Below, in pieces: positions 1-40,354 of a DNA stretch of 40,354 nucleotides. The first letter of the stretch is position 1; each line of letters opens with the position of its first letter. The stretch spans positions 1 to 40,354 of the forward strand of contig JALUXI010000223.1 in the NCBI GenBank assembly GCA_027019045.1. Direction: 5' to 3'. Position numbers and translations under genes: made by a program. The stretch is from Piscirickettsiaceae bacterium (GTDB lineage Bacteria > Pseudomonadota > Gammaproteobacteria > Thiomicrospirales > Thiomicrospiraceae). Below the pieces are notes generated by a model. It did no database searches. It had not been told where the DNA came from and worked only from the letters and a program-made list of their open reading frames with translations.

Positions 1-94
1 CCTTTCACTGAGTTTGTAGCGTGCTACATTATCAAACATTTTTAGCTATTTAAGCAGTTCAAATAGCTAAAAAAGCTCTCAAACTTTTTTACTG

Positions 95-130
95 GATAAA
101 TAGGCAGAGCAACATTATGTCACTCTGCCA
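95..130 (-). terminator. possible intrinsic terminator ending the RND/low-complexity-protein operon
   Basis: Minus-strand hairpin with stem GGCAGAG (103-109) / CTCTGCC (123-129), followed on the minus strand by TATTTAT. The T-tract is weak. Confidence 0.3.
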
Positions 131-152
131 AGGCAATCAACTTAGCTATAAA

Positions 153-665
153 TTACTTATGAGCTGGTGCTGATTGCTTAGGTGGTTGCTGAGCAGGAGG
201 CGCTGGGGGTGCAGGATAAGGTTGATAAGCCTGTCCTTGTGGCGCTGGATAGTATGGACGTGGTGGTGGCGCATAGTATGGACGAGGCGCACCATAATAA
301 CCACCATTGTAACCATTATAGCCATTGTATCCATTATAGTAGTTACCACGATAGTCGCCACGGTAATCACCTTTATAATCACCGCGATAATCAGAATCAC
401 CTTTACCTTCCATATCGGTATCAGCATCTGCACTGAAGCCCATATTGAACTTACCATGACCTTTACCGTGTCCTTTACCAGAGCCATGCCCTTCACCACG
501 GCCATTACCATTGCCGTTATAGTTTCCATAGCCATTTCCGTAGCCATTACCATAACCATTGTTATAGCCATTGCTGTTCCATGGACCATCGAACCAATCC
601 GCAGAAGCTGCTTGAGAAGCCGCCATTGCAGCAGAAACCATTGTCGCTAGTACAAGTTTCTTCAT
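153..665 (-). CDS. exported low-complexity Gly/Tyr/Asn/Pro-rich repeat protein (unknown family)
   Basis: Uses the ORF-track frame 153..716. I place the start at ATG 663-665, which has an AAGGAG SD 7 nt upstream (minus strand of 673-678). The N-terminus MKKLVLATMVSAAMAASQAASA is a Sec signal peptide. The mature part is tandem micro-repeats: NGY/GNGY, GHGSGKGHGKGHGK, GDYR/GDYK x4, NGY x4, RPYYAP x2, PAPPAPPAQQPP. Confidence 0.6.
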   Translation of the reverse strand: MKKLVLATMVSAAMAASQAASADWFDGPWNSNGYNNGYGNGYGNGYGNYNGNGNGRGEGHGSGKGHGKGHGKFNMGFSADADTDMEGKGDSDYRGDYKGDYRGDYRGNYYNGYNGYNGYNGGYYGAPRPYYAPPPRPYYPAPQGQAYQPYPAPPAPPAQQPPKQSAPAHK

Positions 666-787
666 TTTATTACTCCTTAGTTTTACAGTTAAAGCTTTAT
701 GGTCACTTGAACACATAAAGTACTTCCATTCTCAAGTTAGAGCCTTGAGGTGCTCATCAATGTCCATTTGGGACACTTGAATTCTGT

Positions 788-1270
788 TTACCATCCAAAT
801 GATGGGAAACTCATGCTTGGCATATCCATTTCAGGCATATCAAAGCTGGGCATATCCCAATTTCCCCAATCACCGCCATTTTTTCCAACAAAAGGTATTT
901 TGTCCCATGGATTACGATTATATTCTCTCCGGTTACGAGGAGGAGCATAATAACCATTGGGGTAACCATAATAACCATAAACTGGATACCCTCCTCTATA
1001 GCCATAGGCTGGAGGATAAACCCCTCTTGATCGAGAGGTAGCATATGGAGAAGGGATATTTGTATAAGGCGACCGTACCGGATTCTGTTGGTAATAACCT
1101 TTAGGCAAAGTAGGTTGTGACGACTCTACACTAGGTGATTTTAACCACTGTGGGGTGCGCTGTGTATTATGGTAAGCCTGTTCATCCTGTGGCCAAACAA
1201 CTGCTTGTGCACTACTGGCAAAAAACAGACTACTTAATACAAACATTGTTCCTTTATGAAATATTCTCAT
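788..1270 (-). CDS. exported Tyr/Pro/Gly-rich protein with Met-rich C-terminus (unknown family)
   Basis: Uses the ORF-track frame 788..1279. Two in-frame ATGs are available (1279 and 1270). The ATG at 1270 lies 1 nt after the RND TGA (1272-1274), has GAGGA 8 nt upstream, and gives the signal peptide MRIFHKGTMFVLSSLFFASSAQA. The body contains YPPAYGYRGGYPVYGYYGYPNGYYAPP. The C-terminus is DMPSFDMPEMDMPSMSFPSFGW. Confidence 0.6.
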   Translation of the reverse strand: MRIFHKGTMFVLSSLFFASSAQAVVWPQDEQAYHNTQRTPQWLKSPSVESSQPTLPKGYYQQNPVRSPYTNIPSPYATSRSRGVYPPAYGYRGGYPVYGYYGYPNGYYAPPRNRREYNRNPWDKIPFVGKNGGDWGNWDMPSFDMPEMDMPSMSFPSFGW

Positions 1271-1271
1271 T

Positions 1272-4200
1272 TCACTCATCCTCTAAATTTTTTAATCTAA
1301 TACCGCGTTTTTTCTTGCGTGAAGCTTTTTTAGGTTTCACATGTTCTTCACTATTGACTGCTGATTCATTTGATAACTGAGCCTTTTCTTTTGGGTTTAA
1401 AACACTAACCGCTTCAGCTGTTTCCTCCTGCTTTGCTTCCTCGGTTTCTACAAGTTTTTCATTCTCGTTCTTTTGCTCCAACTGTTCATCTTGAACAGTT
1501 TCTGTAATGGGGGGCTGATGAACCACACTTTTTGTTATTTGAGTTGTGGACTCAGCCGTTAACGCCTCCTCTGACGCTTCTGGTTTTTCAGGTAACGCGG
1601 AAGGTTCCGTTCCTTCTACTAAAGTGGTTTCTGGTTGCTTTTCAGTCTTAAAATACCTATCCAACCCTTTTCTATGAATGCTATGGTAAGGATCTATAAC
1701 GGTTTTAACGAAATCAATCGATTTCCTAAAGGCTGCTCTAGCCTCTTCTTTTAGGGGTTTTTCTTCAGCAACATCACATCCCGGAATAGGACGCCCTTTG
1801 CCATCCACCCCGCCTGGACAAAATGCAGCTCTAGCACTGACACAACCAAGAGGAATCACTACGAGCGTCAAAAGGGTAGCGACCAAAATACCAAAAATGA
1901 GAGAAACCGCCATCCCTTGGAAAATAGGGTCAAATAGAATCACACTAGATCCTAAAACCAATGCAATAGCGGTAATCATAATTGGGCGCGTTCTCGCCTT
2001 ACAAGCAAAAATCACCGCATCCGTTACTAGCATCCCTTTTGCAATCTCTTGACGAGAGAAGTCTACCAACAGAATTGAGTTTCGGACGATAATCCCTGCT
2101 AAGGCAATGAAGCCAATCATGGAGGTCGCTGTAAACTCTGCACCTAACAACCAATGCCCAGGCGCAATACCAATGATGGTCAGCGGAATAGGTGCCATCA
2201 CAATCAATGGAATTAAGAAATTTTTGAATTCCCAAACCACCAACATATAGATCACAAGCAGTGCCACACCGAAGGCTATTCCCATGTCACGGAAAGTTTC
2301 ATAAGTGACCGTCCACTCTCCCGCCCACTTAAATCCTTTTTCAGTCAAACCATCAGGGCGGTAAACAAAATTTCCTTTTAGCCCCTTCATTTCGGGATCT
2401 TTATCTATCAATTTTTGTATATTAAGCATGCCATAAATTGGCGCTCCCAATCGTCCTTGACCCGTTCCCACAACATACTCAACAGGCTTCAAATCCTTAT
2501 GATAAATGCGTTCCTGTTGTCTTTCTAAAACAAAACGACCTAATTCATTTAAAGGCACCGTATGACCTAATACCGAAGGTACGGGAATTTGTCCAATTCT
2601 TGCAAACTCAGGACGAATCGACTGAGGTGCATTGATCACAATATAAGTTGGCTCTCCACGCTTAAAACCCTGCTTAACATCCCCTAAAGGATACTCACCC
2701 ATCGCCATTGCCACAGTCTGGTTAATAGTTTGCACACTAATACCACTCTCCATCGCTTTCTGCTTATCGATGACAAAACGCCAAGTATCATGAGGGGCAG
2801 CCATTAAATTATCCACATCAACAACATCTGGGACTTTATCAAAAATTTCAGTCAACTTGGTCGCCAACTCTTTACGGGATTGTGCATTTGGTCCATACAC
2901 TTCAGCAACAATAGATTGAAGAACCGGTGGACCAGGTGGCATTTCAACTACTTGAATTCTTGCACCATTTGCACGAGCAATTTTATTTAAAATCGGACGA
3001 ATACTCTCAGCAATCTGATGGCTTGTACGGTCACGATCATGTTTTTCGACTAAATGTACCTGAATATCAGCATCCCATGGAAACTGACGCAAATAATAAT
3101 GACGAACCAGACCATTGAAATCGAAAGGTGCAGCTGTTCCTGCATAGCTCTCCATTTGCGTAATTTCTGGCACACTCTTTTGCAAAGCCTTCACTAATTG
3201 AAGTGTTAAATTTTGAGTGACAGTCAAATCCGTTCCTTCAGGATAATTCACAATCACACTAAAATCTGGCTTATTATCATAAGGAAGCAACTTTACGGGA
3301 ACCATTGTGCTATACACCAAGTAAACAGCAATACTAAAAGCTGCAATAATACCTATTAGAAAGCTCCATCCTTTGGTTTTTTCAACCACCAAGCTACCAA
3401 TCAATTTTCTAAAAAATCCCTCTAATTGCTCACTCTGTCTATGCTCCTTTTCTTCAGCTTTTTGTAATTGCTTCATTGTTGGTTTTAACCGTTGTGCCAA
3501 CCAAGGCGTAAAGGCAAAGGCGGCAAATAGAGAAATAATCATCGCTACCGAACCTAAAGCTGGAATCGGCGCCATATAAGGCCCCATCATCCCACTGACA
3601 AAAGCCATTGGCATCAGAGCCGCAATCACCGCCAAGGTTGCGATAATAGTCGGATTCCCTACTTCAGAGACAGCTTCAATCGTAATTTTTGAATCCGTTC
3701 TATTTGCCAATAACCATCGACGATAGATATTCTCCAAGACCACAACCGCATCATCTACTAAAATACCAATAGAGAAAATTAAAGCAAACAGTGAAACACG
3801 ATCAATTGTAAAGCCCATCATCCAGGCAGAAAACACTGTTGTTAGAATAACAATCGGAATCACAATAGCCACTACCGCTGCAGCACGCCATCCTAAAAAG
3901 AGCCAAATTAACAGTGTTACCGAACCTGTCGCAACAAACAACTTAAAAATAAGCTCATTGACCTTATCATTTGCAGACTTCCCATAATCTCGACTGATAG
4001 AAACATGGACATCATCAGGAATAAGTACACCTTTTAAACGATTCACTCGCTCAATCGCATCACGGGCAACCGTTACGCCATTAGAACCTGGCTTTTTAGC
4101 CAGTGCTACTGTAACCGCAGTCTCTCCATCCAAAGCTGTCTCTTTACCATGATAACCAGCCGCCGTATAATGTGAGACAACGCTACGAGGATCACGCCCC

Positions 4201-5039
4201 TCCTCTTTAACAGTAGCAATATCCCTCAGAAAAACAGGCGCATTATCATGAACCCCAACAATCAAGTCCATCACATCTTCTGCAGATTTTAAATAGTCCC
4301 CAGTATAGACCTTATAAAACTGTTGCCAAGCTGAGAAACTACCCGCTGGATTTTCGCTGTTAGCGGCTTGAATCGTCCTACCTACTTGAATCAATGGAAT
4401 GTTATAACTAGCCAACTTTTCAGGATCGATCTCAATTTTGACCTCTAAAGGCTCACCTCCTACAACAAAGCCTTGAGCTGCATTTTTAATTCCCCCTAAT
4501 TCTTGCAAAACATCAAATCCTAAAAGTCGTAATTGATCTGAAGCCAGTTTATTAGAAGAGAGCGTAAAAGTCACAACTGGAACATCATCCGCTCCTTTAG
4601 GCTTTACAATGGGTTGTAAAACCCCTTTGGGCATCTTATCCATATTAGAAGACAGCTTGTTATACACATTAACCAGTGACTTCTCCATATTCTCACCCAC
4701 TTTAAATTGGGCAGTTACAATGGCTTGTCCTCGTTCTGACACGGAATAGACATGGTCCATCCCCTTAATCTCTTTTAAAAGCCTTTCTAGCGGCTCTGAC
4801 ACCAAGGCTTCGACCTGTTTACTGGAAGCACCTGGGTACTGAATCATAATATCTACCATAGGAACTGAAATTTGAGGATCCTCTTGGCGAGGTGTCATCA
4901 GAATCCCCAGAATGCCAATAAAGATACCCGCAATCAATAAGAGAGGCGTTATAGGGGAATTGATATAACTTCTGGCTACCCCCCCAGCAACATCATGTTT
5001 CGATTCGTATTGAACAGTCTGCTTTGTATGTTTCTTCAT
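1272..5039 (-). CDS. RND efflux permease (AcrB/HAE1-like) with ~190-aa acidic C-terminal tail
   Basis: 1255 aa with 12-TM RND architecture and two large periplasmic loops. TM4 motif SIGILVDDAVVVLENI. After the last TM comes a tail (encoded ~1275-1844) that starts CVSARAAFCPGGVDGKGRPIPGC, becomes E/K/T-rich, and ends KKASRKKKRGIRLKNLEDE. Confidence 0.9.
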   Translation of the reverse strand: MKKHTKQTVQYESKHDVAGGVARSYINSPITPLLLIAGIFIGILGILMTPRQEDPQISVPMVDIMIQYPGASSKQVEALVSEPLERLLKEIKGMDHVYSVSERGQAIVTAQFKVGENMEKSLVNVYNKLSSNMDKMPKGVLQPIVKPKGADDVPVVTFTLSSNKLASDQLRLLGFDVLQELGGIKNAAQGFVVGGEPLEVKIEIDPEKLASYNIPLIQVGRTIQAANSENPAGSFSAWQQFYKVYTGDYLKSAEDVMDLIVGVHDNAPVFLRDIATVKEEGRDPRSVVSHYTAAGYHGKETALDGETAVTVALAKKPGSNGVTVARDAIERVNRLKGVLIPDDVHVSISRDYGKSANDKVNELIFKLFVATGSVTLLIWLFLGWRAAAVVAIVIPIVILTTVFSAWMMGFTIDRVSLFALIFSIGILVDDAVVVLENIYRRWLLANRTDSKITIEAVSEVGNPTIIATLAVIAALMPMAFVSGMMGPYMAPIPALGSVAMIISLFAAFAFTPWLAQRLKPTMKQLQKAEEKEHRQSEQLEGFFRKLIGSLVVEKTKGWSFLIGIIAAFSIAVYLVYSTMVPVKLLPYDNKPDFSVIVNYPEGTDLTVTQNLTLQLVKALQKSVPEITQMESYAGTAAPFDFNGLVRHYYLRQFPWDADIQVHLVEKHDRDRTSHQIAESIRPILNKIARANGARIQVVEMPPGPPVLQSIVAEVYGPNAQSRKELATKLTEIFDKVPDVVDVDNLMAAPHDTWRFVIDKQKAMESGISVQTINQTVAMAMGEYPLGDVKQGFKRGEPTYIVINAPQSIRPEFARIGQIPVPSVLGHTVPLNELGRFVLERQQERIYHKDLKPVEYVVGTGQGRLGAPIYGMLNIQKLIDKDPEMKGLKGNFVYRPDGLTEKGFKWAGEWTVTYETFRDMGIAFGVALLVIYMLVVWEFKNFLIPLIVMAPIPLTIIGIAPGHWLLGAEFTATSMIGFIALAGIIVRNSILLVDFSRQEIAKGMLVTDAVIFACKARTRPIMITAIALVLGSSVILFDPIFQGMAVSLIFGILVATLLTLVVIPLGCVSARAAFCPGGVDGKGRPIPGCDVAEEKPLKEEARAAFRKSIDFVKTVIDPYHSIHRKGLDRYFKTEKQPETTLVEGTEPSALPEKPEASEEALTAESTTQITKSVVHQPPITETVQDEQLEQKNENEKLVETEEAKQEETAEAVSVLNPKEKAQLSNESAVNSEEHVKPKKASRKKKRGIRLKNLEDE

Positions 5040-5091
5040 ATTAGTTTCTCTAAATTGCTTAATGGAATATTGCTCAATATCACTCTTCTTT

Positions 5092-5233
5092 GTAACTACT
5101 CAGTTAACACCGTAACTGCTCAGATTGCCCCTGAAATTCGTCAATTCAAGGCAGAAAATGTGAGTTTACAAGTCGTAAATGGCCATTTTCCAACGCAGAA
5201 GTGTCGGATTTCAGGGGTGAGCTGAGTAGTTAC
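5092..5233. mobile_element. MITE family 1, copy 1 (142 bp foldback element)
   Basis: Termini are GTAACTACTCAG (5092-5103) and CTGAGTAGTTAC (5222-5233). Internal inverted repeat CCCCTGAAAT/ATTTCAGGGG. An exact 8-bp direct repeat TCTTCTTT flanks it (5084-5091 and 5234-5241). Related copies lie at 6783 and 14660. Confidence 0.8.
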
Positions 5234-6417
5234 TCTTCTTTTTGAACTAAACGCTCCGGCAATAACTTTCCATCTTCTAGCTTCATTCCAGACACAATAT
5301 TTTCTGGCGGATTCACCACCACATGTTCACCCGCCTTCAATCCAGCTAAGACAATGTTGTATCCATTTTGTGCATACTTACCTAAGCGAACCACATTCAT
5401 ATGCACTTTTTTTGTTTGAGGATCGACAACATAAACCGCTGGTAAACTACCTAGTTTACGAATTGCTGTTTCAGGCACAACAGGAAAATGAAGATTCTGT
5501 GAAGCTGCATTTTTGACTTGCACCTCTGCATACATACCAGGGGCTGCATGTGCACCTAAAGGTAAATCAAACTTCACTTTAACCGTATGTTGCAATGCAT
5601 CCGCAATAGGAAAAACTTGCGCCACCCTAACTTGAATAGGAGGCTGATTATCGACTCTCGCCATAAATATGGCACCTTTTCGAATACCTTGCATAAGATT
5701 GACTGGGATATTCACCTCAACCGTTAAATGTTTACTTTTGGCAAAGACCAACAATGGCTTTCCTGGCATCACTACATCGCCAGCCTCAATCATTTTTTGG
5801 ACAATAATGCCATCAAAGGGTGCTCGACTCTTAGTATGGGTAAGTTGAATATCAATTTCTGCAATTCGAGCTTTAGCTCGCTCCATATTTGCAATAGCTT
5901 GCTTAACTTGTGTCATCACAGCAGCTAAATTAGCTCGATTCTCTGCATCTTTGTCCCCGATTCCAATTGTGTCAGAAAAAGGCCGAGTAAACATTTGATC
6001 CATCATGTTGGGCAAAGCCATTCCAGGCATAGGTTGCTCAGATTTAGGGCTCCACAATTCACGGTTATACTGAGCAACAGCATTTTGATAGGCTGCCATC
6101 GCACTTTGAAAGTCTGCCATCGCAGCTGCTCGTCGTGCCAACAATACCTTATCATCAGTCGATACCAGCAACTCCCCAGCTTTAAAACGATCTCCTTCTA
6201 CACCGGCCAAAAAATTAACTTCTCCACCAACCTGTGCTGAAATAGTGACTTTTTTAAACGGAATAACGGTTCCACCCAAGCTGACATATCGATCATACAC
6301 TGCCGTTCCCACTGTTTCGACCTGAACAGAGGCCTGTGCCACCTGAAACACGCCCCCCCACAAAATACTCCCGAGTGCAAAGATTTTAATTGAGCGTTGA
6401 AGAACTGGTAATTTCAT
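5230..6417 (-). CDS. RND efflux periplasmic adaptor (membrane fusion protein, HlyD family)
   Basis: 395 aa. Signal/anchor MKLPVLQRSIKIFALGSILWGGVFQVAQA. Has the coiled-coil hairpin and beta-barrel layout typical of MFPs. Lies directly upstream of the RND gene. Its TAA stop (5230-5232) sits inside the MITE terminus. Confidence 0.9.
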   Translation of the reverse strand: MKLPVLQRSIKIFALGSILWGGVFQVAQASVQVETVGTAVYDRYVSLGGTVIPFKKVTISAQVGGEVNFLAGVEGDRFKAGELLVSTDDKVLLARRAAAMADFQSAMAAYQNAVAQYNRELWSPKSEQPMPGMALPNMMDQMFTRPFSDTIGIGDKDAENRANLAAVMTQVKQAIANMERAKARIAEIDIQLTHTKSRAPFDGIIVQKMIEAGDVVMPGKPLLVFAKSKHLTVEVNIPVNLMQGIRKGAIFMARVDNQPPIQVRVAQVFPIADALQHTVKVKFDLPLGAHAAPGMYAEVQVKNAASQNLHFPVVPETAIRKLGSLPAVYVVDPQTKKVHMNVVRLGKYAQNGYNIVLAGLKAGEHVVVNPPENIVSGMKLEDGKLLPERLVQKEE

Positions 6418-6782
6418 GTAGCAATCTCCATTATTTTTAGGGACAGGTCAAACCAAAATGTCCGAAGAATTCCATGTCCTGACTACGAGAAATAAAGATA
6501 AAGCTTTTAACGCAAAAAAGATAAACAAAAAAACTTATGAGGGATAAATAAAAATTATGAGGAAGCAAGAAGGACAGAAAACAATATATAAGCAATTGAT
6601 TTTATTAGAATATAATAAAATTATTATATTATAAAATTATGTAATTGTATTTATTTATATCAACTAACCAGTAGCGTTTATATCACAAACCCCTAATATA
6701 GTGAACAATGCCTTATCCATAGCTACTCAAGTAAAAATTGGTTGAAACGATCCACAAGAATTGTCGACTACCATCTTAATTT

Positions 6783-6924
6783 GTAACTACTCAGTTGATA
6801 CTGTAACTGGTCAGATTGCCCCTGAAATTCGTCAATTCCAAGCGGAAGATATGAGTTTACAAGTCGTAAATAACTATTTTCCAACGCTGAAGTGGCGGTT
6901 TTCAAGGAGGAGCTGAGTAATTAT
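6783..6924. mobile_element. MITE family 1, copy 2 (142 bp, degenerate right end)
   Basis: Colinear with copy 1: GTAACTACTCAGTTGATACTGTAACTGGTCAGATTGCCCCTGAAATTCGTCAATTC... The right end is CTGAGTAATTAT instead of CTGAGTAGTTAC. The 8-mer CTTAATTT occurs at 6775-6782 and again at 7062-7069, beyond the adjoining family-2 element. Confidence 0.75.
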
Positions 6925-6927
6925 CTT

Positions 6928-7059
6928 GAGAGCTTTGCACGAGATGGCAACATGGATAAAAAAGGCTAAAATTCCCCGTCGTTGAAAAACTTGGCAATAG
7001 CTAGGATTCGAGAAATTTTATCTCTTTTTTCTCTCGCGTCCCACTCGTGTAAAGCTCTC
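6928..7059. mobile_element. MITE family 2, copy A (132 bp, inverted relative to copies B/C, central deletion)
   Basis: Termini are GAGAGCTTTGCACGAG... and ...CTCGTGTAAAGCTCTC. It aligns to the reverse complement of 23729-23887 and lacks about 27 bp of the central hairpin. Confidence 0.75.
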
Positions 7060-7070
7060 ACCTTAATTTT

Positions 7071-7236
7071 AGGAAGTACGGAGGTACTGATTAAATCACT
7101 TAGCTCTTGGGTAAACCAGTCCTTCAGAATAGAGACACCTTTTTGCAGGGGAAATCAATGCAGTATGGGCGGCAAATAAAACAGATGCTGGGCATTTTAT
7201 CCCTTTAGCAGTTTAATCAGCACTTCCTTAGAAAGC
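7071..7236. repeat. candidate third inverted-repeat element (weak)
   Basis: GGAGGTACTGATTAAA (7080-7095) and its near-complement TTTAATCAGCACTTCC (7212-7227) face each other about 116 bp apart. The same 16-mer, GGAAGTGCTGATTAAA, recurs at 40121-40136. Confidence 0.3.
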
Positions 7237-7274
7237 GGCTAAACATCCGCCCCCAACACAAAAATCCAAGGGAT

Positions 7275-7309
7275 AAAAAAACCCACACCCTCAATAAGAA
7301 GGTATGGGT
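7275..7309 (-). terminator. probable intrinsic terminator of sqr
   Basis: The minus-strand RNA ACCCAUACC...GGUGUGGGU (one G-U pair) is followed by a U7 run (plus-strand A-run 7275-7281). It lies about 90 nt past the sqr stop. Confidence 0.5.
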
Positions 7310-7397
7310 TGTTATCCAAACACCACCAATATAAAAGGTGGTTTATAAGACGCTTTATCTCACGAATCAACTCATTTCTGAATCTGAGAAGTCGTGA

Positions 7398-8705
7398 TTA
7401 CTTATCCCCCTTCAAACGGGAGATACCAAGCATCTTCATAATATATTTCTGATAAATTGGTTCAGAATTCCCTGACTTCATATTACGAATGAAGTATTTC
7501 TCAAATGCAATCTTAGCCAAGTGAACCCACTTTCCTTTTTTTGCCCATGTTAGGTTACGAGGTGGAATCTGAGGCAAGGCAACAAATGCTGCTCCAGTAT
7601 CCCCCATATCTGCTAGACAAATTGTATTCCAAGTTGGCTCAGCATCAGGCTCTTTACCTTCAAGATTCGCTTCAATGTTATGACAAATAGCGGTAACCAT
7701 TGACTCGATCATCAAACCAGTCTTAGGTGTCCCTACCGGTACAGGTGTCGCTTCAACAGGTGGAATCGCAATCCCCACACCCAAGGCATAAATATTATGG
7801 TATGTTGGGTTACGGCTGTATTGATCCACTTTGACAAAACCACGAGGGTTCACTAATGGCCCCCCCATATTGTCTGGTTGCACCAAGTCTTGTAAGAATT
7901 GAGAGCCTTTAAAAGCTGGCAACATCATGCTGTATTTAAATGGCAATTCGTGTGTATTGATTACTTCACCTTGCATATTATGCTCTTTTACATACATTTT
8001 GCCATCTTCAATTTTCTCAACGGCAGCATTACAAATCCACTTAATATGGCGGTTACGCATTTCAGACTCAAGCAGACCGTTAGAGTCACCCACCCCACCT
8101 AGACCAAGGTGACCAATATAAGGCTCAGAGGTTACAAAAGTCATCGGGACTTGTGCACGCAATTTACGCTTACGCAAATCCGTATCCATAATCATCGCAA
8201 ATTCATAAGCAGGACCATAGCAAGAAGCCCCTTGAACAGCACCTACAATAATAGGTCCTGGGTTTTCGCAAAATTCTTCCCACTGCTCATGTGCCTCTGC
8301 TGCATGAGGTGTTGTACAAACAGAAACGGTATTTCCACCTTGGCTTTTAGGACCAAAGCCTTCTACTTCATGGAATGCTAAGGTCGGCCCTGTTGCCAAA
8401 ACCAAATAGTCATATTCCATTTCAGAACCATTGCTCAAAGTTAACTTATTGTTATCTGGATCTAAAGCAGTAACCGTTTCATGATAAAACTCAATCCCTT
8501 TTCGAGTAAGATGTGGCTCCAATTTAAAAGAGATATCTTCTGGTTTACGCCACCCTACAGCGACCCAAGGGTTTGATGGAACGAAGGTAAATTCTTCATA
8601 AGCATTTACAACTTTAATAGTATGCTCTTTACCAAGATGCTTACGAATATCATAAGCCATGGGAAGACCACCCGTACTGGATCCTACAACGACGATTGTT
8701 GCCAT
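7398..8705 (-). CDS. sqr: sulfide:quinone oxidoreductase, type I
   Basis: 435 aa. N-terminal dinucleotide fold IVVVGSSTGGLPMAY. Three cysteines in the SQR contexts VSVCTTPH (C130), GASCYGPAYE (C162) and TICLADMGD (C363); positions are my own count. C-terminal amphipathic helices KIAFEKYFIRNMKSGNSEPIYQKYIMKMLGI. Confidence 0.9.
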   Translation of the reverse strand: MATIVVVGSSTGGLPMAYDIRKHLGKEHTIKVVNAYEEFTFVPSNPWVAVGWRKPEDISFKLEPHLTRKGIEFYHETVTALDPDNNKLTLSNGSEMEYDYLVLATGPTLAFHEVEGFGPKSQGGNTVSVCTTPHAAEAHEQWEEFCENPGPIIVGAVQGASCYGPAYEFAMIMDTDLRKRKLRAQVPMTFVTSEPYIGHLGLGGVGDSNGLLESEMRNRHIKWICNAAVEKIEDGKMYVKEHNMQGEVINTHELPFKYSMMLPAFKGSQFLQDLVQPDNMGGPLVNPRGFVKVDQYSRNPTYHNIYALGVGIAIPPVEATPVPVGTPKTGLMIESMVTAICHNIEANLEGKEPDAEPTWNTICLADMGDTGAAFVALPQIPPRNLTWAKKGKWVHLAKIAFEKYFIRNMKSGNSEPIYQKYIMKMLGISRLKGDK

Positions 8706-8907
8706 TTATTTTGCTCCTCTGAAAGTTCAGAATGATTACACTTGCGCTTATCGAAAATTTCGACAAACCTACCTACTGTCTTCATGCACTGGACAAAAGA
8801 ATTTTATCCAGCCCCATTGAATTTGATTTATATGATGAACCGAAAGCGACAAAAAGAGAAATTTATATTCTTTATATCAGGTCATAAAAAAAAGTCATAT
8901 AATTATA

Positions 8908-10131
8908 TTATGATTTGCTTATAATTATTGCAGGCACCCAATTCAATACCACCCATGTCATCACTAACAAAGAAGAGATTACCATAAAACTCTCTTTTTG
9001 AATCAATATGTTATCACTAAATAACAACACTCCCACTCCAACAATCAATAAAATACTCGTCACCCAAATGGGGCGCCCAATACTGACTAAAGTAAAGCGA
9101 ATCGCCTGTTCAGGTTGCTGAAAAAACCCTCTCTTTGCCCGCAAATAACGCACAAAAAAATGGATACCATCGTCAACAATCAACCCCAAAGGCACCACTA
9201 ACATCCAAGCCTGAAGTGTCTCATCCTGCCACAATATCCAAATAGTCGCCACAATAACAATACTATACATCCCTAAGACCATATTTAACAAAGCGTACCA
9301 CACACTTTTCCATACAATGGCAAGCAAGAGCGTCAAGCCAAAAAATACGCCTAACAATTGGTGCCAAACCTCCTGCCCATGCAAGCGAGGCAGAATCCAC
9401 CATAAAGCTACACCACCCAACAGCATCCCTATACCAAAAATGAAACGACTTATTCTAGGATGCAACTTTAAAAAATTCACTACACCACCTAAACCATGGC
9501 GATCTTTCGGCTCCCCAACACGACATTCAATCAGCCAATTCAATAAAATCCACGGCAACCATGAACCACTGACCCAAAGGCTAAATAACGCTCCCAGTCC
9601 CACTATCCATGCCATTTCTCTCAAAGAAGGTTCAAACCAAGCTGCCACAATAAAGCTCACTGCGGTGGTCACATTGGACAAAACCACAGGTTGAAAATTC
9701 AGTTGCAACGCTTCTGACAAGGCATCATGTTGAAACTGCCCTCTCGCCATCTCTCGGTGTAACCCAGTCAACAGATGCACTAAATTACTTATCAGCATCG
9801 TCACCACCACCAAGAAAGCTAATGAGGCCAACCCATCTTTGCCCTCAAGCGGCATCCCTAGCCAACCCAAAGCGCCTGTCACCATCAATAAAATACCAAA
9901 CGAAAATAACAACATCAGCAAAGCAGTTTTAATCGACTGCATCAACCAAGCCGCCACCAAGCTCATCGCCAATAAACTCAACCCCAGCAATCCCATCTGC
10001 ATAAAGTCATGCATAGAAAAATAAACATTTCCCAGCAGCACACCTAAAGTCACCCCTGAAAACACCCCCAAAGCAAATAAACGGTTGTGCAGTAGCCACA
10101 CCACCCAATGAAAAGCCCACTGATTCTGCAT
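8908..10131 (-). CDS. 12-TM RND/MMPL (sterol-sensing-domain)-like membrane protein lacking periplasmic loops
   Basis: 407 aa and almost entirely hydrophobic; I count about 12 TM segments. The second half carries the RND TM4-like motif PLGLIVDDGIHFFVRYLRAKRG followed by the usual TM5/TM6 pattern. The first half is a degenerate copy (VVVTMLISNLVHLLTGLHREMARG). SD GAGGAAAGGG precedes ATG 10131. Confidence 0.55.
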   Translation of the reverse strand: MQNQWAFHWVVWLLHNRLFALGVFSGVTLGVLLGNVYFSMHDFMQMGLLGLSLLAMSLVAAWLMQSIKTALLMLLFSFGILLMVTGALGWLGMPLEGKDGLASLAFLVVVTMLISNLVHLLTGLHREMARGQFQHDALSEALQLNFQPVVLSNVTTAVSFIVAAWFEPSLREMAWIVGLGALFSLWVSGSWLPWILLNWLIECRVGEPKDRHGLGGVVNFLKLHPRISRFIFGIGMLLGGVALWWILPRLHGQEVWHQLLGVFFGLTLLLAIVWKSVWYALLNMVLGMYSIVIVATIWILWQDETLQAWMLVVPLGLIVDDGIHFFVRYLRAKRGFFQQPEQAIRFTLVSIGRPIWVTSILLIVGVGVLLFSDNILIQKESFMVISSLLVMTWVVLNWVPAIIISKS

Positions 10132-10155
10132 ACCCTTTCCTCATTCTTGTAAAAT

Positions 10156-13100
10156 ATGTCGCTATATTCTAAACAAACCTATAAAACAATGCAGAAAACC
10201 CCCATTACCCAACTCAATCAAATCCCACTCAAAGGTCACAAATCCATCTGGTCTCCGCTTAATTTAAGTGAAAAAGCTTTCACGATTGCTGAAAAATCTT
10301 CAAAAAACCCAGTCCCGATCGTGATTTTGGTGGAAAACAGCACGCTCGCAGCACAACTTGAAGAAGCCATTCACTTTTTTTCCCCTGATGTCCCCATTCA
10401 CCATTTTCCTGAGTGGGAAACCCTCCCCTATGATCAATTCTCCCCTCACCAAGACATCATCTCCGAACGCCTCAAGACCCTCTACCAACTCCCAAAATGG
10501 CAGCAAGGCGTTTTAATTCTGCCCGTTCCAACACTCATTCAACGCGTCGCCCCTTTTGACTATATTCAACAAAACACCTTCCTCCTCAAAGTGGGCGACA
10601 CCCTTGATGTGCAGCAACTGACCGACAACCTGCAACAAGGTGGCTATCAAAGAGTCAGCCAAGTTACTGAACATGGTGAGTTTGCCATTCGTGGGGCGAT
10701 TATCGATCTCTTTCCGATGGGCAGTGATGCCCCCTATCGACTCGATCTTTTTGATGATGAAGTCGAAACCATTCGCCAATTTGACCCCGAAACCCAAAGA
10801 TCCACCAAGCAACTGCAACAAATAGAACTCCTGCCTGCCAAAGAGTACCCATTAGATGAAACAGGCATTGCCCGTTTTCGCACGCAATTCCGCACCCTTT
10901 TTGGCGAAGCGGCTCAAAACAGTACCCTCTATCAATCGGTCAGTAAACAGCAAACGCAAAGTGGCTTAGAGTACTACCTCCCTCTCTTCCACGAAGAGAC
11001 CGCCACCCTCTTTGATTACCTTCCCGACAATGCCCTCTTCTTTGAAATCGATCAAGCCTTAGAAGCGATTGAAACCACTTGGAAAGATTACCAAGAGCGA
11101 TACGACATCGCCCAACACAACCCCGACTTCCCCATACTAGAACCTGCTCAACTGATTCTGCCTAAAGACCAAGTGCTTCATCACCTCAAACAATGGCACC
11201 GCATTCAACTGCTCAAAGAACCCAACACAGCAGCCACCACGGTCATCGATAGCAAACCCCTCCCCGATTTGAGCATTGATCTCAAAAGTGATTACCCACT
11301 AGCCAAACTCAACGCCTTTCTCGATCAATATCTGCAAACTGAGCACCCCAAACTACTCTTCTGTGCCGAAAGCACAGGGCGACGAGAAACTCTTTTAGGC
11401 TTGCTGAAAAAAAGTAAGCACCATCCCAAATCGGTCGAAAATTGGCAAACCTTCCTCCAAAGCAGTGAAATCGAACAGATCACCGTTGCCCCACTTGAAG
11501 CGCCGCTCTATACCGATGAATTTTGCGTCATTACCGAAAGCCAAATCTTTGGTCAAACCACCCTACAAAAACGCCGCCGCAAAAAAACACATCAAGATTT
11601 TGGTGAGGGCATTCAATCCCTTATTGAGCTCGAAATCGGTCACCCCATTGTGCATATCGACCACGGTGTTGGGCGTTATCAAGGCCTGCAAACACTGGAA
11701 TTACAAGGCGAAACCAGAGAATTCCTCACCATAGAGTACGCAGGGGGCGATAAACTCTATGTCCCTGTCACCTCCTTACATCTCGTCAGCCGTTATGCAG
11801 GGACAAATCCCGAGCACGCTCCATTACACAAACTCGGCACCGACAAATGGGACAAAGCCAAGAAAAAAGCCGCCGAAAAAGCCTATGATGTTGCTGCCGA
11901 ACTGCTTGATATCTACGCCCAAAGAGCCGTTCAAAAAGGACAATCCTTGGTCACGCCTGAAGAAGCCTATCTGCGATTCTCGGCAGGTTTTCCTTTTGAA
12001 CCCACCCCCGACCAACAAATGGCCATTGAAGCCGTGCTAGATGACCTCAAATCTGACAAACCGATGGACAGACTCATCTGCGGCGATGTGGGCTTTGGTA
12101 AAACCGAAGTCGCCATGCGAGCCGCTTTTGTCACCGCCTACGCAGGCAAGCAGGTTGCCATTCTTGTCCCGACCACCCTACTGGCACAACAGCATTACGA
12201 AAATTTCCAAGACCGCTTTGCCGACTGGCCAATTCAAATCGGACTCCTCTCCCGCTTCCAAACCGCCAAACAGCAAAAACAGATTTTACAAGCCGTGGCA
12301 GAGGGCAAAATCGACATTCTCATTGGCACGCACAAACTGCTGCAAAAAGAGATGCAGTTTGCCGATTTAGGGCTGATTATCATAGATGAAGAACACCGTT
12401 TTGGTGTCCGCCAAAAAGAAATTCTCAAAAGCTACCGTACCACCGTTGACACCCTCACCATGACAGCTACCCCGATTCCTCGTACCCTCAATATGGCAAT
12501 GAACGACTTACGAGATCTCTCCATTATCGCCACGCCCCCTGAAAAGCGCTTGGCGGTACAGACTTTCGTTCAGCAATGGAACCCAGACACCGTCAAAGAA
12601 GCCTGTTTACGAGAAATCCGCCGTGGTGGACAAGTCTATGTCCTGTTTAATGATGTGAAAAAAATCGAGATGATGGCCGATGAGATTCGAGAACTGCTTC
12701 CCGATGCCAAAGTTGAAGTCGCTCACGGTCAAATGCACGAAAAAGAGCTTGAGCAGGTGATGCAAGACTTCTACCACCGCCGCTTCAATATCCTCGTCTG
12801 CACCACCATTATTGAAACAGGGATTGACATCCCCACCGCCAACACCATTCTTATTCATCGTGCTGATAAGTTCGGGCTGGCACAGCTGCACCAACTACGG
12901 GGACGGGTTGGGCGTTCTCACCACAAAGCCTACGCCTACCTCTTCACCCCAGAACCCGCTGTCATGACAGCCGATGCCAAAAAACGCCTTGAAGCCATCG
13001 CCAAACACGACACCCTTGGGGCAGGTTTTATGCTTGCCAGCCACGACTTAGAGATTCGAGGCGCAGGTGAACTGCTAGGAGAAGGGCAATCAGGACAGAT

Positions 13101-13653
13101 TCAAGAAATCGGCTTTGGACTCTATGCCGAACTGCTTGAGCGGGCAGTCAATGCGCTCAAATCAGGCAAACAACCTGAACTCACCACTCAGCTCCATCAT
13201 GGCATTGAAGTCGATTTAGGCACCCCTGCCCTGATTCCAGAAGACTACCTTCCCGATATTCATACTCGCCTTGTACTCTACAAACGCATTGCCAATGCCA
13301 AAACACCTGAGCAACTACGAGAGCTAGAAGTCGAGATGATTGACCGCTTTGGACTGCTTCCACCGCAAACCCAAACTCTCTTTACCGTCACTCAACTCAA
13401 ACTTGAAGCTGCGCCCTACAACCTGAAAAAGATTGAAGCCACCGACGGCATGATCCGCATTCAGTTTGGCAACAGCCCCAATATTGATCCAATAAAATTG
13501 ATTCAACTGATTCAAAGCCAACCCAAACTCTATCAACTCAAAGGGCAAGAAGAGCTAAAATATTTTGACGAACTCGAAACCGTTGAAGCCCGATATCAGA
13601 TGATACTATTTATTCTCAACGCCTTAAAACTAGACCAAAGGAACTCTCAATGA
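10156..13653 (+). CDS. mfd: transcription-repair coupling factor
   Basis: 1165 aa. UvrB-homology N-terminus, RNAP-interaction domain, superfamily-2 helicase motifs (GDVGFGKTEVAMRAA, DEEHRFG, TATPIPRTL, QLRGRVGRS) and a TRG/C-terminal domain. The alternative start ATG 10189 (MQKT...) aligns better with E. coli Mfd and relieves the 24-bp divergent gap. Confidence 0.95.
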   Translation: MSLYSKQTYKTMQKTPITQLNQIPLKGHKSIWSPLNLSEKAFTIAEKSSKNPVPIVILVENSTLAAQLEEAIHFFSPDVPIHHFPEWETLPYDQFSPHQDIISERLKTLYQLPKWQQGVLILPVPTLIQRVAPFDYIQQNTFLLKVGDTLDVQQLTDNLQQGGYQRVSQVTEHGEFAIRGAIIDLFPMGSDAPYRLDLFDDEVETIRQFDPETQRSTKQLQQIELLPAKEYPLDETGIARFRTQFRTLFGEAAQNSTLYQSVSKQQTQSGLEYYLPLFHEETATLFDYLPDNALFFEIDQALEAIETTWKDYQERYDIAQHNPDFPILEPAQLILPKDQVLHHLKQWHRIQLLKEPNTAATTVIDSKPLPDLSIDLKSDYPLAKLNAFLDQYLQTEHPKLLFCAESTGRRETLLGLLKKSKHHPKSVENWQTFLQSSEIEQITVAPLEAPLYTDEFCVITESQIFGQTTLQKRRRKKTHQDFGEGIQSLIELEIGHPIVHIDHGVGRYQGLQTLELQGETREFLTIEYAGGDKLYVPVTSLHLVSRYAGTNPEHAPLHKLGTDKWDKAKKKAAEKAYDVAAELLDIYAQRAVQKGQSLVTPEEAYLRFSAGFPFEPTPDQQMAIEAVLDDLKSDKPMDRLICGDVGFGKTEVAMRAAFVTAYAGKQVAILVPTTLLAQQHYENFQDRFADWPIQIGLLSRFQTAKQQKQILQAVAEGKIDILIGTHKLLQKEMQFADLGLIIIDEEHRFGVRQKEILKSYRTTVDTLTMTATPIPRTLNMAMNDLRDLSIIATPPEKRLAVQTFVQQWNPDTVKEACLREIRRGGQVYVLFNDVKKIEMMADEIRELLPDAKVEVAHGQMHEKELEQVMQDFYHRRFNILVCTTIIETGIDIPTANTILIHRADKFGLAQLHQLRGRVGRSHHKAYAYLFTPEPAVMTADAKKRLEAIAKHDTLGAGFMLASHDLEIRGAGELLGEGQSGQIQEIGFGLYAELLERAVNALKSGKQPELTTQLHHGIEVDLGTPALIPEDYLPDIHTRLVLYKRIANAKTPEQLRELEVEMIDRFGLLPPQTQTLFTVTQLKLEAAPYNLKKIEATDGMIRIQFGNSPNIDPIKLIQLIQSQPKLYQLKGQEELKYFDELETVEARYQMILFILNALKLDQRNSQ

Positions 13654-14555
13654 ACCGCATACTGCTGATTGGCTTAATCGGCCTCCTTCCTCATCTCACC
13701 TTTGCAGATAATGCCGACACAAAAGAGACCCCACCTATTTACCAAGTTGAACTCATTGTCTTTGAAACCACTGCTCTCAGAGGCTGGACAGAAGAGTATT
13801 GGCCACACCAAGTCCCCGAAGTCCCCACCGATGATGCCTACCCGATTCAACCTGGCGTTATCCTAGAAACCCCCCTTTCCGAACTGCCTGAAACAGTCGA
13901 AACCGACAGCGATCAAGTAAAAATCCAAGGCATTGAATCCACGCAACTCACACCACAAACATTAGATGAAACGGATCAAACCGAAAACCAAATTGAAAAC
14001 CAAACAAACTCGACAGAGCGCACAGCCGAAACCATCGAAAACCGCACCCAAGCCCAACTGCTTCAACCTGATGCCCCCAACAGCGACACCCCACTTTGGC
14101 TCCTCAATACCGAGGCCAGCAAAATGACACCCGCCAAAGGCTACCACATTCTGATTCACCAAAGCTGGATTCAACAAGGCCTGCCGCCCAAACAAGCTCA
14201 ACCCATCTATTTTGAAAACGAACCTCAATCAGAATACACTTCTGCCCTCAGCGGCACCTTAAAGCTCTACAAAACTCGATACGCTCACATTGAAGCCAAC
14301 TTCAACCTCCAACGCTTCATCCCCAAACGCATTCGAGATAAATTCGCCCAACACGAAGACCTCACACCTGATTTATTGCCAGACTACTGGACTTTCAACC
14401 TCAACCAAGCCCGCAAAATCAAACCAGGTCAACTCCACTACATCGACCACCCCATCTTCGGCATCCTCACTAAAATCAAGCGCCTCAAACCCGAAGAGAT
14501 CCCTCTCTACCAACAACACACCTTAACCACACCCGTCACCCCCAAACAAAATTAA
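13650..14555 (+). CDS. CsiV-like periplasmic protein (DUF2803-type), tentative
   Basis: ATGA overlap with the mfd stop. Signal peptide MNRILLIGLIGLLPHLTFA. The YQVELIVFE motif and its position directly after mfd recall the Vibrio CsiV family. The central region is Q/E/N/T-rich low complexity. Confidence 0.45.
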   Translation: MNRILLIGLIGLLPHLTFADNADTKETPPIYQVELIVFETTALRGWTEEYWPHQVPEVPTDDAYPIQPGVILETPLSELPETVETDSDQVKIQGIESTQLTPQTLDETDQTENQIENQTNSTERTAETIENRTQAQLLQPDAPNSDTPLWLLNTEASKMTPAKGYHILIHQSWIQQGLPPKQAQPIYFENEPQSEYTSALSGTLKLYKTRYAHIEANFNLQRFIPKRIRDKFAQHEDLTPDLLPDYWTFNLNQARKIKPGQLHYIDHPIFGILTKIKRLKPEEIPLYQQHTLTTPVTPKQN

Positions 14556-14572
14556 ATGCCACAAAAAATGCC

Positions 14573-14621
14573 AAAAACCCCAGTCCTGCATGTCAATTTA
14601 GGCTTCAGGACTGGGGTTTTT
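14573..14621. terminator. bidirectional intrinsic terminator
   Basis: A5-CCCCAGTCCTG (14578-14588) ... CAGGACTGGGG (14606-14616)-T5. It can serve the csiV-like gene on the plus strand and the ftsK...hepT string on the minus strand. Confidence 0.75.
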
Positions 14622-14659
14622 GACAAAATTTAAGACTTTTTAATGCGAAAGTTTTTAAG

Positions 14660-14779
14660 GTAACTGCTCAGATTGCCTCTGAAATTCATCAATTCAAGGT
14701 AGAAAATGCGCATTTATAACGAGTAATAAGCATTTTACAGTACAAAGTGGCAGATTTTAGGGGTGAGTTAAATAGTTAC
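14660..14779. mobile_element. MITE family 1, copy 3 (120 bp, lacks the duplicated left terminus)
   Basis: Runs GTAACTGCTCAGATTGCCTCTGAAATTCATCAATTCAAGG...GGGGTGAGTTAAATAGTTAC. Flanked by an exact 8-bp direct repeat TTTTTAAG (14652-14659 and 14780-14787). Confidence 0.75.
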
Positions 14780-15222
14780 TTTTTAAGAATCTCTTCTATA
14801 TACTTTTGCGTGCCTTGCATCCACTGTAATAAGGTTTCTGAATACAGTAACACTTCTTCGAATGAGCGTTGAAGATGTTCTTCAATATATTCATGCACAA
14901 TCGTATTACGGACATCCTTCATCAAGCGAACCTGTTCAATATCTTCAACCAAACCTCTTTTATGTGCTCGATTGACGACATCAATAAGCGTCCCTTGTTC
15001 TTCTAGTTCATACGCATCAATGCTTCTAAAAACCTTCCGCACTAGAAAATCCATACTGCGTCCATATCGGCTACACAAAGCTTCAAAGTGACCGAACTCT
15101 TCTATAGAGTAATCGGTTTTTACACCGATCTCTCGACACTGATCAAAAGAGATTTTCAGCCAAAAAATCTGCTTGCCTAGCAATGCTAAATCCTGCTCCA
15201 GCTTCTCTCGCATCACACTCAT
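14776..15222 (-). CDS. hepT: HEPN-domain protein (HepT / HI0074-type toxin of an MNT-HEPN pair)
   Basis: 148 aa. Rx4H HEPN motif in RNTIVHEY. A 4-nt ATGA overlap with the upstream MNT gene. The stop TAA (14776-14778) lies in the MITE terminus. Confidence 0.7.
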   Translation of the reverse strand: MSVMREKLEQDLALLGKQIFWLKISFDQCREIGVKTDYSIEEFGHFEALCSRYGRSMDFLVRKVFRSIDAYELEEQGTLIDVVNRAHKRGLVEDIEQVRLMKDVRNTIVHEYIEEHLQRSFEEVLLYSETLLQWMQGTQKYIEEILKK

Positions 15223-15503
15223 AACAGAACCGCTTGTTGTTTGATTAAACGGTGGAATGGATCTTTAAAATCACCATTATCTAAAATGATATCTAATTTC
15301 TGCTCACCGAATCGAGAGAAAAAAGCCAATCGCAATTTTCTCAAATCCCGCCACTTTAGCTTTGAATCCACCACTAACAAGTCAATATCCCCTCCTCGCT
15401 GACGATCATCAACTCGAGAACCGAATAAGTAGAGCTTTGCCTCAGGCGAAAGCTCTGCCAAAGCCTTTTTTAACACTTGAACTTCCTCAGAGGAAAGACG
15501 CAT
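15219..15503 (-). CDS. mntA: minimal nucleotidyltransferase (MntA-type antitoxin)
   Basis: 94 aa. Pol-beta-type NTase signature LFGSRVDDRQRGGDIDLLV (GS-x10-DxD). The ATG (15501-15503) directly abuts the serS TAG (15504-15506). GAGG lies inside the serS 3' end. Confidence 0.8.
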   Translation of the reverse strand: MRLSSEEVQVLKKALAELSPEAKLYLFGSRVDDRQRGGDIDLLVVDSKLKWRDLRKLRLAFFSRFGEQKLDIILDNGDFKDPFHRLIKQQAVLL

Positions 15504-16793
<1,290 letters not shown>

Positions 16794-16802
16794 TTATTAC
16801 AC

Positions 16803-17183
16803 TCACTCTACAAGAAACTGTTTACCGACCCAGAGTCCCACCGCTACAGCAATTAAGCAGGTGATGACGCTAACAGCAATATTCAATAAGGCTTTGCTCA
16901 ACTCCCCCGTCTCGATGTACTGCATCGTCTCAAACGAAAAGGTGGAAAAGGTAGTAAAGGCACCTAAAAATCCGACCATCACAAAACTACGGACTTCATT
17001 AGATGCGGCAAACTTATCCACCAATAAAATGGCAACCAACCCCATCACAAAAGACCCCAGTACATTAACCGAAAGGGTTCCCCATGCAAAATTTCGTCCC
17101 ATCAGTTGGTAAACCTGATGAGACACCCAGAAGCGGGAAGTTGCCCCCAAAGCCCCCCCTAAAGCGATCGCTAACCACTGCAT
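16803..17183 (-). CDS. crcB: fluoride channel CrcB/FluC
   Basis: 126 aa with 4 TM segments. Family-typical sequences GGALGATSRFWVS and GFLGAFTTFSTFSFE. Confidence 0.9.
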   Translation of the reverse strand: MQWLAIALGGALGATSRFWVSHQVYQLMGRNFAWGTLSVNVLGSFVMGLVAILLVDKFAASNEVRSFVMVGFLGAFTTFSTFSFETMQYIETGELSKALLNIAVSVITCLIAVAVGLWVGKQFLVE

Positions 17184-18506
17184 TTAATTTTTTCTCCGTT
17201 TGATGATTGCCTGTGCATCCAACTGCTTCAGGTAATCCAATTTCTGTTGAATTTTAATCTCCAACCCCCTAGGCACAGGCTGATAATAAGCTTGCGGCGG
17301 CATCTCCTCGGGGAAATAATCCTCACCCGCCGCATAAGCCTCAGGCTCATCATGGGCATAACGATAGCCTTCGCCATACCCTAAATCCGCCATCAACTCG
17401 GTCGGAGCATTCCGTAAATGCAAAGGCACCTCCATTGACCCACTCGCCTTTACATCCCGCATCGCCTGCTTAAATGCCATATAAACCGCATTAGATTTGG
17501 GGGCGACTGCCAAATAGACCACCGCTTGAGCCAAAGCCAACTCGCCTTCAGGCGAACCCAAACGATCATAAGCTTCTGCGGCGTTAACCGCTAATTGTAA
17601 GGCTTTCAGGTCAGCATTGCCAATGTCTTCACTGGCAATGCGAATCAATCGTCGAGCCAGATAACGAGGATCTACACCGCCCTCTAGCATCCGAGTCAAC
17701 CAATATAAAGCCGCATCAGGGTTAGAGCCTCGTACCGATTTATGCAGGGCAGAAATCTGATCATAAAACGCCTCTCCGCCCTTATCAAAACGACGCATAC
17801 CGCCTTGAATCACCTCTTTACAATACTCAGCTGTTAAACAGAGCTTGCCCTCTTCACAAGGTTCTGCAAAATCCGCCGCCTGCTCCAATAGGTTCAATAG
17901 TCGTCTAGCATCGCCATCTGATGCTTGAATCAGCATCGACTGCGCTTTGGGCTCCAAGTTGAGTTCAGCCTCCAAATCTGCTGAAAGTACCGCAATTCCT
18001 CTTTGTAAAACCGCCTGCAGCTCGTTCTCCTCCAAAGGTCGCAAAACATAGACCCTTGCCCGAGAGAGCAGTGCATTATTCAATTCAAAAGAGGGATTCT
18101 CCGTGGTTGCACCAATAAACACAAAGGTACCATCTTCCACAAAGGGTAAAAAAGCATCTTGCTGGGCTTTATTAAATCGATGCACCTCATCGACAAACAG
18201 CAAAGTGCCTTGTTGGAACTGCTCACGGTGCAGTTTGGCCTGCTCCACCGCTTCACGCACCTGCTTCACCCCATCCAGTACGGCGGACAAGCTGATAAAC
18301 TGCAAATCGGACTGCTTAGCAATCAATCGAGCTAAAGTCGTCTTCCCTGTGCCAGGCGGCCCCCAGAAAATCATGGAATGCAGTCTTCCCGACTCAAACA
18401 CCTTCGTTAAGGCTCGATTTTTGCCCAAAAGATGCCGCTGTCCGACAAATTCATCCAAGGACTGCGGACGCAAACGATCAGAAAGCGGTTGATAAGGTGT
18501 GTTCAC
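17184..18506 (-). CDS. rarA: replication-associated recombination protein A (AAA+ ATPase)
   Basis: 440 aa. Walker A GPPGTGKTT, Walker B LFVDEVHRFNK, and the MgsA C-terminal domain (HKSVRGSNPDAALYWLTRML). Conserved lolA-rarA-serS neighbourhood. Confidence 0.93.
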   Translation of the reverse strand: MNTPYQPLSDRLRPQSLDEFVGQRHLLGKNRALTKVFESGRLHSMIFWGPPGTGKTTLARLIAKQSDLQFISLSAVLDGVKQVREAVEQAKLHREQFQQGTLLFVDEVHRFNKAQQDAFLPFVEDGTFVFIGATTENPSFELNNALLSRARVYVLRPLEENELQAVLQRGIAVLSADLEAELNLEPKAQSMLIQASDGDARRLLNLLEQAADFAEPCEEGKLCLTAEYCKEVIQGGMRRFDKGGEAFYDQISALHKSVRGSNPDAALYWLTRMLEGGVDPRYLARRLIRIASEDIGNADLKALQLAVNAAEAYDRLGSPEGELALAQAVVYLAVAPKSNAVYMAFKQAMRDVKASGSMEVPLHLRNAPTELMADLGYGEGYRYAHDEPEAYAAGEDYFPEEMPPQAYYQPVPRGLEIKIQQKLDYLKQLDAQAIIKRRKN

Positions 18507-19138
18507 TGTACAGGCGTCCCCACCACATCCACGCCTGCTGGCGGTTCAAAGTGGAAATAACTATCGGTCAATAGATGGTTTTCTTGGATATGGTTGAAGT
18601 GGACTTTGGTCATATTGTCCGCACTTTGATACATCACCACATCTGTCATATGCCCATTTTTCAACCCCACATCCAAACTCTGGAAATAGGTCGGCGATTT
18701 GGGCGATAAATTAAACCATTCGACCCCATCCGCTTCTTTGCTGTAAATAATGTCAAACTTACTCGCAATCGGTTCATCGAAAAGTATCCAACCCAATGGA
18801 ATATCTCCTTTAATCTCCGTCACAGGTCGCACCGTCACTTGATCTAAATCCTCATCATAGACCCACAGATTTTGACCATCAATCACAATCGTTTGGGGCT
18901 CAGGCGAATCATAATGCCAATAGAGCTTACCAGGGCGTTTTAGGTCAAAATGCCCTTTCGCTTCATTAGTTGAAAAGGTCGATTCATCAGGTTGTAACTG
19001 AATAAAATCAGCTGAAAAAGTCTTTAGGTTATCCACATAATCCTGCAAAGGCTTCACCAATGCCGCTTGGCTTTGTGCATGAACCGTAAGGGAGAAAAAA
19101 CTAAAGAAACATAATAATAGAAAACGCATAAATATCAC
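18503..19138 (-). CDS. lolA: outer-membrane lipoprotein carrier LolA
   Basis: The ORF-track start is GTG 19138 (GTGA overlap with the ftsK stop). ATG 19129 gives the signal peptide [25 protein letters not shown]...[10 protein letters not shown]...[11 protein letters not shown] matches the LolA pattern. Confidence 0.85.
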
Positions 19139-21642
19139 TCAGAAGGAATTAAAATTTCTCGGTTACCGCCAGAACCTGGTTTGGAAATCAAGCCCGCAGA
19201 CTCCATCGCTTCAACAATGCGAGCAGCACGGTTATAACCAATCTTAAACTGTCGTTGAATCAAGGAGATGGAGACACGGCGTTTTTCTGCCACAAATGCC
19301 ACCGCTTCATCATAAATCGGATCCTGTTCTGCATCACCACCACCTGAAGCCTCTGACTCGTTCTCTGACCCCATTTTGGTAATAGTTTCCAAATATTGCG
19401 GCTCACCCTGCTGTTTCACAAAATCCACCACGCGATGCACCTCTTCATCCGAGACAAAAGCACCATGCACCCGCATGGGCGTACCTGTTCCTGGTGGCAT
19501 ATAGAGCATATCCCCCATCCCCAACAGTTGCTCAGCACCGCCTTGATCAAGAATGGTTCGAGAGTCGATTTTGGTATTCACCATAAAAGAGATACGGGTG
19601 GGGATATTCGCCTTAATCAATCCCGTAATCACATTCACCGAAGGGCGTTGCGTCGCTAAAATCAGGTGGATGCCCGCCGCTCGCGCTTTCTGGGCAATTC
19701 GAGCAATCAACTGCTCCACCTCTTTCCCCACCACCATAATCATATCGGCAAATTCATCCACGACCACCACAATAAAGGGAAGTGGGGTTAGGGTCGGTGG
19801 AGCTTCTGCCTGCTCCATCCCAAAGCTCGCCATCTGCTGATAGAGCGGATCGACAATCGGCTCACCCGCATCAATCGCCCCCTGCACCTTGGCATTAAAG
19901 CCCGCAATGTTTCGCACCCCCAGCTTGGCCATCAGTTGATAACGACGATCCATCTCAAAGACACACCAACGCAGGGCATTCGCCGCTTCACTCATATCAG
20001 TCACTACAGGGGTCAACAGATGGGGAATATCATCATAAACGGAGAGCTCCAGCATTTTGGGATCTACCATAATCAACCGCACCTCTTCTGGAGTGGCCTT
20101 ATACAGCAGACTCAAAATCATACTATTGACCCCAACCGACTTCCCAGCCCCCGTCGTCCCCGCCACCAACAGGTGCGGCATCTTAGCAATATCCGCCACC
20201 ACAGGCTTACCTGCAATGTCTTTTCCAAGTGCAACCGTCAGTTTACTGGGCGAATTTTGAAAAGCCTCAGAAGCCAAGATTTCTCGAAAACTCACCAACT
20301 CCCGTTCTTCATTGGGTATCTCAATACCAATCACCGCCTTGCCAGGAATAATATCCACCACTCGAACGGATTTAACAGAAAGAACCCGCGCCAAGTCCTT
20401 AGAAAGGTTGTTAATTTGACTGACTTTAACCCCGGGTGCTGGCAAAATTTCAAACCGTGTGACCACAGGGCCTGGTTGAACGGATTCGACTTTGACCGAA
20501 ATGCCAAACTCTTCCAGCTTCTGTTCAAGTAAAAAAGAAAGGTCTCTGAGCTGCTCTTCACTAAAGCCCTCTTCATAACTTGGCGGCTCATCTAAAAGAT
20601 CTAAAGAAGGGAGAATCCCTGTACTACTTAGCAAGCTACCCGAAATTTGAACTGACTCAGCAGTCTCTCTTGACCCTACTTTTAACGCAACTTCACTTTC
20701 AGCAACCTTCTCTTCCTGCTTCAATTTTTTATCTAAAGCCTGCTCTACTGGCTTTTTCTTCAATGTTGGAATTACTAGTTTTAGAGGATGTTTATGCATT
20801 TTTCTCTGTTTTTCTTCCACTTCTAGTTCAGATAGCTTTTTCTCTTCAGTTTGTTCAGACTGCTCTTCAACTTTTTGATGGATTTTTTGACGGATCTTTT
20901 GAAAACCTTTCATCAGATAAGGTTTAACTTTCAAATAAATCAATTCGGTTATTTCGCCCGTTCCCTCAAAAATCTTCAACCAAGATTGGTTTAGCATCAT
21001 ACTGATCGCCAATGCTAATACCACTAATAAAAGTAGCGTCGCTCCCAAAAGATCTAACCCTTTTACCGTCCCTTGACTTAACTCATATCCCAATACCCCA
21101 CCAGCAGAAAAAGGCATAGCAACACCCAAAACAGGTGGAATTAAAAACAGGGTCGCCAAAGCACTCCCTGCAATGACAAATAACACAGTACCTAATAAGC
21201 TAATGACAAAACGAGAATAATCTTTAGGTGCATCTGCTGCCATACCTTGATTACTTTTCAGTGCTACCCAAGAAGCGAGAACCAAACCAAATGGCAAAAG
21301 TAAAGCCATCACACCTAAAATATAAAACAAAGCAGATGAGAGCCACGCACCCGTTTTACCCCCATAATTATGAATATGCTGAACCACACGAGTACTATCG
21401 AACGCAGGATCTTGAGAATCATAACTAAAAAGAATAAGAAATAGAAAAACCGCCAACCCTAAACTGCCTAACAACAAAACATCCTTCACGACCCAATGCA
21501 CACCATTCAAACCGAAGTGCTGTTGAACAGGCACGGCAATCTTTTTAACGCCCTCTTCAGAAGCTTCTTCCTGTTTAGGCTGTTCTGATTTCTTTTGATT
21601 TGTCACTGAAGATTTAGGTTTTGGCTTTTTTATAGCTGTCAT
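19135..21642 (-). CDS. ftsK: DNA translocase FtsK
   Basis: N-terminal TM segments, a charged linker, the motor domain ([23 protein letters not shown]) and the gamma winged helix ([23 protein letters not shown]). The ORF track starts at TTG 21651; the first ATG is 21642. Confidence 0.93.
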
Positions 21643-21715
21643 AATAAACAAAGAGGCCCAAAATTATGCCCCACACAAGAGGCTAAAAAGTGCTAGAATT
21701 TTAACACATTCGTAA

Positions 21716-22681
<966 letters not shown>

Positions 22682-22700
22682 CCCACCTCCACTCTTAATA

Positions 22701-22731
22701 AAAGCCCAGTCACCCACTGGGCTTTCTTTTT
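22701..22731 (+). terminator. intrinsic terminator of trxB
   Basis: Stem AAAGCCCAGT (22701-22710), loop CACCC, stem ACTGGGCTTT (22716-22725), followed by CTTTTT. Confidence 0.7.
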
Positions 22732-22744
22732 AAAGGAATCCAAA

Positions 22745-23470
22745 ATGAGAAAAACACTGATTGCCCTAGTTATTTCAGGCTTGGCTTTCACAGCCAATGC
22801 AAGTGAAACAAAACTGGACACAGTTTTACAAAAAGCCAGCTATACTCTAGGCGCAGACCTAGCTAAAAATTTTAAAAACCAAGGCATTGACATTGACAAT
22901 GATGCTTTGATTGCTGGGTTTGAAGATGCCCTAAAAAACCGTCCGCTTAAGCTTTCACAACAAGAGATGAACAGCTCTATCGAAGCACTGAAAAAACAAA
23001 TCATGGCCAAAAAGATGGCAGAATTCAAAGCCAAAGCCGAAGCCAATCAAAAGAAAGGGGAAGCTTTCTTAGCCGAAAACAAGAAAAAGCCAGGCGTACA
23101 TACCACTGCCAGCGGTCTACAATATAAAGTGATCAAAGCAGGCAAAGGCCCCCACCCCACTGATGATAGCACTGTCATTGCTCACTATGAAGGGCGTTTA
23201 ATCGACGGCACTGTTTTCGACAGCTCCTACAAACGAGGCACCCCGCTCAAGTTTGAGCTCAACAATGTCATTCCAGGTTGGCAAGAAGCCATTAAATTGA
23301 TGCGTCCAGGTGCTGTGTGGGAAGTCTATATCCCAGCCAAACTTGCCTATGGTGAAAAAGGAGCTGGTAAAGTGATTGGACCCAATGAAACACTGATTTT
23401 CAAAGTTGAGCTAATCACTGTTGACAACCCAAAAGATAAATCAGACACACCCAAGTCAACCGAACAATAA
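22745..23470 (+). CDS. fkpA: periplasmic FKBP-type peptidyl-prolyl isomerase (FkpA/Mip-like)
   Basis: 241 aa. Signal peptide MRKTLIALVISGLAFTANA, an N-terminal Mip-type helical domain, and a C-terminal FKBP domain (GRLIDGTVFDSS...VIPGWQEA...LIFKVELI). Confidence 0.8.
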   Translation: MRKTLIALVISGLAFTANASETKLDTVLQKASYTLGADLAKNFKNQGIDIDNDALIAGFEDALKNRPLKLSQQEMNSSIEALKKQIMAKKMAEFKAKAEANQKKGEAFLAENKKKPGVHTTASGLQYKVIKAGKGPHPTDDSTVIAHYEGRLIDGTVFDSSYKRGTPLKFELNNVIPGWQEAIKLMRPGAVWEVYIPAKLAYGEKGAGKVIGPNETLIFKVELITVDNPKDKSDTPKSTEQ

Positions 23471-23500
23471 ACAGTAAAACAAACATTTACCCCCGTTTTT

Positions 23501-23540
23501 CCAAAATCCCCAGTCCCGGGACTGGGGATTTTGGCATTTT
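23501..23540 (+). terminator. intrinsic terminator of fkpA
   Basis: A perfect 34-bp palindrome CCAAAATCCCCAGTCCC/GGGACTGGGGATTTTGG (23501-23534), then CATTTTT. Confidence 0.8.
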
Positions 23541-23545
23541 TGGGC

Positions 23546-23575
23546 AAAAAAAAGCCCAACTGAAATCAGTTGGGC
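23546..23575 (-). terminator. intrinsic terminator for the 23892..24203 gene
   Basis: The minus strand reads GCCCAACTGATTTCAGTTGGGC followed by T8 (plus-strand A-run 23546-23553). Confidence 0.65.
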
Positions 23576-23728
23576 TTCCCATCAAACTAAACTGGAATAA
23601 CATAAGCTCTTCAAAAGGAGGTTGTTAAACTTCAAAAGCAAAACAACTTAGGAGTGATTATATATAAGAATTTAATAATATCAAAGTTTTTTTATATTAT
23701 CTTTCACTAAAGTCTTTTATCCTACCAT

Positions 23729-23887
23729 GAGAGCTTTGTATGAGTGGGACACGAAAGAAAAAAGAGATAAAATTTTTCGAATCTAGGCGAAAAGCTTGGC
23801 AATAGCCAGCTATTTCCAAGTTTTTCAACGAAGAGTCGGGGAATTTTAGCCTTTTTTATCCGTGTAGCCATTTCGTACAAAGCTCTC
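23729..23887. mobile_element. MITE family 2, copy B (159 bp whole-length foldback)
   Basis: Termini GAGAGCTTTGTATGAG... and ...TCGTACAAAGCTCTC. The left and right arms are imperfect complements along the whole length. Central hairpin CTTGGCAATAGCCAGCTATTTCCAAG. Confidence 0.8.
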
Positions 23888-23891
23888 ATAA

Positions 23892-24203
23892 TTAAAATCT
23901 CTCTAATATTACAACATCATACGCAGGTTCCTCGTATGGATGTACTACTTTCATCGCTTCCATTACCGCTTGAATCACTTCGGCAGCACAGACCATTTCC
24001 ACCCGGTACTCCTCTACTTTTTCCAGCTGCCCTTGCTCTCCTAAAAAGGATTGGCTACCCTGCATTGGCTCAAACTGCCCTTCGCCTTTTACTTGCCAGC
24101 TACATCGTTGATAATTGCCAATCCTGCCAGCCCCTGCCAGAAACATCGCCTCTTTAACCTCTTCTAAATGACTTTCAGGCACATAAAAACCGATTTTATA
24201 CAT
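23892..24203 (-). CDS. small Nif3/YqfO-insert-like (PII-fold) protein
   Basis: 103 aa. The pattern MYKIGFYVPESHLEEVKEAMFLAGAGRIGNY..CSWQ..G.GQF.P......F.G......VEE.R.E....HPYEEPAYDV matches the stand-alone ~100-aa Nif3-related proteins I recognise from memory. Confidence 0.5.
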   Translation of the reverse strand: MYKIGFYVPESHLEEVKEAMFLAGAGRIGNYQRCSWQVKGEGQFEPMQGSQSFLGEQGQLEKVEEYRVEMVCAAEVIQAVMEAMKVVHPYEEPAYDVVILERF

Positions 24204-24255
24204 TTCACTCTCCTTTCAAATCCTTTAAAATACCGCTCTCAACAAGGAGTTCACA

Positions 24256-24516
24256 ATGAGAAACCTTTTTATCGTTTTTATCGCCATTCTTACACTGGGG
24301 ATTACCTCAGCCGTCACGGGTATGGTCTATTTTGCCAATATTGCAGGCTTTATCTCCGCCGTTGGCTTTATGTACATCTACTTTAAAGACCGTCCTGAGG
24401 ATGAGACTGAAGTAGAAAAACTACGCCGCCGCAACTGGTACATCATCTTTTTTATTGGTATGGTTTTCGCGCTCACCTATGGTAGCATGTGGAATGATCA
24501 AATAAGAGGAATGTAA
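24256..24516 (+). CDS. small hypothetical membrane protein (3 predicted TM)
   Basis: 86 aa. AAGGAG SD 7 nt upstream of the ATG. Hydrophobic segments are separated by a charged DRPEDETEVEKLRRR loop. Its stop is 1 nt from the convergent thpR stop. Confidence 0.45.
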   Translation: MRNLFIVFIAILTLGITSAVTGMVYFANIAGFISAVGFMYIYFKDRPEDETEVEKLRRRNWYIIFFIGMVFALTYGSMWNDQIRGM

Positions 24517-24517
24517 A

Positions 24518-25111
24518 TCAGTAACTCTCAAGCGTTAAGCACTTTAAAGGCTGATAGCTCACACCCTCAGCCTGTTGTACACTCTCAAAAAGACAGAGTG
24601 ACTTCATATCAATAAATCGATGTTCACTATCAATATGCTCCACCAAATCCATCTGCCAATCCAGTGGAACACTTTGAATACTTTTAGAGAAGTGTCCTAA
24701 TGTGATGTGAGGGATAAAACGGTGGCTTGGTTTTTCAAATCCGAGTGTCTTTAAATGTGTCCAAACCTCATTCTGCAAATACTGCAATAACAGCGTACAA
24801 TCAAATTTCACCACCAAATGCCTGGGTTTCTTCACTGAAGGAAAAGGAACAATTTGCAGTGCTTCCGCCTCAAATGCGCTCATTCCTTCGTTAAACCATG
24901 CATCCATTGATGACTGCACCGCATCTATTTGGGCTTCTGAAACTTCTCCAAGAAAAAAGAGGGTTAAATGATAATTTTCCTCAGGCACCCAACGAACCTG
25001 TTCAATAACATCTACAGGCAACCGTGCTTTAACAAGTTCCGCCCACTTAGCCAACAAGGCTTTTTGATGAGCCTCAAAACTGACCGCAATAAAAGTATTA
25101 TTCACTCCCAT
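24518..25111 (-). CDS. thpR: RNA 2',3'-cyclic phosphodiesterase (2H phosphoesterase, LigT/ThpR)
   Basis: 197 aa with two HxT/S motifs, HLTLFFLG and HITLGHF. Confidence 0.8.
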   Translation of the reverse strand: MGVNNTFIAVSFEAHQKALLAKWAELVKARLPVDVIEQVRWVPEENYHLTLFFLGEVSEAQIDAVQSSMDAWFNEGMSAFEAEALQIVPFPSVKKPRHLVVKFDCTLLLQYLQNEVWTHLKTLGFEKPSHRFIPHITLGHFSKSIQSVPLDWQMDLVEHIDSEHRFIDMKSLCLFESVQQAEGVSYQPLKCLTLESY

Positions 25112-25115
25112 CTAA

Positions 25116-25598
25116 CTAACCCTCCGACTTTGAATAGGTAATCTCTAAAACTGCCCATTTTGCTTTTCCTGTCGGTGTTCTGACAACCACCTCATCCCCG
25201 ACCTCTTTTTGCAAACAAGCTCTCGCCATCGGTGCATCAATGGAAACATAGTCGTCTCGACCATAAATCTCATCAGGGCCGACAATGCGAAACTTCAAGG
25301 TCTCACCCTCATCATTTTCCAATTCCACCCAAGCCCCAAAATAGACTTTTCCCTCTTGTCGAGGGTGATAAGGCACGATTTTGACATCTGCCAACACCTT
25401 GCGTAAATAACGCACACGGCGGTCAATTTCTCTTAACCGCTTCTTATTAAAGACATAGTCTGCATTTTCTGAACGATCTCCCAAGCTGGCAGCCCAGCTC
25501 ACAATTTTGGTCACTTCAGGACGCTCTTTACGCCAAAGGTGATCCAACTCGGCCTTGAGTTGATCAAAACCTGCTTGAGTTATCAACTTAGTTTTCAT
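25116..25598 (-). CDS. greB: transcription elongation factor GreB
   Basis: 160 aa. Near-colinear with E. coli GreB ([43 protein letters not shown]). Confidence 0.88.
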
Positions 25599-26965
25599 GA
25601 CAGTTCAACAAATGTGTGTTTGGATTTTTTAGTTTCCACAGGCTCTGCCCACAAATCATATTCGTCTGCATCCGTAATCCGCACCTTCACAAACTCACCT
25701 GGTTCCAAGTGATAAGCATCGGGAATAAAGACCAAACCATCAATTTCAGGGGCATCCGCCATCGAACGTGCGACAGCCCCCTCATCATCCACTTCATCCA
25801 CCAACACCTGCATCACCTGCCCCACTTTTGCCTGCATTTTTTCTGCACTGATGCGTTGTTGGGTCAACATAAATCGCTCATAGCGTGCCTGCTTCACCTC
25901 ATCGGGCACCTGCTCTGCAATCTCATTGGCCGCCGCCCCTTCTACTGGCGAATATTGAAAACACCCCACTCGATCCAGCTTGGCTTCTTCCAAGAAATCC
26001 AACAAAGTTTGGAACTCCTCTTCCGTCTCTCCTGGGAAGCCGACAATAAAGGTTGAACGAATGGTCAAATTTGGCACCTGTTCTCGCCACTGCTGAATGC
26101 GTTCCAGTGTCTTTTCAACATTACCAGGGCGTTTCATTGCTCTTAACACCCTTGGATGTGCATGCTGCAAAGGCATATCTAGATAGGGCAAAATTTTGCC
26201 TTCTGCCATCAGCGGAATCACCTCTTCCACATTGGGATAGGGATACACATAATGCAACCGTACCCAAAACTCATCCACTCCGCCCAACTCACCTAAGGCT
26301 TCGGACAGCCCGACCATTGAAGTTTTTGTTGGACGACCGTCAGCAAATTCCGTGCGATATTTCACATCCACGCCATAAGCTGCCGTATCTTGAGACACCA
26401 CCAGCAGCTCCTTTACCCCTGCTTCTTTCAAACGCTTTGCCTCAGCCAATACATCGCTCACAGGGCGACTGACCAAATCGCCCCGCATGGACGGGATAAT
26501 GCAGAAAGTACAGCGGTGATTACAGCCTTCTGAAATCTTTAAGTAAGCATAATGTTTAGGGGTGAGTTTAATGCCTTGAGGTGGGACTAAATCGACAAAA
26601 GGATTATGTTCAGGAGGGGCAATTGCTTCATGCACGGCGGTCAAAACTTCTTCATAAGCGGCAGGCCCCGAGACCGCCATCACTTTGGGGTGCGCCTCGG
26701 TAATCACTTCCGATTTTGCCCCCAAACAACCAGTAACAATCACCTTGCCATTCTCTTCCAACGCCTCACCAATGGTATCCAAAGACTCCTGCACCGCTGA
26801 ATCAATAAACCCACAGGTATTCACAATCACCGTGTCTGCCTCTTCATAGGCATTGGTCAATTGATACCCTTCCGCTTTAAGCTGGGTTAAAATCCGTTCT
26901 GAATCCACAGTTGCTTTGGGGCAACCTAAACTGACAATCCCTACGGTTGGCTGTGCTTTAGACAC
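25595..26965 (-). CDS. rimO: ribosomal protein S12 methylthiotransferase
   Basis: 456 aa. GTG start with an AAGGAG SD. N-terminal [13 protein letters not shown] cluster, radical-SAM [11 protein letters not shown], and a TRAM domain at the C-terminus. Confidence 0.92.
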
Positions 26966-27070
26966 TCTAACTCCTTAAATATCACCATAATCGAAAAGTA
27001 CATTTTATCAAGTTATGAGTGAGGAGGCAGAAATGATGCTCCCCAAACTCTCAGATAGAATTCAGGGAGT

Positions 27071-27107
27071 AAGAAAATAAGCATTCTATACTTTTGCTTT
27101 AGAACGC
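27071..27107 (-). terminator. probable intrinsic terminator of the czc operon
   Basis: The minus-strand stem GCGUUCUA / UAGAAUGC (27100-27107 / 27081-27088, one G-U pair) starts 2 nt after the stop and is followed by UUAUUUUCUU. Confidence 0.55.
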
Positions 27108-27109
27108 AT

Positions 27110-27412
27110 TTATTGACCCAAGTTGCCCCGCTGCAAAATGGGCAGCACTCGATAGGCAATGGTTAAAGAAGGAAGGTTTTTTTCTATTGTTTCCAATATA
27201 GGGGCAAGCTGTTCATCTTTCAGCTCAACCTCAAATTTAACTTTATGTTGAGCGCCTTTCACCTGCTCATTTGCTGAAAGCTGTTCATGTGGCTGACCGT
27301 AACCATCCGTATCTATCGCTGTAAAAAAGGGGAGGTTCTCCTGTGCCAATAAAAAGTCACTCAATAAATATGCTTGCTTTTCTGGCACAATCAGCTGAAG
27401 TAATTGACTCAT
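27110..27412 (-). CDS. DUF3240-like small PII-fold protein associated with heavy-metal RND pumps (tentative)
   Basis: 100 aa. ATGA overlap with the czcA stop. Its size, position after an HME-RND gene and FTAIDTDGYG motif recall DUF3240. Confidence 0.45.
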   Translation of the reverse strand: MSQLLQLIVPEKQAYLLSDFLLAQENLPFFTAIDTDGYGQPHEQLSANEQVKGAQHKVKFEVELKDEQLAPILETIEKNLPSLTIAYRVLPILQRGNLGQ

Positions 27413-30400
27413 ACCATCTCTCCTTTCAAGGCTTGTTTCTGCTTAAACTGCTCTACCATCCGATAAACAATCGGTAAAATCAAGAGGGTTAATAGGGTAG
27501 AGGTAATCAAGCCACCAATCACCACAATCGCCAAAGGCCGTTGAATTTCAGAGCCTGGGCCTGTTGCCAATGCAAGGGGAATCAGCCCTAACATGGCAAT
27601 ACTGGCGGTCATCAGTACAGGGCGCAGTCGGCGTTTTGCCCCTTCTACCACCACCTGCTCTAAAGGCAATCCTTGGCTCCGTAACTGGTTAAAGTAACTG
27701 ACCATCACCACTCCATTGAGTACCGCTATCCCCAGTAGCGCAATAAAGCCAACAGAAGCAGGGACAGAGAGATATTCCCCTGTGAACCACAAAGCCACAA
27801 TCCCGCCAATCATGGCCAAAGGCACATTGAGCATAATCATCAAACTCTCTGCAACCGATTTAAAGGTAGCAAAAAGAATCAAGAAAATCATTGCTAAAGC
27901 AATCGGTACCACGATGCTTAGTCTTTCTGCCGCTCGCTGCTGGTTTTCAAAAGTCCCCCCCCACTCAAAATAGTAGCCCGTTGGAACTTTCATTTGAGCA
28001 GCTTTCTGTTTTGCCTCTTCAACAAAACTCACCAAGTCTCGTCCTTCAATATAAGCCACCACGACCGAATAGCGTTTACTCATTTCTCGTTTAATCGAGA
28101 CAGGACCTTCCACGGACTGCACTTTTACCACTTGACTAAGCGTGACACTCTCCCCATTCTTCAAGGGGATCTCCAAGTTGAGAAAATCTCGCCGAGCCTT
28201 TGCCACATCACCGCCTGTTTTAATCAACAATGGAATGCGGCGAATATCTTGATAGATGGTGCCAACAGGCAAACCTTCTAGCTGGGCTCTTAAAAGATCT
28301 TCAATCATATCAACATCCAAGCCTAATCGCCCAGCAGCCATACGATCCACCTCAAGCTTTAGATAACGAGACCCTTCATTTACAGGGGTATAAACATTAG
28401 ACGCACCTGGAATGGTTTTTAATACCTCAACCAGTTGCTTAGCTGTTTCATTCAGCTTTTCAGGATTGTCACCAAAGACTTTCACCGCTAAATCACCACG
28501 CACCCCTGTTAGCATCTCATCCACACGCATCTGAATCGGTTGAGTAAAGGCATAATTAATCCCAGGGAAGTAGGTATCCAATACCTTTTTGATTTCAGCT
28601 TGGAGTTCAGTTTTGGTCTGCATCCGCCACTCTGATTTAGGCTTTAGTACCATAAAGGTATCAGTGTCATTTAGCCCCATGGGATCCATTCCTATCTCAT
28701 CAGCGCCCACTCGACCAATCATACTCTTCACCTCTGGCACATGCGCCATAATAGCCGCTTGAATGCGTTTGTCTAACTCCATAGAGGCTTCTAAACTAAT
28801 AGAGGCCGCTTTTTCAATCTGCAAGACAATGGTGCCTTCATCCATCTGTGGCATAAAACTTTTACCCACTTGGGTAAAGACAACACCTGCCCCAATTAAA
28901 GCAACCAATGCAAATCCAATCACAACTTTTGGCATCTGCAGTGCCTTATGTAAAACGGGCGTATAAACAGCAAGAAGTTTACGAATTAACCAAGGGTCTT
29001 CATGCTTGATTTTGCCCAACAACATTGAAGCCAGTGCAGGAATAACCGTAAGAGACAGTACCACTGCCGCCCCCAAAGCAAATACAATGGTGATGGCAAC
29101 AGGAGAAAAGAGCTTGCCCTCCAACCCTTGCAAGGTCAGCAAAGGCAAAAATACAATCATGATAATGCCAATCCCTGAAATCACAGGTACCGCCACCTCT
29201 CTTACGGCACGATAAATCAAATGCGACTTAGGCAGTTTACCTTGACTTTTCTCCATATGGGTGACGATATTTTCAACCACCACCACAGCCGCATCCACCA
29301 GCATCCCAATAGCAATCACCAGCCCACCTAATGACATCAGGTTGGCACTTAAGCCATACCATCGCATCAAAACAAAAGTTGTTAAAATGGCCAATGGTAA
29401 AATCACCGCAACCGCTATTGCCGCCCGCAGATTTCCAAGGAAAACAAATAATAGAACCACCACCAATATAACGGCCTCTATCAATGCTTTACTTACTGTC
29501 CAAGTTGCCTGATTGACTAAGTCGGAGCGATCGTAAAAAACATTAAAAGTAATGCCCTCTGGCAAAGCAGGCTCAAGCTGTTGAATTTTTGCTTTCACGC
29601 CCTGAATCACTTCACGGGCATTCGCACCTTTCAACCCAATAACCAATCCTTGAACAGCTTCTCCTTTACCATCTTTGGTCACACCGCCATAACGGGTTAA
29701 ATGACTGACTACTACATCTGCGACATCACGCACCAATATCGGTACACCCGATTGAGCAGTTCGTACAACTGTATTTTGAATATCTGCCAAAGAAGTAAAG
29801 TTACCCGCCGTTCTCACCAAAAGCGTCTCCTCCCCTTCTGTTAACCGACCTGCCCCATCATTGCGGTTATTGCGTTCTAAAGCTACCCGTAACTGCTCAA
29901 AGGTCACCTGATGCGCTCGCATCTTGGTCATATCAGGGCGAACTGCAAAGGCTCTGGCATAGCCTCCCATGGTATTCATATCCGCCACTCCTGGAACTGA
30001 GCGCAAAGCAGGACGAATGACCCAATCCAACAGATCTCGTTTTTCCATATCTGTTAACGAGTCCCCCTCAAGGGTAAACATAAACATATCCCCTAAAGGA
30101 GTGGCAATGGGAGTTAATCCACCCGAAACACCCACAGGCAATTCAGCTCCACTAAGGCGCTCTGTCACCTGCTGTCTTGCCCAATAAATATCCACGCCCT
30201 CTTCAAATTCCAGCGTAATATCGGCAATCCCATATTTTGATTGAGAGCGTAATAAAGTCTCACCTGGAATCCCTAAAAGCTCCATCTCCAAAGGGGCAAT
30301 AACACGGTCTTCCACTTCTTTTGGTGTCATCCCAGGGGCTTTAAAGATTAACTTAACTTGAACGGGCGATACCTCAGGGAACGCATCTATTGGCGTTTTC

Positions 30401-30498
30401 ACCATCGCCATCCAACCGCCTCCCAAAATGGCAGCAACCAACATCAAAACCAAAAGGCGTTGAGAAAGAAAAAACCCTATCAATCGTTCAATGAGCAT
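27409..30498 (-). CDS. czcA: heavy-metal efflux RND permease (CzcA/CusA family)
   Basis: HME-type TM4 motif GGLVIAIGMLVDAAVVVVENI and 12-TM RND architecture. I prefer ATG 30496-30498 (MLIERLIGFF...), which has AGGAGG upstream and an 11-nt overlap with the czcB stop, over the ORF-track start at 30528. Confidence 0.9.
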   Translation of the reverse strand: MLIERLIGFFLSQRLLVLMLVAAILGGGWMAMVKTPIDAFPEVSPVQVKLIFKAPGMTPKEVEDRVIAPLEMELLGIPGETLLRSQSKYGIADITLEFEEGVDIYWARQQVTERLSGAELPVGVSGGLTPIATPLGDMFMFTLEGDSLTDMEKRDLLDWVIRPALRSVPGVADMNTMGGYARAFAVRPDMTKMRAHQVTFEQLRVALERNNRNDGAGRLTEGEETLLVRTAGNFTSLADIQNTVVRTAQSGVPILVRDVADVVVSHLTRYGGVTKDGKGEAVQGLVIGLKGANAREVIQGVKAKIQQLEPALPEGITFNVFYDRSDLVNQATWTVSKALIEAVILVVVLLFVFLGNLRAAIAVAVILPLAILTTFVLMRWYGLSANLMSLGGLVIAIGMLVDAAVVVVENIVTHMEKSQGKLPKSHLIYRAVREVAVPVISGIGIIMIVFLPLLTLQGLEGKLFSPVAITIVFALGAAVVLSLTVIPALASMLLGKIKHEDPWLIRKLLAVYTPVLHKALQMPKVVIGFALVALIGAGVVFTQVGKSFMPQMDEGTIVLQIEKAASISLEASMELDKRIQAAIMAHVPEVKSMIGRVGADEIGMDPMGLNDTDTFMVLKPKSEWRMQTKTELQAEIKKVLDTYFPGINYAFTQPIQMRVDEMLTGVRGDLAVKVFGDNPEKLNETAKQLVEVLKTIPGASNVYTPVNEGSRYLKLEVDRMAAGRLGLDVDMIEDLLRAQLEGLPVGTIYQDIRRIPLLIKTGGDVAKARRDFLNLEIPLKNGESVTLSQVVKVQSVEGPVSIKREMSKRYSVVVAYIEGRDLVSFVEEAKQKAAQMKVPTGYYFEWGGTFENQQRAAERLSIVVPIALAMIFLILFATFKSVAESLMIMLNVPLAMIGGIVALWFTGEYLSVPASVGFIALLGIAVLNGVVMVSYFNQLRSQGLPLEQVVVEGAKRRLRPVLMTASIAMLGLIPLALATGPGSEIQRPLAIVVIGGLITSTLLTLLILPIVYRMVEQFKQKQALKGEMV

Positions 30499-31651
30499 GA
30501 CTCGCCCCTCCTTCTCCTTCTCCTTCACCTTCCATCATGCCTTTTAAGAAAATGGCTCCAAAGCTAACCACCTGTGTCTCTGCATCAGGTGTTTCAGCCA
30601 AAGCTACTGTTGCGCTATGGCCATCCCGTTCAATCAACTCAACCACTTGTGGCTCAATATGCTCACCCTCTTTAACAAAAATGGCTGACACACCTTCTAA
30701 ATCCACCACAGCACGACTGGGAACTTGATACGCCTGCTTCGGAGTCCCTTGAATAAAATGCACCCGAACAAAAGTACCTGGAAGCAGCTGACCCTTTAAT
30801 TGTTCAAAGCGTACATGCACGCTCACTCTTTGGGTTTCGGGGTCTGCTTGGTTGGCAATATAAGCCACCTGACCAATAATGGGGTATCCTTCAACTGACA
30901 CTTTCTGCCCGACAAAAATACGACTCAACTCATTCATTGGCAGCATCACATCAGCAATCAGGTGGTTATTTTCTCCAATATGCACCAAAGGGGTATTGGC
31001 TTCTATGCGTTGGTTTCGCTCTACCTGCAAATCAAACAACATGCCCTCTTTAGGAGATTTTAATGTTAACCACCGCTGCAATTTTCCTGTTTGGCGAAGC
31101 TGATTCATTTGTTCTTGGGACATCCCTACAATCTTTAAGGCTTGTTGAGAGGCTTCTACTGCGGTACGAGCCTGGGTACGCTCTGTTTGAGCAATCAAAA
31201 ACTGTTTCTCGGATAAACTGCCCGCTTTAAACAGCCTTTGCGCCCGTTTAAAGTTGCGTTCCGCTTGCGCTTTTTGTGCCAAGGCATCCAGCCAATCTTG
31301 CTGCATTTTTACCCACTGTTCACTCTCTAATTCAAAGAGAGGTTGTTCTGCTTTTACCGCACCATGCACTACAAAAATTTTGTGTATCTTGCCACTCACA
31401 GGAGAAGCCACCATATCCTGATGTGCCAAAGGCAGTTCCATCTGTGCAGGCCAAGCATAGCCTGAAACTTGAGTCACAGGAGTCAAAGCAGAAAACTGCA
31501 ATCCCAATGCTTTAATTTGTGCTTCATTCAATTCCAACCCCATTTCCTCATGGTGTTCTGCCTCTCCATGTGCTTGTTCATGCCCTTCTTCTGCTTGAAT
31601 CGAACCACTCATTGCCAGTGCCATTGCACCGATTAAAACCCATGATTTCAT
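30488..31651 (-). CDS. czcB: heavy-metal efflux membrane fusion protein (CzcB/CusB family)
   Basis: 387 aa. Signal peptide, a His/Glu-rich N-terminus (EEGHEQAHGEAEHHEE), a coiled-coil hairpin, and a C-terminal GEGEGEGGASHAH. Confidence 0.85.
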   Translation of the reverse strand: MKSWVLIGAMALAMSGSIQAEEGHEQAHGEAEHHEEMGLELNEAQIKALGLQFSALTPVTQVSGYAWPAQMELPLAHQDMVASPVSGKIHKIFVVHGAVKAEQPLFELESEQWVKMQQDWLDALAQKAQAERNFKRAQRLFKAGSLSEKQFLIAQTERTQARTAVEASQQALKIVGMSQEQMNQLRQTGKLQRWLTLKSPKEGMLFDLQVERNQRIEANTPLVHIGENNHLIADVMLPMNELSRIFVGQKVSVEGYPIIGQVAYIANQADPETQRVSVHVRFEQLKGQLLPGTFVRVHFIQGTPKQAYQVPSRAVVDLEGVSAIFVKEGEHIEPQVVELIERDGHSATVALAETPDAETQVVSFGAIFLKGMMEGEGEGEGGASHAH

Positions 31652-31653
31652 TG

Positions 31654-32892
31654 TTATTCTCCTGCTTGTTGATTAAGGTGTCGCACTGCTTGGTGAACCG
31701 CCAATTCTGCTAAGGCAACACTGAGTGCAGTATTTAATTGAGTCTGTTGAGCAATCAGAAGATCTCTTAAAGAGATCTCACCCTGCTTCCAAACCTGCTC
31801 AGATAATTTAAGGGCTTCATTTGCCGCTGCTAGCTGTTGCCGTATTGGAGCCAATCGAGCTTTTGCTTCTAACAACTGAGCTTGGGCGGCAATGAGGGCC
31901 TGACGAATATCTCTTTTAGTCAAATTCAACTCAACCTGTTTTTGCTGTTGTTCCAATTTAGCATCCGCCTTTGCCATTTTAAAATCACTGCTCTGCCCCA
32001 GTGGAAAAGCAATTTTAGCGACCAGAAGGTGATCATCCTTCACACCATCTGCTTGTTTTTGTCGTATTCCTAAATACAGCTCCTGACCCTGCTTTGCTTC
32101 CCAAACCGACTTTTCAGACTGTGCAATGCTTAGCCGTTGCTGTGCTTGAAGGTAAAGAACTTGGGGATGCTTCTGAATCAGAGCATCCAAGTCTGAAAAA
32201 GAAACGGGCGTAGGGTGAACCTTCAATAACACTTTCATTTCAGAAACTGGAAGCGAAATCCCCCAAGCTTTCAATAATGGCTGAGTGGCCTTGAGTGCTG
32301 CCTCACTGCCTGCTGCTCGAGCCTGAGCCTCGCTCAATTGCTGCTTGGCTAAGGCCAAATCTAACCGACTGCCTGCCCCCGCTTTCACCTGAGCTTCAAC
32401 CATCTCATATAGACGCTTAGCCTGTTGCAGTCTTTGTTGATTATTTTGTGAAATCAATAACTGCTTAGAAACCGTATCCAACAAATTGCGTGCAATACCA
32501 CGAGATTTCCAAGCCAACCAAGCTTGCTGATGCTTGCCTAACTGTGCATACCCTTTAGACAGCTCGTTAAAAACATCTTCTTGATTCAAACGCTTAAGTG
32601 GAAAACTTGCCCCCACTTCAATATTAGACACCCCATTTCGGCCAATTAACTGTCCATTTTCTACACTCAATGACAGCGTTGTATTCCCCCATAGGTTTTG
32701 ACCTGCAGATTGAATATTTGACTGCACATCATGATAAGTCTCTGCCAAAATCTTTTCGGGTTGGTTTTTTAGAATATGCTGACTCCAAACCTTGACAGGG
32801 TTTTCGCTACCAAGGGTTGATTCAGCGATACTAGAGAGAGGAAAAATGGCTGCAGAGAGCAACCAAGGAAAGAGTTTGAGTTTGAATTTCAT
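31654..32892 (-). CDS. czcC: TolC-family outer-membrane factor (CzcC-like)
   Basis: 412 aa. Signal peptide, two-repeat coiled-coil/beta organisation, first gene of the C-B-A order. Confidence 0.8.
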   Translation of the reverse strand: MKFKLKLFPWLLSAAIFPLSSIAESTLGSENPVKVWSQHILKNQPEKILAETYHDVQSNIQSAGQNLWGNTTLSLSVENGQLIGRNGVSNIEVGASFPLKRLNQEDVFNELSKGYAQLGKHQQAWLAWKSRGIARNLLDTVSKQLLISQNNQQRLQQAKRLYEMVEAQVKAGAGSRLDLALAKQQLSEAQARAAGSEAALKATQPLLKAWGISLPVSEMKVLLKVHPTPVSFSDLDALIQKHPQVLYLQAQQRLSIAQSEKSVWEAKQGQELYLGIRQKQADGVKDDHLLVAKIAFPLGQSSDFKMAKADAKLEQQQKQVELNLTKRDIRQALIAAQAQLLEAKARLAPIRQQLAAANEALKLSEQVWKQGEISLRDLLIAQQTQLNTALSVALAELAVHQAVRHLNQQAGE

Positions 32893-32962
32893 TTTTTCAG
32901 TCCACTTTTTTAAATTGTGAACTGAGTTTACAAGAAAAAGCTGAATTGAAGCTGAAAGAGAC

Positions 32963-34303
32963 TTACAAAAAAGTGATCACAATGCGCAAACCACCTAACT
33001 GACTGTGTTCAAACTGAAGCTTGGCACCATATTGATTCACTATATCTTGCACTACTGCCAGACCAATGCCATTTTCAGAGCGTCTTTCATCCAACCTTTT
33101 CCCTCTCTGCCCTAAAGCATCTAACTGCTCATCTGGCACCCCAATACCATCATCTTCCACAATCAACCTCACGCCCTCTTGTTCCATTTCACAACGCACA
33201 AAAACCCTTTTTTGCGCCCATTTACACGCATTATCCAGCAGATTCCCCAGTAACTCATATCCATCCTCCTTTTCCATGGGAAGCTGCTCAATAGAATCAA
33301 TGTATGTCTTAAATTCAATATTTGGATAAAGACGCTTTAAACTCTCCATTAAAGCAGACAAGTCCGCTTGTAAAGAAAAGCGCTCATCCGAAAGTACAGT
33401 TCCCGATACCCTTGCCTGCTTCAGTGTGCGCTCCATCAAGGCTTGCAGTCGATGAGCCTGTTGCTGAAGCTGTTGCCTGACTTCAGGACAAGCATTCAAC
33501 TGAGCATCCTCTAAAATTTGAAAAATAACCTGCAATGGGGTTTTTAAGCTATGTGCCAGATCGGCATTGGCATGCCGAAATCGCTCAAGCTGTTCATGCA
33601 GCTCGGTCAAAGTTTGCCTCAAGGCTTGTACTAAAGGGGCGACCTCCAGAGGCAAATTCTCAGGCAACTGATTTAAAGCTTCAGGTTGATGCTGTGCCTG
33701 CTCAACCACTGACTGTACTGATTGAAGAGGCGCTAAGCTTTTATGCAAAAATCGACGCACCCACCCAATCATTCCCATCATCACTATCAACGCAATGGCC
33801 GAAAAAATGACATCAAATTTTTGCAAAGCTTGTTGAATCGGCAAATGATTCTCAGCCACATAAACCCTAACCTCATGCCCCTGCTTTTGTGCAAGCGTAA
33901 ACAGCACCAAAACACCCCTCTCCTTACCCTGTTCATCAGGTGCCAAAGTTTCATATGGATTCTCAGGCGGAACATCAGGTGTCCACAAATGATACCCATT
34001 TAAAGAGGGAGAAGAGAGACGCTGTTGGCCAGAGAGGATGACATAATAGTGTCCACTATAAGGACGCAGGTAAATAGGTTCAATCGCTTTTTGATTGAAT
34101 GCAAGTTGACCATTTTTAAAATGGATATGACGCAAAAGCTGCTCAGTATCATGATCAAGACGAGTGACTAAATACTGCTCTACCAAAGAGTGAATCGTCC
34201 AAGTCGTCCCCGCCCAAAGTGCCAAGAACACAATGGTCAAGCCACTAAACAATCCAAACTGAAGACGCTGCTGAATACTTTTCTGACTTTCTAGAGCTGC
34301 CAC
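32963..34303 (-). CDS. two-component sensor histidine kinase
   Basis: 446 aa. Two TM segments flank a periplasmic domain. H-box DLAHSLKTPL, N-box LLGNLLDNACKW, G-boxes EDDGIGV and GIGLAVV. GTG start (34301-34303) overlaps the regulator's TAG by 1 nt. Confidence 0.88.
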   Translation of the reverse strand: MAALESQKSIQQRLQFGLFSGLTIVFLALWAGTTWTIHSLVEQYLVTRLDHDTEQLLRHIHFKNGQLAFNQKAIEPIYLRPYSGHYYVILSGQQRLSSPSLNGYHLWTPDVPPENPYETLAPDEQGKERGVLVLFTLAQKQGHEVRVYVAENHLPIQQALQKFDVIFSAIALIVMMGMIGWVRRFLHKSLAPLQSVQSVVEQAQHQPEALNQLPENLPLEVAPLVQALRQTLTELHEQLERFRHANADLAHSLKTPLQVIFQILEDAQLNACPEVRQQLQQQAHRLQALMERTLKQARVSGTVLSDERFSLQADLSALMESLKRLYPNIEFKTYIDSIEQLPMEKEDGYELLGNLLDNACKWAQKRVFVRCEMEQEGVRLIVEDDGIGVPDEQLDALGQRGKRLDERRSENGIGLAVVQDIVNQYGAKLQFEHSQLGGLRIVITFL

Positions 34304-34971
34304 TAATCGGTCTCCTCACACAACTGATACCCTTGCCCTCTCAAAGTTTTAATTCGTTTGGCGCCAACCAACCTACGCAAGCGGCTAATATACACCTCCA
34401 CCATATTTAAATCCTTATCATCAGAGTCTTCAGTCATCAACTCCATTAAATAAACTTTACTTAACACCTGTCCAGGACGACGCATCAATGCACTCAATAG
34501 GGTAAACTCCACAGCCGTTAAAGTATGCCTCTTCCCATCCACCGTCACCTCTTTACGAGCCAAATTCAAAATTAAGTCCCCCACCTGTATGGTCTCACCG
34601 TCCTCAGTCACACCCAAACGGCGAAGCAACGCCACAATTCGAGCTTGCAGCTCCTCAAAATGAAACGGCTTGCCCACATAATCATCCGCCCCTGCCTGCA
34701 ACCCTTCTACCCGCTCTTGCCAAGCATTACGAGCGGTCAATATCAGAACAGGCGTCTTATCTCCCGCTGCTCGTCTTTGCTGTAACAGCGACAAACCATC
34801 CAACTTTGGTAAGCCCAAATCCAATAACACTAAATCAAAATCCTCTTCCTGCCAATACCAAAGACCCTCTTCTCCATCCGCTGCAGTCTGCACCGAATAG
34901 CCTAATTTTTCTAATGCCTGTTTTAAATGCTTAGCAATCAAAGACTCATCTTCAACCAAAAGTATCCGCAT
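34303..34971 (-). CDS. OmpR/PhoB-family response regulator
   Basis: 222 aa. Receiver domain (MRILLVEDE...DLVLLDLGLP...) plus a winged-helix output domain (VEVYISRLRRLV...IKTLRGQGYQL). Confidence 0.92.
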   Translation of the reverse strand: MRILLVEDESLIAKHLKQALEKLGYSVQTAADGEEGLWYWQEEDFDLVLLDLGLPKLDGLSLLQQRRAAGDKTPVLILTARNAWQERVEGLQAGADDYVGKPFHFEELQARIVALLRRLGVTEDGETIQVGDLILNLARKEVTVDGKRHTLTAVEFTLLSALMRRPGQVLSKVYLMELMTEDSDDKDLNMVEVYISRLRRLVGAKRIKTLRGQGYQLCEETD

Positions 34972-35093
34972 CCACTCCTCCTTTTATTTGCTCAACATCC
35001 TACCATAATCACCGCAGACCACTGAAGTAAGACAAAGACCTATTCTTCTTTACAAGCAAGCAACATTTAATCCTATCTATTCAGGAATTGGAT

Positions 35094-35112
35094 GTAAATG
35101 CAAACAATTATC
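35094..35112 (+). promoter_or_regulatory. Fur-box-like site 1
   Basis: GTAAATGCAAACAATTATC matches the consensus GATAATGATAATCATTATC at 13/19 positions (hand count). It abuts the predicted -35. Confidence 0.45.
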
Positions 35113-35113
35113 A

Positions 35114-35142
35114 TTGACTTTATTGTATCGATTAAATAAAAT
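35114..35142 (+). promoter_or_regulatory. predicted sigma70 promoter of the porin/FMN/PepSY cluster
   Basis: TTGACT (35114-35119), a 17-nt spacer, then TAAAAT (35137-35142). It lies about 95 nt upstream of ATG 35236. Confidence 0.45.
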
Positions 35143-35147
35143 CCCTT

Positions 35148-35166
35148 CCAGTTGTTAATAATTATC
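35148..35166 (+). promoter_or_regulatory. Fur-box-like site 2
   Basis: CCAGTTGTTAATAATTATC matches the Fur consensus at 12/19 positions (hand count), with the 3' 13 nt matching best. It lies just downstream of the predicted -10. Confidence 0.35.
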
Positions 35167-35235
35167 ACTTGCATTAGCAACTAACACTCATTACGTATAT
35201 CACACTTTTATCCAATTTAAAATGGAGCCACAAAA

Positions 35236-36390
35236 ATGTTCAATTTTTCTAAAATCCCCAGTCCCGCACTGCTAGCAATTACAATGACTTCTCCATACAC
35301 TGTAATGGCCGATGATACTAATCAACAAATCAGCCAACTCAGCCAACAAGTCTCCGAATTACAACAACAAGTGAATCTCCTTGCTGACCATACCAATACG
35401 CCCGCCACTCAAACTCAAGTAGGCGGCTATGGGGAGTTGCACTATAACAATCTCACCACCCGTCAAAATGGCACCACTCTATCAGAGAAAAAGGAACTGG
35501 ACTTTCACCGATTTGTTTTATTTATCAACCACCAATTTGATGAAAAAGTTCGTTTTTTTTCCGAGTTAGAATTGGAACATAGCATTGCGGGTGAAGGTCA
35601 AAAAGGAGAGGTTGAGCTTGAACAAGCCTATATAGAAATGGATCTCACCCCTCAGACTCGACTGAAAGCGGGCATACTCCTTCAGCCGATTGGAATTCTT
35701 AATGAAACCCATGAACCTAATACTTTTTATGGTGTTGAAAGAAACCCTGTTGAGAAAAACCTCATTCCAGCTACTTGGTGGAGTGGCGGAATCGCATTGA
35801 GTCATCAAATTGGACAAACTGGAAAAGTGGACTTTTTGATTGGGGAAGGCCTTAAAACCAGTGATGGATATAGCATTCGTAAAGGTCGTCAAAAAACTGC
35901 TAAAGCCAATGCAAATGACCTTTCCTATACCGTTCGACTTCAATTTAACCCCAACCCTGGATTCAATATTGGCGGTAGCGTCCATTATGAAAGCAATATT
36001 GCCCAAAGTACTCTTCCCAATGCTTCTGATGCCATGCTTTTAGAAGGTCATCTCCAATATCAAAAAAATCAGTTGGGGTTAAAAGCATTGTATGCACAGT
36101 GGCAAATTCAAGGCAGTGTAGCTAAGAATGCCCATGCTAACCGCCAAATAGGTTTTTATATTGAACCAAGCTACCTAGTCACCGAAAAGATTGGACTTTT
36201 CACTCGATACAATCAATGGAATAACTCAACAACTTCTGATTTAGAAGATACACAAGTAAATATCGGTATCAACTATTGGCCACACCCAAATGTTGTCTTT
36301 AAAGCAGACTATCAATGGTTGAATGATGGACGAGTTGGGAGCGATAAAGAAACCAATGGATTTAACCTTGCTGTAGGTTATCAATTTTAA
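35236..36390 (+). CDS. outer-membrane beta-barrel, porin-like, with N-terminal coiled-coil
   Basis: 384 aa. GGAG SD 8 nt upstream. Atypical signal peptide ending VMA/DD. Q-rich heptads QQISQLSQQVSELQQQVNLL, then alternating-hydrophobic strands. C-terminal LAVGYQF is a barrel signature with terminal Phe. Confidence 0.6.
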   Translation: MFNFSKIPSPALLAITMTSPYTVMADDTNQQISQLSQQVSELQQQVNLLADHTNTPATQTQVGGYGELHYNNLTTRQNGTTLSEKKELDFHRFVLFINHQFDEKVRFFSELELEHSIAGEGQKGEVELEQAYIEMDLTPQTRLKAGILLQPIGILNETHEPNTFYGVERNPVEKNLIPATWWSGGIALSHQIGQTGKVDFLIGEGLKTSDGYSIRKGRQKTAKANANDLSYTVRLQFNPNPGFNIGGSVHYESNIAQSTLPNASDAMLLEGHLQYQKNQLGLKALYAQWQIQGSVAKNAHANRQIGFYIEPSYLVTEKIGLFTRYNQWNNSTTSDLEDTQVNIGINYWPHPNVVFKADYQWLNDGRVGSDKETNGFNLAVGYQF

Positions 36391-36469
36391 TACCTACACT
36401 GCATTTTAAACTTTACCCCTGCACACTTTGATTTTTCATCGTGTGCTTTCCGTTTAAAAGGGATATGTC

Positions 36470-37006
36470 ATGAAAAAATGTTTCAGCCTGACCACTTTTT
36501 GGCTACTTTTATTTGCTGGACAGCGTTATGCCTTAGCCTTCTATACCCCTGAAGGAGCCGCATTAGCACAACAATTTATTAGTCAATCAACAAACCCTCA
36601 ACTTCAAAAACAGTATCTTTGGCTAACCCCACAAATCCAAGCCCAAATACAAGCCATTCTTGGACATCGCTACCCAAAAATTCGCCTACCTTATTGGCAG
36701 CACCAAAATAAAAATACATTTATTTGGGTGCTGGAAGAAAAGGGCAAAGACCTTCCTATAACGGTCGGCATTGTGATTAAGGATCAAAAAATCGATCAAC
36801 TGAGGATTCTTAAGTTTCGTGAAAGTCGAGGTTGGGAGGTCAAATATCCCAGCTTTACCCAACAATTCAATCATGCACAGATCAAACAAAACCAGCTGTC
36901 CAAACAAATTGATGGTATCAGCGGAGCCACCTTATCCGTCAATGCCGTCAAAAAACTCGCTAAACTGGCACTTATACTAACGCATGAAGTGGAAAATAAA
37001 AAATGA
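36470..37006 (+). CDS. periplasmic FMN-binding-domain protein
   Basis: 178 aa. Signal peptide MKKCFSLTTFWLLLFAGQRYALA. FMN_bind-type motif IDGISGATLSVNAV, which is the flavinylated Thr context known from NqrC/RnfG. Confidence 0.7.
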   Translation: MKKCFSLTTFWLLLFAGQRYALAFYTPEGAALAQQFISQSTNPQLQKQYLWLTPQIQAQIQAILGHRYPKIRLPYWQHQNKNTFIWVLEEKGKDLPITVGIVIKDQKIDQLRILKFRESRGWEVKYPSFTQQFNHAQIKQNQLSKQIDGISGATLSVNAVKKLAKLALILTHEVENKK

Positions 37007-37752
37007 ACAGATTCCAGTTACAAAAAATAGCTCGACGATTTCATAAGTCATTGGCCTATTTTGTCGCTCTCGGCCTTTTTTGGTTTACAACGACTGGATT
37101 TTTGCTAAATCATACAGAGGACTTTAAACTAGATCAACAAACCATCCACTCACCTTGGCTTTTAAAGCTATTCCATTTTGAGCCACTTCTTCCTCACCAG
37201 CTGGTGACACTACCGAATGCAGAAATCATTACCACCAATTATGGCAGCTTCTGGAATCAAAAACTGATTCTTCCCAACGAACAGGTAAAAGAAGCCACTC
37301 TCTACCCCTTTCAAGGCATGACAACTTATCTACTACTCACAAATCAAAACGCCCTATATATCGTTACACCTGATGGAGACATCATCGAAAGACGCCAAAT
37401 ACCTATAAGTCACTTATGTACACTTAAAAAACAGATAGGAATTTGCACAACTCATCAATTTTTAACCCTTAATCATGACTTAAGTGCGTTCGAAAAAGTC
37501 AATATCCTTAATGAACCAACAACTGAACAACTTATCAATCATCAATCTATTTCCATCAACCAACTGCCCGAAAGACTCTTGAAAAACTGGAAAAGCCCCC
37601 TATCATGGGAAGACCTTATTTTAAAGATGCACAACGGCGTTCTGTTTCAGTCTATTGGAAAATGGATACTAGATATTTTTACCTTCATACTATTACTCTT
37701 TATAATAAGCGGCTTAATTTTAACCTTAAAAAAAAGACAACCCATTAAATGA
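37003..37752 (+). CDS. PepSY-associated-TM-type membrane protein (2 TM, periplasmic middle domain)
   Basis: 249 aa. ATGA overlap with the upstream gene. N-terminal RRFHKSLAYFVALGLFWFTTTGFLLNH and C-terminal KMHNGVLFQSIGKWILDIFTFILLLFIISGLIL both resemble PepSY_TM helices with conserved His. Confidence 0.6.
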   Translation: MNRFQLQKIARRFHKSLAYFVALGLFWFTTTGFLLNHTEDFKLDQQTIHSPWLLKLFHFEPLLPHQLVTLPNAEIITTNYGSFWNQKLILPNEQVKEATLYPFQGMTTYLLLTNQNALYIVTPDGDIIERRQIPISHLCTLKKQIGICTTHQFLTLNHDLSAFEKVNILNEPTTEQLINHQSISINQLPERLLKNWKSPLSWEDLILKMHNGVLFQSIGKWILDIFTFILLLFIISGLILTLKKRQPIK

Positions 37753-38846
37753 AAAAATTCAACTTTAAACAAACACTCCTCCTCCTTTCAATAATGGGGG
37801 CAACCCAACCAGCTTTCGCCAATAGCCCTTGGCAGATTGAAGGGGATTTAACGGGCATTGCACAAACAAGCAACCAATCTCAACTGGAACCTGGTTTTGA
37901 GTCATCGGGCGATCTTTTTATAACCTACCAAAACAATCAGTGGCAAGGCACGCTTCACTTAGAGGGAAATACTACACCTAGACAAAATAGTGTGACCAGT
38001 CAAATAGCAGACAGTAATGCAGATGCCTTTTCAGCCACAGATCAATATGACAATGGTCGTATTCAGCTTTCTGAACTCTTTTTAAGCTTTAAAACTACAC
38101 GCTCAGACATCCTTCAACAACTGGATTTTGGAATATTAGATGCCACTGCGCTATTTGATACACACCCCATTATGAATGATGAAAACACACAATTTATCGC
38201 CTCATCCCTTGTCAACAATCCGACAATTGATTTCCCTGACTATACACTGGGAGTTGTTGCCACGCTGAATGCAGGCTTAAAGCCCAACCGTCAGAGTTTT
38301 GTAGGCATTTACTCAGGCGAAGGACTCGCTGACAGCGCAAGCAGGGATTATAATGAAACTCTTGATGTTGCCCCCGATAAAAAAGGGCTTTTTATTATTG
38401 CGGAAACCCAAATCATTGATACTTCTATTCATCATCTTTCTACTGGTGCTTGGATTCATACAGGTCCCCATACAGAATTGGACAACCCAAACAATGATGA
38501 TTTGAAAAACTACGGTATTTATTTAACAGCCAGTCATCAAATGCAGAAAAATACCATTGGAATGCATTTGGGCTATGCCAACCCAGAAGTGAATGATTAC
38601 AATATGGCGGTCAGCTTAAGTGTCGAACACACTTACAATTCTCAATGGACAGCAGGACTAGGAGGAACCTATCAATCTGCCTCTAGCCATACCCAGCTTA
38701 AAGACCGTCAAACCATTGAGGCCTATGGTCGTTACCAACTCAATCAAAGTGATGTTTATCTCACCCCATCGGTACAGTATTTAACCCATACCGACATCGG
38801 TAAAGATGTGATGACTGCCAATATAAGATTGAGCTATCTGTTTTAG
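37749..38846 (+). CDS. second outer-membrane beta-barrel (porin-like)
   Basis: 365 aa. ATGA overlap. Signal peptide ...GATQPAFA. Alternating strand pattern. C-terminal ANIRLSYLF. Confidence 0.6.
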   Translation: MKKFNFKQTLLLLSIMGATQPAFANSPWQIEGDLTGIAQTSNQSQLEPGFESSGDLFITYQNNQWQGTLHLEGNTTPRQNSVTSQIADSNADAFSATDQYDNGRIQLSELFLSFKTTRSDILQQLDFGILDATALFDTHPIMNDENTQFIASSLVNNPTIDFPDYTLGVVATLNAGLKPNRQSFVGIYSGEGLADSASRDYNETLDVAPDKKGLFIIAETQIIDTSIHHLSTGAWIHTGPHTELDNPNNDDLKNYGIYLTASHQMQKNTIGMHLGYANPEVNDYNMAVSLSVEHTYNSQWTAGLGGTYQSASSHTQLKDRQTIEAYGRYQLNQSDVYLTPSVQYLTHTDIGKDVMTANIRLSYLF

Positions 38847-38873
38847 GGTATTTTAAACAGAAGACGCACCCAT

Positions 38874-38908
38874 AAAAAATGCCGCAACTTTGCGGCATTG
38901 TCATTTTC
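38874..38908. terminator. bidirectional terminator between the second barrel gene and hemJ
   Basis: A6, then ATGCCGCA (38879-38886), loop ACTT, TGCGGCAT (38891-38898). The T-run is strong on the minus strand (hemJ) and weaker on the plus strand. Confidence 0.7.
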
Positions 38909-38950
38909 TTAGAGGGCGAATTTCAGGGATAAAAGCTGAGTAGTGACTAT

Positions 38951-39394
38951 CTAAAAAGGTTTCATCACCACTAACACCAAAATGCCAAACAGCAAAAACA
39001 GCGGGATTTCATTCATCCAGCGATAAAACACCCCATTGTGATTCAACTGGTTTTTCGCCACCATCTGTTTGACTTGTGCCTTACACCACAGGTGATACCC
39101 CAATAACAGAGCCACTAAAGTCACTTTGGCATGCAACCAACCACTGGCAGAGGGGAAATACACCACCCATAATGCAATACCCGTCCCAATAGCGAACATC
39201 ATTATAATCGTCATAAATTTATAGAGCTTCTGTGCCATCACCACTAAACGACTCACATCTTCACCGTTATACTGCCCTTCCACATAATGCACAAAAATCC
39301 GAGGCAGGTAAAACAACCCCGCCATCCATGACATCACAAATAAAATGTGAAATACCTTTAACCAAAGCATTGAATTTTCCATCTGAGTCTCCAT
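38951..39394 (-). CDS. hemJ: protoporphyrinogen IX oxidase HemJ
   Basis: About 140 aa with 4 TM segments. Family-typical LWLKVFHILFVMSWMAGLFYLPRIFVHY. The start is ambiguous: ATG 39394, 39382 (GGAGA SD) or 39370. Confidence 0.8.
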   Translation of the reverse strand: METQMENSMLWLKVFHILFVMSWMAGLFYLPRIFVHYVEGQYNGEDVSRLVVMAQKLYKFMTIIMMFAIGTGIALWVVYFPSASGWLHAKVTLVALLLGYHLWCKAQVKQMVAKNQLNHNGVFYRWMNEIPLFLLFGILVLVVMKPF

Positions 39395-39428
39395 GTTAAG
39401 TGATACAATTTTGAATAATCGTCAGATT

Positions 39429-39586
39429 GAGCGTTTTGCACGAGAAGGACGCAAGAGAAAAAAGAGATAAAATTTTCTGAATTGAGACGGAAAATGCAGG
39501 CAATAGTCGACTATTGCCAAGTTTTCCAACGAAGAGTCAGGAGATTTTAGCCTTTTTTATCCGTGGCCATCTTGTGCAAAGCGCTC
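39429..39586. mobile_element. MITE family 2, copy C (158 bp foldback)
   Basis: Runs GAGCGTTTTGCACGAG...CTTGTGCAAAGCGCTC and is colinear with 23729-23887. Central hairpin CAGGCAATAGTCGACTATTGCCAAG. It fills most of the hemJ/slyD divergent intergenic region. Confidence 0.8.
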
Positions 39587-39625
39587 AATTATACCGATAG
39601 ATTAGTTAACAAATAGGAAAGAAAT

Positions 39626-40108
39626 ATGAAAATTGAAAAAGATAAGGTTGTCGAAATCAACTACACCCTCAAAGACAAAGATGGGAATGTGATGGACGCC
39701 TCAAACGGTCAACCTTTGGCTTACCTTCACGGACACGGCAACCTTATCCCAGGGTTGGAAAAAGAGCTGGAAGGCAAAGAAGTCGGCGATAAGTTTACGG
39801 TAACGATTCCAGCCGCAGAAGCTTATGGTGAACGCAATGATGCGTTGGTGCAAACAGGTGTTCCCAAAGAGATGTTCCAAGGCGTGGACAACCTAGAAGT
39901 CGGTATGCGTTTTGAAGCACAGACTGAACAAGGCATGCACTCAGTTGAAATCACTGAAGTGACCGACGAAGGGGTCACTGTTGATGGTAACCACCCACTT
40001 GCGGGACAAGACCTCACCTTTGACATTGAAGTCATGAGTGTGCGTGATGCCACAGAAGAAGAGCTTGAACATGGTCATGCACACGGTGCGGGCGGGCACC
40101 AACACTAA
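39626..40108 (+). CDS. slyD: FKBP-type PPIase/metallochaperone SlyD
   Basis: 160 aa. MKIEKDKVVEINYTLKD...YLHGHGNLIPGLEKELEGK, an IF-domain insert, and a short His-rich tail HGHAHGAGGHQH. Confidence 0.9.
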   Translation: MKIEKDKVVEINYTLKDKDGNVMDASNGQPLAYLHGHGNLIPGLEKELEGKEVGDKFTVTIPAAEAYGERNDALVQTGVPKEMFQGVDNLEVGMRFEAQTEQGMHSVEITEVTDEGVTVDGNHPLAGQDLTFDIEVMSVRDATEEELEHGHAHGAGGHQH

Positions 40109-40109
40109 A

Positions 40110-40136
40110 CTTTCTCTTAGGGAAGTGCTGATTAAA
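40110..40136. repeat. solo copy of the 16-nt core shared with 7080-7095 / 7212-7227
   Basis: CTTTCTCTTAGGGAAGTGCTGATTAAA compares with the reverse complement of 7212-7235, CTTTCTAAGGAAGTGCTGATTAAA. Confidence 0.3.
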
Positions 40137-40163
40137 AACCGATACACTGTTATCGGTTTTTTT
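40134..40163 (+). terminator. intrinsic terminator of slyD
   Basis: Stem AACCGATA (40137-40144), loop CACTGT, stem TATCGGTT (40151-40158), then T5. Confidence 0.8.
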
Positions 40164-40248
40164 ATGCCCAAAATTCAGCTTCATTTCAGTTTTGACGGGC
40201 ATAATAGTCGTTTGAAAAGTTATTTTACAAACTAAGGAGCCATCATTA

Positions 40249-40354
40249 TGGGATGCAATTGCGAAATTGAAATTAAAGATCGTTCAGAAGCCAAAACTCT
40301 CTGGATACTCCTTGCACTCAATGGCACTATGTTTGTAGTGGAAATGATCACGGG
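40249..40354 (+). CDS. 5' end of a cation-diffusion-facilitator-type transporter (partial, runs off the window)
   Basis: AAGGAG SD 8 nt upstream of ATG 40249. MGCNCEIEIKDRSEAKTLWILLALNGTMFVVEMITG resembles the N-terminus/TM1 of CDF (CzcD/ZitB-like) proteins. Only 35 codons are visible. Confidence 0.45.

Follow-up and report, generated by a model that had tools for sequence, protein, structure and literature searches.

Two short open reading frames of very repetitive composition follow an RND pump gene near one end of the DNA analysed here (the window, a stretch of 40,354 nt of contig JALUXI010000223.1). The question that this locus raises is whether such frames are genes at all and, if they are, what exported low-complexity proteins have to do with a pump. 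An initial annotation, made from the letters of the window, had considered them candidate envelope, sulfur-globule-coat-like or metal-binding proteins. The host, a marine sulfur oxidiser, is an uncultured member of the Thiomicrospira group (Piscirickettsiaceae/Thiomicrospiraceae).

Gene organisation of the locus

The pump operon is on the minus strand, in the order MFP (5230..6417), RND (1272..5039), gene A (788..1279) and gene B (153..665), and both frames described initially behind the MFP-RND pair are present. Gene A encodes an exported Pro/Tyr/Gly-rich protein of 163 aa, delimited by its open reading frame, its translation and a conserved overlap with the stop codon of the RND gene. This stop is a TGA at 1274-1272, and there are two candidate starts for A: the ATG at 1270, one nt after the RND stop, giving 160 aa, and the ATG at 1279, giving an 8-nt overlap with the RND gene. 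The initial annotation chose the first and regarded A as coupled to the pump. We retain the coupling but consider the start at 1279 likelier, because the same 8-nt overlap recurs in loci L018, L038, L042 and L054. Translation of A is coupled to the RND gene, and A overlaps or abuts the RND stop in 8 of the 10 cluster loci, the other two (L003 and L004) having a spacer of about 180 nt.

Gene B encodes an exported Gly/Tyr/Asn/Pro-rich protein of 170 aa, recognised from its open reading frame, its register on PF17228, a profile search and the selection acting on it. As previously annotated, it begins 122 nt past the stop of A, at 665, with a Shine-Dalgarno sequence of its own, AAGGAG, read directly at 673..678 on the minus strand, 7 nt 5' of the ATG.

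Regarding the proposed tie to the pump, RND, A and B are contiguous in all 10 cluster loci and their order is kept in every related locus found. The operon had also been said to end in A and B. These genes do follow the pump, but the window edge, 152 bp past B, cuts a block that continues in locus L056 and in all relatives.

Features of the two proteins

Both proteins begin with the Sec signal peptides that had been proposed, MRIFHKGTMFVLSSLFFASSAQA in A and MKKLVLATMVSAAMAASQAASA in B, in which a basic start, a hydrophobic core and an AxA cleavage site can be seen by inspection. The signal peptide of B, encoded at 600-665 on the minus strand and followed by DW, keeps its n, h and c regions and its AxA site in all homologues, and the cleavage site A-[SY]-A, with DW directly behind the cut, is conserved across the family. 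Mature A has 137 aa (15.9 kDa; P 15%, Y 12%, G 9%) and mature B has 148 aa (16.0 kDa; G 22%, Y 15%, P 12%, N 11%), the latter with zero Ile, Leu and Val. Cys is absent from the composition of both. Both are predicted to be disordered, with pLDDT values of 51 for A and 43 for B, and each of the A and B sequence motifs quoted earlier was found.

Protein A carries the invariant motif WPQxExxY...PQW at its N-terminus and [D/N/S]-M-P-[S/N] repeats with a final FGW at its C-terminus. Its family is small and unnamed and occurs in bacteria of the Thiomicrospira group only. It comprises 30 homologous clusters; most members are without a name, and those with one are all called 'hypothetical protein'. 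A had no match at E <= 1 in Pfam or NCBIfam, and none in PADLOC. We regard A as a lineage-specific partner, built from similar GYP and F/S-x-M-P micro-motifs.

The frames are coding

As initially remarked, there are several other open frames, overlapping and on both strands, and this speaks for the view that A and B are themselves artefacts of repetitive DNA and are not translated. Against this, the differences in B between the window and L003 fall on codon positions 1, 2 and 3 in the proportion 17/7/70, and the codon changes are synonymous in 64 cases and non-synonymous in 20. The indels in B among the window, L003 and L005 are whole codons in a protein-guided alignment, and the DNA tandem repeats of both genes have periods that are all multiples of three (9, 12, 18, 24 and 30). 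The signal peptide and the N- and C-terminal motifs are kept across genera at 30-50% identity, and the strong Shine-Dalgarno sequence of B and the conserved overlap of A with the RND stop also point away from an artefact, an explanation to which we give practically no credence. Gene A is faster evolving (61/46/71 by codon position between the window and L003), with conserved termini. Conservation of the frames in relatives, which had been put forward as a check to make, was examined, and both genes are intact in at least nine related loci. Thus, as far as sequence comparison can tell, A and B are genuine genes under purifying selection, conserved in relatives. The alternative open frames are by-products of the repeats.

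Protein B and the sulfur globule proteins

In purple sulfur bacteria, Beggiatoa and symbionts that store sulfur, the sulfur globules of the periplasm have a coat of sulfur globule proteins (SGPs). Judged by its sequence, B is a divergent member or remote homologue of this family (Pfam PF17228). The earlier suggestion 'sulfur-globule-coat-like' is right for B, a remote relative of the Pfam SGP and NCBI 'sulfur globule family' proteins.

The B of the window scores 15.8 bits on PF17228 (E = 0.026), below the gathering threshold of 26.7 bits, and the match covers residues 24-76 and model positions 1-56, its first residue coinciding with the mature N-terminus. Sub-threshold matches of this kind were obtained for four of five B-family members. 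A proven Beggiatoa SGP passes with 27.7 bits in the same register as B. An exhaustive search of 1.84 billion proteins with a B profile gave only 88 matches, seven of which pass PF17228 (P0063 45.4, P0075 42.8, P0042 40.7, P0091 31.6, P0061 29.0, P0081 28.7 and P0089 28.2 bits); these bridging SGPs were retrieved with a B-based profile, so that their evidence is partly circular. P0063 comes from the Solemya velum gill symbiont, is annotated as 'Sulfur globule protein CV1 / sulfur globule family protein' and matches B by BLASTP with E = 7e-4 over the core GHGKFNMGFSADADTDMEG. Mature B scores 10.2 bits with an HMM of mature SGPs, well beyond the composition-matched controls: shuffled sequences score -26.9 +/- 4.7, none of 300 reaching the value of B, and the reversed sequence scores -19.2.

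B aligns collinearly with the Chromatiaceae-type SGPs through WWGGPW, GDFSMNLSGRGNTNMRG and YYGGY. Like SgpA and SgpB (CV1/CV2; Chromatiaceae and symbionts), it is a small protein (mature B 16 kDa, against 10.5-10.7 kDa in Chromatiaceae and about 15 kDa in Beggiatoa), Gly/Tyr/Asn-rich and without Cys, with a Sec signal peptide, a mature start W-[WF]-x-G-P and a central G-x-F-[SN]-M-x-[FML]-x-x-x-x-x-T-[DN]-M, then a Y/G/N-rich part and a P/A/Y-rich tail. Relative to the SGP core motif GDF[SN]M.[MLF]SG[RG]G.TNM, the corresponding segment of B, GKFNMGFSADADTDMEG, keeps F-N-M-x-F and T-D-M, whereas G-R-G is replaced by A-D-A. Unlike SgpA and SgpB, B has additional blocks of GHGK and GDYR repeats, and its Pro-rich tail is longer. 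Moreover, sgp genes reportedly form transcription units of their own (PMC10386293), but B is part of an RND pump operon.

B also shares segment order and size class with a 15-kDa sulfur globule envelope protein of Beggiatoa leptomitoformis and B. alba (ALG67575.1, EIJ43877.1): signal peptide, WW/WF-G-P start, G/W/N-rich stretch, core ('GDFNMSM' in Beggiatoa, 'GKFNMGF' in the window), R-G-Y, GYP and an AP-rich tail ending in K. Disruption of the SGP gene in B. leptomitoformis abolishes sulfur globules (PMC7356093). The Beggiatoa protein passes PF17228 but the B of the window does not, and once signal peptide and composition are controlled the similarity of the two is marginal (hhalign of the N-domain 17.4 versus 12.3 +/- 3.0; HMM z = 2.4). 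Profile-profile similarity of B to three Beggiatoaceae SGPs comes mostly from signal peptide and composition, z being about 1.7-2.4 when both are removed. Paralogues of the B family also occur in genomes of Leucothrix and Cocleimonas, organisms among which sulfur storage is not universal.

The pump and the conserved gene block

The RND inner-membrane pump (1255 aa; ACR_tran, 501.8 bits in Pfam) probably belongs to a divergent HAE1-like subfamily and is not of the CusA/CzcA type. It is below every cut-off of the NCBIfam subfamily models, with 447 bits on RND_permease_2 (cut-off 1250) and 247.5 bits on CusA/CzcA TIGR00914 (cut-off 701). Its nearest solved relatives are TriC, MexK and MdtB. The periplasmic adaptor (MFP, 395 aa) was identified with Pfam and NCBIfam, and an invariant Met/Pro-rich loop, YNRELWSP..E..MPGM.LP.M.DQMF (about 5980-6069), is carried at the tip of its helical hairpin. 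No gene for an outer-membrane factor accompanies the pair, in agreement with the initial annotation, so that, as in TriABC, MexJK and MdtABC, an outer-membrane channel encoded elsewhere must be borrowed. What distinguishes the present pump from those systems is the Met/Pro tip loop of its adaptor, its failure to reach the NCBIfam cut-offs and a disordered cytoplasmic C-terminal tail of about 190 aa on the RND protein (1275..1844, minus strand), delimited by aligning the tails of all cluster RND orthologues. The last residues of this tail form a conserved basic peptide, KKKRGIRLKNLEDE (1275-1316), with the pattern KRGIxLKxL.

Pump, A and B are the front half of an eight-gene block that is so far undescribed: MFP, RND, A, B, a ParF-like ATPase, two membrane-anchored proteins and a dynamin-like GTPase. 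The downstream half, from ATPase to GTPase, was seen in L056, which is from the same organism, and in all relatives. Across at least four synteny groups the flanking genes change but the block keeps its gene order, and its named carriers are Hydrogenovibrio, Thiomicrorhabdus, Sulfurivirga and Thiosulfatimonas. The ParA-like ATPase downstream of B aligns with ParF over its full length, and the GTPase aligns with EHD proteins. The searches run with the eight genes gave no match to any family of sulfur metabolism.

Possible roles of A and B

The best explanation, to which we give a probability of about one half, is that A and B are Sec-exported disordered structural proteins, made together with an MFP-RND pump lacking its own outer-membrane factor, and that they handle zero-valent sulfur. 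SQR and Sox would make this sulfur at the periplasmic face, self-assembling, aromatic-rich A and B would coat or wet it, and the HAE1-like pump, working with a TolC-type channel whose gene lies elsewhere, would rid the periplasm of hydrophobic sulfur species or of some other amphiphile of the envelope. The zero-valent-sulfur role is the best reading, and within it we infer the sulfur binding, the pump substrate and the ParF-like and dynamin-like roles. The kinship of B with SGPs may thus hint at how these bacteria handle elemental sulfur deposited outside the cell. Hydrogenovibrio excretes sulfur globules in which carbon was detected (PMC5733100), Thiomicrorhabdus excretes sulfur as alpha-S8 globules and rods (PMC10608990), and the external sulfur of Thiomicrospira crunogena was proposed to come from SQR (PMC1635747).

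Several observations speak against a sulfur role. Known SGPs belong to intracellular (periplasmic) globules and their genes are monocistronic, whereas cultured members of the Thiomicrospira group form their elemental sulfur deposits extracellularly and the genes here lie in a pump operon. RND pumps are not known to carry sulfur. The B paralogues of Leucothrix and Cocleimonas are not all from sulfur-storing organisms, and adjacency to SQR is not conserved. The initial annotation had pointed to a type I SQR nearby, and the gene at 7398-8705 is indeed type I-like (488 bits to the SQR of Acidithiobacillus ferrooxidans). Nevertheless, a link to the operon is not supported, since an intrinsic terminator (7310-7280) and about 980 bp lie between them. 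An SQR gene beside the cluster was not seen in any other locus, and that of the window is a separate transcription unit and not a conserved neighbour.

It is possible, but rather doubtful, that A and B serve as a general scaffold of the periplasm, unrelated to sulfur. They would build a disordered matrix that associates with itself and that would organise or anchor the pump and a downstream membrane-remodelling module (the ParF-like ATPase, the coiled-coil membrane proteins and the dynamin/EHD-like GTPase), for instance at one particular place in the envelope. What they have in common with SGPs would in that case be a property of the material and not the substrate. Conservation of the block as a unit without a sulfur-metabolism match, the alignments with ParF and EHD proteins, and the B paralogues in Leucothrix and Cocleimonas are in line with such a scaffold, as is the tip loop of the adaptor, whose Met and Pro echo the repeats of A. 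The peptide KRGIxLKxL is also similar to the charged, disordered peptides that partner proteins use to engage ATPases of the ParA/MinD type (PMC10241942). As in ParF-ParG and McdA-McdB, this candidate partner peptide is basic and ends a disordered region, but it is C-terminal on a membrane pump, whereas the known type is an N-terminal tag on a cytoplasmic cargo adaptor. Against the scaffold, all genomes found with the family are Thiotrichales, the named proteins closest to B carry the annotation sulfur globule protein and come from bacteria that store sulfur, and we know of no precedent for a periplasmic scaffold placed by a cytoplasmic ParA-type ATPase.

A further, distinctly unlikely, reading makes the whole eight-gene block a dedicated machine that moves elemental sulfur out of the cell. 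The specialised HAE1-like RND would extrude hydrophobic S8 or organic polysulfanes from the periplasm, SGP-like A and B would coat and wet the sulfur, the ParF-like ATPase would space the pumps along the nucleoid via the basic peptide ending the RND tail, and the membrane-anchored dynamin/EHD-like GTPase would remodel the envelope for release. A coat of A and B would explain the carbon in the extracellular Hydrogenovibrio globules. If this is true, extracellular sulfur deposition would have its first molecular route, and a membrane pump would for the first time be known as cargo of a ParA-type ATPase.

Binding of metals, also suggested by the initial annotation, fared poorly. Here A and B would be periplasmic binders of Cu(I), Ag(I) or Zn that supply or buffer the pump in the way that CusF serves CusCBA, and CusF is likewise a small periplasmic protein encoded within a pump operon (CusCFBA). 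B does have the His-rich GHGSGKGHGKGHGK and A the Met-rich DMPSFDMPEMDMPSMSF, the Met of the MP repeats of A is nearly invariant in 26 family members, and the adaptor also has a conserved Met-rich loop. However, the His are not conserved in the B family, the equivalent tract being without them in L006, L018 and all Thiotrichaceae paralogues, and the tail of a short A homologue, that of L001, is devoid of Met. Both proteins lack Cys and are disordered and of low complexity, whereas CusF is a folded metallochaperone. The pump resembles TriC, MexK and MdtB, and its 247 bits on the CusA/CzcA model stay under the cut-off of 701. In addition, a canonical CusA/CzcA system with its own outer-membrane factor is found 26 kb away in the window (27409-32892; 27409-34971 for pump, adaptor, outer-membrane factor and two-component regulator together). 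Its RND (27409-30528) scores 1023.7 bits on TIGR00914, and no A/B-like proteins accompany it. We therefore consider metal binding improbable.

Intergenic elements

A conserved 59-nt element (729..787, minus strand) lies directly 3' of the stop of A and is about 85-90% identical among the window and L056, L003 and L004, and L005; its fold z-score is only -1.6. Finally, a terminator-like hairpin (103..129, minus strand), with a 12-bp stem and a weak T tract, is located 24 nt past the stop of B. It may terminate transcription in part, or stabilise the mRNA, before the ParF-like gene beyond the window edge, and the same hairpin occurs in L056 at 3408-3434.

Gene pair A and B downstream of the pump gene

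In the window, the genes of the adaptor (MFP; 5230-6417, from ORF and family searches), the RND pump (1272-5039, stop codon at 1274-1272), A (788-1279) and B (153-665) share the minus-strand orientation. The ORF of A could start at 1270, which is 1 nt past the RND stop, or at 1279, which produces an 8-nt overlap with the RND gene. Since this 8-nt overlap recurs in four related loci (L018, L038, L042 and L054), the start at 1279 is favoured. The translation of A is coupled to the pump gene. The ORF of B starts 122 nt past A, with an AAGGAG at 678-673. The initial annotation had already described the RND stop, the start of A, the spacing of B and its AAGGAG SD, and all of them were correct when we re-read the sequence. 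Regarding an internal promoter for B, the sole consensus match in our search overlaps the start codon, and an Rfam search of the window gave zero RNA families.

Two disordered exported proteins are encoded together with the pump. By inspection, both of them open with canonical signal peptides. Mature B (148 aa) contains 22% G, 15% Y, 12% P and 11% N and zero Ile, Leu, Val or Cys, and mature A (137 aa) contains 15% P, 12% Y and 9% G. AlphaFold2 predicted disorder for A (pLDDT 51) and for B (pLDDT 43), with pTM of 0.15-0.17, and the only structured part of B was a low-confidence beta-hairpin over the conserved core.

The periods of all the DNA tandem repeats in A and B are multiples of three and, as the initial annotation said, alternative open frames do overlap both genes, although they are secondary. 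The idea that the frames of A and B are themselves an artefact of the repeats is refuted, and both are genuine genes. Between the B of the window and that of L003, the differences at codon positions 1, 2 and 3 are 17, 7 and 70 respectively, with 64 synonymous versus 20 non-synonymous codon changes. The corresponding differences in A are 61, 46 and 71, which means a faster evolution than B, with both termini kept. Furthermore, A and B are intact and in unchanged order in every related locus that we recovered.

The 59 nt directly after the stop codon of A (729-787, minus strand) are around 85-90% identical in three lineages (window/L056, L003/L004 and L005), unlike protein A, which is only around 50% identical among them. 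This element has two small hairpins, whose fold is not significant (z = -1.6), and it was not found in the more distant loci. In L003, the public gene call of the A homologue (P0007, L003 2990-3595) adds 66 residues before the signal peptide; the true start is likely the Met at L003 3134, so that RND and A would be about 180 nt apart in that lineage.

Relationship of B to the sulfur globule proteins

Against the Pfam family 'Sulphur globule protein' (SGP, PF17228), B scores 15.8 bits, below the cut-off of 26.7, and the match begins exactly at the predicted mature N-terminus. In Beggiatoa leptomitoformis the transposon disruption of an SGP abolishes globule formation (PMC7356093), and this SGP reaches 27.7 bits in the same register as B. 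The two proteins share the signal peptide, W-aromatic-x-G-P and then a G-rich stretch, and continue with a G-x-F-N-M-x-hydrophobic motif, a Y/G-rich stretch and a P/A/Y tail ending in Lys.

Searched exhaustively by HMMER, 1.84 billion representative proteins contained only 88 matches to a four-sequence B profile, and 7 of the 10 that were scanned exceed the Pfam SGP threshold (28-45 bits). Among those seven is P0063, the 'Sulfur globule protein CV1 / sulfur globule family protein' of the Solemya velum gill symbiont, with E = 7e-4 against window B under compositional adjustment, over GHGKFNMGFSADADTDMEG versus GRGSFNFSMDADADADTEF. An HMM of the mature parts of ten SGPs gives mature window B 10.2 bits, versus -26.9 +/- 4.7 for residue-shuffled B (not one of 300 scores as high as real B) and -19.2 for reversed B. 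The result holds with an HMM from only four Chromatiaceae-like SGPs (5.9 for B versus -21.3 +/- 3.6 for the controls), and the alignment of B with the Chromatiaceae-like SGPs is collinear, with the N-terminal WWGGPW, GDFSMNLSGRGNTNMRG and the YYGGY region matched in turn. The absolute scores of this link are low and the bridging SGP proteins were retrieved with a B-derived profile. On the profile searches and shuffled controls, B is a divergent member of the SGP superfamily, beyond Pfam's present boundary. The label 'sulfur-globule-coat-like' of the initial annotation has therefore found, for B, a remote relationship behind it.

We discounted the 97.8% probability that hhalign gave for the B family against three Beggiatoaceae SGPs, because without the signal peptides it reduces to composition: the alignment is then confined to the Pro/Tyr tail, and the N-domain scores 17.4, barely over the column-shuffled controls (12.3 +/- 3.0). 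The matches of B to Pfam TrAA12-like, NCBIfam 'serine-rich protein' and CsdA are low-complexity artefacts, far under the cut-offs.

With one genome scanned per GTDB species, the B family was detected at 49 loci, all of them in Thiotrichales and in two genomic contexts. In Piscirickettsiaceae-type genomes (Thiosulfatimonas, Hydrogenovibrio, Sulfurivirga and unnamed lineages) B always comes after RND-A, whereas the Thiotrichaceae paralogues (Cocleimonas, Thiothrix and Leucothrix MAGs) are stand-alone genes, often several per genome. The latter have a very conserved core, ASADWFDG...GKGDADGEVDFxIxFKGKGRTDMDT, and tails that vary between F[ST]MPWNNN repeats and coiled coils. Some of them carry long F-[STN]-M-P-W-N-N-N arrays (L010, L014, L023, L028, L037 and L008 4163-4972), and many others have a Gln/Ala/Lys-rich, coiled-coil-like tail end. 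In four Cocleimonas-like genomes (L012, L022, L027 and L047) a solitary SGP-like gene is arranged tail-to-tail with another MFP-RND pair, also without an outer-membrane factor gene and with housekeeping genes on the flanks. This may be a second SGP-like/RND association, or a chance layout inherited once.

Protein A family

No family of Pfam, NCBIfam or PADLOC matched A. A profile of A searched against 5.8 billion proteins recovered 30 clusters, whose members are all 'hypothetical protein' where they carry a name, and most carry none; the named homologues are from Sulfurivirga caldicuralii, Thiomicrorhabdus sp. ZW0627 and T. hydrogeniphila. The mature proteins of the family begin with an invariant W-P-Q-x-E-x-x-Y...P-Q-W. 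Their P/Y/G middle is variable and includes GYPVYGYYGYP, which is similar to GYP repeats in Beggiatoaceae SGPs, and at the C-terminus [D/N/S]-M-P-[S/N] units follow one another up to a final FGW or FWN. A is therefore a clade-specific partner made from SGP-like micro-motifs, and not a demonstrable SGP.

Conserved eight-gene block

The window edge falls 152 bp after B. The continuation of the block was read from L056, a public read-set assembly (Logan, SRR7968105) that encodes a protein A identical to that of the window. There, the gene after B encodes an ATPase of the ParA/MinD type (206 aa). Next come two membrane proteins, first one that has a disordered region and whose homologues show a weak TPR-like match, then a membrane-anchored coiled-coil one whose homologues weakly match DUF948, and the block closes with a dynamin-family GTPase (522 aa). 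This downstream half lies at L056 3544-7364, L003 4565-8225 and L054 9141-13585. The eight genes have the same order in L001/L002/L032, L003/L004, L005, L006, L038, L039/L042 and L054, and L018 stops inside B. L054 is from Thiomicrorhabdus hydrogeniphila, with the cluster at 2721-13585 and A as JCM30760_00060. Since the order is unchanged and the downstream half accompanies the pump and A/B, in contrast to flanks that vary between at least four synteny groups, the block behaves as a unit.

The ATPase aligns with ParF over its full length and the GTPase aligns with EHD proteins. The combination of an RND pump, a ParF-like ATPase and a dynamin-like GTPase is a gene neighbourhood not previously described, and a literature search on dynamin + RND + ParA gene clusters found nothing relevant; this pairing could extend the list of ParA-type ATPase cargos. 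We rejected the block as a defence system, as the PADLOC results were limited to weak coiled-coil matches and, for the GTPase, a LeoA match (E = 1.8e-4).

Regarding the pump, it is a divergent HAE1-like RND whose best solved relatives are TriC, MexK and MdtB; their operons, like that of the window pump, are without an outer-membrane factor gene. It scores 447 bits for RND_permease_2 and 247 bits for CusA/CzcA, both well below the cut-offs. All the RND orthologues of the cluster have a disordered C-terminal tail of 110-240 aa (1275-1844 in the window, minus strand, from an alignment including L001, L003-L006, L018, L038, L039 and L042), poorly conserved in sequence except for its end, which is a strictly conserved basic peptide, [RK][RK]KRGIxLKx[LM], and then acidic residues. 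The ParF-like ATPase is encoded two genes downstream, and the basic peptide could be a ParA-partner tag. The adaptor carries an invariant Met/Pro loop, YNRELWSP..E..MPGM.LP.M.DQMF (about 5980-6069, minus strand), at the tip of its helical hairpin, which in classical adaptors is the contact site for the outer-membrane channel. This loop resembles the MP repeats of A.

Proposed zero-valent sulfur handling and other explanations

Hydrogenovibrio and Thiomicrorhabdus excrete sulfur as globules despite SoxCD (PMC5733100 and PMC10608990 respectively), and carbon was detected in those of the former. The T. crunogena genome paper attributed the external sulfur to SQR and raised the question of its remobilisation, leaving its handling open (PMC1635747). 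In our literature search, zero papers co-mentioned 'sulfur globule protein' with Thiomicrospira, Thiomicrorhabdus, Hydrogenovibrio or Sulfurivirga. On these grounds we infer that zero-valent sulfur handling is the best reading of A, B and the pump. Zero-valent sulfur would arise at the periplasmic face, A and B would coat or wet it, and the pump would remove hydrophobic sulfur species or another amphiphile.

The known part is the family, to which B belongs as a new outlying member. The new part is its setting, with an SGP-family gene accompanied by a new partner family within a conserved pump operon and its eight-gene neighbourhood, in a clade making extracellular sulfur. To our knowledge, coat proteins are known for intracellular globules only. 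The cluster bears on how depositors of extracellular sulfur bring this hydrophobic solid through the envelope, maintain its wettability and remobilise it later, and the cultured isolates that carry it (Thiomicrorhabdus hydrogeniphila, Thiomicrorhabdus sp. ZW0627 and Sulfurivirga caldicuralii) allow concrete and cheap tests.

A and B might instead form a scaffold that is linked with the ParF/dynamin module, whose genes are kept in the same block, and is independent of sulfur; we consider this less likely, while giving it some weight. Metal binding, the other option of the initial annotation, is a weak explanation, because His is not conserved in B, one A homologue is without Met, the pump is no CusA-type RND and a complete CusA/CzcA system exists elsewhere in the window (27409-34971, minus strand). 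The latter is a canonical tripartite efflux system, in which an RND of the CusA/CzcA family (1023.7 bits) is joined by a CzcB-like adaptor and an outer-membrane factor, and the genes of a two-component regulator (histidine kinase and response regulator) belong to it as well.

Other features of the window

The initial annotation had also taken the proximity of an SQR gene as a functional hint. This gene (7398-8705) encodes a type I-like SQR, carries its own terminator (7310-7280) and is absent from the other cluster loci. We therefore rejected a functional link between SQR and the operon, since a terminator intervenes and the adjacency is not conserved. Adjoining SQR, a gene at 8908-10131 (minus strand) encodes a 407-aa polytopic membrane protein, which has no Pfam family and a faint match (35.7 bits) to half an HAE3-type RND transporter. 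Otherwise, the window contains housekeeping genes (mfd, serS, crcB, rarA, lolA and ftsK).

Two families of short intergenic repeats, the first at 5089-5232, 6780-6923 and 14660-14726 and the second at 6927-7060, 23728-23888 and 39428-39565, are 77-92% identical, some of them inverted, with a MITE- or REP-like look. One copy fills the gap between adaptor and RND, which is unusually long at 190 bp.

Follow-up and report, generated by a model that had tools for sequence, protein, structure and literature searches.

What might four envelope genes do that follow a promoter flanked by Fur-box-like sites in a Piscirickettsiaceae bacterium? These genes (g1 to g4) lie in a stretch of 40,354 nucleotides, which we analyzed as a whole and refer to as the window, and they encode a porin, an FMN_bind protein, a PepSY_TM-type protein, and a second porin. 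We consider it reasonably probable that the operon is an iron-starvation-induced, TonB-independent module for reductive iron acquisition that operates without siderophore receptors.

Operon anatomy and promoter

The four genes are on the same strand (Table 1) and encode proteins of 384, 178, 249, and 365 amino acids. ATGA overlaps join g2 to g3 and g3 to g4, and 79 nt separate g1 from g2. The hairpin in this spacer is real but modest (z = -2.66; an equally good fold arose in 2 of 200 shuffles). No clean U-tract was found 3' of it, and it is possibly a partial attenuator or an mRNA-stabilizing element. A second hairpin, with a 9-bp stem that includes five GC pairs, closes the operon, whose anatomy comprises a single promoter, genes coupled through ATGA, and a terminator. 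The preliminary description had already noted the gene layout, the gap with its hairpin, and a near-consensus promoter bracketed by two Fur-box-like sites, and all of these features are present.

Table 1. Features of the operon, in window coordinates
Feature	Position	Strand	Details
Fur-box-like site 1	35099..35118	+	abuts and overlaps the -35 hexamer; TGCAAACAATTATCA; 19-mer GCAAACAATTATCATTGAC
Sigma-70-type promoter	35114..35142	+	TTGACT-17-TAAAAT; 10/12 in consensus scan
Fur-box-like site 2	35153..35172	+	3' of the -10, over the likely transcription start; TGTTAATAATTATCA
g1, outer-membrane porin with N-terminal coiled coil, first gene of the conserved triad	35236..36390	+	Pfam OMP_b-brl, Porin_4
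Hairpin in g1-g2 spacer	36417..36462	+	minimum free energy -15.7 kcal/mol
g2, secreted FMN_bind protein, predicted ApbE flavinylation substrate (Thr154 in SGAT)	36470..37006	+	Pfam FMN_bind
g3, 2-TM PepSY_TM-type inner-membrane protein with beta-rich periplasmic domain ("half-FoxB")	37003..37752	+	Pfam PepSY_TM
g4, OprB-type 16-strand porin, lineage-specific addition, translationally coupled to g3	37749..38846	+	AF2, Foldseek
Intrinsic-terminator-like hairpin between g4 and convergent hemJ	38878..38899		bidirectional (both strands)

The promoter is the top-scoring one of its kind in the region. Both Fur boxes in the window are imperfect. Site 1 matches 11 of the 14 positions of the 7-1-7 core (35099-35113, three mismatches), and site 2 matches 13 of 14 (35153-35167): TGTTAATAATTATCA is the sole match to the core TGATAATnATTATCA with one mismatch in the 40-kb window, and when the 220-nt upstream region was shuffled 2,000 times, 13/14 was never reached. 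By the 19-mer, site 2 scores 14/19 (35154-35172), joint best in the window, and there are two matches of 13/19 near the -35 (35100-35118 and 35094-35112). The counts made by hand for the two sites (13/19 and 12/19) become 13/19 and 14/19 on recounting. Scores of at least 13 occur at just 26 of about 80,000 window positions. Sites with at most three mismatches to the core number 7 in the window, versus 2.7 expected; one shuffle in 100 gave that many.

Other loci (labeled with L and a number) have similar promoters. The block around site 1, AAATGCAAAyAATTATCATTGAC, is 24/25 identical in the promoter of L013, and a counterpart of site 1 lies beside the -35 in L014, L017, L018, and L023. A second box is found at the position of site 2 in L013, L014, L018, L023, and L025. 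In two distant lineages, L023 and L025, this site is perfect (14/14), which 0 of 2,000 shuffles reached. Across 12 loci, 16 of 41 clusters of sites with at least 11/14 matches lie in the 2.5 kb directly 5' of g1 or g4, versus 0.67 expected. Reading the upstream sequences by eye, we also found TTGACA/T, a 17-nt spacer, and a -10-like hexamer ahead of g1 in L014, L015, L017, L023, and L025. The Fur matches are only weak in L022 and L024 and reach only 11/14 in L015 and L019. Overall, comparative evidence supports the conservation of Fur-type boxes at the promoter upstream of orthologous operons in distant lineages, and iron regulation of the operon is a prediction that sequence comparison supports well.

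A conserved triad and an accessory porin

The product of g1 is above the cut-offs of two Pfam porin models (OMP_b-brl, 33.9 bits versus 28.7; Porin_4, 27.3 versus 27). It has a Q-rich coiled-coil segment, about 320 residues in its mature form, and the C-terminal end VGYQF. Among eight members of its family, six match Porin_4 and five match Porin_O_P; the closest Pfam models are general and phosphate porins. In the PDB, the family profile best matches the chain of 8BYS/8BYM that combines a coiled coil with a barrel (E = 0.008). Across 12 loci, g1 is 40-55% identical, with invariant DFHRFV, SExExEH, and THEPxTFYG motifs.

The g2 protein matches FMN_bind (3.6e-11), has weak similarity to RnfG/NqrC, and begins with a signal-peptide-like segment (MKKCFSLTTFWLLLFAGQRYALA). 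Its SGAT motif is at residue 151, inside IDGISGATLSV. Eight loci show little or no variation in DGI(S/T)GATLSV and FRESRGWEV, with T replacing S in one locus; the [S/T]GA[S/T] pattern is invariant.

The g3 protein matches PepSY_TM (7e-9) and PepSY_TM_like_2 (1e-5). His14 and His37 are on TM1 and His210 is ahead of TM2, and all three are invariant or nearly so. The family of g3 numbers 688 representatives, each of about 240-260 amino acids. PF03929 and PF16357 match all 65 of the family members tested; a few also touch cytochrome b561 or DUF4405 models. When the family profile was compared to the siderophore reductase FoxB (7ABW, E = 1.8e-5), the N-terminal helix aligned with TM1/TM3 of FoxB and the C-terminal helix with TM2/TM4, although two of the four aligned segments are individually insignificant. 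In this alignment, H14 corresponds to the HR-motif histidine of TM1/TM3 and H210 to the HxG histidine of TM2/TM4. FoxB is a single chain, whereas g3 has one copy of each histidine-bearing helix and so resembles half of FoxB. We view g3 as a putative heme-b electron carrier; its dimerization and heme binding are suggested by this weak profile alignment. The periplasmic domain of the AF2 model (pLDDT 88.8) looks like a three-blade beta-propeller, with weak structural matches to propellers (E about 2e-3, TM about 0.3). Unlike the PepSY domains of known reductases, it is not a PepSY domain.

The AF2 model of g4 has 16 strands (pLDDT 90.8), and its top Foldseek match is OprB of P. putida (4GEY, E = 2.6e-16, TM 0.72). 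There is no direct Pfam match for g4, but OprB matches 22 of 40 homologues; the C-terminal end is LSYLF. The protein types proposed in the preliminary description therefore hold up for all four genes: two barrels, the first with a Q-rich coiled coil, a secreted protein with the flavinylation-type motif DGISGATLS, and histidine-bearing PepSY_TM-type helices around a periplasmic domain.

The idea that the four genes form a conserved unit does not. All 13 other loci with a relative of g3 contain the g1-g2-g3 triad, even where g3 is just 20-25% identical, and none of these 13 contains g4. We found g4 in L011 and L013, and its linkage to the triad is limited to the lineage of the window and L011. 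In L013, g4 is alone directly behind the same promoter, and the contig ends just upstream of that promoter. The conserved functional unit is therefore porin, FMN_bind, and short PepSY_TM, and g4 is an accessory, lineage-specific addition. The three-gene core is widely conserved in marine Gammaproteobacteria that have been little studied. Its host lineages include Hydrogenovibrio and Thiomicrorhabdus, chemolithoautotrophs of vents and sediments.

Reductive iron uptake and the alternatives

Under low iron, Fur would leave the promoter and g1-g2-g3-g4 would be transcribed. Small Fe(III) species, either inorganic iron or low-molecular-weight chelates, would diffuse into the periplasm through g1, which is probably a trimer held by its N-terminal coiled coil. 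In the lineage of the window, g4 would be an added second entry pore. A probable homodimer of g3 would rebuild, from two TM1/TM2 pairs, a FoxB-like core of four helices, four histidines, and two hemes b, and would move electrons across the inner membrane from the quinol pool or a cytoplasmic donor. After export of g2, a housekeeping ApbE from another part of the genome would flavinylate its Thr154, and g2 would use this covalent FMN to take the electrons and reduce Fe(III) to Fe(II). Import of Fe(II) would then fall to Feo or another transporter encoded at a different locus; an Fbp-class ABC importer next to the triad may have this task in some relatives.

As the preliminary description had stated, the window lacks a TonB-dependent receptor, ApbE, and an Fe(II) permease: Pfam identified no TonB-dependent receptor, ApbE, or Feo among window ORFs of at least 120 amino acids. 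In none of 14 loci does the triad have a linked TonB-dependent receptor. Genes for an Fe(II) permease, ApbE, or an electron donor are likewise missing from the window and, in the other loci, from the 5-6 kb around the triad. In L022, the triad has bacterioferritin and Bfd on one side and an Fbp-class ABC importer on the other; this importer recurs in L026, and in both loci, it is directly 3' of the triad.

These importers, which normally import Fe(III), suggest another reading: Fe(II) or another small solute would enter via the porin, and g2 and g3 would oxidize it to Fe(III) for the importer, or else the propeller-like domain of g3 would only bind or chaperone the substrate, and the flavoprotein would have a different redox role in the periplasm, for example in defense against oxidative stress driven by Fe. 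The unusual periplasmic domain of g3 and the lack of a linked Fe(II) transporter in any locus fit with this. However, only 2 of 14 loci have the importer, and the substrate implied by its Fbp class is putative, as its best NCBIfam matches (2-AEP and thiamine-class models) are far below the cut-offs. The characterized relatives, including VciB, FoxB, and FpvG, are all reductases. Also, the midpoint potential of FMN is low, which favors Fe(III) reduction over Fe(II) oxidation; the latter is thermodynamically uphill with FMN. We consider the oxidative or non-redox reading unlikely.

The neighborhood of the operon in the window involves heavy-metal efflux, not iron. The operon directly adjoins a divergent OmpR-family response regulator and PhoQ-like kinase, also beside czcCBA, which encodes CzcCBA-like RND efflux. 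An SQR-like gene is also in the window, and in L021, a small c-type cytochrome gene is just upstream of the triad. The module might belong to a metal-resistance or homeostasis island, with g2 and g3 reducing periplasmic Cu(II) or another metal under control of this regulator and kinase. CzcD, CopA/CopB-like, and DUF302 genes are just downstream in L001. CrpH is a PepSY_TM protein that serves copper, not iron, and Cu(II) reduction was proposed for it (PMC13038864); the Shewanella PepSY cluster so1188-1190 is jointly controlled by Fur and a response regulator (PMC2535785). However, none of the 13 other triad loci has a metal-efflux neighborhood. In L006 and L011, orthologues of the regulator and kinase are located elsewhere, 3' of slyD; that they adjoin the operon in the window thus looks like a local rearrangement. 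What is conserved in cis is a canonical Fur palindrome, with perfect copies in L023 and L025, and the informative contexts (Bfr, Bfd, and the Fbp-class importer) indicate iron. A role in copper or other metals thus seems improbable.

The preliminary description also raised a flavin-based counterpart of porin-cytochrome complexes, in which a barrel would house or present the flavoprotein and electrons would pass to or from Fe(III) or Fe(II) minerals outside the cell, in the service of respiration or lithotrophy and not of assimilation. Porin genes are tightly linked to the redox pair in 13 of 13 loci, g1 is unusually conserved with many invariant histidines and glutamates, the hosts are chemolithoautotrophic, and the SQR-like and cytochrome genes might fit with such a role. 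But g4 is a standard 16-strand OprB-like barrel, and g1, with its roughly 320 mature residues, resembles general and phosphate porins; MtrB-type sheaths are far larger, with 26 strands, and a barrel of the size of g1 or g4 would be too small to hold a 17-kDa domain. CXXCH is absent from all four proteins, and g1 and g4 lack any cysteine. One FMN and at most two hemes do not make a wire, and Fur-type repression indicates assimilation rather than energy metabolism. This proposal is unsupported, and we view a conduit as very unlikely.

The interpretation in the preliminary description is thus partly supported. Besides the Fur-type boxes and the lack of a linked TonB-dependent receptor, comparative evidence favors the redox pair: FMN_bind and PepSY_TM have the traits that one would look for in a periplasmic electron-transfer (reductase) couple.

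Relation to described systems

FoxB binds two hemes through conserved histidine pairs. Clusters of PepSY-like and flavinylated proteins were proposed to be iron reductases and are repressed by Fur in Shewanella and Caulobacter, and VciB has ferric reductase activity (PMC8238504, PMC12004947). In cyanobacteria, OprB-type porins serve for iron uptake (PMC8707739, PMC9723758). The four-gene combination had been thought to be undescribed. The pairing of FMN_bind with PepSY-like proteins was described: it belongs to the "PepSY-like flavinylated systems" that Meheust et al. 2021 (PMC8238504) defined by bioinformatics and proposed to reduce iron. The word "porin" does not occur in the main text of that paper. 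The best reading of the module is a porin-linked variant of these systems, in which the pairing of FMN_bind with PepSY is known and the link to a porin is new.

A conserved porin, flavoprotein, and PepSY_TM triad

The operon contains four genes on the same strand: a coiled-coil porin (g1), a secreted FMN_bind protein (g2), a PepSY_TM protein with two transmembrane (TM) helices (g3), and an OprB-type porin (g4). ORF calling, coordinates, and folding confirmed the layout in the preliminary description: ATGA overlaps join g2 to g3 and g3 to g4, and a hairpin of modest stability (-15.7 kcal/mol, z = -2.7) lies in the 79-nt spacer after g1. A promoter-like TTTACC-17-TATAAT (10/12) also lies within the 3' end of g3 (37678-37706), 43 nt before the start of g4; judged by its match to the consensus only, it might allow some independent expression of g4. 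Scanning the window for Rfam families and tRNAs gave no matches.

Features of the operon and its flanks in the window
Feature	Position	Strand or direction	Remarks
Promoter TTGACT-17-TAAAAT	35114-35142		Upstream of g1; best promoter-like site in the region
g1, coiled-coil porin	35236-36390	+	ORF
g2, FMN_bind protein	36470-37006	+	ORF
g3, PepSY_TM protein	37003-37752	+	ORF
g4, OprB-type porin	37749-38846	+	ORF
Terminator-like hairpin	38878-38899	bidirectional	9-bp; between g4 and convergent hemJ

The window has a G+C content of 44%, and its housekeeping genes are similar to those of sulfur-oxidising Thiomicrospirales. In particular, its RimO is 81-85% identical to those of Hydrogenovibrio, Thiomicrorhabdus, and Thiosulfativibrio. 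Identical copies of the region were found only in metagenome assemblies. Elsewhere in the window, on the minus strand, a 435-aa Pyr_redox_2 flavoprotein (7398-8705) adjoins a 407-aa ORF with no Pfam match (8908-10131); we take the flavoprotein to be sulfide:quinone-oxidoreductase-like, which fits a sulfur-oxidising host.

We found 13 further loci via relatives of g3: L014-L017 came from a scan of a genome collection, L018-L020 came from a metagenome scan, and exact look-ups of distant members of the g3 family gave L021-L026. (Locus scans with A3, the narrower alignment of g3, reach Thiomicrospirales-like relatives only.) All 13 loci contain g1, g2, and g3. Gene order and strand agree in 12 of them, and g1 is divergent in L016. 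None of the 13 contains g4. Therefore, the conserved module is the triad g1-g2-g3, and the four-gene unit that had been proposed needs to be corrected: g4 is absent from 13/13 of the other g3 loci. The hosts of the triad include Hydrogenovibrio sp. 3SP14C1, Thiomicrorhabdus arctica DSM 13458, Thiosulfatimonas and Thiomicrorhabdus MAGs, and one Methylococcales MAG; most of the others are Gammaproteobacteria MAGs. Genes for ApbE, Feo, or a TonB-dependent receptor were found neither in the window, as had already been noticed for the receptor, ApbE, and an Fe(II) permease, nor within 5-6 kb of any triad.

The four proteins

g1 scores above the Pfam cut-offs of both OMP_b-brl and Porin_4; among its relatives, there are matches to Porin_O_P as well. 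It has a signal-peptide-like N-terminus, a Q-rich heptad segment (DDTNQQISQLSQQVSELQQQVNLLADH), and a C-terminal VGYQF. A sequence search against PDB gave no match. With the profile of the g1 family, the best match was marginal (E = 0.008): it is to the chain of 8BYS/8BYM that combines a coiled-coil stalk with a barrel, and it spans the stalk and the first strands. This chain was deposited as an S-layer homology domain-containing protein, and we take it to be the Veillonella porin OmpM. The g1 family is far more conserved than g3: mean column identity in the g1 family alignment (A4) is 50% over loci where g3 is down to about 22%, and across the same loci, g1 is 40-55% identical whereas g3 is 20-31% identical. 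Invariant motifs include GYGE, DFHRFV, SExExEH, THEPxTFYGxxR, and NYWPH, with many invariant His, Glu, and Arg. A general diffusion porin would not usually be so conserved, which suggests that the channel is specific and possibly binds metal.

g2 was proposed to be a secreted protein with a flavinylation-type motif, and both parts of this proposal hold. It matches FMN_bind at 3.6e-11 (its similarity to RnfG/NqrC is weak), its N-terminus resembles, by inspection, a cleavable signal peptide, and residues 151-154 are SGAT. [S/T]GA[S/T] is the ApbE-type flavinylation motif (PMC8238504). Eight divergent g2 orthologues show little or no variation in DGI(S/T)GATLSV and FRESRGWEV; T replaces S in one locus. 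A search of g2 against PDB found nothing significant. g2 is thus a predicted substrate of ApbE and would carry a flavin.

g3 matches PepSY_TM (PF03929) at its C-terminal helix, with 36.3 bits against a cut-off of 28.8, and PepSY_TM_like_2 (PF16357) at its N-terminal helix, with 26.1 bits against a cut-off of 27. Both models were matched by all 65 of the g3 family members that we tested (best E for PF16357, 6.4e-12). A word-based homologue search with g3 alone yielded two proteins, and we built the family from a full HMMER scan. The result was 688 cluster representatives, nearly all of 230-270 aa and with end-to-end matches. In the family, H14, H37, and H210 vary little or not at all.

The profile of the g3 family matches the siderophore reductase FoxB (7ABW) with E = 1.8e-5. 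The N-terminal helix, with HRxxG, aligns to TM1 of FoxB and weakly to TM3, while the C-terminal segment, with LHxGR, aligns to TM4 and weakly to TM2, so g3 looks like half of the internally duplicated four-helix core of FoxB. The AF2 model of g3 (pLDDT 88.8) has helices at residues 3-36 and 213-244 and 12 short strands in between, which may form three four-strand blades; Foldseek returned weak propeller- or WD40-like matches. The distribution of K and R puts both termini on the cytoplasmic side. The preliminary description had His-bearing, PepSY_TM-type helices at both ends of a periplasmic domain. The helices and the topology stand, and the domain is modelled as beta-rich: a PepSY domain was neither matched by Pfam nor modelled in the periplasmic part (AF2, Foldseek). 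FoxB binds two haems, each held by two conserved His. By analogy, a homodimer of g3 would supply the four haem-ligating His of FoxB, and we infer that g3 binds haem and dimerises.

g4 has no direct Pfam match. Pfam OprB (PF04966) is found in 22 of 40 homologues (best E = 4.3e-13), and the AF2 model of g4 (pLDDT 90.8) is a 16-strand barrel whose top Foldseek match is OprB of P. putida (4GEY; E = 2.6e-16, TM 0.72). A profile of g4 had no match among PDB sequences; it was the fold search that found OprB. g4 is joined to g2-g3 solely in the lineage of the window and in L011, which opens with the codons for the C-terminus of g2. At another metagenomic locus, L013, a 54%-identical g4 stands alone, directly behind a promoter that matches the g1 promoter of the window (35090-35238 versus L013:1-132): the first Fur box and the -35 element are identical at 24 of 25 positions, and the -10 block, TTAAATAAAATCCC, is identical. 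The SlyD of this organism is 93% identical to that of the window. Either g1-g3 were inserted between the promoter and g4 in the lineage of the window, or they were deleted in L013. Other distant homologues of g4 lie beside ZnuA/ABC-3 in Mariprofundus or in unrelated contexts. Overall, g4 is a second porin that elsewhere stands alone behind a Fur-box promoter and that became joined to the triad in the lineage of the window.

A g4-like OprB porin (38% identity) also occupies the same RimO...HemJ-SlyD slot in Thiosulfativibrio zosterae (AP021888.1; L006:7001-9881). On the same strand, ExbB and ExbD come next, and then a 269-aa protein that has no Pfam match and is possibly TonB-like. A porin with TonB-system genes is an unusual combination. 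There is no good Fur box upstream of this porin (the best site is 12/19).

Fur boxes, genomic context, and a proposed route for iron

We compared the region upstream of g1 to two forms of the Fur consensus, the 19-mer GATAATGATAATCATTATC and the 7-1-7 core TGATAATnATTATCA. Against the 19-mer, the intergenic region has a 13/19 site at 35100-35118 and a 14/19 site at 35154-35172; 13/19 or better is reached at just 26 of about 80,000 positions in the window. Against the core, TGTTAATAATTATCA (35153-35167) has one mismatch (13/14) and is the sole site with one mismatch in 40 kb, while TGCAAACAATTATCA (35099-35113) has three (11/14). None of 2,000 shuffles of the 220 nt upstream reached 13/14. One box abuts the -35 element and the other covers the likely transcription start, so that together they bracket -35 and -10, as the preliminary description had proposed. 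This placement is a classical arrangement for repression.

The same pattern, with one box at -35 and another after -10, recurs before orthologous operons whose proteins are 20-55% identical. The sites are 12/14 in L014 and L018 (Hydrogenovibrio) and 11/14 in L017 and L021. L023 has a perfect site, TGATAATCATTATCA (14/14), together with a 12/14 site at -35, and L025 has a perfect site, TGATAATTATTATCA (14/14), directly 3' of a TTGACA-17-CATACT promoter. L022 and L024 have weak matches only. Of the 41 clusters of sites with at least 11/14 across 12 loci, 16 fall in the 2.5 kb that immediately precede g1 or g4, against an expectation of 0.67 (24-fold enrichment). This recurrence is a stronger argument for control by Fur than the matches in the window are, and the predicted membership of the operon in a Fur regulon is well supported by sequence.

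The neighbourhood in the window raises the alternative that the operon handles copper or another metal under the control of the adjacent two-component system. Beside the operon, at 27409-34971 on the minus strand, are a response regulator of the OmpR family (its best models are PmrA/PhoP), a PhoQ-like histidine kinase, and, adjoining these two, a CzcCBA-like RND efflux operon (OEP, membrane-fusion protein, and ACR_tran). Genes for CzcD, CopA/CopB-like proteins, and DUF302 follow downstream of slyD, beyond the end of the window (L001). This heavy-metal island surrounds the iron module in the window and is common to none of the other triad loci. Also, orthologues of the regulator and kinase lie downstream of slyD in L006 and L011, so the region has been rearranged. 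Because the island is absent from the other loci and the two-component orthologues are placed elsewhere, we treat the metal-efflux neighbourhood as coincidental, and we rejected two-component control as the main explanation. The window also encodes a second RND-type pump (1272-6417, minus strand), with an HlyD-family membrane-fusion protein and an ACR_tran protein that is unusually long: its 1,255 aa include a C-terminal extension past the end of the Pfam match at residue 1064.

Informative contexts elsewhere point to iron, in two distant lineages. In L022 (2180-9565), bacterioferritin and Bfd are encoded upstream of the triad and an Fbp-class ABC importer is encoded downstream; in L026 (7194-10980), the triad is followed by the same importer. 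The importer combines a substrate-binding protein with a fused double permease and a TOBE_2-containing ATPase, and its NCBIfam matches, which are far below the cut-off, point to the Fe(III)/2-AEP/thiamine class. We therefore do not take it as proof of an iron substrate: the class is broader. Separately, the triad porin of L021 is preceded, at a distance of about 200 nt and on the same strand, by a small c-type cytochrome gene (112 aa; L021:2731-3069), which could encode an alternative electron partner in that lineage.

The best-supported reading of these sequences is that the operon encodes a Fur-repressed, TonB-independent module for reductive iron uptake. The porin or porins would let small Fe(III) species into the periplasm, a dimer of g3 would move electrons over the inner membrane via haem b, flavinylated g2 would reduce the Fe(III), and a transporter encoded elsewhere would import the Fe(II). 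A less likely rival is oxidative or non-redox uptake. FMN has a low potential, and VciB and FoxB relatives have reductase activity; from these two points we infer which way the electrons flow. Of the original interpretation, control by iron or Fur and a reductive flavoprotein/PepSY_TM couple are plausible, both on comparative grounds, while the four-gene unit, the conduit analogy, and the undescribed status are given up.

We also considered a bolder reading, which we think is improbable: porin, flavoprotein, and half-FoxB might form one physically coupled trans-envelope machine with a metal-selective porin family at its core, providing a third general route for iron through the Gram-negative envelope that depends on neither TonB nor siderophores. 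A porin trimer would extend its coiled-coil stalk into the periplasm; the g3 homodimer would combine a di-haem four-helix bundle with a six-bladed pseudo-propeller made from two three-blade halves; and flavinylated g2 would be the terminal Fe(III) reductase at the pore mouth, with the invariant His/Glu motifs in the porin. This route would then be widespread among uncultured Gammaproteobacteria of marine and sediment habitats.

TonB-dependent receptors are the usual explanation for how iron crosses the outer membrane of Gram-negative bacteria. Porin-mediated reductive uptake is established chiefly in cyanobacteria, and the reductase there is loosely defined. The operon described here contains a compact, strongly co-conserved triad, fronted by Fur boxes, that ties a porin to a flavoprotein and a minimal, cytochrome-like PepSY_TM protein. 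The triad is clean, minimal, and testable, and it is present in two cultured strains, Hydrogenovibrio sp. 3SP14C1 and Thiomicrorhabdus arctica DSM 13458. Should the reductive-uptake reading be correct, the triad would give the predicted PepSY-like flavinylated systems a minimal case that lends itself to experiment; the origin of FoxB-type reductases would be accounted for by fusion, from an ancestor that was simpler and dimeric; a porin family with possible selectivity for iron species would be recognised; and the module would aid the annotation of iron acquisition in metagenomes from vents, sediments, and methanotrophs, where siderophore systems are sparse.

Comparison with known systems

The operon had been likened to a flavin-based counterpart of a porin-cytochrome conduit, that is, it might move electrons across the outer membrane. 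As in MtrCAB/PCC conduits, genes for outer-membrane barrels share an operon with periplasmic and inner-membrane redox proteins. In contrast to these conduits, the window operon has no multihaem cytochromes, and its barrels match ordinary diffusion porins in size (g4 has 16 strands). No CXXCH motif occurs in g1-g4, and the cysteine count is zero in g1 and in g4, one in g2, within the signal peptide, and two in g3. We rejected the conduit on barrel size and the lack of CXXCH motifs, and the likeness is dropped. Fur-type control suggests assimilation rather than respiration.

CrpH of Bordetella pertussis is a copper-related PepSY_TM protein with at least four TM segments that is copper-responsive and operon-linked to a TonB-dependent copper importer. 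The window operon instead has a Fur box as its cis element, and its partners are porins and a flavoprotein. We also considered whether the triad is equivalent to the Fur target so1188-so1190 of Shewanella and rejected this: no porin or FMN_bind protein is annotated there. The annotation includes an inner-membrane protein and a periplasmic component of an ABC-type Co2+ transporter (PMC2535785); our guess is that this cluster is of the PepSY, DUF2271, and DUF4198 type.

g4 shares the OprB fold with the iron porins of cyanobacteria. To our knowledge, these porins have not been described as operon-linked to a flavoprotein/PepSY_TM pair. OprB-type porins such as Slr1908 of Synechocystis provide TonB-independent entry for inorganic iron and are iron-responsive (PMC8707739, PMC9723758). 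They carry an SLH domain (PMC8707739), whereas g4 lacks such a domain and does not match OprB directly in Pfam.

g3 shares with FoxB and FpvG the His-bearing TM motifs HRxxG (N-terminal) and HxGR (before the C-terminal helix) and, presumably, haem-b electron transfer to periplasmic Fe(III). FoxB has 382 aa, four TM helices, and two haems per chain; g3 has 249 aa, two TM helices, and each motif once, and would therefore have to form a dimer. Three features define the FoxB/FpvG type. First, FoxB and FpvG have four TM helices with four His, whereas g3 has two helices, with only H14 and H210, one per motif. Second, they have periplasmic PepSY domains that form the substrate cavity, where g3 is modelled with 12 short strands instead. 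Third, both have a genetic link to TonB-dependent siderophore receptors, while g3 is linked to porins and a flavoprotein, and no TonB-dependent receptor gene is found in the window or beside the triad at any of the 13 other loci. Because it departs from all three, the triad is not of the FoxB/FpvG type by architecture.

VciB of Vibrio cholerae, with which g3 shares Pfam models (g3 is at 26.1 bits on PF16357, cut-off 27), may be an orthologue of g3. Peng and Payne reportedly found in 2017 that VciB has two TM helices, forms a dimer, and has essential conserved His residues. VciB is linked to the TonB-dependent receptor VciA. VciB (COG3295/PepSY_TM_like_2) is a small inner-membrane protein that stimulates Fe(III) reduction for Fe(II) transporters (PMC8238504, PMC12004947), and it reportedly has no association with flavinylation components (PMC8238504).

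Meheust et al. (2021) described 3,220 PepSY-like flavinylated clusters in Gram-negative bacteria and proposed that they are iron reductases, citing repression by Fur in Shewanella and Caulobacter (PMC8238504). As in these systems, a PF03929/PF16357 membrane protein is encoded beside a secreted [S/T]GA[S/T] protein (PMC8238504). By their operational definition, which combines a PepSY-like protein, an adjacent gene for an extracytosolic FMN-binding-domain protein or for ApbE, and the motif, g2 and g3 would belong to this class, with g2 as the adjacent FMN-binding protein. The four-gene combination had been taken as undescribed, and for the g2-g3 pair that is not so; the link to a porin is absent from that study, and the word "porin" does not occur in its main text. 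In the literature that we searched, which omits most subscription journals, no paper brings together PepSY, FMN-binding, and porin proteins, and neither the g1 porin family nor the half-FoxB architecture is described. Typical clusters encode ApbE, DUF2271, DUF4198, and sometimes a TonB-type gene or VIT1 (PMC8238504). In contrast, the module in the window has an FMN_bind substrate, lacks ApbE, DUF2271, and DUF4198, and combines an invariant, dedicated coiled-coil porin with a short 2-TM PepSY_TM protein whose periplasmic domain is propeller-like. Thus, the triad is a variant of the PepSY-like flavinylated systems, a class that so far has only been predicted.
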